In this document: positions 1-64,000 of the stretch, in pieces
Position numbering within the stretch: position 1 is the first letter of the stretch
Layout: every line of letters starts with the position of its first letter
Origin: an uncultured Poribacteria bacterium
GTDB lineage: Bacteria > Poribacteria > WGA-4E > WGA-3G
Assembly (NCBI GenBank): GCA_951813545.1
Contig: OX638352.1
Coordinates: 4,867,966 to 4,931,965, forward strand
Length of the DNA: 64,000 nt
Direction of reading: 5' to 3'
The notes under the pieces: model-generated
The model's database searches: none
Seen by the model: the letters and a program-made list of their open reading frames with translations, nothing else
What the model was told of the DNA's origin: nothing
Position numbers and translations under genes: made by a program

Positions 1-31
1 TGCCCTCTTATTTTCGGGTTTTACTATAAAC

Positions 32-3000
32 TTATGGCGTTTCATCAAGCGGGAAACGGAGTACACCACGACGGAGCGTCCCGACATAAAGCGTGTTATC
101 ATCAACAGTAAAGGAGATGATCGTGCTTGGAACTTCTGGCGTCATCTGTTTCCATGTGCTCGAATTCTCTGTCAATTCATACACCTGTCGTTCCGTTGCA
201 CCATATAGTGTTGTACCGTCTACCGCAAATTTCTCTATCACCAGTGGCGCGCCTTCCGCATCGGTTACTTTATGCCAACGCGTCCCATCGCTTGCATAAG
301 CGACACCTTTATCTGTTGCTACATAAACAGTTGATCCAGCGAAGACGATTGTGTTGTAGGCGGCAACAGAAAATGGGAGATCTGCGGTGACATCATTCCA
401 GGTATCCCCTTCATCAAACGATTGCATGAGGTGTCCATCTTGTTTACCAACATAGAGGGTTTTACCGGACACTGCAAGTTTGACACCGAGAGATTGAATA
501 AGATCATTCGCCTCAGCGTACTCAGCAGAATAGAGGTTAGAAAGATTAGGGGGTTCGGCTTCATCTTTCAACCCCGTGTCATACCATTCAGTCATACCGG
601 GTTTCCATCTGAAAAGCCGCTGCTCGTATTCGACATAGTAGGTATCATCACTAACAGCAAAGTCACCAAAAAACGACATCATACCGGATGATGCTGGGTC
701 TTGGAGAGCCTTATTGAGTGCTTCGTTTTTCTGTCGCTGAAAATCAATGTTATTGTTAAGTGCCTCATTTAACTGATCAGGATCGATATCCATGAGTGCC
801 CTACCTAACTGCTCAGGATCAAGTTCTTCAATTTCTTGCTTACTCTTATCAGTGACTGCTGCCAGTATGGTCTTGAGCATTGCTTCGTCAGGCGTTATCG
901 TCATCTGGACCGTATTACCTCGACCGACATGCCCAAAAGCGGGCATGTCACGAATAAACTTTATGCGACTGCCCTCGGTAGATAGTCGAAGCAGCGGTGA
1001 AGGTGAATTCATTTGATTTCCCCTCTTCGCATAGAGAACACCGTCATAAGCCTTAATAATAACACCGGCATCAATACCGCCGGGGAGCGGTGTCCACGAC
1101 TCACCACCGTCTATTGAAGTGACAAACCCATTCGTTGAATTTGCGTAGAGTTTACCGTTAATAGCGATCAATGTGTTAACGGTCGTGTCCACGAATCCTG
1201 TATTAAACTGATGCCACGATTTACCGCCGTCGGTTGTCCGCTGAATCCCGGGCGGGACACCTCTATAGAAGGTGTTCTTATCTAACATCAGCACAGGTGG
1301 GGCGATCCCGTAATCCCCGAGCTTTAAATCTAAGGAATTCCACGTCTCTCCGGTATTTATAGAGTAGAAAAGTTCTCCGTTCGCATCTACCACCATCACC
1401 CTTTCTGCTGCTGCGACTATCTTGATTTTCGAGAACATCTCCATATCGAATCCAAATCCAACTGGAAATCGACCCTTTCGGTTCCTCTGTTTCTCATTCT
1501 CTAATCTTTCCCACGGATCTATAGAATACCAAGAGTCGCCTGAATCTGTTGAACGGTAAAGCGACCACCATGCGTTATTGGTCATTCCTGATTTAGATTG
1601 CATCTCTGCATCTCTAGCTGCAGCATAAAGCCGGTGCTCTGCAACTACCAAAGCATAGATAGTCGGTTTCTCCGTGCTTACCCCTTCTGGACGAATAGAC
1701 ACTCTTTCCCACGTCCCAGCACTCAGACGATAGAGCCCGTTATTGGTGCCAGCAAATACGGTGTTTTTGACAACGGCGAGTGCGTGAATCCTCTTGGCAT
1801 CCAATCCATCTTTCAGGGATATCCATGATGAACCGCTATCTTGGGAATGATAAACTCCCTCAGTAAGCCCGAGATAAAAGCCTGCGTCGGTTATCACGAA
1901 GCCTGCCGGCACGCCTTTTGGATGGCTGCCGAGCGAGTTCCATGTGCTACCACTATCGGTAGAAGTTAATATTTCCGTGTCAGTAGCGACATAAAGCGTC
2001 TCGCTGCGCTCTACCATTTGTCCGCCACTCATCATCCAATCTTGCACGCTGCGTGAGGTTTCGGTTCCGGCGTTAACAAGTTTCCATGCGCGCCGATCGT
2101 CCGACAATTTGTAAAGACTTGTGGGTGTCCCTGCGTAAACAGCCCCACCTATTGTGGCGAAGAGAGTGTTGACTGCGGCTCCCTCAGGTCCTTTTGTTTG
2201 TATCCACTGCGGTTTCGGTGTTGAAACTTCTGTTTCGTCAACGCGTGCTGCAGCGAAGAGCCGAGCGTCCGGTTTCTGGCCGGCACCCGGGTTTTTACCG
2301 GGGGTAGCCGAACGACCTGCCTGATTCCGAATTGCGGGTTTTGCGGGTGACTCTAAGACAAAAGCTGCCTCAATAATCTCAACCGTCCGTTCCGATGTGG
2401 CGTTTAAATCGTAAGGTTTCTGGAAGCGAGAGAGGTATTGTGTACCAACACCCATCAGTAGGAAAATCAGAACCGCCGAAGCGGCAGAAAGCCCCCATGG
2501 AACCATGGGGTTATTTGCAGCAGGGGCGGTGGGGGCAATACGGGATATCTCCCGCATAATGTTTTCTGTCAATTGCGTAGGCAGTTGGAAACTGCCGAGG
2601 TTTTGTCGGATCATATTTTCTTCCTTCTTTAGACGATTTCGTGCACGGCTAAGCCTGCTTTTAACGGTATTTGGAGAGACACCGAGAAATTCGGAAATGG
2701 TTTTGATTGTCATTTCACCGAGGTAATGAAGTGTCATTACTGTCCTTTCACTCTCAGGCAGTTTTTGGAGCAGTTCCTTGACGACTTCACGACGCGTCTC
2801 ATCGGCTTCGGCTTCCTGTTTCTGTGCCACATATCGAGAGTATGACCCGTGATTTACCTCACTCATATCAGTGACCTCCAAGGATTGTTCCGGTAAGGAT
2901 TTCTTTTGGAACCAGTCAGAGCACAAGCGTGACGCGATGACATAAAGCCATCCTCCAAACAAGTTGTGATTTTTTAATGTTTCGAGTTTCTGGTATGCCC

Positions 3001-3163
3001 TGAGAAACGCGTCCTGTGTAATCTCTTGTGCGATGTGAAAATCACCAATTTTCCGCCACGCGAGGGCATGCACGCCTTTCTGATACTTGTTGACGAGAAG
3101 CGCGAACGCCTCTTGGTTGCCTTGTAGTACCTGTTGAATGAGGTGCGCATCTTTCTGTTCCAT
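32..3163 (-). CDS. ECF-type sigma-70 factor (regions 2 and 4) fused to a TM helix and a C-terminal BNR/Asp-box beta-propeller extension (paralog A)
   Basis: The N-terminus has sigma region 2 (LAWRKIGDFHIAQEITQDAFLRAY) and a region 4 HTH (ERTVMTLHYLGEMTIKTISEFLGVSPNTVKSRLSRARNRL). A hydrophobic TM segment (LSAASAVLIFLLMGVG) follows. The extracytoplasmic part carries many S-x-D-x-G-x-(T/S)-W Asp-box repeats, e.g. STDSGSTW, SQDSGSSW, TTDGGKSW, SIDGGESW and FDEGDTW. Confidence 0.75.
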   Translation of the reverse strand: MEQKDAHLIQQVLQGNQEAFALLVNKYQKGVHALAWRKIGDFHIAQEITQDAFLRAYQKLETLKNHNLFGGWLYVIASRLCSDWFQKKSLPEQSLEVTDMSEVNHGSYSRYVAQKQEAEADETRREVVKELLQKLPESERTVMTLHYLGEMTIKTISEFLGVSPNTVKSRLSRARNRLKKEENMIRQNLGSFQLPTQLTENIMREISRIAPTAPAANNPMVPWGLSAASAVLIFLLMGVGTQYLSRFQKPYDLNATSERTVEIIEAAFVLESPAKPAIRNQAGRSATPGKNPGAGQKPDARLFAAARVDETEVSTPKPQWIQTKGPEGAAVNTLFATIGGAVYAGTPTSLYKLSDDRRAWKLVNAGTETSRSVQDWMMSGGQMVERSETLYVATDTEILTSTDSGSTWNSLGSHPKGVPAGFVITDAGFYLGLTEGVYHSQDSGSSWISLKDGLDAKRIHALAVVKNTVFAGTNNGLYRLSAGTWERVSIRPEGVSTEKPTIYALVVAEHRLYAAARDAEMQSKSGMTNNAWWSLYRSTDSGDSWYSIDPWERLENEKQRNRKGRFPVGFGFDMEMFSKIKIVAAAERVMVVDANGELFYSINTGETWNSLDLKLGDYGIAPPVLMLDKNTFYRGVPPGIQRTTDGGKSWHQFNTGFVDTTVNTLIAINGKLYANSTNGFVTSIDGGESWTPLPGGIDAGVIIKAYDGVLYAKRGNQMNSPSPLLRLSTEGSRIKFIRDMPAFGHVGRGNTVQMTITPDEAMLKTILAAVTDKSKQEIEELDPEQLGRALMDIDPDQLNEALNNNIDFQRQKNEALNKALQDPASSGMMSFFGDFAVSDDTYYVEYEQRLFRWKPGMTEWYDTGLKDEAEPPNLSNLYSAEYAEANDLIQSLGVKLAVSGKTLYVGKQDGHLMQSFDEGDTWNDVTADLPFSVAAYNTIVFAGSTVYVATDKGVAYASDGTRWHKVTDAEGAPLVIEKFAVDGTTLYGATERQVYELTENSSTWKQMTPEVPSTIISFTVDDNTLYVGTLRRGVLRFPLDETP

Positions 3164-3201
3164 TGCCAGCTCCTTTGGAATCCTAACATCTTTTAATTTA
3201 A

Positions 3202-3236
3202 GTGACAGGTTTTAGATATTAAAAGGTTGCATTATT
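3202..3236 (-). promoter_or_regulatory. Conserved ECF-type promoter motif, copy A (minus strand: AATAATGCAACC-N17-TGTCAC)
   Basis: A 36-bp motif shared by six loci in the window. It has an AAC-containing -35-like element, a 17-nt spacer and a CGTC-type -10, and sits about 35 nt upstream of the paralog A start. Confidence 0.45.
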
Positions 3237-3270
3237 TAACGATATTTTCAGAAAGAGGGTTTATGCCAAT

Positions 3271-3297
3271 AAAAAAGGCGCGCTTGGCAGCGCGCCT
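3271..3297 (-). terminator. Rho-independent terminator downstream of paralog B
   Basis: Minus strand reads GGCGCGCTGCCAAGCGCGCC followed by TTTTTT, a GC-rich hairpin with a U-tract. Confidence 0.6.
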
Positions 3298-3369
3298 ACG
3301 ATAATTTAATCACGTTGACAATGACCGCTATGCATCATAGCAAATCTAAACGTAACACAATCTATCCAG

Positions 3370-6300
3370 CTATTCATCAATTGTGAAACGTAGCACACCG
3401 CTGCTGGAAGTCCCGACATAAAGCACGTTGCCATCAACATCAAACGACAAGACGGTATCTGGGATTTCAGGTGTAACTCGTTTCCACGTGTCAGAATTTT
3501 CTTTCAACTGATACGCGTATTGTCCGGATGTCCCATATACCTTCGTGCCATCTACCACAATTTTTTCAATAACAAGTGGGCTGCCTTCACTGTCAACTGC
3601 CTCATGCCATTGGGTTCCATCACTTGAATAAGCGACCCCTTTATCGGTTGCCACATAAACAGTTGCTCCCGCGAAGGCAATTGCATTGAACTTCTCCACA
3701 GGAAACGGAAGATCTGCGGTGACATCGTTCCAAGTTTCGCCCTCATCAAATGATTGAGAGAGATGTCCATCTCGTTTTCCAACGTAAACGGTTTTATTTG
3801 CAACTGCGAGTTTGAAACCCATAGAATTATGAACATCACTAAAAAGAGAAGTACCCGCCGAATAGTCAAAAGGAGTGGACATTAAAGTCGAAATAAAGTT
3901 TTCGCCTTTATCTACTAAACCGGTGTTATACCAGGCATCCGTACCGGATTTCCATCTGAAGAGTCTCTGCTTGTGTTCAACATAATATGTTCCGCCGCTG
4001 ACAGAAAAATTTCCGAACATTGATGTCATAGCGGTTCCAAGTGACTCTAAGACCATCTGATTCGCTGCTTTACTTGCCTCCTCAATATCCTTAGTATCGA
4101 GAACTTCACCGTTCTCAAGGTCTTGCTTAGCTATATTCTTGAGTGCATCGCGTGCTGCCTTATCGTTTTTTCGGTTTAACCGATCCGTGAGTTCATTATT
4201 CAGAGGATCAACCTTTTCAAGAATCTTAGGGATCCCAGGAATAGGAATAAATTTGTCACCCTCTGTAGATAAACGTAGAATCTGAGGTTTTAGGACTGCC
4301 ATACCCTTCATGTAGAGCGCATCGTCAAATTTCCGAAAAACCGATATACCTGCCATAGGCGGCGCATCAACGGTAAATGGTGTCCAAGACTCACCACCGT
4401 CAGTTGAGGTGACAAGCCCGTCCATTTCAGAGGCGTAGAGTTTACCGTTAATGGAGAATAGATCCATAACGGTAGTCCCTGCGAGTCCTGTATTAAGTTG
4501 ATGCCAGGATTCGCCTGCGTCGGTCGTGCGATAGACTCCAGTTTGGCTGCCTCTGTAGAAGGTATCTGCGTCCAACATCACAATTGGTGGCGCTATATTG
4601 TTCATTCCAGCAGACCTATCCTTTAAATCTAAGGAGGTCCATGTCTCGCCAGCATTAACTGAATAGAAAAGTTCGCGTGGATGCGCTAACATAACTTTAG
4701 CACCAGACGTGATTATTTTGAAATTTGAATAGGTAAAATCAACAGGCGTTGAATTGGCACCCTGCGGGGGAAATAGAATTGAAAGCATACCCTTCGGCTT
4801 TCTCTCATTTTCCGTCTTTTTTTTCGGATTTATAGTATACCACGTATCACCTAAATCGGTTGAGCGATAAGCTGACCACCAGTTATCGCCTGTCATTATC
4901 GCTTTGCGTTGGGTGCCGATCTCATTTGTAAATTCCCAACCCGCGGCGACATAGAGACGGTGTTCAGAGGCTGCCAAGGCGTGGACGGTCAGTTTTTGCG
5001 CGCGTTTATCTGCAGTACCCACTGACAACCGTTCCCACGCCTCAGCATTGCGACGATAGAGACCGGTATCGGTACCGACAAACACAGTGTTTTCAACGGA
5101 GACGAGTCCCCGAATCTTCTCGGCTTCTAAGTCATCTTTCAATGATACCCACGCTGTCTGACCGTCTTCAGAAAAATATATATCTTCAATAAATGCAAGG
5201 AAAAAACCCGCGTCGGTGACTGCGAAACCCCTGGGAGCACCTTTTGAATGGTCGCCGAGCGAATTCCATGTCTCTCCAGCGTCTGTGGAAGCTAATACTT
5301 CTGTATCAGTAGCAAGATAGAGCATATCACCGTGCTCCGTCATCTGTATCCCACCCGCTATCCAATCTTGGCTAGCGAGTGCGCTGGCACTTCTTGCATT
5401 AACGAGTCTCCATGTGTGCGTATCGTCGGCGAGTTTATAGAGGCTGGTGGGTGTCCCTGCGTAAATATCACCGGAAGTTGCGGTGAAGAGACTGTTAACG
5501 AGACCGCCTTCCGGTCCCTTTGTTTGTATCCACTGTGGTTTCGGTGTTGAGATTTCGGATTCGTCAATTAGTGCTGCGGCGAAGAGCCGAGCGTCGGGTC
5601 TCTGACCTGCTCCCGGGCTCTTACCCGGAGTAGCCGAACTTCCCGCCTGATTTCGTACTGCAGGTTTCGCGGGTGAATCTAAGACAAAATCTGCCTCAAT
5701 GATCTCAACCGTCCGTTCCGATGTCGCATTCAAATCGTAAGGTTTCTGGAAGCGGGAGAGGTATTGTGTGCCAACACCCATCAGTAGGAAAATCAAGACA
5801 GCTGAGGCTGCTGATAATGCCCACGGCAACATAGGTTTATTCGTAGCAGGTGCTGTGGGAACGATACGCGAGACTTCTTGCATGATGGTCTCTGTTAAGT
5901 TAGCAGGCAGTTGGAAACTGCCGAGGTTTTGTCGGATCATGTCTTCCTCCTTCTTCAAACGGTTACGCGCGCGATTGAGGCGACTCTTCACAGTATTCGG
6001 GGAGACACCGAGGAACTCACTGATGGTTTTGATTGTCATCTCGCCGAGGTAATGGAGCGTCATCACTGTGCGTTCGCTCTCAGGCAGTTTTGGAGCAGTT
6101 TCTTGACGACTTCACGACGTGCCTCATCCGCTTCCGCCGCCTGCTTTCCTGCTATGTATCGAGAATATGACACTTGATTCACCTCGCTTGCCTCGGTAAC
6201 TTCCAAGGATTGCTCCGGCGGGGGATTCTTTCGGAGCCAGTCGAGACACAAGTTTGACGCGATGACATAAAGCCAGCCACCAAACGACTCATAACTTTTC

Positions 6301-6488
6301 AAGGTTCCGAGTTTCTGATATGCTTTGAGAAACGCGTCCTGTGTAATCTCTTGTGCGATGTGGAAGTCGCCAACTTTCCGCCACGCCAGCGCGTGAACCC
6401 CTTTCTGATATTTGTTGACCAACGGCGTAAATGCGTCCTGGTCACCCTCTAATATCCGTTGAATGAGTTCGGCATCTTTCCGTTCCAT
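3370..6488 (-). pseudogene. ECF sigma / TM / Asp-box beta-propeller fusion, paralog B, frameshifted
   Basis: ORF 6063..6488 encodes sigma region 2 and ORF 3370..6066 starts at region 4 (MMTLHYLGEMTIK...), overlapping by 4 nt. Against paralog A, a T5 run (cagtttttggagcag) is T4 here (6088-6091). The 1-nt loss truncates the sigma part before region 4. Confidence 0.5.
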
Positions 6489-6530
6489 TACAAGCCCCTC
6501 CGAAATCGCCTCGCCTATCTTTTATTAAAA

Positions 6531-6566
6531 GTGACGAATTCTGGGTATTGAAAGGTTGCATTATTT
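6531..6566 (-). promoter_or_regulatory. Conserved ECF-type promoter motif, copy B
   Basis: Minus strand reads AATAATGCAACC-tttcaatacccagaatt-CGTCAC, about 40 nt upstream of the paralog B start. Confidence 0.45.
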
Positions 6567-6716
6567 TTCGGAAAGTGGAATTAGGGTCAGGAAACTGACA
6601 TTACCAGAAGCGATTAAAGGAGAGGCGAACGGGGTAACAGCAATTTTGGGAGGGTCGCAAACAATTCTGTATGTATCGGATTTGTCGTGTAAAATCGACC
6701 GTAACGTGAGTTGGAG

Positions 6717-7220
6717 TTAGAGCAATTTCTTTTGCCGCATCAGATTCAAGACGGCCGCTGTCATTGCATTGAATTGGTCAGGATTGTCCGCGAAACGGTT
6801 GGCAAGTTCAGCCTCAGGCATCCAGCGGACGGCACGTGTGCCGTCGCCTTCTGCCAGTAAGACCCCTTTAGCACGACAGCGAAAGTATACTCCCATGCCG
6901 TTGAAACCCTGCGTTGTCTGGTAGACAGCGAAGGGTTCGAGACACTCTACTGTAGACTCCATGCTTGAGTGCTTTACTGCCCGCCCTTCAATTTCCTCCA
7001 CCTCCAATCCGGTTTCTTCACGCACTTCACGACGGAGTGCCATCAGCAATGATTCGTACGCCTCCACTGTCCCGCCAGGAAATTCTAAACTTTGTCGTTG
7101 ACCGGGGCGGTCCCGCATTTGCACCACGTACTCGATGCCGTTTTTTCCTTCACGCCAAAGGATAGCACGAGCATTCACAAAGATCTGATGTGCGCGCGGA
7201 ACTTCAATTGTCATTTTCAA
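6717..7220 (-). CDS. NUDIX hydrolase
   Basis: Nudix box GGTVEAYESLLMALRREVREETGLEV matches Gx5Ex7REUxEExGU. Confidence 0.8.
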   Translation of the reverse strand: MKMTIEVPRAHQIFVNARAILWREGKNGIEYVVQMRDRPGQRQSLEFPGGTVEAYESLLMALRREVREETGLEVEEIEGRAVKHSSMESTVECLEPFAVYQTTQGFNGMGVYFRCRAKGVLLAEGDGTRAVRWMPEAELANRFADNPDQFNAMTAAVLNLMRQKKLL

Positions 7221-7582
7221 GTCTTTCTAATGTAAGAGGGTTTTGGTTAAATAACGTGAGTTTGATCATAAAAATGCCCATATAGATGTAGGTTCGGTTG
7301 AGCGGTAAAGCCACAAGCGCATTTTCACTCCACACAGCGTTCCATTCTTCAATGAACCCTTCAGGGAGATAGGTATAGCGAAACCCAACATCCCAAACGG
7401 TGTCGGTCTCAGAATGCGTTGGGTTTCACTCGGTTTTTAGTGATTTCAGATTTCCCTGTTCCGTTGAAAACGCTGTGCTGTGTGCGATTTTTAGTAGGTC
7501 TCCGTTCAACCTAACCTACGATGCTATAACCCAACCTACGATGCTATAGTTGATTGTGTTTGTTTATATGGCAATGACCGCA

Positions 7583-9013
7583 TCAAATATCAGAACGGAA
7601 GAATTTCAGAAACGCCATCGTCGTAAATGCTAACGCAAAAAAACCGAGTAAGAGGACATCCACCGCAGAGCGACGCAATGTGTCCGATAAAGAAGGCTCC
7701 GTCACGGTTGGCGGCGGTGGGATTTTGTCTGTTTCGGATTCAGAAGAATCATTCATCCGAGTCAATATCTGCATAGCCTGTGACATTGCATCGTCTGAAA
7801 CTTCGCTGAAATACGAGTCATCAAGTTGACCGTAGTACCGCTCACCCGTTTGGAAGTAGCCGTCCCTTTTCAATTTACCCGTTTGGGTTAGGTTTATAGC
7901 AATGTATGTCAGAGAGGACGTTGGCACGATCCGAGAAAGTGTCTCTCCGACATATTCTTGCCGCGCCTTCTCACGCTGATAGTCCCGGTCAATTTTGTCC
8001 GCTTGATCCTGGAACTCCTGTCGAAACTGTTCGTTAATCGGCTTTTTGAGTTTATCTATTCTTTCGTCGTCTGAGCGAATAGAGATACCTTCGCTACCTG
8101 CGAAAGTTTCTGTCATTTTTTTGAAAATTTTTTCATCCCTATCTTTCGTCAGGTTGTTGCGAAGTGCCGTTTTTTCCATATAAACCGCCTGCTGTGTCCG
8201 GGTAGGCGCAACGAGTTTAGCAACGACAAACGCGCCGCGTGGTGCGATCAGCACCGCAAATACCCAAAACGTAAAAGCGACAATCAGCGCAGTCTTGGCG
8301 TTATCCAGATAGGTTGAAATGAACACGCCTATCGCAAAAAACACAGCAATATAGAGCAACGAGATAAGCGTCAGACAAAACACGGGCAGCGCAATTTTGA
8401 GCTCACCTAACGGAAATCCCTGCCAAGTGATTAGGAGTAACCCTAACAGGAATGACACCAAAAACGGAACGACAAATACAATGTAGCCACCGATTAACTT
8501 GCTCCACAAGAACACATCTCGCGGAAGGGAGTTCGATAGATTTATCCGCAGCGTTCCTGCCTCTCGCTCCCCTGCCACAGCATCGAAAGTAAACAGAAGT
8601 GCCAGCAGACTGAAAACTGTCCCGACAATAAACAGGAAATCAAGATGTCCTAAGACATACGCAACGGATGCTTGAGAAACCCCTGCTGACCCTTGTCGGA
8701 CCCCATTACGCGTCATTCCAAGATAGGTCGGCAACGCATCCTCTAAACCGTTCGCAAACACGCTCAAAGGTGTAGGTTTAAGGAACAACTTGGAAACCTC
8801 TGTGTTCGGGTCCGACGCATTCGGTGGATTTTCTTTTGCCTCTGTCTGTTCGCGTTTAATCGACTCTTGGTAATCCACAAGGTTCTGGCTATACCTCCGA
8901 TAATTGATCGAAAGGGTGAGTGGCACAAGCAAGAGGCACATTAACAGCAGCGCGACAAACCGAACACTCAAAATGTGGTGCATAATTTCTTTCTGTATCA
9001 ATGTCATTAGCAT
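7583..9013 (-). CDS. ABC-2 family transporter permease-like membrane protein, paralog 1
   Basis: Topology is an N-terminal TM, a large loop, then a block of TMs. It has the ABC-2 permease signature AVAGEREAGTLR. A roughly 200-aa cytoplasmic extension ends in a final TM. No ATPase gene is adjacent. Confidence 0.55.
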   Translation of the reverse strand: MLMTLIQKEIMHHILSVRFVALLLMCLLLVPLTLSINYRRYSQNLVDYQESIKREQTEAKENPPNASDPNTEVSKLFLKPTPLSVFANGLEDALPTYLGMTRNGVRQGSAGVSQASVAYVLGHLDFLFIVGTVFSLLALLFTFDAVAGEREAGTLRINLSNSLPRDVFLWSKLIGGYIVFVVPFLVSFLLGLLLITWQGFPLGELKIALPVFCLTLISLLYIAVFFAIGVFISTYLDNAKTALIVAFTFWVFAVLIAPRGAFVVAKLVAPTRTQQAVYMEKTALRNNLTKDRDEKIFKKMTETFAGSEGISIRSDDERIDKLKKPINEQFRQEFQDQADKIDRDYQREKARQEYVGETLSRIVPTSSLTYIAINLTQTGKLKRDGYFQTGERYYGQLDDSYFSEVSDDAMSQAMQILTRMNDSSESETDKIPPPPTVTEPSLSDTLRRSAVDVLLLGFFALAFTTMAFLKFFRSDI

Positions 9014-9071
9014 GGTGATTTCTCCTCTGTTTTTTTGTTTAGATTTTACAATTACTTAGACATTTTAAAGA

Positions 9072-9220
9072 GGCGAGGATACAATCCTCGCCAGCAGTGA
9101 TGGAGGTTTTTACTTCTAAGGTTTCTGCTTAAAGAGGCGAGGATACAATCCTCGCCAGCAGTGATGGAGGTTTTTACTTCTAAGGTTTCTGCTTAAAGAG
9201 GCGAGGATACAATCCTCGCC
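9072..9220. repeat. Tandem repeat, 64-bp unit in about 2.9 copies, each carrying a family-1 REP hairpin (GGCGAGGATACAATCCTCGCC)
   Basis: The unit aaagaggcgaggatacaatcctcgccagcagtgatggaggtttttacttctaaggtttctgctt is repeated at 9067, 9131 and 9195. Confidence 0.85.
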
Positions 9221-9383
9221 AGCAGTGATGGAGGTTTTTACTTCTAAGGTTTTCCGCCCCTACGGGGAAACCTGGATTTTTTGTCCACGCGCTGCTATAA
9301 ACATGCTGAAGAAACACCCAACCAAATAAACCTTACAGGACTGAAGAAAGGGCTTAGGGTATACACGGTTTTTACCTAAGATC

Positions 9384-9420
9384 CGGTGCGGTTGCAAACC
9401 GCACCTACCGGACCTGGGAC
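9384..9420. repeat. Family-2 REP hairpin (CCGGTGCGGTTGCAAACCGCACCTACCGG)
   Basis: Near-identical copies at 29624-29660, 32698-32730 (variant) and 54683-54710. Confidence 0.75.
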
Positions 9421-9469
9421 CGAAGCTGTTCCTTTTCTAAAATTGACACTTATGGTGCAGTTTCCTAAC

Positions 9470-10944
9470 CGCACCATAGGTGTCAATTTAGGGATTTTCG
9501 GTAGCCTCTTTGAGTTTCCAAAAGGTTGTGTTTTTTCCAGTGCTTCTCTGGAAAGTGCCTCCATTTTCAAATGAACACCTTATGGTTTTCAAGGTTTCAC
9601 GAAGTGCTGTTTTTGAGCGATGAAAACTCAAGGTGAGGAGTCTGGCATAACCTGCGATATGCTTCGCTGTTTTGATGAAACTCTGTTGTATGTGTCGGTA
9701 TCCCGCGACTAACATGACGGCATGTTGGATCAGAAGGGCAATAAGTTTCGCATAGATTTCAGATAGCATACGATACGGTTTTTGACTTCGAGAAACATGA
9801 AGTTTTCCGATACTTTTGAAACACTTATACATCAGTTCAACCTGCCAACGGATACCGACAATGGCACAGACCTGTTTCGGTGTGAGTTGATGTTCTTCGG
9901 TATTGGTGATATAGAGGTTGTATCCAGCGAGCCGTAAGAGTGCTTTTGACGGTGTTTGGGCTTTACGTTTGGCACGGTATCGGATGGAGCGTCGGCGTTT
10001 ATTCGTTTCTGCTTCAGAAAGTTTCTCGGCGATGAGGTAAACACGGAGTTGCTTTCTTTTGCCGATCCGTAGCGTCTTACGGATGTAGGTGTTTTCTACT
10101 TCTGCTTTGAGCATCTTTCCTAAATCAATGCGTTCACCGTTTTCATCAGCGAGGTAAGAGTTGGCTTTCAAACGCGAAATCCAGTAGACGTCGTTTTCAG
10201 TGAGTTTTTCAAGTTCATCGAGCGAAAAATATGCTAAGTCTGCGAGTCGTAAACTCCGTTGTGGCAGTGGATCGGCTGCTTTTGCGGCGGTGCTGTCAGC
10301 CGTCATGCCATTAGTCAGTTGGAAGTCGTGAAACCTCCCCGTAAGGATATCAAAGCAGAGATGAAGTTTCAAAGCGGCTTTCTGCCGATGATTCTTTTTC
10401 GGTTGGCCCTTCCACGTCTCGTGGAGTTCATCGGGGAGTGTGATCCACGTGCTATCTTGAATGTAGACACCACTAAACTGCTGAAGTAAAGGCAGGGCTT
10501 CTCGCCGACCGGCAACTTCAAGCATTTCTGTAATCGCAGCGTCAAGTGTGAGTTTCAACATTTTAGCAGTTTCAGGGGTCAGACGTTGTTCAAGTGCTTG
10601 TCGGCTGACTTGTATGCCGAGCGTCGCAGCGGTTTCAGTAAGTTGCTGATAACTCGCCTCTGGGTTTTCCAACCAACCGAGGACGAGGATTTGCGCCAGC
10701 GCACTCCCGGTAAGTTTTCGCTTTCTCTTGACGAACCCTGTAGTGACAGCGACTTCATCTGCAACGGTTTCAAGGATCGTTTGCATTTTATCTGGCACTT
10801 GTTGTAAAATGGACATTGGAGATACCTCTTTTTTGTAGAAATAACCACTACTTTCTTTTCTACATTATACAAGAGGTATTTCCGATTTACACCTTTTTTC
10901 TTACAAGAAAAACATACTTATTTTCCCTAAATTGACACCTATGG
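9470..10944 (-). mobile_element. IS4-superfamily insertion sequence (~1.47 kb) with 23-bp terminal inverted repeats
   Basis: Left TIR gcaccataggtgtcaatttaggg (9470-9492) is the exact reverse complement of right TIR ccctaaattgacacctatggtgc (10922-10944). The element is flanked by a 12-bp direct repeat agtttcctaacc (9458-9469 and 10945-10956), consistent with a TSD. Confidence 0.7.
9488..10816 (-). CDS. DDE transposase, IS4 family
   Basis: 442 aa with a C-terminal R-(3)-E-(6)-K signature (GIRWQVELMYKCFK) typical of IS4-group transposases, lying between the TIRs. Confidence 0.7.
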   Translation of the reverse strand: MSILQQVPDKMQTILETVADEVAVTTGFVKRKRKLTGSALAQILVLGWLENPEASYQQLTETAATLGIQVSRQALEQRLTPETAKMLKLTLDAAITEMLEVAGRREALPLLQQFSGVYIQDSTWITLPDELHETWKGQPKKNHRQKAALKLHLCFDILTGRFHDFQLTNGMTADSTAAKAADPLPQRSLRLADLAYFSLDELEKLTENDVYWISRLKANSYLADENGERIDLGKMLKAEVENTYIRKTLRIGKRKQLRVYLIAEKLSEAETNKRRRSIRYRAKRKAQTPSKALLRLAGYNLYITNTEEHQLTPKQVCAIVGIRWQVELMYKCFKSIGKLHVSRSQKPYRMLSEIYAKLIALLIQHAVMLVAGYRHIQQSFIKTAKHIAGYARLLTLSFHRSKTALRETLKTIRCSFENGGTFQRSTGKNTTFWKLKEATENP

Positions 10945-11017
10945 TGCAGTTTCCTAACCGCACCTACCACGTCGGAATAGACATAATTCGCTGATTTTGC
11001 GTAAGTCCTGAATTGTA

Positions 11018-12448
11018 TTAAATATCGGAGCGGAAGAATTTTAGGAACGCCACCGTAGTCAATACCACTGCAAAAAAACAGAGCAATAGGAGGTCCACCA
11101 TTGATTGACGGAGCACCTCGCCTAAGGTCATAATTTCTAAAGAGGGTGGTTGTGTGATTGTAACGGTATCTTCTGCTCTCATCATTCTCATAGAGATACG
11201 ATCTACAACTTTGCTGAACCAATCCGTATCAAGCGCATCATAATAGCGATGACCCGCTTGAAAGTAATTGTCTCTTTTTGTTTTTCCGGTCTGGGTTAAA
11301 TTTGTTGTGAGATAGATGAGCGAAGATGTTGGTGTGATCCGGGAAAGCATTTCACCTACAGATTCTTGCCGCGCTTTGTCCCGTTTGTAACGTCGATCTA
11401 TTTCGTCAGCACTCTCCTTGAATTTCTGCCGAAATTCCTCCTCAACCGGTTGCACCTCTTTATCCACGTCACTGATGCCCCCAGCCATAGTGTTCGCTAT
11501 CTGTTCATCAAAGGAAGGCTGCTGACGATTTTTCCAGAATTCTTGGTATATCTTCGCTGTCTTTTCTTCAAGTTCTGCGTTGAAATTCTCACGGAGGGCA
11601 GTCTTTTCAAGATAGACACTCTGCGATGTTTGGGTCGGCGCGATGAATTTCGCTGCGAGGAACCCAACACGCGGTGTAATGAGTACGGCAAACACCCAAA
11701 TCGTAAATGCGATAATGAGTGCTGTCTTGGAATTATCTAAATAGGTAGAAATAACCGTTCCAATTGCGAAGAAAACCCCAATGTAGAGTAGCGAAACGAC
11801 AGTTAGACTCACCACCCGTGGAAAGATTTCGGACTCCCCAAGCGGAAAACCTTGCCAAACAAGCATCAGTAAACCCAATAGCAGTGATACCAAGAATGGA
11901 ACGACAAACACTAAGTAACCACCGATCAGCTTACTCCATAGGAAGAGGTCGCGCGGCAAGGAATTTGACAGGGTAATCCGAAGTGTTCCGGCTTCTCGTT
12001 CCCCAGCAACGGCATCAAAAGTAAACAGGAGTGCAAGCAAACTGAAAACAGTGCCGACAAGAAACAGAAAATCGAGATGTCCCAAAAGATAGGAAAGAGA
12101 ATCCGAAACCAAAACTGGAGCACCTTGTGTAATTCCATTGCGTGTCATTCCAAGATAACTTGGTAGGGCATCCCCTAATCCGTTCGCAAACACGCTCAGG
12201 GATGTCGGTTTGAGGAAAAGTTTGGAAACTTCCAACTCCGGCTTCAGTTCCATCTTCGGATTCATCTTTGCTTCCTCGATGTTTGCCAATTTAACGGCTT
12301 CTTGGTAATCAACAAGGTTCTGTTGATAATTTCGATAACCGATAGAAAGCGTAAGTGGAATAAGCAAAACACACATCAGCAAGAGCGCGACAAACCGGAC
12401 GCTGAGCACATGATGCATAATCTCTTTTTGAATCAATGTCATTAACAT
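11018..12448 (-). CDS. ABC-2 family transporter permease-like membrane protein, paralog 2
   Basis: About 70% identical to 7583..9013 and carries the same AVAGEREAGTLR motif. Start chosen at MLMTLIQ (ATG at 12446-12448, preceded by AGGAGA) rather than the longer ORF. Confidence 0.55.
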   Translation of the reverse strand: MLMTLIQKEIMHHVLSVRFVALLLMCVLLIPLTLSIGYRNYQQNLVDYQEAVKLANIEEAKMNPKMELKPELEVSKLFLKPTSLSVFANGLGDALPSYLGMTRNGITQGAPVLVSDSLSYLLGHLDFLFLVGTVFSLLALLFTFDAVAGEREAGTLRITLSNSLPRDLFLWSKLIGGYLVFVVPFLVSLLLGLLMLVWQGFPLGESEIFPRVVSLTVVSLLYIGVFFAIGTVISTYLDNSKTALIIAFTIWVFAVLITPRVGFLAAKFIAPTQTSQSVYLEKTALRENFNAELEEKTAKIYQEFWKNRQQPSFDEQIANTMAGGISDVDKEVQPVEEEFRQKFKESADEIDRRYKRDKARQESVGEMLSRITPTSSLIYLTTNLTQTGKTKRDNYFQAGHRYYDALDTDWFSKVVDRISMRMMRAEDTVTITQPPSLEIMTLGEVLRQSMVDLLLLCFFAVVLTTVAFLKFFRSDI

Positions 12449-12702
12449 GTCTATTTCTCCTCTGTTTTTTTCTTCCATGAACCGTTCACGCTTGTGGAAC
12501 AGTGGTTGTATATTGTAATCCAAGTTGCTACCTATAAGATTTTATAGTAGATATTAGAATTAATGAGACACTCCGAAATAGTGTAAAGGTCCGTTGGCGG
12601 TATTCATACGCACGCAGGAAACCAACAGCCTACGCTACAAATATGTTCACTTATTTATGGGTTTTACTATAGTTGTGAGGTTTACAGCGGTTTTATTACG
12701 GA

Positions 12703-12723
12703 GGCGAGGATTGTATCCTCGCC
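12703..12723. repeat. Family-1 REP hairpin (GGCGAGGATTGTATCCTCGCC)
   Basis: A member of the dispersed GGCGAGG-N4-8-CCTCGCC family. Other copies: 9072, 9136, 9200, 20907, 23628, 27782, 44866, 49135-49629, 54588 and 57910. Confidence 0.8.
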
Positions 12724-12752
12724 AACGGAGTTCGGAAAGGTGGAATAGAACA

Positions 12753-13985
12753 TCAAGGAGACATCAACACCGATAGCTGCTTAAGGATGTCCTGCCCCTC
12801 TTCCGTCTTAAGGAATTCTTCCCCAAGGTGCGATTGTAGTTGCGACTGTAGTTTTTCCTTAATCTGACCTCTCACCTGCACGGTCACTTGTTGGAGGATA
12901 TCCATACCCATTTGTGTCTCGAGAATACCCTTTCCAAATTGTGCTTCCAGCTCCGGTTTAGCTTGTTCAAGGATACTAACCTCCATGCGATTAAATATCT
13001 TAGGCAAGTGCTTGAATACCAACGTCTCAGTCGCTGCCTTAATTTCCCCTCTGACCGTTTGTGTCTTGAGAAAATTCTCTCCGTGTTGCGACCGTAAGTC
13101 ACGTAAAAAGTCAGATAAGGCAGAAAACTCTGTCTTGTTGCTATTATAGATAGTTCTTTGCGGTCCGTTTCGATAGAGTTTCCCAGTAACACTTAAGTTA
13201 AGGCGATGATGTTCACACCGAACGATGGGAGTCATATCACCTTCCTGCATCCACAGCGTTTCCTGATCCGCTTTTTTAGAAGGACGCATCTCATAGAGAT
13301 AACTACACGGCAGCGTTGGATCCGATGCATCGTCGGTGAGAACGCCGGGAGTTCCTACTGTTGGGTCTGCTGGGCAGAGGAGCACTTTCTTCTCCAAGTA
13401 TTCCGTGGAAAGTTCGGAAAGCCATTGCGGATCTGTATCTGCATTGGAAGCGCGATAGTTGTCCCGTGCCAGTTTTATCTGTCGCAAATTTTCTCTGCAT
13501 GCCGCAATCCCTTTAGAATGCTCAGCGTCCTGTGCAAGTTCATAAGGATAAGCAGCCGCCAAGAGGGATCGGTTTAGGCGAATCAACGCTTCTCCACTTT
13601 TCGGATTTTGGGCAATGCGTGTCTGCGTCTCTTCACTGAGTTCAATATCAGCGAACACTTGTGCATCATAGAGAGGACCCGCTTGAAGCAGCTGATTCAG
13701 ATCTGATAGCAGTGCCTTCTGCAGCTTCGGAGACGGATCGCTTGCGCCATCGTACCCAACTAACAGCCACTGTATATCTTCAGACAATTGCGATGCAATG
13801 AATTTCGACACCGGTGCGCGCGTGTCTTCGAGTTTCACCGCCAAACTGCCCGGATCTTTAATCGCATCCATAGTAAAGAGAAACTGATTTGTTCCTGCAT
13901 GGAGGGGCAGTTGTAGGCACATAGCCATCAGCACAGTGACGAATAGAAGTGTTATTGGCTTGGATCGTTCAATCGTTTTTAACAT
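12753..13985 (-). CDS. Secreted hypothetical protein with N-terminal signal peptide
   Basis: The N-terminus MLKTIERSKPITLLFVTVLMAMCLQLPLHAG looks like a signal peptide. No recognisable domain. It lies between sigma paralog C and permease 2. Confidence 0.45.
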   Translation of the reverse strand: MLKTIERSKPITLLFVTVLMAMCLQLPLHAGTNQFLFTMDAIKDPGSLAVKLEDTRAPVSKFIASQLSEDIQWLLVGYDGASDPSPKLQKALLSDLNQLLQAGPLYDAQVFADIELSEETQTRIAQNPKSGEALIRLNRSLLAAAYPYELAQDAEHSKGIAACRENLRQIKLARDNYRASNADTDPQWLSELSTEYLEKKVLLCPADPTVGTPGVLTDDASDPTLPCSYLYEMRPSKKADQETLWMQEGDMTPIVRCEHHRLNLSVTGKLYRNGPQRTIYNSNKTEFSALSDFLRDLRSQHGENFLKTQTVRGEIKAATETLVFKHLPKIFNRMEVSILEQAKPELEAQFGKGILETQMGMDILQQVTVQVRGQIKEKLQSQLQSHLGEEFLKTEEGQDILKQLSVLMSP

Positions 13986-14099
13986 TTTTCAAAATCTCCT
14001 TAGGGTGTTGTATATTTTAGGTTTCCTATTGGATGGCACAGACTAACAGTCTATGCTACAACCGCACAACCTAACAGGTTATGCTACAGGTTAATGACA

Positions 14100-17000
14100 T
14101 TAGTCGGCTTCATCAATTATGAAACGTAGCACGCCGTGCCCAGGTGTCCCAACATAAAGTGTGTTGCCATCAACAGTAAGAGAACTAATCTCGCTCGGAA
14201 CTTCCGGTGTGACCTGTTTTGCTATGCTTGAATTCTCTTTCAATTGATATATCTGTTGCTCAGTTGCACCGTATACCGTTGTGCCGTCCACTGCCATTTT
14301 TTCTATGACAAGCGGTGTGCCTTCCGCATCGGTTGCCGTGTACCAGCGGATCCCATCGCTTGAATACGTAACACCTTTATCGGTTGCCACGTAAAGCGTT
14401 GGTCCGGCGAAGGCGATAGCCTTGAATTGGGTGACAGAAAACGGGAGGTCTGTCGTGACATCGTTCCAAGTGTCTCCTTCATCAAACGACTGAAGGAGGT
14501 GTCCATCCCGTTTGCCAACGTAAACAGTTTTACCTGAAACTGCGATTTTGAAATCAAGGGAACCCTGATCTTCAATGCCAGCGAAAGAATGAATAGACTC
14601 CCCTTCATCTGCTAAGCCAGTATTGAACCATTCAGTCATACCGGGCTTCCACCTGAAGAGTTGCTGGTTATACTCCATATAGTAAGTACTACCGCTGACA
14701 GCGAAACTCCCGAAATATGCCTGAATCATTTTAACGAGACCTTCCTCTATAGTCTCATTAGCAACTGTGCTAAGTAGATCCATATCGAAATCTTCAGGTT
14801 TTAATCCCGGACTTTCCTCAATGTTTTCCTGAAGTTCATCTTGTACGGGTTCCGGAAGGGCGTTTTTGAATGTTTCAACGATCAGTTTTTCAAGGTCTAT
14901 CCCCTCTACACTTGGCATTTCAGGGACAGGTACTAACCCGTCATCCTCAGCAGATACGCGGAAAAGTTGCGGCAATGTCCCGTTGACACCTTTGACATAG
15001 AGAATATCGTTAAATTCCATCATACCCGTGAGAGTTTCAGGACAATGTAAAACAGGTGTCCACGATTCACCATCATCAAACGAGACCACAAGTTTTCCCC
15101 ATGTTTTTGCGTAGAGCGTATTATTGGCATAGACCAACTTGTCTACACCCGTCCTCACCAATCCAGTGTTAAACGGATGCCACGTTTTGCCTGCATCGGT
15201 CGTGCGCTGAATCCCTAATGGGCTACTACTTTTGTAAAAGGTGTTCACATCCGCTATGACAGCGGTGGGAGTGCCTCCTATAGCTGCCGCTACGACACGG
15301 GTGGAAGGACCTGCTATAGTTGCGGCACCTGGACCTAAAGATATCCATGTTTCCCCGGCATCACTTGAGTAATAACTCTCATCGCCATATACGACTAAAA
15401 GTCTTTCTTGCGCTGCCACCATTTTGACGCTGGCAGTCTTTTCCGTTTCTGAGTTGTCATCCACTTTTGGGTTGTCAGTTCCAACGGTAAAAATAAATCC
15501 ATCGCTTTCCACGGAAACTGTTTTTGGGAAATCTATCGCTTGCCACGAATCTCCGAGGTCTGTTGAACGGTAAAGCGACGGAGAGGTATTAAATACCGAC
15601 ATTGACACGGAGGTCGCAAGTTTCTTATTTTCAATCTCCTCTCCGACGGCAACATAGAGTCGGTGTTCAGCACTTGCCAATGCGAGAATATTCTCGGTTT
15701 CACCTACGGGTAATTGCTCCCAGCCTTCCGAACTGTGGCGATAAAGCCCTTTATCCGTTCCAACAAAGAGAGTATCTGCAATAGCGGCGATTGCCTGAAT
15801 TTTCCTATCGGTTAGGTTTTCGTCGGTAAGAGATGTCCACGATTTACCGGCATCCACAGAGCGGAATACGCCATCAACAAGCCCCAAGTACATTGTAATG
15901 TTGGCTTGCGCCCCAAGGGCATCATCCGTTATGATAGTGCCAATTAATTGCCCTTCTGGACGTGTTCCCAATGAATTCCATGTTCTCCCTCTATCTGCGG
16001 AAGCAAGTACTTCGGTATCGGAAAAGATATAGAGGGTATCCTCATGTTCTGTTATTTGCCACGATTCATTAATAGACATGTTCGTATTAGCGGGTATCCA
16101 TGTGCTTCTATCGTCCGTTAATCTATAGAGGTCCGCGCCAGCTCTGGCATAAACGTCGCCGTTAGATGCCATGAAGAGGTTATTGACTACTCCCCCTTCG
16201 GGGCCCTTCGCTTGTGTCCATTGGGTCTTCGGTGTTGAGACTTCTGCCGTATCGACTGGCAGTGTGGCAAAAAGCGATTCGTCGGATCTCTGACCTGCGC
16301 CTGGACTTTTGCCAGGGATAGCCGAGCTTCCTGCCTGACTCCGAACTGCTGGCTTTGCTGGAGAGTCCACAACAAAAACCGCATCAATAAGCTCAACCGT
16401 CGGTTCCGAGGTGGCACTCAGATTGTAGGGTTTTTGAAAGCGGGAGAGATACTGCGTGCCAACACCCATCATTAAGAAAATCAAGATAGCGGAGGCAGCA
16501 GAGATTGCTAAGGGTGCGACCGGTTTACTCACAGCAGGTGGAACGGGTGCTATACGTGAAACTTCCTGCATAATGTTATCCGCTAAGTTATCAGGGAGTT
16601 GGAAGCTGCCGAGGTTCTGCTGAATTACGTCTTCCTCTTTCCGCAAACGGTTGCGTGCGCGGCTGAGGCGGCTTTTGACGGTATTCTGGGAGACACCGAG
16701 GAACTCACTGATGGCTTTGATTGTCATTTCACCGAGGTAATGGAGCGTCATCACCGTCCGTTCGCTTTCCGGTAATTTCTTGAGCAGCTCCTTGACGACC
16801 TCGCGGCGCGTTTCGTCGGCTTCGGCTTCCTGTTTTTCTGCTACATATTGAGAATATGACACTTTGTCCACCTCGTTTGAATCGGCAGTATCAAGGGATT
16901 CCATGGGTATGCGGTTTTTTCGGAGCCAATCAAGGCACTCGCGGGCTACGATAACGTAAAGCCATCCGCTAAACGCGTTAGGGTCCTTCAATGTCCGTAG

Positions 17001-17177
17001 TTGCCGGTACGCCTTGAGAAACGCGTCCTGCGTAAGTTCTTGGGCGATGTGAAAATCACCGATTTTCCGCCACGCCAGCGCGTGAACCCCTTTTTGATAT
17101 TTCTTGACTAAGGGACTGAACGCTTCCTGGTTCCCTTGCAATACCTGCTGAATGAGTTGCGCATCGCTCTGTTGCAT
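14100..17177 (-). CDS. ECF sigma / TM / Asp-box beta-propeller fusion, paralog C
   Basis: Same architecture as paralog A: region 2 LAWRKIGDFHIAQELTQDAFLKAY, region 4 HTH, a TM segment, and Asp-box repeats such as SADRGRTW, SVDAGKSW, STDLGDSW, TTDAGKTW, FDDGESW and FDEGDTW. Confidence 0.75.
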   Translation of the reverse strand: MQQSDAQLIQQVLQGNQEAFSPLVKKYQKGVHALAWRKIGDFHIAQELTQDAFLKAYRQLRTLKDPNAFSGWLYVIVARECLDWLRKNRIPMESLDTADSNEVDKVSYSQYVAEKQEAEADETRREVVKELLKKLPESERTVMTLHYLGEMTIKAISEFLGVSQNTVKSRLSRARNRLRKEEDVIQQNLGSFQLPDNLADNIMQEVSRIAPVPPAVSKPVAPLAISAASAILIFLMMGVGTQYLSRFQKPYNLSATSEPTVELIDAVFVVDSPAKPAVRSQAGSSAIPGKSPGAGQRSDESLFATLPVDTAEVSTPKTQWTQAKGPEGGVVNNLFMASNGDVYARAGADLYRLTDDRSTWIPANTNMSINESWQITEHEDTLYIFSDTEVLASADRGRTWNSLGTRPEGQLIGTIITDDALGAQANITMYLGLVDGVFRSVDAGKSWTSLTDENLTDRKIQAIAAIADTLFVGTDKGLYRHSSEGWEQLPVGETENILALASAEHRLYVAVGEEIENKKLATSVSMSVFNTSPSLYRSTDLGDSWQAIDFPKTVSVESDGFIFTVGTDNPKVDDNSETEKTASVKMVAAQERLLVVYGDESYYSSDAGETWISLGPGAATIAGPSTRVVAAAIGGTPTAVIADVNTFYKSSSPLGIQRTTDAGKTWHPFNTGLVRTGVDKLVYANNTLYAKTWGKLVVSFDDGESWTPVLHCPETLTGMMEFNDILYVKGVNGTLPQLFRVSAEDDGLVPVPEMPSVEGIDLEKLIVETFKNALPEPVQDELQENIEESPGLKPEDFDMDLLSTVANETIEEGLVKMIQAYFGSFAVSGSTYYMEYNQQLFRWKPGMTEWFNTGLADEGESIHSFAGIEDQGSLDFKIAVSGKTVYVGKRDGHLLQSFDEGDTWNDVTTDLPFSVTQFKAIAFAGPTLYVATDKGVTYSSDGIRWYTATDAEGTPLVIEKMAVDGTTVYGATEQQIYQLKENSSIAKQVTPEVPSEISSLTVDGNTLYVGTPGHGVLRFIIDEAD

Positions 17178-17216
17178 TGCACGCCTCCTCTCAAATTATT
17201 ACGTCTGTTGGTTTAA

Positions 17217-17252
17217 GTGACGTAACTTAGATTTCAAAAGGTTGCATTATTT
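17217..17252 (-). promoter_or_regulatory. Conserved ECF-type promoter motif, copy C
   Basis: Minus strand reads AATAATGCAACC-ttttgaaatctaagtta-CGTCAC, 40 nt upstream of the paralog C start. Confidence 0.45.
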
Positions 17253-17339
17253 CTGAAAAAAATAAAAAATTGATTTCTGGTTGGTCTAAACAGCCGTCAG
17301 GATTATCCTATTCCACTTGCTGTTCAAGTGCCTGTGTCC

Positions 17340-17513
17340 TTAATTTTTCACGAGTTTATGGGATGTTTCAGAAGGCGCTTCCCAAGATGTATTGTCTACA
17401 TGATGCACCGGTAGTTCAGCGTTAACTCCAGTTTCAATGCTGCCGAAAGCAAGATAACCAATGCCGAAGAATAATAAAATGACAAGGAATAGATTAATCA
17501 TTAGAAAGCGCAT
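17340..17513 (-). CDS. Small membrane protein (57 aa) downstream of promoter motif copy D
   Basis: Start taken at MRFLMINLFLVILLFFGIGYLAFG, preceded by AAAGGAGAA. It has a single TM. Confidence 0.3.
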   Translation of the reverse strand: MRFLMINLFLVILLFFGIGYLAFGSIETGVNAELPVHHVDNTSWEAPSETSHKLVKN

Positions 17514-17591
17514 GGTTTTCTCCTTTAAAGTGAAAGTTCGGTTCCGTTTGTGATCAACAACTTGTCTGAAATTTAACATCCATTGATTGTA

Positions 17592-17627
17592 GTGACGTAA
17601 CTTAGATTTCAAAAGGTTGCATTATTT
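17592..17627 (-). promoter_or_regulatory. Conserved ECF-type promoter motif, copy D
   Basis: Identical core (gtgacgtaacttagatttcaaaaggttgcattatttt) to copy C. Confidence 0.4.
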
Positions 17628-17694
17628 TCAAAAAGGTGGAGAATCAACCGCTCGTGTAAACATTTTTCCGTAATCGTCACATTCATTGATTAGA

Positions 17695-17730
17695 GTGACG
17701 TAACTTAGATTTTAAAAGGTTGCATTATTT
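17695..17730 (-). promoter_or_regulatory. Conserved ECF-type promoter motif, copy E
   Basis: Tandem second copy about 100 bp upstream of copy D. Confidence 0.35.
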
Positions 17731-17741
17731 TCAAAAGGGAA

Positions 17742-17875
17742 ATAGGACTTACGCAAAATTCCATCATTTGCTTGCGGAATTGGAAGGAGAGGAAGATTGG
17801 AAGATTGAAGGAAGTCTCCATTCTTCCTCTCCTTCCATTCTTTCCTCCATCAATATCTACGTTGTGCGTAAGTCC
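17742..17875. mobile_element. MITE (~134 bp) bounded by the IS701-like TIR (ataggacttacgca ... tgcgtaagtcc)
   Basis: Inverted 13-14 bp termini match the TIR of the IS at 59994-61085. The interior is a GGAAG/CTTCC-rich palindromic low-complexity sequence. Confidence 0.45.
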
Positions 17876-17962
17876 GGAGGGAAATTAAGAGTTGTATGGA
17901 ACCCACCTATGGTTACTAAAGTTTGGACAATTTTAAGATGGGCATAGATTTCTGATGGGACA

Positions 17963-18135
17963 CCCTCTTTTGTAGCATAGGCTGTTAGCCTGTGTCCATG
18001 TATTCCTGTAGCATAGGCTGTTAGCCTGTGTCCGTGTATTCCTGTAGCATTGGAAGGTGTGAAACTCACCGAAAAATCCCTTGATAGATATAGCACGCCG
18101 CTACGATGCCCAGGCTAACAGCCTATGCTACAGAA
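17963..18135. repeat. Family-4 REP cluster: two tandem 37-bp units and an inverted copy (core CTGTAGCATAGGCTGTTAGCCTGTG)
   Basis: Related copies at 14037-14095 and 55318-55345. Confidence 0.7.
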
Positions 18136-18260
18136 GATGATTTAAAATAAAATAGGGGTGGTTTTACCACCCCTATTTAACATTTCACGGGCATTCAGGC
18201 GTGAAGCCCCCTGCTTTAGCAGTGGGAGGAAAGCCTGCTAACCCATTGTGTCAAAAAAAC

Positions 18261-18289
18261 TTGACCATTACGAAAGAATGTAGTATAAT
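18261..18289 (+). promoter_or_regulatory. Near-consensus sigma70 promoter upstream of tnpB (TTGACC-N17-TATAAT)
   Basis: ttgacc at 18261-18266 and tataat at 18284-18289 with exactly 17-nt spacing. A structured 5' UTR follows, with a hairpin at about 18305-18345. Confidence 0.5.
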
Positions 18290-18385
18290 AATCACATCAG
18301 GTTGGCAAGCATACAACGCGTAGTTTCTCAACTACGTGCTTGCCTCCCACGTTGTAGGGGATAAATGCCTGATACCTGATATACC

Positions 18386-19648
18386 ATGCATTTAACATTT
18401 AGATACCGTGTGTATCCGACGCAAACGCAGGCAACCACATTATTAGCGTGGTTTGACCACTTGTGTGAACTCCAGAACGCTGCGCGCAACAATCGCAAGT
18501 TCGCCCATGAGACAGAAGGTCGTTTCGTCACGCACAATGAGCAAGAGAAACTTTTGAAGGTTGCGCGTGAGAAGTATGACGATTTCCGTGAAGTGCCTCA
18601 AGACTTTCAAGTTTCTATCCTCAAACGCGTTGAGAAAGCCTTTGATGCGTTCCGTAGGCGTTGTAAGGAAGGTGCGGCGAAAAAAGGGTATCCTCGCTAC
18701 AAAAGGCGTGTCCGTTCTCTAACGTGGTGCTTGCGAAAGCACAAACGCAAAACAGGTGAACGTATCCGCCAAAATCCGATAATAGCAACCGATTTTAGGC
18801 ACAATCGCTTAAAAGTGCCAAAGTTAGGCGAAGTCAAAATCTACATGCACCGACCCTTACAAGGTGACCCGAAAGAAGTCACGATCGTCAAGAAAGCCAG
18901 CGGTTGGTATGCTCATATCTCTTCTGAGATACCGGATATGCCGAAAGTTGAACCGACAGATGCTATCGCAGTTGATGTCGGCGCGACCCACTACCTGACC
19001 ACCTCTGAAGGTGAAAAAGAAGACAATCCGCGTTGGTATCGTCAAGCAGAAGGTTTGCTCCGAAAACACTCTAAAGACCTTTCTCGAAAGAAAAAAGGTA
19101 GCAACCGTAGAAAGAAACAACAACACAAACTCGCTTTACACCATGAACGGACGACAAACAAACGCAAAGACTTTATCGGTAAACTCGTTTACAAACTCTA
19201 CCACCATCAGAAAAACAATGTATTAGTGGCAGAAGATTTACGCGTATCTAACATGGTAAAGAACCAACACCTCAGCAAGAGCATTTCCGATGCGTCTTGG
19301 GCAACCTTCTTTAAGTGGTGTGCTGACATAGCCGAAAGAGACGGTCTGCATTTCCACCAAGTTGACCCCAAGAACACTTCGCAAACTTGCTCCGCTTGTG
19401 GTGAGAAATCGCAAAAGAAACTCTCTTTGGCGATTCGCACCTTTGAGTGTCAGTTTTGTGGCACTTCGTTAGACAGAGACCACAACGCTGCTATAAACAT
19501 ACTTCTTAGGGCAGCTGCGGCCCTTCGTGGAGAGCGGTGGGTTTCCACCCTCTATGAAGCGAGAAACAAGAACGAAGCACAAGACGAAGGCTTGCTGAAC
19601 GCAACACAACTTTTGTTGTTTGACGCCATCACAAGCCCAAGTCTTTAG
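18386..19648 (+). CDS. tnpB: TnpB (IS605/IS1341-family OrfB) RNA-guided nuclease-like protein
   Basis: The N-terminus FRYRVYPTQTQATTLLAWFDHLCELQNAARN is typical of TnpB. It has a RuvC-like core and a C-terminal zinc finger CSACGEK...CQFCG. No tnpA is adjacent. Confidence 0.85.
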   Translation: MHLTFRYRVYPTQTQATTLLAWFDHLCELQNAARNNRKFAHETEGRFVTHNEQEKLLKVAREKYDDFREVPQDFQVSILKRVEKAFDAFRRRCKEGAAKKGYPRYKRRVRSLTWCLRKHKRKTGERIRQNPIIATDFRHNRLKVPKLGEVKIYMHRPLQGDPKEVTIVKKASGWYAHISSEIPDMPKVEPTDAIAVDVGATHYLTTSEGEKEDNPRWYRQAEGLLRKHSKDLSRKKKGSNRRKKQQHKLALHHERTTNKRKDFIGKLVYKLYHHQKNNVLVAEDLRVSNMVKNQHLSKSISDASWATFFKWCADIAERDGLHFHQVDPKNTSQTCSACGEKSQKKLSLAIRTFECQFCGTSLDRDHNAAINILLRAAAALRGERWVSTLYEARNKNEAQDEGLLNATQLLLFDAITSPSL

Positions 19649-19714
19649 GCTTGGGTAGTTGACAGAAATAGGACTTACGCATCACCGATTTTTAGGGTAG
19701 GTGATTTCATCAGG

Positions 19715-20755
19715 TTAGTTCTTTGAAACCTTGATGGCTCCCCACGTCACAGCCATCTTATCTAAAGGTTCCACCGGCAGCGAATCACCAACCCACCGAG
19801 GCGAAGTCGGCACACTATCCGACAAAACCACTAAACGCCGAACTTGCTGCGACCCAAGCGAATAGATGTAGAGACCATTATTACCAAAACCTATATCCGC
19901 AGAAAAGACAAGATATTTGCCATTCGGCGACCAATCTACTTGAAAGAACTCCCGCAAACCACGATTGGCTATTTCCAAGTGGTTTATCCCATCAGCATTC
20001 ACAATAAATATGCCTTCATGAAGGTGAGTGACCACGGGGCGAGGGTGCCTCCCATCAACATCGGCAACAAATACACCTTCATGAACAGGGGTGTAGGCTA
20101 TCTTCTTACCGTCCGGGGAGAACGCATAGAACGGGTAACGGTCTAAGAAACCCGCACGTTCAGGGAATGGCGAGTGTTTCTTCGGTTTCTCCTGTCCATT
20201 GACATTCGACTCCCAGATCTCCTGATGCCTGTCCGTTGAAGTGAGATTGTAGAACACGGATTGCGCATCTGGTGCCCAGACGAAACCTATTGGATTCTTA
20301 CCAATGGGGTGGAGTAACTTTCGCTTCCGTCGTCCATCCGGCGAAATTAGAAAGATTTCTGTGTTCACATCGCGTCCACCTCTTATCCTTTGCGGACTGC
20401 CAGCATACACAATCCAACGTCCATCTGGAGACCAAGAAATATCGACATAAGAATGGACTTGCAAGATGATGGACCGAATTCTCTTACCGGTGCGAAGGTC
20501 TCGGATATGGAGAACATTACGGCGGTCCGGGTCGCCATCGACCGCTGCCAAAAAGCGACCATCCGGCGAAGGCGTAGAAATACCTTCATCCGCAATGCGC
20601 GTAGGTGTAGGGACGGTATCATTGGGACGTATCATGTAGGTCGTGCTACGATAGGAGTAGACAATCATACCTTCTGCCCAACAGAGCAGATTCGGGCAAA
20701 CACCCGATAGAAGCATTATTACCGAAAACAGAAAAGTCAAGCGATACGTGTTCAT
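19715..20755 (-). CDS. Secreted PD40/TolB-like beta-propeller repeat protein
   Basis: Has a signal peptide (MNTYRLTFLFSVIMLLSGV) and repeated SPDG/WSPDG motifs such as FSPDGKKIAY and WSPDGRWIVY. Confidence 0.6.
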   Translation of the reverse strand: MNTYRLTFLFSVIMLLSGVCPNLLCWAEGMIVYSYRSTTYMIRPNDTVPTPTRIADEGISTPSPDGRFLAAVDGDPDRRNVLHIRDLRTGKRIRSIILQVHSYVDISWSPDGRWIVYAGSPQRIRGGRDVNTEIFLISPDGRRKRKLLHPIGKNPIGFVWAPDAQSVFYNLTSTDRHQEIWESNVNGQEKPKKHSPFPERAGFLDRYPFYAFSPDGKKIAYTPVHEGVFVADVDGRHPRPVVTHLHEGIFIVNADGINHLEIANRGLREFFQVDWSPNGKYLVFSADIGFGNNGLYIYSLGSQQVRRLVVLSDSVPTSPRWVGDSLPVEPLDKMAVTWGAIKVSKN

Positions 20756-20966
20756 TAGGAAGCCCTTATTTCAAAAATAGCTGCACGAAGAGTCAAGGTT
20801 AAGGTACACTGTTATACTTACAATTCATTATCGTGCTAACTGAAAAGCGTTTAGATTTATAGGACTTACGCAAGTTTCTGGTAAGCCTTTAGGTCCGCCC
20901 ACTGCTGGCGAGGTTTAAAACCTCGCCAGCAAAGCGGGCAGCGTAAGTTCAGACCAAATTTGGGTT

Positions 20967-21308
20967 TTAAGCGGATAGCCCTGAAACTGCAGCAGTCTCG
21001 TTGTCGAAACGTTCAAAGAGACTCACGAGTCGGCTCATAATAATCAAATTATTGATCTGTTTGCTGATATTGATGACCCCGACACGACCTTTTTTCCGCG
21101 CCACAGCTGCACGTGCTCCCATGAGCACACCAAGTCCTGTGCTGTCAACCCTATTGACGTGCGCGAAATTGATGAGGATGCGGGGTGTATCGGAAGCCTC
21201 TATCTGTGACGAGATCGCTTCCCATAATTCTGATGTTGAGGGTCCCATTATTTTTCCGTTTGGTTCCAAAATCGTGATTCCATTTTGTTGGCGTATTTTA
21301 GTGGTCAT
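20967..21308 (-). CDS. STAS-domain anti-sigma factor antagonist (SpoIIAA-like)
   Basis: 113 aa with a STAS-like pattern (ITILEPNGKIMG...INFAHVNRVDSTGLGVLMGA). Confidence 0.65.
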   Translation of the reverse strand: MTTKIRQQNGITILEPNGKIMGPSTSELWEAISSQIEASDTPRILINFAHVNRVDSTGLGVLMGARAAVARKKGRVGVINISKQINNLIIMSRLVSLFERFDNETAAVSGLSA

Positions 21309-21389
21309 GATTTATTCCTTTAAAACGAGTGGAAGTTTCGTTTGGTTTACAAGAGGTAACTTAGTGAAATTTAACATCCGTTGATTATA

Positions 21390-21425
21390 GTGACGCAACT
21401 TAGATCTCAAAAGGTTGCATTATTT
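21390..21425 (-). promoter_or_regulatory. Conserved ECF-type promoter motif, copy F, upstream of the STAS gene
   Basis: Minus strand reads AATAATGCAACC-ttttgagatctaagttg-CGTCAC, about 80 nt upstream of the STAS gene start at 21308. Confidence 0.4.
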
Positions 21426-21603
21426 TCAAAAATAGGATTGAGATCGGAAGTTTGTCGTAAAAATAGAGGGTATAATTGCAATTTTCTTTTATACTTCTTG
21501 AAATATGTGTTATAATTTGTATACAGACTTTTGGCACAGCTTACACGTCAAAACTTGCTATACAAAAGTTGGAACCACGACATGCGCAACGGGGAGGCAT
21601 AGC

Positions 21604-22425
21604 ATGGAACACCATATAACAGATGAACAGTGGGAACATTTTTCGGAAAACGGCTACGTGCGTATTGGACAAGTCGCAACGGATGCCGAACTCGAAAAAC
21701 TGCAAGAGCGGATGGATGACATCATGCTCGGCAAAGCACCCTTGGATTACGATCAAATCATGATGCAACTTGACCGGGAACCCGGCAAAAACTCGCCGGG
21801 ACCGCAATCTAAAGGGCATAAAGGGGCAACGTTGTTGTACCGGAAAATCCAGAACCTCGAACTCGATCCGGTTTTTTTAGAGTATCTCCAGAAACCGATT
21901 TTTGAAGAGGTCTGCACGAAAATCTACGGAGATGGGACTCCCGTCGCCTGCTTCCGGGCAATGTTTATGAATAAACCCGCATACGAGGGTACTCAACTCA
22001 CGTGGCATCAAGACAGGTGGAGGGATCTCGACCGCGACCCGCAGATTACGATTTATACCGCTTTAGATCCGGCAATGATTAAGAACGGCTGTGTGCATAT
22101 CATTCCGAAGTCGCATAGCAGGCTCATCAACCCTGAAAACGGCTCTGGTTTTCTAACGCAGGAACACATTGATGACATCGTCGCGAAGGCTACACCGCTC
22201 CCGATGGAGTTGAAAGCGGGAGAAGTGGTACTCCTCCATAACTGGATGCTGCACAGTTCCGGTACGAACGATACGGATATCCCGCGACGTGCGTTCAGCG
22301 TCTGCTATATGCATGGCGAGACGAAGTCGCATCATGGGCACGCCTTTACACGGGTGTTCGGCGATGGTGCGATCAGTGTCGCCGATTTATCGCAGTCTCA
22401 GCATGAAAGCCCCGTCGTTTATTAG
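21604..22425 (+). CDS. Phytanoyl-CoA dioxygenase (PhyH) family Fe(II)/2-oxoglutarate oxygenase
   Basis: Carries WHQDRW...D ... HIIPKSH ... HNWMLHSSGTN motifs. Start taken at MEHHITDEQ, preceded by GGGGAGG. Confidence 0.7.
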   Translation: MEHHITDEQWEHFSENGYVRIGQVATDAELEKLQERMDDIMLGKAPLDYDQIMMQLDREPGKNSPGPQSKGHKGATLLYRKIQNLELDPVFLEYLQKPIFEEVCTKIYGDGTPVACFRAMFMNKPAYEGTQLTWHQDRWRDLDRDPQITIYTALDPAMIKNGCVHIIPKSHSRLINPENGSGFLTQEHIDDIVAKATPLPMELKAGEVVLLHNWMLHSSGTNDTDIPRRAFSVCYMHGETKSHHGHAFTRVFGDGAISVADLSQSQHESPVVY

Positions 22426-22524
22426 GTTTCGGAGCAACCAGCAATCAGCAATCAGTAAAGCGTTCCTCGTTAAACGATAACCTCTTCTACTGACTGCTGA
22501 CAACTACTAAACAAGGAGAAAAAT

Positions 22525-23529
22525 ATGGCGAAGATTCGACTTGCCATGATTGGGTGTGGTGGGAACTCCTCAGGCCATGCCAGACGTATGAACGCAAATC
22601 CTGACGTGCAAATCGTCGGCACTTGCGATGTGAACACAGATATCGCCGAGGGTTATATTGATCGGAACTTGTCTGACCTCACTCCACGTCCCGGTGCTTA
22701 CGACGACATCGGCGCGATGCTGAAAGAAACATCACCGGATGCAGTGGTGATCTCTACACCGCACACGCTCCATTTTGAGCACGGCATGCAGGCACTTGAA
22801 GCCGGATGCCACGTGTTAATGGAAAAACCGATGGTCACATCTTCTAAAGATGCCTATACCCTCGCAGAGAAGGTTGAAGAGAGCGGATTAGTGCTCACTA
22901 TCGGCTACAATACGCCGTGCTCGCCAAACTTCTACTATACCCGAGAGGTCGTCCGAAACGGGGATCTCGGCAAGTTGGAATTGGTAATAGGCTATATTAC
23001 ACAAGGTTGGAAAGGTGGCACAACCGGAACGTGGCGGCAGGACCCGAAACTCTCCGGTGGCGGACAGGCTTATGATAGTGGCGCACACCTCCTCAACAGC
23101 CTCTGCTGGGCAGTCGAGTCAAAAGTCGCTGAGGTCTATGCCTACACGGATAATCATGACCGTGAGGTCGACATCAACTCCTCGATGAATGTCAAGTTTG
23201 AAAACGGTGTGCTCGCTGCGATGGCAGTGAGTGGGAATTGTCCAAGTCCGGGTGGCACGCACATGGCACTCGTCTTTGAGAACGGTCGGATTGAAATTGA
23301 TGGCTGGGGTGGCGGTTGGATTCGTGTTTGGAAAGGTGGCGAAGCATTAGATCCACCCCCTATCACAGATGATATGTCCGCTGGCTCACCTGATGATAAC
23401 TTCATCGATACCATCTTGGAAAGAGCCGAACCGCGGACAAACCCCATGAACGGGATTATCCAATCCGAATTGATGGATCTCATCTATGAATCCGCGGAGA
23501 CAGGAATCCCGGCGCGTCCAGAACGCTAA
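22525..23529 (+). CDS. Gfo/Idh/MocA family NAD(P)-dependent oxidoreductase
   Basis: The N-terminal Rossmann motif IRLAMIGCGGNSSGHA is typical of this family. Confidence 0.85.
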   Translation: MAKIRLAMIGCGGNSSGHARRMNANPDVQIVGTCDVNTDIAEGYIDRNLSDLTPRPGAYDDIGAMLKETSPDAVVISTPHTLHFEHGMQALEAGCHVLMEKPMVTSSKDAYTLAEKVEESGLVLTIGYNTPCSPNFYYTREVVRNGDLGKLELVIGYITQGWKGGTTGTWRQDPKLSGGGQAYDSGAHLLNSLCWAVESKVAEVYAYTDNHDREVDINSSMNVKFENGVLAAMAVSGNCPSPGGTHMALVFENGRIEIDGWGGGWIRVWKGGEALDPPPITDDMSAGSPDDNFIDTILERAEPRTNPMNGIIQSELMDLIYESAETGIPARPER

Positions 23530-23932
23530 AACGACAAGCGCGGTTTTTTAACCGTGCTTACCACACTTATGGTAAAATCTGTAAATAAGTAGACAGTTTT
23601 TCAGTAAGGGAAACCCTCACCGCCGCTGGCGAGGATTGTATCCTCGCCTTACCGTAATGTTGAAATAATTGTGAACTTTACCATAATTACTAAAGTTTGG
23701 ACAATTTTTACGCAATAAACATGCCGCCCCTACGGGGCTTAGCTGCCCGGGGGATGCCGTTTCTATAGACATACCGCCCCTACGGGGCTGCGTATCGGTG
23801 CATCAGCGTTTATTTTTCCGCGAGTTGCGTTTGTGTCTGTACCACTCAGAAAATCCGAGAATATGGTGGAAACAGAGCCTCATCTGCATAGAAACTGTCC
23901 AAACTTTAGTATAATTAAAAGGAGGAATTAAA

Positions 23933-24190
23933 ATGGAGTTTACTGTTAATTTAACAACAGAACAAATTATTGATTTTATCCAGCAGATTCCACCTGAAGA
24001 GAAAATTGCAGTACTTACTACGCTTGCCGAACAGGCGCACGCCGAACATGCCGACCAGATAAAGTATGGCGAAGCAAAGGTCCGTAAGGTATGCGCAGCG
24101 CGAGGATTAAATTGGGACGCTATGACCGAAGAGGAACGAATAGATTTTATTGACGATCTTGTTCATGAGGACAGGGAATGCAGCCGATAA
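23933..24190 (+). CDS. Small acidic hypothetical protein (85 aa)
   Basis: Strong RBS AAAGGAGGAATTAAAATG. It is flanked on both sides by paired (A/T)GCCGCCCCTACGGGGC hairpins and by an inverted 18-bp repeat. Confidence 0.4.
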   Translation: MEFTVNLTTEQIIDFIQQIPPEEKIAVLTTLAEQAHAEHADQIKYGEAKVRKVCAARGLNWDAMTEEERIDFIDDLVHEDRECSR

Positions 24191-24434
24191 AAAGGATTTG
24201 AACTGTCGAAGAAAACCGTTTAAGTGAATACAAATGCCGCCCCTACGGGGCTTGATTGTTATATTATACTTATTCTACACAGATACCGCCCCTACGGGGC
24301 TAAAGTGTTGGGTTTCACTCCAATATAGGAGTTCGAGTGAATAGAAACACTGTGGATCAAAGGATATTTCAACATCTAATACATTGCTCAACCCAACCTA
24401 CAAGGACCAGATTCCTATGTAGAACTTATTAAGG

Positions 24435-25607
24435 TTATACTTCTAACGTTGCCCCTTCAGGGCGTGGTGCTGTGGGTCGGATAGGCATTTTTTCGTAGGA
24501 ACGATACGCGAGTCCTGCCAAATGTGGTGTCTCAATTCGGATGTGTCCTTCTGCTCGCGAGTGCATAAGGGCATCGAGAACACCCGTCACGAGTAGCGTC
24601 CGTTCCACAGGATACTGTGGCTCTCCTGTCACGAACATCTCCTCAATGTTGAGACTCAAATAACTAAAATGTGCATGCGGTGGTCCGTTCTGTAAGTACA
24701 CCTCTGTGGCATACTGCGTATCTCCCGATTTTGCTGCATACGCGAAATCAGAGACGTAACCGTTCAACATCAACACTGCGGAGTGAAATCCATCGCTATG
24801 TTCCAACAGAAATGCCGTTGGATTTGGACAACCTTCGATGAACGTGCTATCGGGACGATTTTCAATTTCTGCACATGCCTTTTCAGCTAACTCAAGGGAC
24901 CACTTTCCAGATTCACCTGCCTCCCAGACCGATTCACCTTCCAAACATTGAATTGCCACAATTCCCGACTCACCTCCTTGCCGACGTTCAATCATACATT
25001 GCGATGTCTCAAGCGCATGGAAACCATAGGACTCCACACCACCATAGCCGATGCCGACAGCCGAATCCAACTCGGTATCAAGCGGATGTTCTAAAAAAGG
25101 GTTCCGCCAACCGAGCGGTAGTGAAGACCCTGCCATGAACGGCACATCAAGTGCTTTCGCGCGCTCATACATCCAGAGCGCATCAGCCCAATTGTAGGAG
25201 AGGTGTTTATCGCAGAAAACAGGCACCGACCTACCACTCGACGCGAAGACACCACAAATCTGCTCAAACATATAGCGGCGCGGATACATGTGTTGTTCAA
25301 ACTCGTTATACGGATAGTCGCCGTGCTCGCCAATCAATATCACACCATCGACAGCCAACTCATTCCCGCCAAGCGTCAATGCCTGCCGAATACTCGGATA
25401 GATAGGGACGTTGTGTTCCGCTGCCAAACCGACCCCGATGTCCCGACCGTCTACCTGATCCAGATAGATAGATACTAACTCCACACGAGGCATCTGATGT
25501 CCCGTATCTGTTGGGAAACCCTTCATGTACTTCGTAGCGATTACATCCGCATGCGAGTGCTGAAAATAGGTTGTGATGATTGCAGCAATTTTTTTCGGTG
25601 TCGCCAT
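24435..25607 (-). CDS. Hypothetical protein, no confident family assignment
   Basis: Long ORF with start taken at MATPKK (ATG at 25605-25607, preceded by GGAGAA). No recognisable motifs. Confidence 0.4.
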   Translation of the reverse strand: MATPKKIAAIITTYFQHSHADVIATKYMKGFPTDTGHQMPRVELVSIYLDQVDGRDIGVGLAAEHNVPIYPSIRQALTLGGNELAVDGVILIGEHGDYPYNEFEQHMYPRRYMFEQICGVFASSGRSVPVFCDKHLSYNWADALWMYERAKALDVPFMAGSSLPLGWRNPFLEHPLDTELDSAVGIGYGGVESYGFHALETSQCMIERRQGGESGIVAIQCLEGESVWEAGESGKWSLELAEKACAEIENRPDSTFIEGCPNPTAFLLEHSDGFHSAVLMLNGYVSDFAYAAKSGDTQYATEVYLQNGPPHAHFSYLSLNIEEMFVTGEPQYPVERTLLVTGVLDALMHSRAEGHIRIETPHLAGLAYRSYEKMPIRPTAPRPEGATLEV

Positions 25608-25696
25608 CTGATTCTCCATTTGTCCATCTACTGTGAATTCAGGTTGCGTATTTCGTTGGGTTTCACTTGCACTCAACCCAACCTACTAAGGCTGCG

Positions 25697-26572
25697 CTAT
25701 CTAACGATTTCGGTTCCGATTCCACCCTCTGTGAAGATTTCGAGCAGTAGAGAGTGTGGAATTCTACCATCAATAATATGCGTTTTGTAAACGCCGCCCA
25801 TAAGTGCCGTTGTGCAGGCATCCACTTTAGGGAGCATACCACCTGCGATGAAACCTTCGTCGATTAACTGATCCACTTCTCTCATATGAATCGTTGGCAT
25901 CAGCGATTCGGTATCCGAGAGGTCTCGGAGAATGCCGCGTGTATCGGTCAGTAGAATCAACTTCTCTGCTTGGAATGCGGATGCGATCTCACCAGCCATC
26001 GTATCGGCATTAATATTATAGGTTTGTCCCTCAACCCCGACCCCAATTGGCGCGATAACGGGGATATAATCGGCTTTGTCAAGCGTAGTGATCGACTCTG
26101 TGTTAACGCCGATAATTTTTCCCACGTATCCCAAGTCAACATCGATTTGATGCCCATCTTCACCGGTAATCTGCGTTTCTTGTTTCTCTGCGAGAATTAG
26201 GTTCGCGTCTTTTCCTGAGAGCCCAATCGCTTTTCCACCGTGTTGGTTGATACGAGACACAATCTCTTTGTTGATAAATCCAAGCACCATCTCAGCAATT
26301 TCAACTGTTTCTGCATCGGTTACACGCAGCCCTTGAACGAATTCCGGGACTTTTCCGACCTTGTCCATCCATGCGGTGATTCGTGGTCCGCCACCGTGAA
26401 CTATAATGGGTCGGATACCGACATATTTCATCAAAACGATGTCTTCCATAACGGAGTGGATAAGTGTCTCATCTTCCATTGCAGCACCGCCATATTTGAT
26501 GACAATGCGACGGTCGTAAAAGCGACGGATATAAGGTAAAGCCTCAATAAGAACTTCAGCAGTTCTGTTCAT
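25697..26572 (-). CDS. argB: Acetylglutamate kinase
   Basis: The N-terminus LIEALPYIRRFYDRRIVIKYGGAAM and GGGPRI motifs match NAGK across its full length. Confidence 0.85.
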   Translation of the reverse strand: MNRTAEVLIEALPYIRRFYDRRIVIKYGGAAMEDETLIHSVMEDIVLMKYVGIRPIIVHGGGPRITAWMDKVGKVPEFVQGLRVTDAETVEIAEMVLGFINKEIVSRINQHGGKAIGLSGKDANLILAEKQETQITGEDGHQIDVDLGYVGKIIGVNTESITTLDKADYIPVIAPIGVGVEGQTYNINADTMAGEIASAFQAEKLILLTDTRGILRDLSDTESLMPTIHMREVDQLIDEGFIAGGMLPKVDACTTALMGGVYKTHIIDGRIPHSLLLEIFTEGGIGTEIVR

Positions 26573-26701
26573 GTTTGTTCGTCTTATCCTCTATTTTTTT
26601 AATTGAAAGTGGCGTATAATAATAGACATTATAACGATTTAATTGTAAGTTTAGTTGGTCTATGGTAAAATCAGAAGAAATCCTATTTTGGAGACCCACT
26701 G

Positions 26702-27142
26702 ATGACCCGTTATGAAATACTGAAAGATAAACCGAAACGATTCTTGTCGTTGACAGGTTATACACTCGAAGAGTTTTCAGCACTTCTTGCGTCCTTTTCC
26801 AAGCGATTTCTGGCGTTCGTAGAAACACAGACGCTTGATGGCAAACACCGAAAGAAACGTCGGTATACTCTCTATAAGAACAGTTGCTTACCGTCTCACG
26901 AGGATCACTTACTTTTTATTTTGATATACCTCCGAAAAGCGATGACGCAAGATGTGCTTGGTGAACTTTTTGGGATGTCTCCACCCGTCGCTAACAAATG
27001 GATTCATAGGCTCTTGCCTGTGTTGAACTCTGCTCTGGCAGACCTTGAAGCGTTGCCATCACGGGAAGCAGTCGCTTCAACTGTTGACGCATCGCCGCAG
27101 ACTTCAACAGATCGTCAAGATTCAAGTCTCTTTTTTTCATGA
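26702..27142 (+). CDS. IS5-family transposase N-terminal (HTH) part, orfA
   Basis: KPKRFLSLTGYTLEEFSALL...FGMSPPVANKWIHRL matches the HTH_Tnp_4-like N-terminus. Confidence 0.6.
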   Translation: MTRYEILKDKPKRFLSLTGYTLEEFSALLASFSKRFLAFVETQTLDGKHRKKRRYTLYKNSCLPSHEDHLLFILIYLRKAMTQDVLGELFGMSPPVANKWIHRLLPVLNSALADLEALPSREAVASTVDASPQTSTDRQDSSLFFS

Positions 27143-27650
27143 TGGTACGGAGCGTCCGATTCAGCGTCCAAAAGACCGAGAAGCACAGCAGGCCTATTAT
27201 AGTGGTAAAAAGAAGCAACACACCCTCAAGAATAACCTGCTGATCAATGCGGATAGCAAAGTGTTGTTATTGACCCCCTCCTATGAAGGCAGGATACATG
27301 ACAAGCGCATTGCTGATATGACGGTCTATCTCCTGCCAGAGGGCAGTTGTTTGTATCAAGATTCAGGCTTTCAAGGTTTTTCGGTTCCGGGTGTGAAGAT
27401 GATTCAACCTATGAAGAAACCGAAAAGTCGAGACCTGACGGATCAAGAGAAAGCGAAGAATCGTGAGATTTCATCCATCCGCATCCGCATTGAACATGCT
27501 ATTAGGGGTATCAAAAGATACCGGATCGTCAAAGATAAGTTGCGCACCTCTAAAAAAGGGTTTGCCGATTTAGTTATGGAAACTTGTTGTGGGTTACACA
27601 ACTTTAGGTTAAACTTCAGACCTTGGGTCTATCCCGAACTTCAACATTAA
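27045..27650 (+). CDS. IS5-family transposase DDE catalytic part, orfB (frameshifted relative to orfA)
   Basis: Matches the DDE_Tnp_4-like core (YYSGKKKQHTLKNNLLINADSKVLLLTPSYEGRIHDKRI...). Confidence 0.6.
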   Translation: MKRCHHGKQSLQLLTHRRRLQQIVKIQVSFFHDGTERPIQRPKDREAQQAYYSGKKKQHTLKNNLLINADSKVLLLTPSYEGRIHDKRIADMTVYLLPEGSCLYQDSGFQGFSVPGVKMIQPMKKPKSRDLTDQEKAKNREISSIRIRIEHAIRGIKRYRIVKDKLRTSKKGFADLVMETCCGLHNFRLNFRPWVYPELQH

Positions 27651-27894
27651 ATTGTTATAATGTCTAATATATGATACGTGAAGCCTATGGGTTTGTCAAA
27701 TTAAAAGTAGTTGACGGTTGGCTGTCGGTCGTCAAGAGTCGGCGGTCGCTTAGTGGATTAGACGATTGGTTAAAGAAGATAGACGAGGTTAGAAACCTCG
27801 CCTACCAATAACAGGGGAAAAAAGTAACATAATGCAAATATCAGCACAGATTTCACATTTTCACGGGGTAGGTATCCCTTTTGAGGTATGCGAG

Positions 27895-28923
27895 ATGTCT
27901 GTGACTACCACTTCAAATGATGTTCTTGTTCGTGTTTCACTCGCAACCATCTGTGGTTCCGATCTCCACACAGTATCAGGTCGTCGCGGTGCGGAAACGC
28001 CATGTGTACTCGGACACGAAATCGTCGGTACTATTGCAGCACCAACATCTATCCGTTCCGCAACTGGAGAAGCACTACGCGAGGGCGACCGAATTACGTG
28101 GAGCCTTACAACCTCCTGTGGAACCTGTGACTACTGTATGAATCGGAGCCTCCCACAGAAATGCGAAACGATGTTCAAATACGGGCATGCCCGGAGTGAA
28201 GGTACCACCGCTTTCTCTGGAGGGTTCGCCACACATATCTTACTCCGTCCCGGGACAGCCATCTACCACCTTCCTGATGCTATGACGGACGAGGAAGCGG
28301 TCCCTATTAACTGTGCACTTGCGACTGTGGTAAACGGCTTGACAACTATCGGGACACACCCGGGTGAGACTGCTGTCATCCACGGCGCTGGTATGTTAGG
28401 AATCTATGCAACATGTTATCTGCGAGAGAAGGAATATGAGAACGTTGCAGTCGTGGATACCAATGAGAGCCGTTTGCAAACCGCTGAACGCTTCGGTGCG
28501 ACACATACTTTCAACCCGGATAAGACATCTGTTGCGGAGATTGACGCAGCACTAAAAGAAGTGACAAACGGAAGGGGTGCCGACCTTGGCGTGGAGGTTA
28601 GCGGTGCTACAATTGGGATTCCGAATCTGGTTACGTGGTTAGCGATCGGTGGAAGATGTGTAACGCTTGGCTACGTCTATCCAAACGCGGATATCTCTGT
28701 TGATGCTCACCAGCTCGTTACAAAGTGTGTGACACTCCGAGGCGTTCATAACTATCACCATACTGCTCTCGGAGCATCGCTTCGCTTTGTCGAAGAAAAT
28801 CGGACGCGCTATCCGTTTGCAGAACTCGTCGAAGAGACGTATCAATTAGCGGACATCAACACCGCATTTGAACATGCGATGCGCCAAGAGGCGGTCCGTA
28901 TCGCTATTGCGCCATTTTTATAA
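27895..28923 (+). CDS. Zinc-dependent alcohol dehydrogenase (MDR superfamily)
   Basis: Has the catalytic Zn motif CGSDLH...GHE, the structural Zn Cys cluster CGTCDYC, and a GAGMLG Rossmann motif. Confidence 0.8.
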   Translation: MSVTTTSNDVLVRVSLATICGSDLHTVSGRRGAETPCVLGHEIVGTIAAPTSIRSATGEALREGDRITWSLTTSCGTCDYCMNRSLPQKCETMFKYGHARSEGTTAFSGGFATHILLRPGTAIYHLPDAMTDEEAVPINCALATVVNGLTTIGTHPGETAVIHGAGMLGIYATCYLREKEYENVAVVDTNESRLQTAERFGATHTFNPDKTSVAEIDAALKEVTNGRGADLGVEVSGATIGIPNLVTWLAIGGRCVTLGYVYPNADISVDAHQLVTKCVTLRGVHNYHHTALGASLRFVEENRTRYPFAELVEETYQLADINTAFEHAMRQEAVRIAIAPFL

Positions 28924-29026
28924 GAGTTGGGATTTGGATTCAGTTCTCACGGAAAAGTTGTCGTCAGTCAACAATCAGTAGATGGGGTATAGATCACAAG
29001 CTAACATTTTGTGGTCCAGAAGAAAA

Positions 29027-29482
29027 TTATTCAATTAGGGAGACAGCAAGGTTATTTGGCAGGATTAATTGTTTGTCCGTTAAGAGGTAAAAACGCATTT
29101 CTTGTATCTGTATACCGCTTTGAGGTACTCTGGCTGTAAAACGCATGTTAATATAATACGCTGGGATTAAAACTTGTTTGTAGAGCGTTTCAGTAGATTT
29201 ACCGGGTATGATAGTGCGCTTTTTATTTGCGACCATCGTAGGATAATTCGCGATGGTATATTCAAAACGCCCTAAGCGAAAAGACTTGGGATCGTGCAGG
29301 ACTTCATCCAGATACGCCCCAATTATCGGATGCATATCATTTTCAAATTGGTTTTTGAAAAGCTCTTTAGCCGCTTCGAGTTGTTGAATATCACCTGCTG
29401 TGTGGACAGGTATTGTTGTTCCGGCACAACTGATGAACATCGAGAAAGTAATGCAAATAATCAAAAAAATAAAAAATCTCAT
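29027..29482 (-). CDS. Putative lipoprotein
   Basis: Start taken at MRFFIFLIICITFSMFISCAG, a lipobox-like signal, preceded by AGGAGA. Confidence 0.4.
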   Translation of the reverse strand: MRFFIFLIICITFSMFISCAGTTIPVHTAGDIQQLEAAKELFKNQFENDMHPIIGAYLDEVLHDPKSFRLGRFEYTIANYPTMVANKKRTIIPGKSTETLYKQVLIPAYYINMRFTARVPQSGIQIQEMRFYLLTDKQLILPNNLAVSLIE

Positions 29483-29789
29483 GGAGTCTCCTGCGAAAGT
29501 CGTTTTGAGATAGTATAGCACAATTACCAAAAAAGAGCATTTGTTATGTCCGTTCTTAGCAGGATCATTTAGTTTTAGATAAATCATCGGATTTTCTAAA
29601 TCTTTGGTTTTCTTTTTCAAACCCGGTGCGGTTGCAAACCGCACCTACCGGGCCCAGGGGCAAAATTGGGCTAAAAAACCGAAAACTAAATAGCCCTGCC
29701 GTTTTTAGTGTCCATCCCCAGCAATGGGTAGGGAATCTTGGATGGGAACACTCCGCTTATCAACGGACTTTCGGCATTCCCTCCTACAG

Positions 29790-32252
29790 TTATTCGTCAA
29801 TCCAACACCGTTTCCCATCGGTGCGAAGGGTAATTGCGCCGGCTTGATCGGTTCGTAATAGGATACATCCACGCGCTTGATACCGGGCAACCACATCTGG
29901 GTGTGGAAATTGAAACTGATCTCTTTGGGCGAGTGAAAAAATCGCATAACGTGGCTGAACGGCATCCAAAAACGGTGTGCTGCTTGATGTGCGGCTCCCA
30001 TGATGCGGCACCTTCAGGATTTCCGAACGAAGATCTTGCCCAGATGCGATGAGTCGAGACTCTGCCTTCTTACCGATGTCCCCCGTGAATAGAATATCTA
30101 TCTCACCATACGTAATCTTCATCACAAGTGAATCGTTGTTCGTGTCTTTATCCAATAGGTTGGTGGACGCAGCGTCGATAGGATGCAACAGGTTTAATGC
30201 GGCTGTCCGTGTGAGTTCGACCTCTCCAGCGTACGGAAACGAATAGGGAATGTCGCGTGCTCTGACAATGGCGTGTAGTCTCCGATGCGTCTGAGAATAA
30301 AGTGGCATATCCGATATACCAAGGACGCGAGCGACACTGAAGTTTTGTAAGATATATCCGAGTCCACCACCGTGGTCAATGTCGGGATGTGTCAGCACAA
30401 CCATGTCAAGTTCCCGAATACCGTGGAAGTCGAGGTAAGGCTCAATAATCCGCTTCCCTATGTCATAATCAACTCGCTTTCGTTTCCGTTCGTCGTAATA
30501 TGATCGCCGGACACCACCATCAATCAACATCGTTTGATTGTCAGGAAACCTAACGATAGCAGCGTCACCCTGTCCAACATCAAGCGTTACGACTTCCAGC
30601 AGTCTTCCTCTCTCGTGGAACGCCATATCCCAGACCCAGATTGCCACAATGGATAGTCCAATAAAGCTTGCAATCCGCCATTGACGGTAGATGTACCACA
30701 AATGTGTAATGCCCAAACAGATTGCGATGTAGAGGACAAACAGACCAAACGTCGGTGGGGTTAGCTTCATTACACCCCATGTCTGTCCAAATATACCGAT
30801 GAGCGACAGAAAGATGGAAATAATGGCGTGGTTGAGAAGTCCAAGCAGCTTTGCGAGTGGTACCCAGAGAAAGCCGACGCATACCGATGCCATGCCCACT
30901 GCAACAATAAGCGAGACAAGTCCAACTGCGAAGGGACCCACGATGATACCGAGTGGATATGCTCGGAAGAAATGGTAGGCTATCAAGGGAGCCGTCCCAA
31001 TCTGTGCAGCGAACGTCACAAGATAGGAGAGCACCAGCCATTTGAGCGTAGCGTTCCGAAATCTTGTCAGGACAGAACCACTACTATCTGAAGGCGAATC
31101 CTCTGAGTCTCCCCACCACCGACGCAAAGGTTTCTCCATTTTCGGAACGAAGTAGGCGATTGAAGCCACCGCTGCAAATGACAACTGGAATCCAACATCC
31201 CATAGTTGCTGTGGGTTCAAAAGGAGCAACACCAACGCCGCAAATGCTAACAGGTTGAAGAGGTCCGCATCCCGGTCAATGAGCACCGCACAGAGAAATA
31301 GGATTGCCATTAGCGATGCGCGAAAAACAGAGGGACGGAAACCGATCAGGCATGCATAAATTAGCACTGCCAGAATCGTCAGCAGACAAACGACCTTCTG
31401 TGGAAACCGAAAGCGTGAAAAACCGAAATAGCAGAACATCGCCACAAGTCCAACGTGTAGACCAGAGACTGCAAGTACATGGAAGGTTCCACTGGTACGG
31501 AAAAGGTCTAACGTTTCGGTGGGGACACCGCTCCGTTTACCGAGTAAGATACCTTTAAGGAGTTGGGCGTGCAATGAAGGCTCTGGAGAGGGTGTTCCTG
31601 TTTCAGTCTGTGTATAGATAACATCAATCACGCGTTCCGTGCGGATACGGAGTGCCTCTATCCATCTCAACGGCGGGAATCCACGTTGTTCACCTATCTG
31701 TAGAAGTCCCTTGGCATCAATTATCCCAACTACATCTTGTCGAGCGAGGTAGGCTCGATAATCAAACCCTCCGGGATTCCGCTTGGCTTGCGGTTGGCGC
31801 AGAACACCCGTCAGTGTCAGGTGTTTGCCGTAACGGAGCGGTACCAATTGCTGAAATCTGATAAGGAATTTCGCCGGCACTCGCTGCGACGGATCTGACA
31901 GTAGTTGAAACTCACCGACAGCGTAACAGGCATCCGACTCCTCTCCGCGGTCTGGCTGATACGCGATGGTGCCTGAAAAACCGATCGGCTCGTCATAGAA
32001 ATGTGCCGGGATTGGCGAGTGCGAGACGGCTTCTAATCTTAACATCCCACCCATGAAGACTGCGAGATGGAGCAATCCGTAACAAAGATACCGCATCCGA
32101 TTCCTTGCTACGATACTACCGATCAGACAAAGCAGCACAGAGAGCCAGAGCCACAGAAATGGAACAGATAGCCAGCTGCCAGCGATGATGCCCAATAGAT
32201 ATGGGATAAGAAAAAAGAGCGCGGGGCGCGGTCTGGGTCGCATATTACCCAC
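29790..32252 (-). CDS. comEC: ComEC/Rec2 family DNA internalisation competence protein with C-terminal metallo-beta-lactamase domain
   Basis: Polytopic membrane N-terminal part followed by an MBL-fold motif THPDIDHGGG. Confidence 0.8.
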   Translation of the reverse strand: MGNMRPRPRPALFFLIPYLLGIIAGSWLSVPFLWLWLSVLLCLIGSIVARNRMRYLCYGLLHLAVFMGGMLRLEAVSHSPIPAHFYDEPIGFSGTIAYQPDRGEESDACYAVGEFQLLSDPSQRVPAKFLIRFQQLVPLRYGKHLTLTGVLRQPQAKRNPGGFDYRAYLARQDVVGIIDAKGLLQIGEQRGFPPLRWIEALRIRTERVIDVIYTQTETGTPSPEPSLHAQLLKGILLGKRSGVPTETLDLFRTSGTFHVLAVSGLHVGLVAMFCYFGFSRFRFPQKVVCLLTILAVLIYACLIGFRPSVFRASLMAILFLCAVLIDRDADLFNLLAFAALVLLLLNPQQLWDVGFQLSFAAVASIAYFVPKMEKPLRRWWGDSEDSPSDSSGSVLTRFRNATLKWLVLSYLVTFAAQIGTAPLIAYHFFRAYPLGIIVGPFAVGLVSLIVAVGMASVCVGFLWVPLAKLLGLLNHAIISIFLSLIGIFGQTWGVMKLTPPTFGLFVLYIAICLGITHLWYIYRQWRIASFIGLSIVAIWVWDMAFHERGRLLEVVTLDVGQGDAAIVRFPDNQTMLIDGGVRRSYYDERKRKRVDYDIGKRIIEPYLDFHGIRELDMVVLTHPDIDHGGGLGYILQNFSVARVLGISDMPLYSQTHRRLHAIVRARDIPYSFPYAGEVELTRTAALNLLHPIDAASTNLLDKDTNNDSLVMKITYGEIDILFTGDIGKKAESRLIASGQDLRSEILKVPHHGSRTSSSTPFLDAVQPRYAIFSLAQRDQFQFPHPDVVARYQARGCILLRTDQAGAITLRTDGKRCWIDE

Positions 32253-32296
32253 AGCAAAAAATAGGAAAATAGATTTATGCCAAAAACATCTCTACT

Positions 32297-32465
32297 ATAT
32301 AGGACTTACGCAGACAGGCGATAAATCACGTTACTACAAACAGACATACCTTGGAAGAACGTGTGTTTCTCAAAAGCAGTCCGGTTCGTAGTCGCGCAAT
32401 TCTGCGGCGTACTCGCCCAAATGCGATGTGAATTATTGTGCCTTGCGTAAGTCCTGCTATATATA
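32297..32465. mobile_element. MITE (~169 bp) with IS701-like TIRs
   Basis: atataggacttacgca (32297-32312) and tgcgtaagtcctgctatatat (32444-32465) are inverted copies of the TIR of the IS at 59994-61085. Confidence 0.5.
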
Positions 32466-32943
32466 AGCGTTCAATTCAGGGTCCTATAGCGATCAGTGTA
32501 TGGGATCTACACCCTGAAGTGAAAGTCACAGTATCATAACTTAAAGACACAATTTTTAAGTAGAAAACGTGCATCACTTGAAAAAAATCTGAATTTTTAT
32601 CTAAAAGTTTCTACACAGATGCTGAAAAACACCCAAGCAAATAAACCCTACGGGACTAAAGAGAGTTTTTAGCAGACGTACGTTTTAGGTTTAAGTCCGG
32701 TTCGGTTAGGAAACCGCACTTACTGGATCTGGGGATTGAGGTTGTCCTTTTTTCTAAAATTGACAGTTATGGTGCGAAAACGCCTTTCACCCGGTAGGCG
32801 AGGTTAGGCACCCTTCCTAAGTAACCGGTGGGAACCCCTCCTACAAGAGAAGCGAATGCCTCTTCTATTTCGCTGATTACATTTGACGCGACTTGAGTTT
32901 CATGATACAATGCCTTTTGACATCACTCTATAGGATAATGTAA

Positions 32944-34299
32944 ATGTCAAAAGATAACATTCTCTCGCAAATGCCGATGGATCTTGGCGACAACCTAAAA
33001 CTCCGATTCGCTACATCTGAGGATATGGATGCACTCGCTGAATTCAATGCTCGCCTCCACGAAGGCGAGAACATCGGTCCAGCAGTTTTAGACCTCATGT
33101 CGGGAGAGCACCCTACCTGCAAGGCAAGTGATTTCACCGTTGTCGAAGATACCAAGACCCAGAAAATTGTGTCATCCGCGTGTCTCATCTCACAGATTTG
33201 GACATATAGTGGTATCCGTTTCAAGTTTGGGCAGCCCGAATTTGTCGCCACTGAACCCGAATACCGCAGAAGGGGTTTAGTCCGTAAACAGTTTGAAGTG
33301 ATTCATGCCCTGAGTGCTACACGCGGTGAATTGATGCAAGGCATCACGGGTATCCCATGGTATTACCGACTGTTCGGATATGAAATGGCACTCGATATGG
33401 AATCAGAACAGGTCATTGATGGGATACATATCCCGTCTTTGAAAAAAGGAGAGACCGAAACGTGTCGGCTTCGACCGCGAACGGAAGCGGATAACACCTT
33501 CATTCAAAAACTTTACGCACACGCAATCCAATCTCATGTCTTCGCATGCCCGCGCACATCAGCACTGTGGGAATATGAGTTCAATGGACGATCAGCAGGG
33601 AGCGACGCACGACATGAATGGCTACTCATCGAAGACCTGGAAGGAATGCGCCTCGGATATGTGCAACATCTTCAGTGGTGTTTTGGAGGTTTTAGCGAAT
33701 CAGGGAACCCCAGCACTAATTTTTTGGTCATGCGAATGGAGTTGAAGCAAGGGGTTGGGTATCTGCACTTGATGCCTTCACTCTTACGATCGTTATGGAA
33801 AAAGGCACAAACGACACCGGTGATGCCTGAGAATAAGAACCCAGAAGTAGTCGGTATCCAGTTCATGTTGGGACGTGAGCACCCTGTCTATCAAGTGCTC
33901 CCTAAATCCATTGTCCGTAAGGAAGCACCGTATGCATGGTACATTCGGGTGCCAAATTTGGTAGCACTCTTGCGACATATCCAGCCAGCCCTCGAAAAAC
34001 ACCTCACCGGCACGGTCGCGGAGGGTTACACTGGCGAGCTCAAACTCAGTTTCTATCGGAGTGGGGTACACCTAAAATTTCAAAAGGGTTGCATAACGGA
34101 AATCGCAGATTGGACACCGGAGGACATTGAGGATGGAGATGCCCAGTTTCCAGAACTGACCTTTTTGCAGCTGCTGTGTGGACGGTGCCGAACAGAAGAA
34201 TTAACCGCAAGTTACGCCGATTGCTGGACAAATGACACCGCAGCAGTGCTGCTCAATTGCCTATTCCCTCCATTCACAAGTGAGGTATGGCATCTTTGA
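32944..34299 (+). CDS. GNAT family N-acetyltransferase (Eis-like multidomain)
   Basis: N-terminal GNAT core with an acetyl-CoA binding motif (QPEFVATEPEYRRRGLVRKQF), plus a C-terminal extension. Confidence 0.55.
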   Translation: MSKDNILSQMPMDLGDNLKLRFATSEDMDALAEFNARLHEGENIGPAVLDLMSGEHPTCKASDFTVVEDTKTQKIVSSACLISQIWTYSGIRFKFGQPEFVATEPEYRRRGLVRKQFEVIHALSATRGELMQGITGIPWYYRLFGYEMALDMESEQVIDGIHIPSLKKGETETCRLRPRTEADNTFIQKLYAHAIQSHVFACPRTSALWEYEFNGRSAGSDARHEWLLIEDLEGMRLGYVQHLQWCFGGFSESGNPSTNFLVMRMELKQGVGYLHLMPSLLRSLWKKAQTTPVMPENKNPEVVGIQFMLGREHPVYQVLPKSIVRKEAPYAWYIRVPNLVALLRHIQPALEKHLTGTVAEGYTGELKLSFYRSGVHLKFQKGCITEIADWTPEDIEDGDAQFPELTFLQLLCGRCRTEELTASYADCWTNDTAAVLLNCLFPPFTSEVWHL

Positions 34300-34471
34300 A
34301 TTATCTGTTAGCAATCAGCAGTTGGTAGTCAGTAGGTGTAGGATAATGTGTGATGTTAATTGTCTGAATCAGGATTTACAGGATTCAAGGATTTTCAGGG
34401 TGAGAGAAACTCCCTATCAAGGAACACTTACCAATAGATGTCCACTCTGATTATAAGCCTATCTATTTAGA

Positions 34472-35050
34472 ATGACAACACAATCGCATGTCATCCTCAA
34501 CATAGCATTCCTCTCAAAGCGAGACAAACCCTTTCTTCACTGCTATGCCTTTATTGGTGCTGTCCTTCCTGACCTACCAATGTTCGTTTTCTTCGTTGTC
34601 GAAACTTTTATCCGAAAGACACCGCAGCGTGAACTCTGGGATTCCCGATACTTTACGGAGGCGTGGCAAACTTTCTTTGACCTTTTCAACGCGATCCCGC
34701 TGATTTTGATTCTTTTGGGGATTGGATATTACCTACTGAACTCCGAGAAAATCACTGTCTTCGCGTGGAGTATGCTTATCCATTGCTTCTTTGACTTTAT
34801 GACACACCACGACGATGGGCATCATCACTTTTTTCCACTCTCCGATTTTGTCTTTGAAAGCCCTATCTCGTATTGGGACGAAGATCATTATGGTAGGGTC
34901 GTCGCGCCGATAGAGCGGTTGGTTATACTTGTTGCCTCTATCTATCTGTTTCCGAGACTGAAAACCCGACTCGCTCGATGGGGTCTGGTACTCGTAAATG
35001 TGTTGTTCCTCGCCTCTTATCTTCTTCTCCTTTTTAGGCGTCGCGGTTAA
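34472..35050 (+). CDS. Membrane-bound putative metal-dependent hydrolase, His-rich
   Basis: Several TM helices and a His cluster MTHHDDGHHHFFP. The CRISPR array begins 16 nt after its stop. Confidence 0.35.
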   Translation: MTTQSHVILNIAFLSKRDKPFLHCYAFIGAVLPDLPMFVFFVVETFIRKTPQRELWDSRYFTEAWQTFFDLFNAIPLILILLGIGYYLLNSEKITVFAWSMLIHCFFDFMTHHDDGHHHFFPLSDFVFESPISYWDEDHYGRVVAPIERLVILVASIYLFPRLKTRLARWGLVLVNVLFLASYLLLLFRRRG

Positions 35051-35066
35051 AATCCCTCTCACGGTA

Positions 35067-38000
35067 GTTTCAATTCTCTACTGGTTCGATTAAAAACTAA
35101 ATAGTGGTCGGCTATCGGCAGTCGGCAAAGAAGTTTCTATTCCATACTGGTTCGATTAAAAGCAGATGCACTATGACTATTTGGAGAAGTATCGTAGTTT
35201 CTATTCTATACTGGTTCGATTAAAAGTGTAAAAACCACCTGCCGTAAGAACTGCCAATTCAACGTTTCTATTCCATACTGGTTCGATTAAAAGATCAGAA
35301 GTTAATTTCAACCAAGACGCACCGGGATAAGTTTCTATTCCATACTGGTTCGATTAAAAGGGTACCTCTTCCTTTTTGTTACTAGAGAAGATGTGGTTTC
35401 TATTCCATACTGGTTCGATTAAAAAGTCTTCATCACTCATGCCATCATAGAAATTTAATGTGCGTTTCTATTCCATACTGGTTCGATTAAAAGGTCGATC
35501 TTTTCTATGAACGACTGAATCTCCGAGCACGTTTCTATTCCATACTGGTTCGATTAAAAGGCGGTCCAAAATAATTTCCCCCACCTTACAACATTTAGAT
35601 GTTTCTATTCCATACTGGTTCGATTAAAAGTCAACCCATGCCCGATCGTATCCGTCTTGCCTCATGTTTCTATTCCATACTGGTTCGATTAAAAGAGCAA
35701 CAGACTTAACACGTCCACCGTGCATCTCGAGACCGTTTCTATTCCATACTGGTTCGATTAAAAGCTACAGGCAGTTAAGGACATGGCGGACGTAGCACGT
35801 TTCTATTCCATACTGGTTCGATTAAAAGGCGGATGTAGCCCTCTGGTGATTGCCACACACAGGAGTGTTTCTATTCCATACTGGTTCGATTAAAAGGACG
35901 TGGGAAATGTGATAAGCCTCTAAGCAAGAAGCCGGTTTCTATTCCATACTGGTTCGATTAAAAGTTCGGTTGGGAGGAGTTTATGAAAGAGAGGAAAAGA
36001 GAAGTTTCTATTCCATACTGGTTCGATTAAAAGAGAGGCACTCAAAGCGAATCCGCCTACGGAAGTCCAGTTTCTATTCCATACTGGTTCGATTAAAAGC
36101 GAAAACAAAATGGGGGCAGCTTTTATTTAATAGTTTCTATTCCATACTGGTTCGATTAAAAGTGTTCATGAACAAATGAACGTCTCTGTCTATGAACGTT
36201 TCTATTCCATACTGGTTCGATTAAAAGTGATCTTCACTGGCAGAACGGAGGTGAAAAATGACAACCTTGTTTCTATTCCATACTGGTTCGATTAAAAGAC
36301 TCGTTCCGTTTCGGTATGGCACAACGAAATTCTGGTTTCTATTCCATACTGGTTCGATTAAAAGCGCTGAGTTCAGGGTTAGGGAGGCTTTGTTTCACGT
36401 TTCTATTCCATACTGGTTCGATTAAAAGTAGAATCCAACTCCGCTTTCCAGTATCTCATCAATAATGTTTCTATTCCATACTGGTTCGATTAAAAGTATC
36501 GCTTTTGCGATCGTCTCGGAAACGGCAAAGGCAAGTTTCTATTCCATACTGGTTCGATTAAAAGGAAAACCTGCCTTTAGCGAAAGGAGTTGATGAAGAT
36601 GAGTTTCTATTCCATACTGGTTCGATTAAAAGCAACTCACCTTGCTTATCTGCTCTATCGCTAAATATGTTTCTATTCCATACTGGTTCGATTAAAAGTT
36701 AATCCTGCATTTCCGTGCCGCTGGACTCTAAAAGTTTCTATTCCATACTGGTTCGATTAAAAGGGCGGTATCACACACAGACGGATCAGGGCGATATACG
36801 TTTCTATTCCATACTGGTTCGATTAAAAGGGTCATCAGTCTCTTATCAGCACTGCCCCATCGGATACGTTTCTATTCCATACTGGTTCGATTAAAAGGAC
36901 GTAGACCTGCGTATACTGCCGATCAAACCAGAAGTTTCTATTCCATACTGGTTCGATTAAAAGTTATGACTGGTACGTTAGGCCGACCGACGACGCAGCG
37001 TTTCTATTCCATACTGGTTCGATTAAAAGGCGTCGCCGCTTTCGGCTCTTTCGATACTTTCTGACAAATGTTTCTATTCCATACTGGTTCGATTAAAAGT
37101 CGCAGGCACGGCAACCGATCCGCAGATACGTTACATGTTTCTATTCCATACTGGTTCGATTAAAAGGGACGTGTTGCCTGCGTGGAACCCGGATGAGAAT
37201 GTTTCTATTCCATACTGGTTCGATTAAAAGATTAGTAACCGCTTTCGTGTATCCAACACGATAAAGTTTCTATTCCATACTGGTTCGATTAAAAGGCTTG
37301 CCAAAGTTCGTCACGCTCATGCTTGTCTTGAATGTTTCTATTCCATACTGGTTCGATTAAAAGCGGTGCGTACAGCTGAGCACCCGTCAATTCAAACTTT
37401 TGGTTTCTATTCCATACTGGTTCGATTAAAAGCTTCCTATTCCGCCGCAACCCTCCGGTAGTTTCCTATAAGTTTCTATTCCATACTGGTTCGATTAAAA
37501 GCACTCGCTATTTCAACGATTGAACCAACGCTTGACGCAGTTTCTATTCCATACTGGTTCGATTAAAAGCGTTCACAGCACGCCACACGTCCGCCAGTTG
37601 AAAGCAGTTTCTATTCCATACTGGTTCGATTAAAAGGATGCTAAGCGTGAGTGTTCTCCTCAGCAAGAGCGTGTTTCTATTCCATACTGGTTCGATTAAA
37701 AGGGTCCCCGATCGGGGAAATGATATTGACTTGATTTCGTTTCTATTCCATACTGGTTCGATTAAAAGTAAGCGATCTGAGTGTTATAATCATTTAACTG
37801 ACACGTTTCTATTCCATACTGGTTCGATTAAAAGACGATGATAAACTGCTTGATGCATGTTTGGCACTCAAGTTTCTATTCCATACTGGTTCGATTAAAA
37901 GTGCATATCGTGCAATTGACTTCTCCCACACCTAAGTTTCTATTCCATACTGGTTCGATTAAAAGTGTGATAGGTTCGTTCACAAATGCGTATTGCGGGT

Positions 38001-41000
38001 GTTTGTTTCTATTCCATACTGGTTCGATTAAAAGAATGGCGATCTGCGTTACAGGGCTTTTTTTGTCATTCCAGTTTCTATTCCATACTGGTTCGATTAA
38101 AAGTGTAGGGAGTAATCACGAGGTTTATTTTCTATCTAAGTTTCTATTCCATACTGGTTCGATTAAAAGTATTGCAAAGATGTTCCATTTGTGAACATCT
38201 ATATGAAGTTTCTATTCCATACTGGTTCGATTAAAAGCGACTCAGAAAACAGGGTCGTAGGAGCTGGGGGGCGTTTCTATTCCATACTGGTTCGATTAAA
38301 AGATCTCGTTTCGCAGGGCTATGACGAAGACACAATCAAGTTTCTATTCCATACTGGTTCGATTAAAAGGCACGTACTTAATGCGTCCTCTGAAGCCCTT
38401 GTACTTTTTGTTTCTATTCCATACTGGTTCGATTAAAAGTCGATGCTCGTCCAATTTTGAAGCTTACCATCTCCGCAGTGTTTCTATTCCATACTGGTTC
38501 GATTAAAAGACAACACTTACTTCCAGGATGAGGACTACTACATAACGTTTCTATTCCATACTGGTTCGATTAAAAGTCAGATTGGTTCCCCTGATCATAA
38601 TGCTTATACGACCTATCTTGTTTCTATTCCATACTGGTTCGATTAAAAGTCATCACCCACAAGTTCCATCGTCTGAATCAAAGGGGTTTCTATTCCATAC
38701 TGGTTCGATTAAAAGGCCGCTTGAATCGCTGCTAAACAAGTGCCAGGAGTGTTTCTATTCCATACTGGTTCGATTAAAAGGAGGCTGTACTGGGTGCATC
38801 GCTTCGCCCATTGATCCAAACGAGTTTCTATTCCATACTGGTTCGATTAAAAGACGCGTCGTCGACAGGCTTTACATACCAATCGTAGGTTTCTATTCCA
38901 TACTGGTTCGATTAAAAGGACTGAAAGCGTAACTCTCCGACCATATTCGTAGCAGGTTTCTATTCCATACTGGTTCGATTAAAAGCAGTTCGGCTGGGAG
39001 AAATTTATGGAAGGAGTCAAAAGGCAAGTTTCTATTCCATACTGGTTCGATTAAAAGCACCAACAGTCCCACCTTCAGTCCCCCAGAGAAAGTGTTTCTA
39101 TTCCATACTGGTTCGATTAAAAGATGCAGGAGAAGGAGACAGTAAGGGATCACGTGAAGGGTTTCTATTCCATACTGGTTCGATTAAAAGTTTGGGCAAA
39201 ACGTTCAAGCATAGCATCCAGAAAAACGTTTCTATTCCATACTGGTTCGATTAAAAGTGTACAGTCTCGGTAAGGCACGTATCACACTTCCTGCGTTTCT
39301 ATTCCATACTGGTTCGATTAAAAGAACATGCCCGTCCGCTGCAGGAAGATGGTACGGAAGTTTCTATTCCATACTGGTTCGATTAAAAGTATTATTGCTT
39401 GTGTCGGTGCGTCCGACTTTTCTGTGTTTCTATTCCATACTGGTTCGATTAAAAGTCGTAACAACGTGTAGTAACTTCTGCAAAATTGCGGTTTCTATTC
39501 CATACTGGTTCGATTAAAAGGCTATTGGAGTTGCTTATTATGAAACTTGAAAAAGAGTTTCTATTCCATACTGGTTCGATTAAAAGTTAGAAAACACAAT
39601 ATCATCCTCCTCCACCAGTATGTTTCTATTCCATACTGGTTCGATTAAAAGAAACGCTCTGTCCAGTAAGTCTTTATCCACGCCCACAAGTTTCTATTCC
39701 ATACTGGTTCGATTAAAAGTGGTGTTTCTACCCCCGCTATCAACCGCCTAACGAATGTTTCTATTCCATACTGGTTCGATTAAAAGAGAAACTGCTTCTG
39801 TAACCGCTTACTAATAATGATGCGTTTCTATTCCATACTGGTTCGATTAAAAGAGGAGATGCCCAATGTGCGTTGGTGGGAAAATATGTGTTTCTATTCC
39901 ATACTGGTTCGATTAAAAGGCAAGGTGCTTGGTGCTGGTGGTGCAGGGTAAGACTGTTTCTATTCCATACTGGTTCGATTAAAAGTTATCAAGTCGAAGA
40001 AGCAATCGCTTAAACCTAAGTTTCTATTCCATACTGGTTCGATTAAAAGTCTATGAAATGATCGTCGTCGCTCAACTCGTACCGTTGTTTCTATTCCATA
40101 CTGGTTCGATTAAAAGGCGCCTCTTGCAGTTGTTGGGCTGTATCCGAGAGTTGCGTTTCTATTCCATACTGGTTCGATTAAAAGTGAACCAAGCCGTACG
40201 AACGACACAGACATTTGAATGTTTCTATTCCATACTGGTTCGATTAAAAGTTTGCCGCGTGGCATTTTCTACACACTTCGCGAGAGTTTCTATTCCATAC
40301 TGGTTCGATTAAAAGGTCTTTGAGAAACGTCAACGCGTTAGCTATCTTTGGTTTCTATTCCATACTGGTTCGATTAAAAGTCCTGCATCGAAGATTCATC
40401 GAGCGCAAGTTCCATGTTTCTATTCCATACTGGTTCGATTAAAAGGCGAATAGAGATGTGGACTGTTCGGGATTCCTTAGTGTGTTTCTATTCCATACTG
40501 GTTCGATTAAAAGTTAAGGTTGAGGCAGGTGATGTTGATGTTCAGTCCTAGTTTCTATTCCATACTGGTTCGATTAAAAGTCAAGCACTCCATTCAAAAA
40601 AACCGGCTCCTACAACAAGCGTTTCTATTCCATACTGGTTCGATTAAAAGATCCACGCCCACAAAGGAGCATAGACAATTTCCTTTTTTCTATTCCATAC
40701 TGGTTCGATTAAAAGAATTGCCAAGAGAGTATCTCAGCACCTTCAATACGTAAGTTTCTATTCCATACTGGTTCGATTAAAAGTTCCATCTCTTCAAATG
40801 AATAACCTCCGTGGAAGTTTCTATTCCATACTGGTTCGATTAAAAGGCGCGTCCTTCACGGGCGCGTCAAATCCTGCAAGGTGCTGTTTCTATTCCATAC
40901 TGGTTCGATTAAAAGTTGCCAAACCAGACAATCAGCATGTACTGACCCAAGAATTGTTTCTATTCCATACTGGTTCGATTAAAAGTCCTGTTCCCGATCG

Positions 41001-44000
41001 TGGCAATGATATTGATCTGATCTGTTTCTATTCCATACTGGTTCGATTAAAAGTTGATAGTCATGGGTTACCTGTTGACGTTGCTAAGTTTCTATTCCAT
41101 ACTGGTTCGATTAAAAGGTACCCATTTTCCGTCTTACCGTTAGCAACGTCAACGTTTCTATTCCATACTGGTTCGATTAAAAGCGCACAACTGATGCAGT
41201 TCCGCCCCCCCCAGGAATGTTTCTATTCCATACTGGTTCGATTAAAAGAAAGATCTGAATTAAACTGCTATCTTCACATTCTGTCGTGTTTCTATTCCAT
41301 ACTGGTTCGATTAAAAGCATGTCAGGCGGTGCCATGATGCACATTAACTTCAAGATCAGGGTTTCTATTCCATACTGGTTCGATTAAAAGTCATCGAACC
41401 CATCCACGACATCGACGAACGCCGCGTTTCTATTCCATACTGGTTCGATTAAAAGGGGTATCGTCCGGCATAGCGCTCACAGGCGTAGAGGGTTTCTATT
41501 CCATACTGGTTCGATTAAAAGATCAATAAAATTTTCTTCAAAGGTGCTGTGCAGTGTTTCTATTCCATACTGGTTCGATTAAAAGTCCCTTCTATTAAGG
41601 TATCCACAAGTTCATTCTGGTTTCTATTCCATACTGGTTCGATTAAAAGCCTGACAGCCACAATTATCGCAGACGTTGACAGCGTGGTTTCTATTCCATA
41701 CTGGTTCGATTAAAAGCCGATGGCAAGGGAATAAACCCCCTTGCCACAACAAAGTTTCTATTCCATACTGGTTCGATTAAAAGTAACTTCGGATCGTCTT
41801 CATCATCAAAGTCTTGTTGAGTTTCTATTCCATACTGGTTCGATTAAAAGGCGAAACGAGATCAGCATACGCGTTCGACGCGCCCCAGTTTCTATTCCAT
41901 ACTGGTTCGATTAAAAGGAGGTTATCCAAAGTTACTACGACCGTAACGAAAAAGGTTTCTATTCCATACTGGTTCGATTAAAAGGCAGGCATCAAGCGAA
42001 ACTTACGGAGGTTATCACAGTTTCTATTCCATACTGGTTCGATTAAAAGTTATTCGGTGCGTCATAAAGCACGCGACCATTTGCAAGTTTCTATTCCATA
42101 CTGGTTCGATTAAAAGGTCTTACCAAACGGATGCCTCTGGGACAGATGAAGGTTTCTATTCCATACTGGTTCGATTAAAAGTTTATCGGGGGGAATTACC
42201 CAGAGGGCTATGGCGGCGTTTCTATTCCATACTGGTTCGATTAAAAGAACAGGGCGGAGTCCTCTTGGGGATTGTTGGTCACGTTTCTATTCCATACTGG
42301 TTCGATTAAAAGGCGGGAACATCAGAAACGGTATGAGGAAATCCGTATAGGTTTCTATTCCATACTGGTTCGATTAAAAGACGCGCCGAGAGAGACGCAC
42401 TGTACACACTTCGCAGTGGTTTCTATTCCATACTGGTTCGATTAAAAGATTAACACCTAAATCACTTTGAAACGTTTGACGTGGTTTCTATTCCATACTG
42501 GTTCGATTAAAAGGAGACATTCATACCGATGTCGATACCGATCTCTTGGGTTTCTATTCCATACTGGTTCGATTAAAAGCGGATACGGGCGGTGCTCTTA
42601 GAACTGTATATCTCGTGTTTCTATTCCATACTGGTTCGATTAAAAGGGGTTTCCTGACGCATAGTAATCCATTTTTTGATCTACGTTTCTATTCCATACT
42701 GGTTCGATTAAAAGAAAATTCAGAGTGTTACACCAAAGGGACACCTTTTCGAGTTTCTATTCCATACTGGTTCGATTAAAAGGTCAGGAAAGAAGATGAC
42801 GCAGGAGGGTTAAACGTTTCTATTCCATACTGGTTCGATTAAAAGTTCCCCGCACTGCCAAGATAAAGAAGAGCAATTTCATAGTTTCTATTCCATACTG
42901 GTTCGATTAAAAGCTGGTCAAAACTAGGCTCCCAACAACAACCAGTTAAGTTTCTATTCCATACTGGTTCGATTAAAAGTCACAAACTGAGCAGTGCCGA
43001 CAACCCACCTTGACATGTTTCTATTCCATACTGGTTCGATTAAAAGTCAAGGTCGTGGAAGGCAGGATAATCGTTTTCAAGATGTTTCTATTCCATACTG
43101 GTTCGATTAAAAGGGTACTTTCGAGAACCCTAATGCGACTTTTGATAGTCAAGTTTCTATTCCATACTGGTTCGATTAAAAGCGCACGCACGCCTGCAAC
43201 AGTCTCTCCGACTGTAATGTTTCTATTCCATACTGGTTCGATTAAAAGATAAACTTCTCCCAGCCAAACTGGGATGTCAACATACGATCATGTTTCTATT
43301 CCATACTGGTTCGATTAAAAGCTCCGCTTTCGGCCTTTGCGATAGCGTCTCCGAGATTGTTTCTATTCCATACTGGTTCGATTAAAAGATATGCTCCTCG
43401 CACGGTTCAGGCTGGGTGGCTTAGGTTTCTATTCCATACTGGTTCGATTAAAAGGACATAGCTACAAATATAGGAGGTATCAGCAGTGGGTGTTTCTATT
43501 CCATACTGGTTCGATTAAAAGTGAAATGATACAGGCATGGGCTTCTGGAGAGATGACAAGTTTCTATTCCATACTGGTTCGATTAAAAGACGTTTAGACG
43601 ACCGTTTACGATGATGCTTGCGAACGTTTCTATTCCATACTGGTTCGATTAAAAGTCCAGATATGGCAGTTGACACCGAGATTCACAGAATTGTTTCTAT
43701 TCCATACTGGTTCGATTAAAAGGTATGAGGAAATCCGTATAGCGGAAGCGACGTTGGAAGGTTTCTATTCCATACTGGTTCGATTAAAAGTATACAGCCA
43801 GCGGTACGGTAGAAGTTCAATATAGTGTTTCTATTCCATACTGGTTCGATTAAAAGCTTACACGTATCGACCGGCAGTGATACTCGATCTGATGTTTCTA
43901 TTCCATACTGGTTCGATTAAAAGAATATCTATGTCCTGCTCACTGACAGAAACATCCTGGTTTCTATTCCATACTGGTTCGATTAAAAGCCAAGAAATTA

Positions 44001-44322
44001 TACCAGCCACCCGTATCGGTCCAAGTTTCTATTCCATACTGGTTCGATTAAAAGCGAACTCAACTTACCGACAGCCGAATCGACATCATCAAGTTTCTAT
44101 TCCATACTGGTTCGATTAAAAGAGCGCACTTGGCGCGATGTGGTATCCCGATACATAAGAGTTTCTATTCCATACTGGTTCGATTAAAAGCACTCGAATC
44201 AATGCCCAAGCATCGCTTGATTTGACGTTTCTATTCCATACTGGTTCGATTAAAAGGTAAGTTGTAACAGCCTTGTTAGAACGTTTCGGAATGTTTCTAT
44301 TCCATACTGGTTCGATTAAAAG
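35067..44322 (-). CRISPR. CRISPR array with 139 copies of a 30-bp repeat (GTTTCTATTCCATACTGGTTCGATTAAAAG on the plus strand) and 138 spacers of about 34-42 nt
   Basis: Repeat starts were counted manually. The terminal repeat at 35067-35096 is degenerate (gtttcaattctctactggttcgattaaaaa). The leader-proximal perfect repeat at 44293-44322 abuts the cas2-side leader. Transcription is inferred on the minus strand, where the repeat reads CTTTTAATCGAACCAGTATGGAATAGAAAC and ends in GAAAC. Confidence 0.95.
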
Positions 44323-44579
44323 GCTCTACGAAAACCATGTATATATCATACAGAACTCCTGTGGGGCGTGTCAAGTCAATTTTACTTACTGCATGTTCTA
44401 AGACCAATTTGCTGTCGATCTTCGGTAGTGTAAATTCTCTGGGAGGTTGACGGCTCTTTACAAAGCGCGGGTTCGGACACTCATTTGACGAGAAATGACG
44501 GATGTGGTTACCTTTCAAAACCCTGATATAAGCGCGGTCGACAGCGGATTTTAGGTTTAAATTTCAGTACAAGTTACAC
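44323..44579 (-). promoter_or_regulatory. CRISPR leader
   Basis: A 257-bp non-coding segment between the cas2 stop and the first perfect repeat. The degenerate repeat at the opposite end of the array supports this as the leader side. Confidence 0.55.
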
Positions 44580-44843
44580 CTAAAGCAAGTTTGTTGCCGG
44601 GTTTTTATCTACACCCATAACCTCTTTATTCATCCAGCGGACATCGCGTAACTGGTAGATGATAATGGAGTCCTTTTCGGGATCAGTGAGTGCTGCTAAC
44701 CCAGATTTGACTCGTGCCAACTGCGCTTTGGTTAACTGTCCTTCAAAAACCGAATTTTGAATCCAATTGAGGTGTTGACGGAGATATTTGCATACCTTTG
44801 CGACACGTTCAACTTGAATGTCGTAAACGAGAATAATATACAT
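44580..44843 (-). CDS. cas2: Cas2
   Basis: MYIILVYDIQVERVAKV... matches the Cas2 N-terminus. The longer ORF's N-terminal extension is encoded by a family-1 REP hairpin (44866-44886), so the start is placed at the internal Met. Confidence 0.8.
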   Translation of the reverse strand: MYIILVYDIQVERVAKVCKYLRQHLNWIQNSVFEGQLTKAQLARVKSGLAALTDPEKDSIIIYQLRDVRWMNKEVMGVDKNPATNLL

Positions 44844-44933
44844 CGGAGACAATTCCTTGATAAGAGGCGAGGTTGGAAACCTCGCCAGCGAATACACGAG
44901 ATTAAGCGTGGCATCGCGATCATGAGATAACGC

Positions 44934-45947
44934 CTACCACCACGGACGTAATGCCTGATAGGTTTCCATTTCGACGAGATGCTTGATGAGTTTATAGCAC
45001 TCCAAACGAATCAACCGCTGATATGAGACGTGCCGTTTCAATTTGCGATGCGAAACGGTTTGCTTCATTTGTTCATCAAACGCGGCGATAAACAGTTTGC
45101 GTCCTTGTTCATTGAGGGAACACGCGCCGACGTTCGTCTCAAAGTGCTTTGACTCGTTGAGCTGCCGCCGATTGAACAATCGGAAGATAATCCTGTCAAC
45201 AATGAGAGGTTTGAAAATTTCAGCGAGGTCAAGACTGAGCGAGAAACGTCTGGCACCCGGTTCATGGAGAAAACTGATTGTGGGGTTGAGCTGCGTCCGA
45301 TAAATTTCAGTTAAACATGCTGCATATATCAACGAATTGCCAAAAGAGATGGCAGCGTTAATCGGGTTGTCCGGTGGACGGCGCACCCGCTTTTCAAAAG
45401 GTACTTTTAATTCCAAAATCGTATTGAATGCGGTGTAATATGTGTCTCGGATCGTGCCTTCATACCCCATCAACTCATTTGTGTTTTTTGCTGAAGGACT
45501 TTCCGCAAGGAGCTTTTCAATCGGTTCAATTTGGGCATTGCAATCCTTGCCTCGATTCGTGTGATACCGTAAAATTCGCAACATGTTGAAGACAGCGGAG
45601 GCGACAAACTCCTGTGCAAGAACCATCCGCTTGGTAGATTTTTCGTAGTGTTGTACCTGTTTGACAAGCAGGGAACCGGAATTGAGGTATTCTCGGGGAT
45701 AGTAACTCCCGGAATAGTAGCCGTAATAGTTAAACACATGAAAGGCGATATGTTTTTGTGCGAGAAAGTTGAGAAGCTTGGTATTGAGGTCGAGTTCCCC
45801 GTAGAAATAGAGTGCGTCGATGTCCTCAACGGGGATTGGGACCCGTGACGTATCTTCTCGTTCCAAATAAAGGGTATTGTCTTTTCGGCGCAGTCTGCCG
45901 GGTTGGGTGATGTAGTAGTTACGTGACATAATTGGTTTTCCTCCCAT
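44934..45947 (-). CDS. cas1: Cas1 integrase
   Basis: 337 aa with a typical Cas1 N-terminus (YYITQPGRLRRKDNTLYLE) and a conserved C-terminal region. Confidence 0.9.
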   Translation of the reverse strand: MGGKPIMSRNYYITQPGRLRRKDNTLYLEREDTSRVPIPVEDIDALYFYGELDLNTKLLNFLAQKHIAFHVFNYYGYYSGSYYPREYLNSGSLLVKQVQHYEKSTKRMVLAQEFVASAVFNMLRILRYHTNRGKDCNAQIEPIEKLLAESPSAKNTNELMGYEGTIRDTYYTAFNTILELKVPFEKRVRRPPDNPINAAISFGNSLIYAACLTEIYRTQLNPTISFLHEPGARRFSLSLDLAEIFKPLIVDRIIFRLFNRRQLNESKHFETNVGACSLNEQGRKLFIAAFDEQMKQTVSHRKLKRHVSYQRLIRLECYKLIKHLVEMETYQALRPWW

Positions 45948-45984
45948 GCTTGGCTTACGGCACGGCGGCGTGTGCCTGCTACCT

Positions 45985-46494
45985 TTAACTCCAGCAGAGT
46001 TCCTGATAACTACAGGATTTACAGATTTTCATATAGTCGGCGTGCGGTGGTGTCGGCAGTGCTGCAATCTCGCTTACTTTTTCAATAGCGGTTTCCACCT
46101 CTCGTTCCGTTTCGGGTGTGAGTTCAACCTCCGTGGTTCGGTGTTGACGTGGATAGTTGATAACGCCTTTCCGGTTAGATATTCCTTTCTGTTTGAGCAG
46201 ATAGAGGTAATAACAGAGTTGCATGATGTGTGCGGTTTCCATCGCGGGACCAGATTTGATGTCGTGGAGGATGCCTTGTTTGTCAACGAAGTCAATCCGG
46301 ATGAGGTCGTCGATGTTCCATTCTCTCCGTTTTTCGCGAGTGTAACTTTCGTCGTGGAGGAGTTGTCCGAGGTCAACATATTCGGAGGTATGCTCCATTT
46401 CGAGGTGGTTTCGGTAGAACCAGAGTTTGCGCGTGCAGATGTAGAGATAGTTTATGGCTGTGCCTGTGATGTTGGTGTGGTCTGGGTTTTGCAT
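45985..46494 (-). CDS. cas4: Cas4 (RecB-like nuclease with C-terminal Fe-S Cys cluster)
   Basis: The N-terminus YICTRKLWF and the C-terminal Cys pair CKSCSYQELC are characteristic. Confidence 0.8.
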   Translation of the reverse strand: MQNPDHTNITGTAINYLYICTRKLWFYRNHLEMEHTSEYVDLGQLLHDESYTREKRREWNIDDLIRIDFVDKQGILHDIKSGPAMETAHIMQLCYYLYLLKQKGISNRKGVINYPRQHRTTEVELTPETEREVETAIEKVSEIAALPTPPHADYMKICKSCSYQELCWS

Positions 46495-46520
46495 TTGTGG
46501 GTATCTCCATTTTGAATAGG

Positions 46521-48857
46521 TTATAAGAGGTTTGGGTTAGGTTCATCCAATTGCAAACCGAGTGTCTCATCATAGCAAACGTTTATGAACCGCTGAGGAT
46601 TGGAGTCATCTTTATTGAGTAAGTTTTCACGGCATAGTTTCGCGAATTGATAATCACGGATTTGGGCAACATAAGCCATTGCTTCATAATATTCTTTTTC
46701 ATCAATATGTGCTAAATAAATATCTTTGAACTTAATTGGAACGACTTCAAAGCTTTTAAATAGATTTTCAAATTCATCGCGCCCGGATTTGTCCTCAATG
46801 AAGGGAAAGATGCTTTCCACATGCTGTTCAAACATCCGTTTTGCATCCTCAAACTTTGCTCGTTCATCTTCATTGTAGTCATCACCATAAATTTCATCAA
46901 TAAGACCTTGGATTTTGGATTCGGACAGGACATCATTAACTTGAGCGAACGCGTTTTTGGTGCGTTCGACCCTTTCAGTACTATAGATGAAACTGTCGCT
47001 TTTACCACCCTGATTGCATATATGAACATCACAGATACCTTTTTTACCTTTCCGGTTGATTCGACCAAAGCGTTGGATGAGCGCGTCTATAGGTGCGGGT
47101 TCTGTAAAGAGACAATCAAAATCAATGTCAAGCGAAACCTCAACTGCTTGCGTGCCTACAAGGAAATCAGCGTTTTTAAGTTCCTTTTCAATCCGTTGTC
47201 GGTCTTTGAGAATAAATCGGCTGTGAAGAAGTTTAGCTTTGTCCTCTTTGACTGCACCCCGCAATGTTTTAAATACTTCCTGTGCCTGATTAACGGTATT
47301 ACAGACAACCATGACACGCTCTTCTTCGTTTAGCTTATCCTCTATTTGCGGAATGGCATCGTGGATATTTCCATCAAATAACTGGACCCGGTGCCGAGTG
47401 AAATTTTTGTCTCGTTCTTCTGGTGCCATTTCAATCTGTGCAATCTGTGCAAGTTGCCCAAGTGCGTCGTTAATCATCTGTTTAAGAAACTTTGGCATTG
47501 TAGCAGTCATAATGCAGAATTTTGCATCGTAATCTTCACGGAGTTTCTTTATCATTGTCAAAATAAGTGCTGTGGTGTGTGGGTCATAGGCGTGGATTTC
47601 GTCAAAAATAAAGAGTCCTTGCGACATCTCTGACATCTGCATCTCAAAGCCGCGTATACCGAAAAATGCTTTTAGCAATTGAAAGGGGGTTAGCACCTTG
47701 TAAGGACGACAGATTTTATTAGTTAGGTCTCTTTCAACTTTCGCGTGTTTTTTCGCTTGTTCCTGCACAATTAGTTTTTTAGCAGATTCAGGTTCATGTC
47801 CTTCAGCAATGAGGGTTTGATATTTGGTTTGATACTTCTCATCAATATCTTGCCGTTTGTATTCCCTATCAGCGAATTGCCGATAAATGAAGTAGGCAGC
47901 TTTACCATGCAATACACCTATTTTTTCTTTAGTAACCAATTTTTTGAGGCGTTTATACATAGCGTTGATACTCGCTGTGTAAGGTAACACGTAAAAGACG
48001 CGATTTCCCAATGTCTTGCATTGATTTTTATCGGACCAGAGGAGTGCGGCTTCGGTTTTGCCGGAACCTGTCGGTGCTGAGAGCATGAGTTGCCCAATTG
48101 TTTCACCAGAGGCTTCTTGAAAGGATTCCCATTTGTCAAACTGTTTGATCTGTTCTACAAGACACGCTTCAAGGTTATCAAGTGCAGTTTGAACCTCATT
48201 TTTGCTGGCAGAAGCAGAAGCGAGATGGTCACAGGCAATCATACACCCGCGCATAAGCATGCCGTAGGTGCCATGTAAAGGCGTTAATTCTCTGTCCTCT
48301 TTGCTGTTCAGGTAAGGTCTCAGAAATTCTCGGTAACCCCCAATGAGTTGATCTGTTGACTTAACAGGTGTCCAAAAGCATTCTGCTGTAGGACACCACT
48401 GCGGTACTTGTTCCTGAATTTCCATCAAAGCGTCCCAATTTGGCGTAAGTTCTGCAATATGCTTTTGCCATTCTTGGTAGTCATATTCGTTCTCTTGTCC
48501 ACACGAATACTTCTCTACCAGTGTCTCAATATCCTTGTGATGTGTTAAAATTGCGAGTGCAATTGCCTGTTTTGCTGATTGTGAGGTTTGAAGGTTAACA
48601 ACAAATCCTGTCGATAGGATCTCATGACGATAGTTCCATCGCTTCCCATCGGTGAGCTGCTTTTGAAAACCTGTTGCTGCCTTTCCGAAATCGTGAAGCG
48701 CAACAGCGTAGAAAAGGTGTTCAAAGAAATCGGGTACTTTGGCAACCTCGGTTAAAAACGGCATCCGCTCTCGGAGGCTATTGTATACAGCAAGGCAATT
48801 CTTTGTATGTTCAAGAAGCGTTTCCGGTGGATCGCTTTTCGCAAACAATATTGACAT
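46521..48857 (-). CDS. cas3: Cas3 (HD nuclease fused to SF2 helicase)
   Basis: HD domain (ALHDFGKA...ILTHHKD), Walker A (SAPTGSGKTEAAL) and DEAH-like (FIFDEIHAYD) motifs. Confidence 0.9.
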   Translation of the reverse strand: MSILFAKSDPPETLLEHTKNCLAVYNSLRERMPFLTEVAKVPDFFEHLFYAVALHDFGKAATGFQKQLTDGKRWNYRHEILSTGFVVNLQTSQSAKQAIALAILTHHKDIETLVEKYSCGQENEYDYQEWQKHIAELTPNWDALMEIQEQVPQWCPTAECFWTPVKSTDQLIGGYREFLRPYLNSKEDRELTPLHGTYGMLMRGCMIACDHLASASASKNEVQTALDNLEACLVEQIKQFDKWESFQEASGETIGQLMLSAPTGSGKTEAALLWSDKNQCKTLGNRVFYVLPYTASINAMYKRLKKLVTKEKIGVLHGKAAYFIYRQFADREYKRQDIDEKYQTKYQTLIAEGHEPESAKKLIVQEQAKKHAKVERDLTNKICRPYKVLTPFQLLKAFFGIRGFEMQMSEMSQGLFIFDEIHAYDPHTTALILTMIKKLREDYDAKFCIMTATMPKFLKQMINDALGQLAQIAQIEMAPEERDKNFTRHRVQLFDGNIHDAIPQIEDKLNEEERVMVVCNTVNQAQEVFKTLRGAVKEDKAKLLHSRFILKDRQRIEKELKNADFLVGTQAVEVSLDIDFDCLFTEPAPIDALIQRFGRINRKGKKGICDVHICNQGGKSDSFIYSTERVERTKNAFAQVNDVLSESKIQGLIDEIYGDDYNEDERAKFEDAKRMFEQHVESIFPFIEDKSGRDEFENLFKSFEVVPIKFKDIYLAHIDEKEYYEAMAYVAQIRDYQFAKLCRENLLNKDDSNPQRFINVCYDETLGLQLDEPNPNLL

Positions 48858-48917
48858 AGATTTTTTCTCCGTAGGGGCGTGGTCCCCACATCCGATTTTG
48901 TTTCGTTTAAATGTTCC

Positions 48918-49544
48918 TTACCATCTCGAAGGGTTGTCAGGATGCAATTGATCTAATTCCCATTTCATCGGATTATCCTGAATATATTGGCGAAGTCGTT
49001 GTAAATCTGGTTCGTCTCGGATGATATGATCGTGATAATTTCTTTGCCAAACACGCGTTCTGGGTGTATTGTAGTGTTGGTTAATATGCTTGGTGGATTG
49101 ATATTTGAAATAGGCTATGATTTTGCCTAACGAGGGCGAGGGGACCTCGCCCCTACGATTATTTTCTGGTTCGTCTGACGCAGGCGAGGGGACCTCGCCC
49201 CTACGAGTGTTGGGATCTTCTGGTGGGCGTGGGGACCTCGCCCCTACGAGTGGTTGTGGATCCCTCGTCTCTGCGATGCCCCATGAAATAATTCCGTGAA
49301 AATGATTAGGCATGATGACAGAATCGCCCAATTCAACGGAGGGAAAATGTTGTGGAATATGTTTCCAACATTCAACGACAATTTGGCCTATTGCATTCAA
49401 TCGCATTTTCCCATCTGTTATTGTCCCCAATAAACATTTTCGGTGTTGTACACAGATGGTCACGAAATATGCACCGGGTTGGCTGTAATCATAATTACGC
49501 AAACGCATGGCGCGGCGTTGAGGAAGATTGGATTTGGAGTTCAT
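48918..49544 (-). CDS. REP-associated tyrosine transposase (RAYT, IS200/Y1 HUH superfamily) carrying in-frame REP insertions
   Basis: The N-terminus RLRNYDYSQPGAYFVTICVQ, the HuH motif NHFHGII, and the C-terminal WQRNYHDHIIRDEPDLQRLRQYIQDNPMKWE (catalytic Tyr) are RAYT hallmarks. Three copies of the hairpin GGCGAGGGGACCTCGCCCCTACG, at 49135-49153, 49183-49201 and 49228-49245, lie in-frame between the HuH and Tyr motifs and encode RRGEVPSP-type segments. Confidence 0.75.
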   Translation of the reverse strand: MNSKSNLPQRRAMRLRNYDYSQPGAYFVTICVQHRKCLLGTITDGKMRLNAIGQIVVECWKHIPQHFPSVELGDSVIMPNHFHGIISWGIAETRDPQPLVGARSPRPPEDPNTRRGEVPSPASDEPENNRRGEVPSPSLGKIIAYFKYQSTKHINQHYNTPRTRVWQRNYHDHIIRDEPDLQRLRQYIQDNPMKWELDQLHPDNPSRW

Positions 49545-49562
49545 AAGGAAACCCCCTCAGCG

Positions 49563-49624
49563 GGCGAGGAAACCTCGCCCCTACGATATTTTACGGTTGA
49601 ATTGGACGAGGGGACCTCGCCCCT
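49563..49624. repeat. Two family-1 REP hairpins immediately upstream of the RAYT gene
   Basis: ggcgaggaaacctcgcccctacg (49563-49585) and gacgaggggacctcgcccctacg (49607-49629). Confidence 0.8.
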
Positions 49625-49632
49625 ACGATGTG

Positions 49633-50367
49633 TTATGGTGAGATGCTGGGGAGTTGCATCTGTTTTCCGTCCACATCAGGAACTTGATAGTTTTTGTCAA
49701 CGGGTTTCCTCTTTTGCTCATTTGGAACGGTAAACTCCCCAGGAATACGTTCGTGTAGATACACACCCCAATCCATTTCTGGGTCGTGCAAAACATCACC
49801 ACGGTATTCAATTTTTTCTGTTATCAGACAATATGCACGCGTGCCGCAAGGACGACGCGGGATTTCTGCTGTGAAATGGGTTGGAAGTGCCTGAACCTGT
49901 CCATATAATTGTGCGTCAGGAAACGGAAGCAGCGTATCTTGATAGGTTGTTTCTGATACGTTTTCGAGTTGAATTTCCTTTATAGATTCTACGGTTGCTA
50001 GATCGGAGGACCGCCCTAAGAGTAACGGATAACACGGGCGTTCAAACGCTTCTTTTAACCACATATCAGGCGTATAGAGATAGAGTTCGGGTTGGACAAG
50101 AAATTCGCGTTTGTTGACGTTTGACTTGGCATCCAATTTTCCTGCAAACTCATAGAGGGTTTCTAAATCAACGGCTTTGCCGTTACTCTTGAAAACAAAT
50201 CCGATTGTGGCATCATGTGGCGTAACCCAATCCCCCTTTGCAGCAGAAAGAAGACCATAGATTGCTGATAGTGGAGGCAAAGGGAGTGTCGGTTGGAATC
50301 CACTAATGAATAGCGGATTCCGAAACGACGCGACCCAACCGGTGATGTGCACCCGAATCACTTTCAT
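49633..50367 (-). CDS. cas5: Cas5 (type I)
   Basis: The N-terminus MKVIRVHITGWVASFRNP matches Cas5. It overlaps the cas7 stop by 4 nt. Confidence 0.7.
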   Translation of the reverse strand: MKVIRVHITGWVASFRNPLFISGFQPTLPLPPLSAIYGLLSAAKGDWVTPHDATIGFVFKSNGKAVDLETLYEFAGKLDAKSNVNKREFLVQPELYLYTPDMWLKEAFERPCYPLLLGRSSDLATVESIKEIQLENVSETTYQDTLLPFPDAQLYGQVQALPTHFTAEIPRRPCGTRAYCLITEKIEYRGDVLHDPEMDWGVYLHERIPGEFTVPNEQKRKPVDKNYQVPDVDGKQMQLPSISP

Positions 50368-51398
50368 GGTGAGTCTCCGATATGAATTTCTAACTTTTGT
50401 GATAGTTGAGCGATCACTTTATTTGGCGAATCGTAAACGATTTCGCACGGTAGATTTGTGTCCTCTCCTAACCCACACAGAGCTCCTTCTAACTCATCCA
50501 TGAACCCGTTTCGTCTGCCGATGTAAATTGCATCACAAAACCGGTCAGCGTAGTCGTCAATAACTTGTCGCAGTGCGAGTAGACTCAGTTTCCCTACACC
50601 GTTTTCTTCAACGATGAGATTCATGAAAGGATGATTGCCGCCGTCAAGGACTGAAAGAATAATAAGTTTCGGGGTGACATCGGTGAGGTGTGATGTTAAC
50701 TTTGCCCCACCACTGAGAATAGGCAGTACTTCAAGCGTCTGTTGGCAACGTCTGAGCCGAGTTTCTTTTGGTAGTACCCACGGTGATTTCTCATCTGCCT
50801 GTGAGCCACCAGCATCTTGAATCTTGGGAACATAACTCTCGGCTATGTTCAGATAACCCGTTTTATTGATGTGAGAAAACGCTCCAACAGCCGCAAGGTC
50901 AAGAGAAAAAATGCCCTGTAGAACACATGAATAAAACTGATGTTCATAAGGCACAGGGTCGCCTTTTTTTTGACGTGCCATCACGCCAAAATCGTTCGTT
51001 GGGGTTTGCGGTTCAATAGAGATAAGCGGTGAGCATTTGAGCGGTGACAAGCGGGTTACCGTCAAGTTAACCTTTTTCTTCCCTTGCATTTCGCTTTGTG
51101 CGCGCATATAACCAAAGACGTCGTCATCGTCATAAGTCACAGGGTCTGCGGCAGTAAAGGCGATTTTTTTCTCGCGTTCTATAGGTGAATTTTTCCAGTC
51201 GTCAAATTCCTGTTCAAGCGTTGTTCGCCACCAATTTCGCCATGCCTGTCCGGAAACATACGGATAGGCATCTCGTCTTTTCTGAAGTTTTTTGACGGTA
51301 ACGATATTCTCTGTGGCTTGAGATGCTTCTGTTCCAGCATTGTTTAGCGCAGAATAGGGCGCGTCAATTAGGGTTAGTCCAATAAGGTGCTTAGACAT
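50364..51398 (-). CDS. cas7: Cas7 (type I-B-like backbone subunit)
   Basis: The N-terminus LTLIDAPYSALNNAGTE...YPYVSGQAWRNWWR is typical of the Cas7 Csh2/Cst2 group. Confidence 0.75.
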   Translation of the reverse strand: MSKHLIGLTLIDAPYSALNNAGTEASQATENIVTVKKLQKRRDAYPYVSGQAWRNWWRTTLEQEFDDWKNSPIEREKKIAFTAADPVTYDDDDVFGYMRAQSEMQGKKKVNLTVTRLSPLKCSPLISIEPQTPTNDFGVMARQKKGDPVPYEHQFYSCVLQGIFSLDLAAVGAFSHINKTGYLNIAESYVPKIQDAGGSQADEKSPWVLPKETRLRRCQQTLEVLPILSGGAKLTSHLTDVTPKLIILSVLDGGNHPFMNLIVEENGVGKLSLLALRQVIDDYADRFCDAIYIGRRNGFMDELEGALCGLGEDTNLPCEIVYDSPNKVIAQLSQKLEIHIGDSP

Positions 51399-51412
51399 GA
51401 TTAGTCCTCCTT

Positions 51413-52816
51413 TTATGATGCATCATCTGCATCTGATGTATTCTCTTCTTCGTATTCTACATAACCGTGTTCTTGTAACCAACTGTGGAGTTGTTCGTAA
51501 ATCCGAAATAGCAGTAGGTCGCGTGTCTCTCGCCACGGCGTAAGGTTGAGGTTATCGCTCGCGGGGAAAAGATATTCCATGTAATCATCAATTGAAAATA
51601 AGGGTTCCGGTGCACCTTGTTGAATCCTTTCACGGATGACATAGCGTAAAATATTTCTACATTCACCGTAACTTTTTGCCCGCTCTAATTGCTTAAGCCG
51701 CTTATCATCTTTAGATTCCTGGATGCACTCAGAAATTAGATTTCCGACCTGCTTAATTTTTTCAACTCGTGTTTGCTCCATAGTTCTAACCTCCTGTAGA
51801 TAGAGGGAAAATAGTTCCCAGTTGCTGCGTGTTTTCCGCGCGAGTTTATCAATGAAAAATCCACGTATTGATTTATCCTCTAACAGATTATTATAGACTA
51901 AATTTGTCGATTTTTGATAAATCTCGGTTGGGTTTGTCTTATCCGAATCAATATTTTGAAACCCTTTTTTTGTTTGTCTCCTATAACCACTTCTGACAAT
52001 TAGATACCAGTTTTTGGCATACTGTGCCCGATGTGCATAGCGCAGAAAATTAAAGACCCTTGCTGGCAAGTGATACAGGTCTAATTCAGCTTTCCTATTA
52101 TCATTGGAAAAACTGTAAACCTGCATCGTAATATTCCCATCTGATCGTGCTTTTTCATACTCGATCATTTTCCTTACCATATAGAAAAGAGCATTTTGAG
52201 CTTTTGATTCCTTTGGATCAAAAAATCCCGTAAATTCGTTTCGGGACCCGCGACTAATAACATCTTCAATACAAGTTCTCGTCCAGTAACTTATGGCTTT
52301 CCAAGAATTTGAGTGTAAAGCTAAAAACTTTCCTCCACTACGAACAAATCCTAACGGTGCCAATTGGATAGCAAGCGCACATGCAGCACAATAACCAACG
52401 CCCTCTGCGAATAAAGGGAAGAAATTTCGTAGACTTCCAGAACCCGTGAGTGGAACTTCTGTCTTCTTAAGATGAAAATCCGCACTTCGCCTACCACATC
52501 CCATGCAATCGCCAGTATCACCCAGATCGGTAACTTTACAAAGTTGATGGAACCATTCTGATTTAAGTTCTTCATTAAGGCTCTGTATGCCTTTTTGGAT
52601 TTTGCTATGCTGGGTTAAGGTGCTGTTTGGAAAAATAAATCGGATTTGAGTGCGGTATTCGGACTCACAATAAAGCGGTACAACCTGCTGAACGACTTCT
52701 TGTAAATCTTCGACTGTAATTTCATTTGGCTGCGGGTGCCCCCCTAGCCATTCACAAATCGCACATACTCCGGCATCAACAAATGGATTGCCCATTAGTT
52801 TCTCATATATTGGCAT
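51413..52816 (-). CDS. cas8b: Putative Cas8b-like large subunit (divergent)
   Basis: 467 aa, in the large-subunit position between cas6 and cas7. It has a Cys-rich segment (CMGCGRR...CAACALA). Similarity is weak; assignment is by position. Confidence 0.45.
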   Translation of the reverse strand: MPIYEKLMGNPFVDAGVCAICEWLGGHPQPNEITVEDLQEVVQQVVPLYCESEYRTQIRFIFPNSTLTQHSKIQKGIQSLNEELKSEWFHQLCKVTDLGDTGDCMGCGRRSADFHLKKTEVPLTGSGSLRNFFPLFAEGVGYCAACALAIQLAPLGFVRSGGKFLALHSNSWKAISYWTRTCIEDVISRGSRNEFTGFFDPKESKAQNALFYMVRKMIEYEKARSDGNITMQVYSFSNDNRKAELDLYHLPARVFNFLRYAHRAQYAKNWYLIVRSGYRRQTKKGFQNIDSDKTNPTEIYQKSTNLVYNNLLEDKSIRGFFIDKLARKTRSNWELFSLYLQEVRTMEQTRVEKIKQVGNLISECIQESKDDKRLKQLERAKSYGECRNILRYVIRERIQQGAPEPLFSIDDYMEYLFPASDNLNLTPWRETRDLLLFRIYEQLHSWLQEHGYVEYEEENTSDADDAS

Positions 52817-52986
52817 AGCATTTATCTCCTTTCAAAACTACTATAAATATATTATATCCTGTTTACTAAATTAAGTAAAGTTAAAATTTATTTAGGTTTC
52901 TGCCGCGCCGAAACGAGGCGGATTTTGAGTTTTCACCGCTCTACCTAACCTACGGTTATACCTCATTTTTTATTCTTCAACTCATG

Positions 52987-53385
52987 TTAATTGAGCATTA
53001 CTTCCTTCCAAGCAGTTTTACCGAAGGGGACTGCGAATTCGGTTATTATCACATTCTCATCAAAGCCATGTTTTAATTCATCTTCAAGTTTCAATCCGAA
53101 TTGTGCGTCAGGCATTCGCCATTCAATCGATCGCGGGTGTAGATCATTATAGATCTCTACAACATGGATTGGATGTTTCTTTCTTAAATATGCCGTGTAT
53201 ACAAAAGCTTGCGTTTGATGATCTATGAACAAGTACGGTATTAGATATGCCACTCCAAGTTTGGTGAGGTAGTTGGGAACCTCGTTAGTTCTATTTGCGA
53301 CAGTACAAACAAAACCGAAAAGATTGCATTGATTCCATGCAGCAATATATTCTTTGGAAGCCTTCATAATTTCCTCCAAGTCCAT
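52987..53385 (-). CDS. Hypothetical 132-aa protein, possibly NTF2/SnoaL-like fold, inserted in the cas operon
   Basis: The N-terminus MKASKEYIAAWNQCNLFGF resembles SnoaL/NTF2-like starts. It is embedded in an AT-rich segment between cas6 and cas8. Confidence 0.35.
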   Translation of the reverse strand: MDLEEIMKASKEYIAAWNQCNLFGFVCTVANRTNEVPNYLTKLGVAYLIPYLFIDHQTQAFVYTAYLRKKHPIHVVEIYNDLHPRSIEWRMPDAQFGLKLEDELKHGFDENVIITEFAVPFGKTAWKEVMLN

Positions 53386-53590
53386 TCAGTAAAAATTCGG
53401 TCTGCATCCCATAGCAGGTTACTATATAACACTCTAATCTTAATTATACGCGAAACAACTTTATTTGTCAAATATAATTCCATTTTTTTTTAATTTAGTA
53501 TAACTTAACATAACAAAGGATTTTTTAATTATACGCGAAACAACTTTATTTGTCAAATTTCTTGATTAATTCAAAGGGTACTCCAATTCC

Positions 53591-53674
53591 AAATTGGTTC
53601 GATTAAAGATAAACAAAAAAGCGCGTTAGTATCACATAACAAAACAAGTTTCTATTCCATACTGGTTCGATTAG
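53591..53674 (-). CRISPR. Orphan mini-array: one truncated and one near-complete copy of the CRISPR repeat with a 39-nt spacer
   Basis: aaattggttcgattaaag (53591-53608) and gtttctattccatactggttcgattag (53648-53674) match the array repeat. They lie in AT-rich, leader-like sequence downstream of cas6. Confidence 0.6.
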
Positions 53675-53787
53675 ATTATTGATTTCACGTTATATTAGAC
53701 GTTTCACATTTAAAATGGTTTACAGAAACTTTTAAAATATGTGTGTGTGGTCCTCAGCCATACATAAACCCACCCTCATAGTAGGTC

Positions 53788-54540
53788 TTAGACTTCTGCC
53801 ATCCCGAAACCGGCACTGTTTTTGTCGCCGAAACCACACTCGTAGCCGGTTTGGATTAATGCGGGACTTCCAGAGACACGGAATGGACACATCATTCCCT
53901 TTATCTTGATTCCTTTGTAGTCCACCAGACGAGTGACGCGTCCCTGTCGTCTGTCAATGTAGTCTTTATCAAAGGCGAAGGTCAGGGTATCGTCGTGGGG
54001 GACGCGAGCGTGGATTGCTTCGTGTTTGCGGATTAGGTTTTGGCGGATGAGTTCGGAGAGTACTGGATCGTCGGGTAGGCAGTAGTGCATTGCTTGCTTG
54101 CCGTCTCGCTCGCGCTTAGTGGACATTACAATCGGGGAGAGACATCGGAAATGCATTTCTGATTGGAAACGGGGGATACGCGGTATTGTGACATCCGTAA
54201 TTGGCAACCGACGCTGCCCAATGGATAACCGTCCCTCGGTTAAGAGTGTATTGGCGAAATGGGAGAGAAAGCGTTCTACTGGCGAGGAGACGTACCATGT
54301 TAAAGTTGAACGGAAATGGATTTTGTCACCGGTGATGCGTCTGCGTTCTGCCATTAATTGGGAGAAGGTGAAGAGTTTGAAACGTTTCTCGGCAGCGCGG
54401 TAGCCTTCCTCATGTAGAAAAGAGGCATACTCAGGGTCGGATTCGGCGAGGAAACGATAGATGACACCGGCGAGCAGGTGGTTGTAGTTAATGGGTAGGG
54501 TGAGTCCGTTCCCGACATCGGCAACGATTTTGATGCGCAT
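53788..54540 (-). CDS. cas6: Cas6 endoribonuclease
   Basis: 250 aa with a C-terminal glycine-rich loop GFGDKNSAGFGMAEV typical of Cas6. Confidence 0.75.
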   Translation of the reverse strand: MRIKIVADVGNGLTLPINYNHLLAGVIYRFLAESDPEYASFLHEEGYRAAEKRFKLFTFSQLMAERRRITGDKIHFRSTLTWYVSSPVERFLSHFANTLLTEGRLSIGQRRLPITDVTIPRIPRFQSEMHFRCLSPIVMSTKRERDGKQAMHYCLPDDPVLSELIRQNLIRKHEAIHARVPHDDTLTFAFDKDYIDRRQGRVTRLVDYKGIKIKGMMCPFRVSGSPALIQTGYECGFGDKNSAGFGMAEV

Positions 54541-54587
54541 TGGGTTATCTCCGTCAAGGCTATTATTATTGAGACGCTGAGGGATCG

Positions 54588-54715
54588 GGCGAGGTTAGAA
54601 ACCTCGCCAGCAGGGCGGTGGATGTATCCTCTCATTTTTCAGGCGAGCTTTGGGTTTCACTACGTTCAACCCAACCTACGATGCCATCCGATGCGGTTGG
54701 GAAACCGCACCTACC
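54588..54715. repeat. BIME-like cluster of three different REP-family hairpins upstream of cas6
   Basis: Family 1 ggcgaggttagaaacctcgcc (54588-54608); family 5 ttgggtttcactacgttcaacccaacctacgatgcc (about 54643-54680); family 2 gatgcggttgggaaaccgcacctacc (about 54683-54710). Confidence 0.6.
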
Positions 54716-54736
54716 GTGATTGTAAGGATGAAAAAT

Positions 54737-55243
54737 TTATATCCCCATGCGGAGGGCAACGGCGGCGAGTAGGATCAGTAGTGAAACAACACCCATCAGA
54801 CTGGACACTATTGACATCTGGGAACGGAGTGGTTTCACCTCCGGCGGAAGTTCTTCAAGTGTGGGATCTAAAGTCTCAATTGCTGCTGCCAATCGCGGTG
54901 CGAAAAGCATACTGTGCAATGCCGTGAGGATAACCAGCAGAAAGAAAAGTCCGATTTTGATTATGAATGTTCGCATAAACGCATTGGGAATTGGGGCGAG
55001 AGAGGTGAGATCCAAGGCATAGAAAATATTGCCGATACCCGTGAAGAACAGCACACCGATACAGCCCCACACAACAGGTTCAAACCGTTTCCCTATCTGC
55101 ATCAAGAGTTGGATGCGTTGGACAGGCGGTAGGTTCTGTCTGAAATAAGGAACAATCACCATCGCCAAAATGAGGTTACCACCGACCCATACAACAGCGG
55201 CAATAACGTGTAGCCAAAGAACTAAGAGCCAGAATATTTCCAT
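54737..55243 (-). CDS. Polytopic membrane protein (CopD/DUF-like)
   Basis: 168 aa with four or five TM helices and a motif WLHVIAAVVWVGGN. Confidence 0.4.
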   Translation of the reverse strand: MEIFWLLVLWLHVIAAVVWVGGNLILAMVIVPYFRQNLPPVQRIQLLMQIGKRFEPVVWGCIGVLFFTGIGNIFYALDLTSLAPIPNAFMRTFIIKIGLFFLLVILTALHSMLFAPRLAAAIETLDPTLEELPPEVKPLRSQMSIVSSLMGVVSLLILLAAVALRMGI

Positions 55244-55432
55244 TTTTATTATTCCTTTTAATAGTTGTCAGTTAAAGAGGGGTTTGACCTAATCAGAGAC
55301 CTCAATCATTCGTTTGCACAGCCTAACAGGCTATGCTACAGTTCCTTTTAAAGTTGTCAGTTGTCAGTTATCAGTTGTCAGTTAAAGAGGGGTTTGATCT
55401 AATCAGAGATCTCAATCATTCAGGAGGACAAT

Positions 55433-57193
55433 CTACGTGGCGTGAGCGTCTTGGTGGTTTTCAATATCGTTGATAACACCGTCCACGCGGGTGATTAGAT
55501 TATTCCGTTCGTCTGAACTGAGTGGTACAGGTGCGAAACGGTGGTAATCACACTTCGTGAGGAGATCGACAAGTTCCTCAATAATAGGTTCGGAGACCTG
55601 TGCGTGAGTACACATTTCGCGTGCCGTGTCAATATTGCGTTCTGAGAGTGCGAAAGTATCTTCAAGGTACTGGTAAAGCGTTTGCGCGAGTGCATTGGCG
55701 AAGGTCGTTCCGGTGTCTGTCGTGTCGCTACGTGCGAGTGCCGCGAGGGCATCGTGCGCCTGTGAAACCGGTGTTACCTGCTCTCCTTCGGCAGGCTGCG
55801 TTTTTTGGTTTCTTGGTCCACTACTGTCAGGCGCGCGTGTTCCCGCGGAGTTGTTTATCCGTGCCTTTGTAGGCATCACAAATCCGGTGCGATACCAGAG
55901 ATACCCACCGACCGCCAATATAACGAGTAGAACTGCGAATAGGATTAACCAGCGAATCCATGGTGAACCGTCCGTATCGTCAAGAGTATCGTTCGGGTTC
56001 GGACGCACGGAGATCGGGATAGGGGTTGTCTCCGTCGTCGCATATACCGCACGGCTTGGATCGAAGTAGCCATACTTAATCGCTGGGATCCGCAAGGCAC
56101 CTGTTCGAGCAGGGGTCAGGACGTACGCGTAACCCCGATTTGTTAACGTAGAATCTGCCACGAGATTGGGTCCGCTCACCATGACCCCGGCGATTGTTGG
56201 CAGTTTGGGTGGTGTGACCGTCTGGATGTTGCCGTGTCCAGAGATACGGACAGTGAACGTTAGCGGGTGTCCAACTTCAATCCAACCACGCTCAATTTCA
56301 GCAGAAATTTGATATTCACCGATAGCACCGTTGAAGTGAGGAGGTCTGCCTGTTTCGGGAATCGGTTGCACCGTCAGTGTCAAAGGTTTGGTTTTTAAGG
56401 TTTTGCGTCCTTGCGGGAGTGGTAGTAGAAGTTCAGCAGGTGCGAGAACGATCTGTCCGGCTTTCTTCGGATATAACTTATGTGTGTATTCCTCGACCCA
56501 AAATGTTCGCCCACGAATTTGCTGTGTGTATGTCGGCACCTTTTGAAGTGTCTCAACGAAGAAATCACGGAATGTCGGGAGGCGCGGAGTTGGGGATTCA
56601 CGAGTTGGAAGAACTGTGGTGTAGAGGTGTCGGAAGGTATACGTAAAGGGTGCATTCAGGTAGGGCTGTGACGTGTTGACCTCTGCTTCAACTTGGTGGA
56701 TAGCGTTGGTTGAAACATCTATGTATGTGTCAGCACCGCTCACCCGGATCGAACCCGGATTTGCAAAATAGGCGTTACCTTGGTAGGCAAAACGGATGTC
56801 GGACAGGGCAAAATCCCCCACTGCTTGCGGAATCAATTCATAAACCCATGCCATGGAAACAGCAATCTTGTCTGATTCCAATCGCGGTGTAGTTTCTGAA
56901 TGCAGTGGCACTGCGAGGAACGCAGGTAGGAAGTTGAACTGCGGTGCCTCAATATGTTTGATGAAGGTTTTTCCCGAAATCGTGAGGTCCAACCTTGCCT
57001 TCTCCCCGAATTGGATGTGGCGAGGACTTATGATGGCAGCGACATTAATCTCTTGGCTTTGTGCCTGTGTTGTAAGAAGGATGAAAACGATGCCGACGAA
57101 AAAGATTGGAAGACTCTTGGTTGGAAGAGTGGAAGAGTGGAAGAGTGGGTACCCATCCTTCCATCCCCTTCTTCCCTTCTTCCATCCTTCCAT
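55433..57193 (-). CDS. batD: BatD-like protein (aerotolerance operon family)
   Basis: A signal/TM N-terminus, a large extracytoplasmic domain, a C-terminal TM (WIRWLILFAVLLVILAVGGYLWY) and a cytoplasmic tail, as in BatD. Start placed at M47 of the ORF. Confidence 0.5.
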   Translation of the reverse strand: MEGWKKGRRGWKDGYPLFHSSTLPTKSLPIFFVGIVFILLTTQAQSQEINVAAIISPRHIQFGEKARLDLTISGKTFIKHIEAPQFNFLPAFLAVPLHSETTPRLESDKIAVSMAWVYELIPQAVGDFALSDIRFAYQGNAYFANPGSIRVSGADTYIDVSTNAIHQVEAEVNTSQPYLNAPFTYTFRHLYTTVLPTRESPTPRLPTFRDFFVETLQKVPTYTQQIRGRTFWVEEYTHKLYPKKAGQIVLAPAELLLPLPQGRKTLKTKPLTLTVQPIPETGRPPHFNGAIGEYQISAEIERGWIEVGHPLTFTVRISGHGNIQTVTPPKLPTIAGVMVSGPNLVADSTLTNRGYAYVLTPARTGALRIPAIKYGYFDPSRAVYATTETTPIPISVRPNPNDTLDDTDGSPWIRWLILFAVLLVILAVGGYLWYRTGFVMPTKARINNSAGTRAPDSSGPRNQKTQPAEGEQVTPVSQAHDALAALARSDTTDTGTTFANALAQTLYQYLEDTFALSERNIDTAREMCTHAQVSEPIIEELVDLLTKCDYHRFAPVPLSSDERNNLITRVDGVINDIENHQDAHAT

Positions 57194-57212
57194 CTTTCCA
57201 TCCTTCTGAAGT

Positions 57213-57845
57213 TTACCAATCCCTTGCCCGTCGATATCCACTTTTTCGCTGTTCCTGTAGTAATTTTTGCCGTAACCTATTTTCATTCTCACTAAAACGT
57301 TCCAAGAGTTGAAGTGCTTCGGCTTTGCCAATGTCGTTGGGTTCTGTTTTCGGTGGAGCGTCCTTGTTCGCCTGCTGTTGCTGTGCGAGATCTTGCTGCT
57401 GTTTCATCAGTTGAAGTGCTAATGCGAGGTTGTGTTGGGCATCGACATCTTGAGGGTCTAAGCGGAGTGCGTGTTTGTAAGACTCAATTGCACCGGCAAG
57501 ATCGCCTGCTTTAAATTGGGCGTTTCCCAAGTTGTAATAGATATAAGCCTGATGTGGAACGTTCTTGGTTTGCCCGGTGTGCTTTAGCAGCGACACCTGA
57601 AATGCTCGCGCAGCCTCTCTAAATTTCCCCTGTCTGTATAGGACAGTGCCGAAGTTATAGTGTGCGGTCGGACTTTCAGGTTTGTCAAGCGTTGCTTGTT
57701 GAAAGGCAACCCGTGCTTCGTCATAGTTCTGACGTGCGTACGCCTCGTTCCCAGCTTTCATAGTCCGCGTCCAACCCCCCACCCATCCGACGAGCACAAA
57801 GACGAAAATAGGTATGAATGAGCAACGGAGTATTCTGTTCCACAT
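57213..57845 (-). CDS. TPR-repeat protein (BatC/BatE-like)
   Basis: An N-terminal TM followed by TPR repeats (AHYNFGTVLYRQGKFREAARAF, IYYNLGNAQFKAGDLAGAIESYKHALRLDP). Confidence 0.6.
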   Translation of the reverse strand: MWNRILRCSFIPIFVFVLVGWVGGWTRTMKAGNEAYARQNYDEARVAFQQATLDKPESPTAHYNFGTVLYRQGKFREAARAFQVSLLKHTGQTKNVPHQAYIYYNLGNAQFKAGDLAGAIESYKHALRLDPQDVDAQHNLALALQLMKQQQDLAQQQQANKDAPPKTEPNDIGKAEALQLLERFSENENRLRQKLLQEQRKSGYRRARDW

Positions 57846-58046
57846 ATCTTTATTATATCAGATGCTTTTGTGGTTTGCAAACAATTATGGCAGGCGATTT
57901 ATGTGGAAGGGCGAGGATACAATCCTCGCCAGCGAAAACGGAAGGGTGATGCAAAAAGTATGGCGAATTGCTGTACACGGTGGTACGACAATTCGCCATG
58001 GCGAGGTGTCCTTAGAACAAACGCCTATAAAAATAATAAAGTGTTA

Positions 58047-58877
58047 TTATTTCTGTTTAAGGTCCGCCCAAGTTGTTGCCAATTTTCCAGTGGGTTCAAC
58101 AGCAGTCAGGGGCAGAATTTCATCGAAGAAACTGTCCTTATCAGTTGCGGCATCTGGATAGATTGTAACAGCGTCGTTCGTTGCATCGTCAAAGTGAAGG
58201 TTGAAATATGCGGAACCGCCGGATTCACCACACCGGTAAAGAAGGACGTTCGCGCCTTTTTGTAAATCGACTTCGACGTTGTGAAGAATCGTTCGTGCGG
58301 CACCTGTCCACCTTGTATTGTTATACCATTTTTCGCCATTAAGCCAAATTTGGGCGTGATCGTCGTGTGCGGGCGACATTACAGCTTTCATATCACTCGG
58401 CGAATCGATAACGATAATAGCATAGGTATCAAGATTATCAACGGGTCCGCCTCTGTTCATATTATCTCCATCAGCAGGATCAATTTCAAAGACTGTCCAT
58501 GCACGAGTGCCGCCGTGGTCATCGCCCCATTCCATATCAATGTCCTGTGTCATAAGCAAACCTTCCATCGTTGAAAGTGAGGACTGCGTCAGTTTACCGC
58601 CGCTCCCTTCGTCAATGAAGTCCATCGGACCGGAAACTTGGAAGGTTCCATTGTTTTCGTAGTTGCCGTCGGGTCCGTACCACTTCGTAATCCACGTTTC
58701 TACGTCACTGTGATCTTCTCTGAGGCTGTCATCGTTGGGGTCTGGATCTTCTAAGAGTTGGTCTTCAGCCAAGGGACCCCCTTGGATTAGGTCAGCCGCA
58801 AACACATGGTGTGAGCCACTGATAACGAGCGTGAACATAATCCCAATTGCGAGTGCTAACGTATAAAATCTTTTCAT
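58047..58877 (-). CDS. Secreted hypothetical protein, paralog 1
   Basis: Signal peptide MKRFYTLALAIGIMFTLVISGSHHVFA. About 70% identical to the 59170..59992 gene. Confidence 0.5.
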   Translation of the reverse strand: MKRFYTLALAIGIMFTLVISGSHHVFAADLIQGGPLAEDQLLEDPDPNDDSLREDHSDVETWITKWYGPDGNYENNGTFQVSGPMDFIDEGSGGKLTQSSLSTMEGLLMTQDIDMEWGDDHGGTRAWTVFEIDPADGDNMNRGGPVDNLDTYAIIVIDSPSDMKAVMSPAHDDHAQIWLNGEKWYNNTRWTGAARTILHNVEVDLQKGANVLLYRCGESGGSAYFNLHFDDATNDAVTIYPDAATDKDSFFDEILPLTAVEPTGKLATTWADLKQK

Positions 58878-59169
58878 TTTATATCCAATATCCTTTTTTA
58901 GAGATTAAAAACTAAAGTCATCAGGACGCGTTATAGGCGACCTAATTTTCTTTATCAACAGATTATATAACGTTGAAACAGCGTTCAACATTACAAATTA
59001 TTATAACATCTTAACAGAAGTTTGTCAAGGGACTATTAGTTACATATTTGCAAACTGGACGGGAGTTGGGTTTCTCTGCGTTCAACCCAACCTACAATTC
59101 CGTTCGGTCCCCCTCCCAACATCAGAAAAAGCCCCTGTCTGAAAAGGCTGGACAAGGGCTTTCGTTTAA

Positions 59170-59992
59170 CTAACGGTTCCGTTTAATATCTGCCCAGAGC
59201 GTTGTCAATTTTCCAGTCGGATCAACGGATAAAACCCCAGCAACTTCACTGAAGAAGCTTTTCTGGTCTTTCGACTTGTCTGGATAAATTTTGCAGGCTT
59301 TGTGGGTGGCATCATCAAAGTGGAGGTTTATATACGCGGAACCGCCGGATTCACCAACTCGGTAGAGGACAACATTGGCACCTTTTTGTAAATCGACTTC
59401 GACGTTGTGAAGAATCGTTCGTGCGGCACCCGTCCACCTGGAGTTGTTGTACCATTTTTCGCCGTTAATCCAAATTTGGGCGTGGTCATCATGTGCTGGA
59501 GACATGATGGCTTTCCTCGCTGCGGGTGCATTAATAACGATAATACCGTAGGTATCAATGTTATCCACGGGTCCGCCTCGGTTCATATTGTCTCCGTCTG
59601 CCGGATCAAGCTCAAAGACTGTCCACTCTCGTGTACCGCCGTTAGCCTTCTTCCATTCCATATCAACGGTTTGTGTCAGCTGCAAACCGGCGACTGTTGA
59701 GAGCTTGGTTTCCGTGAGTTTACTACTTGTGCCCTCATCAATAAGGTCTCTCCGAGAAGAAACCTGAAAGCTGCCGTTGTTTTCGTAGTTGCCATCGGGC
59801 CCATACCACTTGGTAATCCAAGTGTCAACATCACTGTGATCTTCTCTAAGGTTGTCCCCGTTGGGGTTTGGATCCTTTAGGAGATCACCTTCCGCCAAAG
59901 GTCCATCATCGATATCGTTTGCCTGCGCGAATGCGAGGTGCGAGATGCTTACAACGAGTGCGAAAATAATCGCTGTCGCAAGCGTAAATTGA
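59170..59992 (-). pseudogene. Secreted hypothetical protein, paralog 2, split after codon 6 by an IS701-like insertion
   Basis: The body reads ...FTLATAIIFALVVSISHLAFAQA... without an in-frame ATG. The missing 5' end, ATGAAAAGATTTTATCAA (MKRFYQ), lies on the far side of the IS at 61086-61103 (minus strand). A 5-bp direct repeat TTGAT flanks the IS. Confidence 0.6.
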
Positions 59993-59993
59993 T

Positions 59994-61085
59994 TAGGACT
60001 TACGCATCATTGATTTTTATCATAGGAGATTTGAGTTGTTGACAGAGATATTCAGAAAGCCATCCGTGTTTGACTTGATAAAGTGTTTTACCTGTTTGAT
60101 AAGCGTTGCGCATTAGGTGAACCCAAACCAGAAAAGCAGCGGCAATGTGATTCCGAACGATACGCGCCAGACGACATTGGCAATTCTCCAAACCTGTCAA
60201 CTGTTTGGCTTCGCGGTGAAGTTGTTCAATCTTCCAGCGCACGTCGCACACCTGTCGCACGACGGACACATCGGATTGACTCAAGTCATTGGTTATGACA
60301 GAATCCGTGCGTTGAGAAGACGCCACCCGGAAAACTTTCACCTTATGATCTCTGGGAAACCTATGAAGTTTTACGCGTTTGCCTGATTTTTCTTCTGCCT
60401 CTGTCCAGTGTAAAGAATCAATGCGTTGATAGGGTTTCTTAGCATCAGAATCATCAACAAGACGATTACATTTCAACGGGACATAATACGTCTTATCAAG
60501 ATTTTCAATGTAAAGGAGCAGAGATTTACTCGCATACCAAGCATCCATCAGCACCGTTGAAAAAGCGAGGTCGCGCGAGTATACACAGACCGAAAGCATA
60601 TCTCGGACATGATCCAACTTCGATTTACCATCGCCTGCTTTATCGTAGATACGGTAATCAATCAACCAATACCGGTCTAACTTCGGATTCACATAGACGC
60701 ACGTAACAATAGCAATACCGTTGATGATACCGCCAGCATTGCCGGAATAGTGTCTCCGGGCGAGGGCGATCTTCTTCGCATAGCGTTTATCAATGACGGT
60801 ATCATCAAAGATAAGGTAGCCATCGGGAGCCAACACCACGTCATTTTTGACGTGTTCCCAAAGCAGACGCGGGGTCAGACGGTCCCCTGCGAGATAACGG
60901 TTGATCTGATCATGACTGAAACTTTCACAATGTTCTGCGAAATGCGTCAGCGTATAGTTGATTGGCGTGCTAAGTAGATATTGACAATAGTCAAGACGTG
61001 TTGGTCTAAGCATATTGAGATGCCTCCTCGTAGAGCATATTACCCCGTCTACGAGGTTATGTCAAACATTATTGCGTAAGTCCTA
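59994..61085 (-). mobile_element. IS701-like (IS4-superfamily) insertion sequence (~1.09 kb) with 13-bp TIRs TAGGACTTACGCA
   Basis: Left TIR taggacttacgca (59994-60006) and right TIR tgcgtaagtccta (61073-61085). The transposase stop codon lies inside the left TIR. Flanked by a 5-bp TSD ttgat. Confidence 0.65.
60000..61013 (-). CDS. DDE transposase (IS701/IS4-like)
   Basis: 337 aa with a C-terminal R-(3)-E-(6)-K motif (DVRWKIEQLHREAKQ). Confidence 0.65.
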   Translation of the reverse strand: MLRPTRLDYCQYLLSTPINYTLTHFAEHCESFSHDQINRYLAGDRLTPRLLWEHVKNDVVLAPDGYLIFDDTVIDKRYAKKIALARRHYSGNAGGIINGIAIVTCVYVNPKLDRYWLIDYRIYDKAGDGKSKLDHVRDMLSVCVYSRDLAFSTVLMDAWYASKSLLLYIENLDKTYYVPLKCNRLVDDSDAKKPYQRIDSLHWTEAEEKSGKRVKLHRFPRDHKVKVFRVASSQRTDSVITNDLSQSDVSVVRQVCDVRWKIEQLHREAKQLTGLENCQCRLARIVRNHIAAAFLVWVHLMRNAYQTGKTLYQVKHGWLSEYLCQQLKSPMIKINDA

Positions 61086-61254
61086 TTGATAAAATCTTTT
61101 CATTTTCTTTCCTTCTTTACAGATAAATAGTTAAGATCACTGGGTTAAATTACAACATAACCCAGATTCTTTTACAGGGTATGCAACGTTGAAACATTCC
61201 AACGTTACGATTAATCACCATAACATTTATACCAAAATTTTTCAAGAAAAAAAG

Positions 61255-63084
61255 TCAGGACAAGGAGGATGACGGATATGCATCTAAAGCGGTTTGCCAT
61301 TTGGTCAGTTGTGCGACGCGTTGTGCTGCATCTGTGGGGATTTCAAGTGGTCTACCACGAGTATCAATAACCAATCCAACGACACCCCCCATCGCCTCTG
61401 CTTCAACCATGTTTCCGGTCCCTGCACCGACATCAAATCGTCGTGAGGGTTGGAGTTTCACGGAGGCTTTTTCACCCAATGGAAGCGGATACAGCCGGAG
61501 TTCACCGTAACGGACATCTTCCCCAATGGGTGGCTTGCCATCAGTGCTAATTTCAACGGAGAGGCACGCCTCACCCGCCTTTCCAATGCCAACCGGTGCA
61601 ATAGCAGTCCCTAAATGGATGAGACAATCCCGTTCAAAGACCTGCGTCGCGGCTTCAGGGTTCACCTGCGCAAGCACACCGAGTTGTGGCATCATAAAGA
61701 TGCTATCAACAGCCAGATGGGTTATACCTTCGGGCTGAAAAGCGTCCATCATCATGAGCATCGCTTGCTGACGGCGGGGTGCGTGCGACAACACACCACC
61801 ACTTCCGACGAGCATATCTAAGGAGAGCATATTAACGAGGGTTTGTCCGCTTTCCGACTGATCAAAGGCTTCAGAGATAGTCCGTTGCTGCTGGACACCC
61901 CGTAATTCAACGGCGAGTTGTTTGTGCTGCTCAAAAGCGAGTCGGAGTGCCTCACGCGCGATTGCCTGCTCAAGTATCAACTCTTGTAGAGTCTGTGGAA
62001 TTGTCGTTGGACGAATCATCTTGTTTTTGATTCGATTGCGGAGATCACCCTCTTCAATGTCAAACGGTACCCAACGGAGAACGTTTTCTAAGCCTGTCTC
62101 AGCGAGGACATTAGAGACGCTATAACTCATGCCGAGGTTCGCACTGACAGTGCGGTTGAAGATCGGTTCCGCCTCCCGGTTTTTAAAAACGGAGAACACA
62201 TCGGTCGTCGCACCCCCGATGTCAACCCCGACGACCTCAATATCCTGCTGCTCAGAGACGGTCTGAATGATTTCGCCGACTGCACCCGGGGTTGGCATAA
62301 TAGGCGCATCTGTCCAGTCAATGAGTTTTTTGTAGCCGGGCGCGTGTGCCATCACGTGCTCAAGGAATTGTTCCTGAATCTTGTGGCGCGTTGGCATCAG
62401 ATTTTCACGCTCCAAAACGGGGCGGAGGTTGTCCACCATTTCCAGTGACATCACATCCTGCAAGCGTTCTTTGATCGATTCGCGTGCGTCTATGTTCCCG
62501 GCATAAATAAGCGGGAGTTCGTAAGCAATGCCCAACCGAGGCCTCGGACGTGCAGCGGCAATAATTTCAGCCAATTCAACGACGTGCGAGGTTGTGCCGC
62601 CATCAATACCACCGGAAAGGAGTAACATATCAGGACGGAGGTGTCGGATACGCTCGATTTTCTCGTGCGGGAGGCGTTTATCGTTAGATGCGATAACATC
62701 CATAACAATCGCCCCTGCCCCTAATGCTGCACGCTCCGCGCTTTCTCCTGTCAGATTGCGGACAACCCCCGCGACCATCATCTGGAGTCCACCGCCGGCA
62801 CTGCTGGTTGAGATATAGATGTCAACCCCTTCGTCTCCGCGCTGCGGCTTGAGGATAACACCCTCATCAAGGAGTTTGCGTCCAGCAAGTTCCTCAACTT
62901 CGGTGATAGCGTTGATAACACCCGCCGTTACGTCCTCAACGGGTGCTTCAACGGTAGTAGGTGCTTCGCCACGCACGATGAGTTGATATTCATCGCCGCG
63001 TTTTTCAATTAGGATTGCTTTCGTCGTTGTGCTGCCACAATCTGTAGCAAGAATCGAGCGGATGTCCCCCGCTGGTTTGTTCAT
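61255..63084 (-). CDS. GlmL/MutL-like (glutamate-mutase accessory family) ATPase-fold protein
   Basis: The N-terminus ILATDCGSTTTKAIL is an actin-like ATPase motif typical of GlmL-family proteins. A second DIGGATTDV motif lies mid-protein. Confidence 0.4.
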   Translation of the reverse strand: MNKPAGDIRSILATDCGSTTTKAILIEKRGDEYQLIVRGEAPTTVEAPVEDVTAGVINAITEVEELAGRKLLDEGVILKPQRGDEGVDIYISTSSAGGGLQMMVAGVVRNLTGESAERAALGAGAIVMDVIASNDKRLPHEKIERIRHLRPDMLLLSGGIDGGTTSHVVELAEIIAAARPRPRLGIAYELPLIYAGNIDARESIKERLQDVMSLEMVDNLRPVLERENLMPTRHKIQEQFLEHVMAHAPGYKKLIDWTDAPIMPTPGAVGEIIQTVSEQQDIEVVGVDIGGATTDVFSVFKNREAEPIFNRTVSANLGMSYSVSNVLAETGLENVLRWVPFDIEEGDLRNRIKNKMIRPTTIPQTLQELILEQAIAREALRLAFEQHKQLAVELRGVQQQRTISEAFDQSESGQTLVNMLSLDMLVGSGGVLSHAPRRQQAMLMMMDAFQPEGITHLAVDSIFMMPQLGVLAQVNPEAATQVFERDCLIHLGTAIAPVGIGKAGEACLSVEISTDGKPPIGEDVRYGELRLYPLPLGEKASVKLQPSRRFDVGAGTGNMVEAEAMGGVVGLVIDTRGRPLEIPTDAAQRVAQLTKWQTALDAYPSSSLS

Positions 63085-63167
63085 AAACTGCGTCTCCAGA
63101 TTTCAGATTTTACACGTATTAATCAGAGCATTTTGGTCTGTCGCGATTCGGAGATCGCTCCTACCAG

Positions 63168-63959
63168 TTAATAACCCAATTGCCGTAGATATTCTCGGTT
63201 TACTGACATACGTTCGAGATCCGAACGCGACTCGATCTGTCCGGGACACGCCGTAACCCACCGGTCATAATTGAGTTCTTCCAAAGTCGACATGATACCG
63301 GGGAAGTCCATGACAGTGCCAGCACCGACATCCACCCAATCCACGTCGTATGTACTATCATCTCCACCTGTGTATCCTGAATAATCCTGAAGGTGGACGT
63401 AGACGAGAACATCACTATAACGGCGAATTGATTCAATAGGATCATAGCCCCAGAGTGCGGAATGCGACACATCTATACACAATTTGCACTTACGGAGCAG
63501 ACTCATATATTTCGCCCAGTCATCAATGGAATCGACCGTCGTGTTCGTGTGAATATGGTAACAGACCTCCAAGCCGTACTGTGCGGCGTACTCTGCCCAC
63601 TCTTCGGACACGTCAGCGAGAGCAGCGAGGTCGGCGTTATTGACAGGACGATCCTGCGGTTTTCCCGCCCCCATGAACATGAAACAGTCGGCTTCAACTT
63701 CAGCGGCGAAGTCTATCCGACGTTTATTCAGTTCCATCTGCTCGGTGTTTTTGTCGATTGGCAGCCCGCGTGCTGTGACGGCAGCGACAGGCAGATCCGC
63801 ATTGTTGCACATCTGTCGGATGTGTTGTGGTGTGCCGACCCAATCCAAGGATTGACGCATCTCCCAGCCGTCCCATCCTGCGTCCTTCAATTGTGTCAAC
63901 AACTCCTCAAAATCAGGTGTCTGCCAACGTAAAGTACTATATCCAAATTTGAAACCCAT
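63168..63959 (-). CDS. Sugar phosphate isomerase/epimerase (xylose isomerase-like TIM barrel)
   Basis: 263 aa with a TIM-barrel pattern (GFKFGYSTLRW...GWDGWEM...HLQD). Confidence 0.65.
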   Translation of the reverse strand: MGFKFGYSTLRWQTPDFEELLTQLKDAGWDGWEMRQSLDWVGTPQHIRQMCNNADLPVAAVTARGLPIDKNTEQMELNKRRIDFAAEVEADCFMFMGAGKPQDRPVNNADLAALADVSEEWAEYAAQYGLEVCYHIHTNTTVDSIDDWAKYMSLLRKCKLCIDVSHSALWGYDPIESIRRYSDVLVYVHLQDYSGYTGGDDSTYDVDWVDVGAGTVMDFPGIMSTLEELNYDRWVTACPGQIESRSDLERMSVNREYLRQLGY

Positions 63960-64000
63960 GCTGTTTCCTCCTATTTTGGCTATTGGCTGTCGGCTGTCGG

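Follow-up and report, generated by a model that had tools for sequence, protein, structure and literature searches.

The locus considered here raises the question of how the start of a gene came to be parted from its body. In a Candidatus Poribacteria genome, two genes for secreted proteins lie in tandem, and the second of them (hereafter paralog 2, next to the intact paralog 1) is split close to its 5' end; very probably this happened when a DDE element of the ISPlag1 group, IS701-like, transposed into it. The features concerned are collected in Table 1, in which positions are those of the window, that is, of the whole 64-kb stretch of DNA analysed.

Table 1. The two paralogs, the inserted element and their candidate regulatory sequences
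Feature	Position	Strand	Remarks
Paralog 1, intact, 276 aa, signal peptide	58047..58877	-	Identical protein on other contigs
Inverted repeat downstream of paralog 1 promoter	58967..58994	-	Sense strand GTAATGTTGAA-CGCTGT-TTCAACGTTAT; 11-bp stem with G-U pairs
Predicted paralog 1 promoter, TTGACA-17-TATAAT with TG	59000..59028	-	12/12 consensus matches
Terminator-like hairpin and T-run after paralog 2, parting it from paralog 1	59130..59149	-	
Paralog 2, residual 3' part, codon 5/6 to stop	59170..59993	-	First in-frame start TTG at 59898; gene intact in L001 (99.4% identity)
Target-site duplication copy 1, TTGAT (gene strand ATCAA)	59989..59993	.	Single ATCAA in empty sites
Insertion sequence, IS701-like (ISPlag1 group), complete, 1,092 bp	59994..61085	-	Perfect 13-bp inverted repeats and 5-bp duplication; absent at the same site in L001, L083-L088
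Right terminal inverted repeat, holding transposase stop TAA (60000-60002)	59994..60006	-	Exact reverse complement of 61073-61085
Transposase gene, DDE type, 337 aa	60000..61013	-	NF049921, Pfam DDE_5 and DDE_Tnp_1 matches
9-bp inverted repeat CCTCGTAGA / TCTACGAGG	61026..61056	-	Straddles transposase -10 box; 3' arm overlaps ribosome-binding site GAGGAGG (61023-61029)
Predicted transposase promoter, TTGACA-17-TAATAT, within IS	61037..61065	-	10/12 consensus matches
Left terminal inverted repeat, transposase-proximal end	61073..61085	-	TAGGACTTACGCA on minus strand
Target-site duplication copy 2, TTGAT	61086..61090	.	Single ATCAA in empty sites
Displaced first six codons of paralog 2, ATGAAAAGATTTTATCAA (MKRFYQ)	61086..61103	-	Contiguous with rest of gene in L083-L088
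Inverted repeat downstream of paralog 2 promoter	61183..61208	-	Sense strand GTAACGTTGGA-ATGT-TTCAACGTTGC; 11-bp stem
Predicted native paralog 2 promoter, TTGAAA-17-TATGGT with TG	61217..61245	-	L083, L091 at same site: TTGACA-17-TATGGT

The initial annotation had regarded the intervening segment as a mobile insertion sequence, and its inverted repeats, target duplication and single DDE transposase gene bear this out. TAGGACTTACGCA is also the sequence found at 59994-60006, the two ends ceasing to resemble each other past base 13; the annotated TTGAT copies do flank these repeats, and the transposase gene does end inside one of them. The insertion had been placed into codon 6. The 5' end of the gene is indeed split there, but the exact point lies between codons 6 and 7, the target duplication covering codon 6 and part of codon 5. 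The displaced start was correctly located, the first three IS bases after its six codons being TAG, and the remnant of paralog 2 lacks an ATG, as had been pointed out.

In-silico removal of 59994-61090, the excision proposed with that annotation, yields an uninterrupted 278-aa ORF beginning MKRFYQFTLATAIIF, which shares 196 identical positions (71% identity) with the 276-aa paralog 1. Its product carries what by inspection is a typical Sec signal peptide, MKRFYQFTLATAIIFALVVSISHLAFA, with the boundary before QA; together with the uninterrupted form in related contigs, this agrees with the description of the target as a secreted-protein gene. Six metagenome contigs from different samples (L083-L088, 92-97% identical) present the unoccupied site, ATGAAAAGATTTTATCAA being joined directly to TTTACGCTTGCG with one ATCAA, and L001, which is 99.4-99.7% identical to the window on both flanks, has an intact 278-aa paralog 2.

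By the general DDE mechanism, the transposase would have bound the 13-bp ends and joined each to one strand of the target ATCAA, at positions offset by 5 bp; repair of the resulting gaps would have produced the TTGAT/TTGAT duplication. The insertion leaves the promoter and 5' UTR with only the first six codons, the other 272 codons lying beyond the IS.

A different history may be envisaged, in which the junctions arose not by simple insertion but by recombination between two IS copies or by a rearrangement adjacent to the IS, the 18-nt displaced start and the promoter deriving from another paralog. In its favour, paralog 1 opens with the same 15 nt as the displaced start, ATGAAAAGATTTTAT, and L001 carries an unrelated 343-bp segment where the window has 188 bp (61086-61273), immediately upstream of the insertion point, its break from the window sequence lying no more than a few bases from the end of the IS. 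An IS-mediated rearrangement, suspected from this mismatch beside the IS, was rejected on account of L083-L088: these six independent contigs join the exact flanks of the element, and their upstream 188 bp are of the window type (97-99% identical). The L001 segment is rather another natural promoter type of the same gene, for it is also carried by L089 and L090, and the distribution of the two types among these contigs places the segment replacement on the side of L001, which is thus the variant. With an identical 5-bp duplication on both flanks besides, a rearrangement is highly improbable.

Nor is it at all probable that the junctions are an assembly artefact, a repeated element having been misplaced in a metagenome-assembled genome. 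The source is apparently an uncultured Poribacteria genome, IS copies are frequent points of collapse or misjoining, and the IS is absent at this site in related assemblies; yet a misjoin would neither yield a precise 5-bp duplication at a site that is also on record in its empty form, nor put the gene halves in correct order and orientation. A last alternative retains the insertion and sees in it a switch, by which the secreted protein would be turned on and off reversibly through precise excision via the 5-bp repeats. It would suit the otherwise intact state of paralog 2, the coexistence of occupied and empty alleles among near-identical strains and the presence of two to three tandem paralogs at the locus, a number that varies among genomes. 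However, strains never hit by the IS suffice to account for the empty alleles, and DDE insertion sequences seldom excise precisely, hence a switch of this kind is very doubtful. A simple transposition is therefore the reading retained here, and a recent one, for paralog 2 is otherwise undamaged and the IS is missing from near-identical strains.

As to the identity of the element, the label IS701-like given in the initial annotation is right in the broad sense only. The transposase scores 378.7 bits (cutoff 250) over residues 6-330 of 337 against the NCBIfam model NF049921, 'IS701 family transposase' (transpos_IS701_2), while the older model of the original IS701, NF033540, gives 87.3, below its cutoff of 150; the nearest named relative bears the NCBI product name 'IS701-like element ISPlag1 family transposase'. 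Residues D70/D71, D157, R259, E263 and K270 (R-x3-E-x6-K) are invariant across 32 relatives, and C256, in ...VCDVRWKIEQLHREAK..., occupies the tyrosine position of YREK, so that the transposase has the DDE triad and the YREK motif without tyrosine by which the IS701 family was defined (De Palmenaer et al. 2008, PMC2266710). In contrast, the canonical family is characterised by 4-bp duplications and a length of 1,400-1,550 bp (De Palmenaer et al. 2008, PMC2266710), whereas the duplication is of 5 bp here, in comparison with the empty sites, as well as in more than 20 related copies, and the element and its relatives measure about 1,090-1,250 bp. The 13-mer TAGGACTTACGCA agrees with the IS701 terminal consensus ---YACT-Y--YR at five of its seven specified positions, this consensus not being representative of the whole family (PMC2266710).

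The relatives in question are numerous. More than 60 related elements from several phyla have (T/C)AGGACTTACGCA at both ends, and the duplications in the copies mentioned above are clean (e.g. TACCG, ATATG, AAGGA, TAATT, CCTTT). Many genomes of Poribacteria harbour elements of 1,090-1,100 bp bounded by these ends. Relatives are ~1,250 bp long in cyanobacteria, as against 1,089-1,100 bp in Poribacteria and others. The exact transposase sequence is not on record elsewhere, the nearest being 92% identical, and no second identical copy is known; a sequence search of the PDB with the transposase gave no match. Within the 64-kb window, blastn and tblastn found no second full copy of the IS. The 13-mer, with up to two mismatches allowed, occurs there 11 times against 0.94 expected, much more often than chance would give. 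End relics are also present in the window, as are miniature derivatives, the miniature elements measuring 157 bp and 135 bp.

ISPlag1 of Planktothrix agardhii CYA126/8 is described by Christiansen et al. (2008, PMC2464740) as having a 337-aa ORF and a repeat starting CAGGACTTACGCA, and as assigned to the IS701 group. The two transposases, each the single 337-aa DDE protein of its element and each with R-x3-E-x6-K, are 54.4% identical over residues 5-334 (98% of the protein; copies annotated on Planktothrix plasmids), and the repeats begin (C/T)AGGACTTACGCA in the published repeat, in a Planktothrix plasmid copy and at the ends of the window element. ISPlag1 also inserts into genes and inactivates them, as the window element would have done. 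On the other hand, ISPlag1 has 1,306 bp, 29-bp repeats and a stop ~118 bp inside its right end, unlike the 1,092 bp, the 13-bp repeats and the stop within the repeat seen here, and the host phyla differ. In the one ISPlag1 copy inspected (L123) the flanks, TCTTC and TCTAA, do not match. ISAba11 of Acinetobacter baumannii is similarly compact (1,101 bp, PMC7760358), with 13-bp inverted repeats, has been counted as part of an emerging, IS701-related family (PMC7519801) and is known to knock out genes by insertion (PMC9771954), yet its protein is only ~28% identical and a 6-bp duplication was found in one reported case (PMC7519801). The element in the window is then an ordinary, textbook-type insertion, by an unnamed compact ISPlag1 / IS701-like member residing in Candidatus Poribacteria.

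What the insertion did to the genes around it can be put in conditional terms, the promoter calls being predictions from a consensus scan. The downstream part of paralog 2 has no start codon before the signal peptide, and the gene would therefore be knocked out; paralog 1 should be unaffected, given its own consensus promoter and the terminator-like hairpin ahead of it. The native promoter of paralog 2, already supposed to have been displaced, now has the IS between itself and the gene body, and since the IS and paralog 2 point in the same direction, this predicted host promoter would transcribe into the transposase gene.

Such read-through may be countered by the element itself. The 9-bp hairpin at the head of the transposase gene would form only in transcripts started upstream of the IS -10 box, where it would partly mask the ribosome-binding site and could thereby limit activation of the transposase from outside. 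In IS10 and IS50, a fold-back hairpin protects transposase translation from outside activation. The likeness to these elements lies in the 5' arm, which is upstream of the element's own predicted transcription start, such that only read-through transcripts would fold, and in the overlap with the ribosome-binding site; the difference is that the window hairpin is a predicted one and that its pairing register varies among relatives, with no consensus structure. The hairpin of CCTCGTAGA and TCTACGAGG appears in the centroid fold of the read-through transcript, the stability of which is not unusual (z = -0.93). In one relative (L003) both arms are changed, to CCTCATAGA and TCTATGAGG, and in others a different upstream arm pairs with the transposase ribosome-binding site. 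RNAalifold, applied to the transposase leaders of 10 relatives, predicted no pairs and no common structure, and the leader hairpin is for this reason put forward as a candidate only.

Upstream of both paralogs, a conserved palindrome had been annotated (61185-61206 and 58969-58992) and taken for a shared operator. Both copies are located as given, but the one at paralog 1 is imperfect as DNA, AACGTTGAA and TTCAACATT agreeing at 8/9 positions. The exact palindrome pattern occurs once in the window against 0.01 expected, far beyond chance, and the pattern is confined, as far as the window goes, to these two promoters. Extended to 11 bp, the inverted repeat begins 6-9 nt past each predicted -10 box; several genomes retain it in either paralog lineage, with nine distinct alleles that differ by wobble-compatible changes.

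The palindrome could be a DNA operator through which a dimeric regulator would control both paralogs together, although this is rather doubtful. Dyad symmetry at that distance from the -10 box of both predicted promoters is a common location for repressor binding, and both the specificity of the pattern in the window and its conservation speak for such a role; by contrast, every asymmetry is compatible with G-U pairing on the sense strand. Across the nine alleles 97% of cells pair as RNA, with pair series CG/UG/UA (C-G, U-G and U-A at one position) and AU/GU/GC, although the covariation score, a modest signal, was reached by 43 of 500 shuffles. Moreover, the loop varies from 4 to 6 nt among alleles, which would alter the spacing of the half-sites of an operator, and the predicted 5' UTRs, with starts placed from the -10 boxes, fold far better than shuffles (z = -3.98 and -3.44), the repeat hairpin standing at their very 5' end. 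The type-B promoters of the same gene (L001, L089, L090 type) lack the repeat, another point against an operator. An Rfam scan of 57900-61400 found nothing at E up to 1. The wobble-compatible substitutions thus accord no less well with a 5'-terminal mRNA stem-loop than with an operator, both being putative readings of the sequences.

The products of the paralogs offer a further, if slender, clue. Neither has a match in Pfam or NCBIfam. The structure predicted for the target protein, under the handle P0001 (pLDDT 74.9, pTM 0.78), retrieved by Foldseek against the PDB weak CBM35 / PA14-type beta-sandwich matches only (E ~1e-3, TM 0.2-0.45); with matches this weak, the function of the protein stays tentative, and the model tentatively suggests secreted beta-sandwich proteins. 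The family appears to be restricted to Poribacteria. A bolder reading would join these strands, the repeat at both predicted transcript starts then being an undescribed cis-regulatory element, 5' mRNA stem-loop or operator, specific to a secreted beta-sandwich family of Poribacteria, and the locus a variable site of the surface or secretome, at which IS insertion, the replacement of promoter cassettes (as in L001) and shifts in paralog number would bring about turnover; I regard this as unlikely.

The finding matters little beyond annotation, in which 59170-59993 plus 61086-61103 should figure as one IS-disrupted gene and not as a truncated ORF. It documents in Candidatus Poribacteria an element with defined ends and a 5-bp duplication, and the presence/absence polymorphism among near-identical strains, along with the end relics and miniature derivatives, indicates past activity of this family of elements in the uncultured bacteria concerned. 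The putative stem-loop at the starts of the paralog leaders may serve as a small lead for the study of gene regulation in Poribacteria.

A true and recent insertion of an unnamed, IS701-like element of the ISPlag1 group has interrupted a lineage-specific secreted-protein gene, paralog 2, which lies upstream of its intact relative, paralog 1. The ends of the element are exact reverse complements over 13 bases (TAGGACTTACGCA), with no similarity past base 13, and TTGAT stands on both flanks (59989-59993 and 61086-61090); the 13-bp terminal repeats and the 5-bp duplication described in the initial annotation are thus both present at the element boundaries, as is the transposase stop codon inside the repeat (TAA, 60000-60002).

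Coordinates of the insertion sequence (IS), its host locus and related features (positions in the window)
Feature	Position	Strand	Details
Insertion element	59994-61085		1,092 bp
Transposase ORF	60000-61013	minus	337 aa; sole long ORF of the element
Predicted promoter inside the IS	61065-61037	minus	TTGACA-17-TAATAT
Predicted paralog 2 promoter	61245-61217	minus	TTGAAA-17-TATGGT, TG upstream
Predicted paralog 1 promoter	59028-59000	minus	12/12 consensus matches
Terminator-like hairpin	59149-59130	minus	between paralog 2 and paralog 1
Paralog 1	58047-58877	minus	276-aa protein, start MKRFYTLALAIGIMFTLVISGSHHVFA
Paralog 2 inverted repeat		gene strand	GTAACGTTGGA-ATGT-TTCAACGTTGC; 11-bp stem
Paralog 1 inverted repeat		gene strand	GTAATGTTGAA-CGCTGT-TTCAACGTTAT; 11-bp stem
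Genes with shared C-terminal motif	58047-58877, 59170-59993, 19715-20755	minus	
Miniature element	32300-32456		157 bp; ends TAGGACTTACGCA ... TGCGTAAGTCC; clean 5-bp duplication CTATA
Miniature element	17743-17877		135 bp; ends TAGGACTTACGCA ... TGCGTAAGTCC; duplication ambiguous
Solo terminal 13-mers	10998-11010, 20860-20872		
Relic of the IS stop-codon end	19669-19707		39 bp; 85% identical to 59994-60032
TnpB-like gene	18386-19648		OrfB_IS605 and Cas12f1-like TNB domains
GGCGAGG(N8)CCTCGCCAGC copies	9072-9230, 12703, 20907, 23611-23653, 27782, 44866, 54588, 57910-57940		
Three paralogous genes	41-3171, 3373-6496, 14100-17185		about 3.1 kb each; 65-85% nucleotide identity

Judged by inspection, the N-terminus of paralog 1 reads as a typical Sec signal peptide. 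The 3' part of paralog 2 (59170-59993) is an open frame (...NQFTLATAIIFALVVSISHLAFAQAND...) without a start codon, its first in-frame start being a TTG at 59898, past the signal peptide. The displaced start, ATGAAAAGATTTTATCAA, lies immediately beyond the element (minus strand, 61103-61086) and is followed by TAG, the element's first three bases, so translation from the native start gives six codons and then this IS-borne stop. In-silico deletion of 59994-61090 yields an uninterrupted 278-aa ORF (MKRFYQFTLATAIIFALVVSISHLAFAQAND...) sharing 196 identical residues with paralog 1. The missing start and the displaced 5' end at 61086-61103 had both been proposed from the first reading, and each is borne out; the condition set there for rejecting the insertion, an excision that fails to restore a continuous frame homologous to paralog 1, does not hold. 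The displacement of the native promoter by about 1.1 kb is borne out too, the distance from the predicted promoter and leader to the gene body having grown by 1,097 bp. A promoter scan detected no outward promoter at the IS end, and paralog 2 appears to be knocked out. A polar effect on paralog 1 is unlikely, because the latter has its own consensus promoter behind a terminator-like hairpin.

Empty sites were found in L083-L088, six contigs that come from different samples and share 92-97% identity with the window; in them the unoccupied site (...GAAAGAAAATGAAAAGATTTTATCAA|TTTACGCTTGCGACAGCG...) carries one ATCAA only and the upstream 188 bp are 97-99% identical to the window's; the window is therefore the common arrangement plus the IS. 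A metagenome scaffold (L001) encodes the exact paralog 1 protein, is 99.4% identical to the window over 53783-59993 and 99.7% over 61274-64000, and holds an intact 278-aa gene in place of the IS, yet the window's 188 bp directly upstream of the insertion site have no match there, an unrelated 343 bp taking their place. The rearrangement at the IS suggested by this mismatch is ruled out by the six empty sites and their matching upstream 188 bp. L001 has a second, naturally occurring promoter type of paralog 2, also present in L089 and L090. The replaced segment (L001:3542-3884, against window 61086-61273) supplies a promoter, a leader and seven initial codons (MRKFYQ...) that differ from those of the window; its edge falls within a few bases of the IS position, in what is the closest strain (99.5% identical), and the change resembles the exchange of an allelic cassette.

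The interrupted protein has about 545 homologs, and among the 120 matches listed all visible source names are 'hypothetical protein' from Candidatus Poribacteria. No domain was found in Pfam or NCBIfam, and the AlphaFold model (pLDDT 74.9, pTM 0.78) gives weak matches only, to CBM35 / PA14-type carbohydrate-binding beta-sandwiches. The locus has a conserved order: a MutL-family (PF13941) gene, two to three tandem paralogs, a TPR gene and BatD. Three otherwise different secreted proteins, these two paralogs included, share the C-terminal motif ...V(E/D)P..K(L/M)..TW(A/G)x(I/L)K plus 2-4 residues, which may serve this lineage as a specific signal for C-terminal sorting or anchoring; the two paralogs had no match to any family model. 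In another Poribacteria genome (L119:559-1914) a different, larger DDE_5 transposase gene (451 aa) lies directly upstream of the ortholog, in the usual place of the MutL-family gene; IS elements may come and go readily at this locus.

The IS transposase matches DDE_5 and DDE_Tnp_1 in Pfam and scores 378.7 bits against the NCBIfam 'IS701 family transposase' model NF049921 (cutoff 250), versus 87.3 against the older NF033540 (cutoff 150). Residues invariant in an alignment of 32 relatives include D70/D71-T72, D157-x-W159-Y160, R259, E263 and K270; the signature is a DDE triad plus R-x3-E-x6-K, with cysteine at the tyrosine position of IS4 elements, the absence of this tyrosine being the trait by which IS701 is set apart from IS4 (PMC2266710). 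Among named elements, the closest is Planktothrix ISPlag1 (54% identity over 98% of the protein), which has a 337-aa ORF, an IS701 group assignment and a repeat starting CAGGACTTACGCA (PMC2464740); on a Planktothrix plasmid it measures 1,306 bp, against 1,092 bp here. ISAba11, a more distant cousin (about 28% identity), is 1,101 bp long with 13-bp repeats and is called 'related to the IS701 family' (PMC7519801, PMC7760358). The 2008 definition of IS701 gives a 4-bp duplication and 1,400-1,550 bp; the group departs from it in both, and the IS701-like identity first assigned is therefore best labelled 'IS701-like, ISPlag1 group'. The closest transposase in a collection of 5.8 billion proteins is 92% identical, so the element is unnamed. 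Scanning one genome per species returned 165 related copies, at least 10 of them in one Candidatus Poribacteria chromosome (OZ220722.1, 88% identical) and others in further taxa, among them Nostoc, Calothrix, Verrucomicrobia and Chloroflexi. Almost all of the copies have (T/C)AGGACTTACGCA at their ends, and over 20 are flanked by clean 5-bp duplications, among which no target consensus is obvious.

The IS and paralog 2 share the same orientation, so transcription from the host promoter runs into the transposase gene. The -10 box of the predicted IS promoter is straddled by an inverted repeat of 9 bp, with CCTCGTAGA at 61056-61048 and TCTACGAGG at 61034-61026; its 3' arm covers part of the ribosome-binding site GAGGAGG, and both arms occur only in transcripts starting upstream of the IS promoter. 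The hairpin is in the centroid fold, with an unremarkable fold energy (z = -0.93). In one relative (L003) the pair is doubly changed (CCTCATAGA/TCTATGAGG), and in others the ribosome-binding site pairs with another upstream arm, CUUCC or CUCC. The hairpin resembles the fold-back protection of IS10 and IS50; by this analogy I infer a protection against read-through expression, and no more than infer it, because of that fold energy and because no alignment-wide consensus structure was found among the relatives.

The palindrome reported upstream of both paralogs is indeed conserved and in place (61185-61206 and 58969-58992); its reading as an operator shared by the two is unproven. Read on the gene strand with two bases added each side, the repeats form 11-bp stems starting 6-9 nt past each predicted -10 box, and the exact pattern was not found elsewhere in the 64-kb window. 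Across nine distinct alleles from other Poribacteria, pairing is kept at 97% of positions, one stem pair varying as C-G, U-G and U-A and another as A-U, G-U and G-C, with loops of 4 to 6 nt. Wherever the DNA symmetry breaks, the sense strand has a G-U pair, and both predicted 5' UTRs form much more stable folds than their shuffled versions (z = -3.98 and -3.44). Such features speak for a 5'-terminal mRNA stem-loop, a kind of structure that stabilises transcripts, as a well-supported rival to the operator; the covariation signal is modest, however (reached by 43/500 shuffles), which leaves the operator a plausible alternative. The repeat has no Rfam match, and the alternative promoter type (L001, L089 and L090) is without it.

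Traces of the element family recur in the window: its terminal 13-mer occurs 11 times with at most two mismatches, versus 0.94 expected, and there is no second full copy. The two miniature elements have interiors unrelated to the IS and are probably non-autonomous derivatives mobilised by its transposase family, while the relic lies between the TnpB-like gene and a beta-propeller gene. The window also holds a very large CRISPR array (35133-44322) with 135 exact copies of a 30-nt repeat, GTTTCTATTCCATACTGGTTCGATTAAAAG (139 with at most three mismatches), spacers of about 34-40 nt and an isolated repeat about 9 kb away (53648-53677); in L001, which is syntenic, the matching region includes a Cas6 gene (PF01881). 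Of the dispersed intergenic palindromic repeat GGCGAGG(N8)CCTCGCCAGC, one copy closely follows paralog 1 on its downstream side, and three are in tandem at 64-bp spacing (9072-9230). The three 3.1-kb genes encode 1,025-aa products, an ECF sigma factor fused to BNR / Sortilin-type beta-propeller repeats, and their upstream boxes (...AAAAGGTTGCATTATTT) are conserved, with 7 repeats.

To sum up, the initial annotation described the insertion accurately; the phenomenon itself is an ordinary one, and natural strains differ in whether they carry the insertion.
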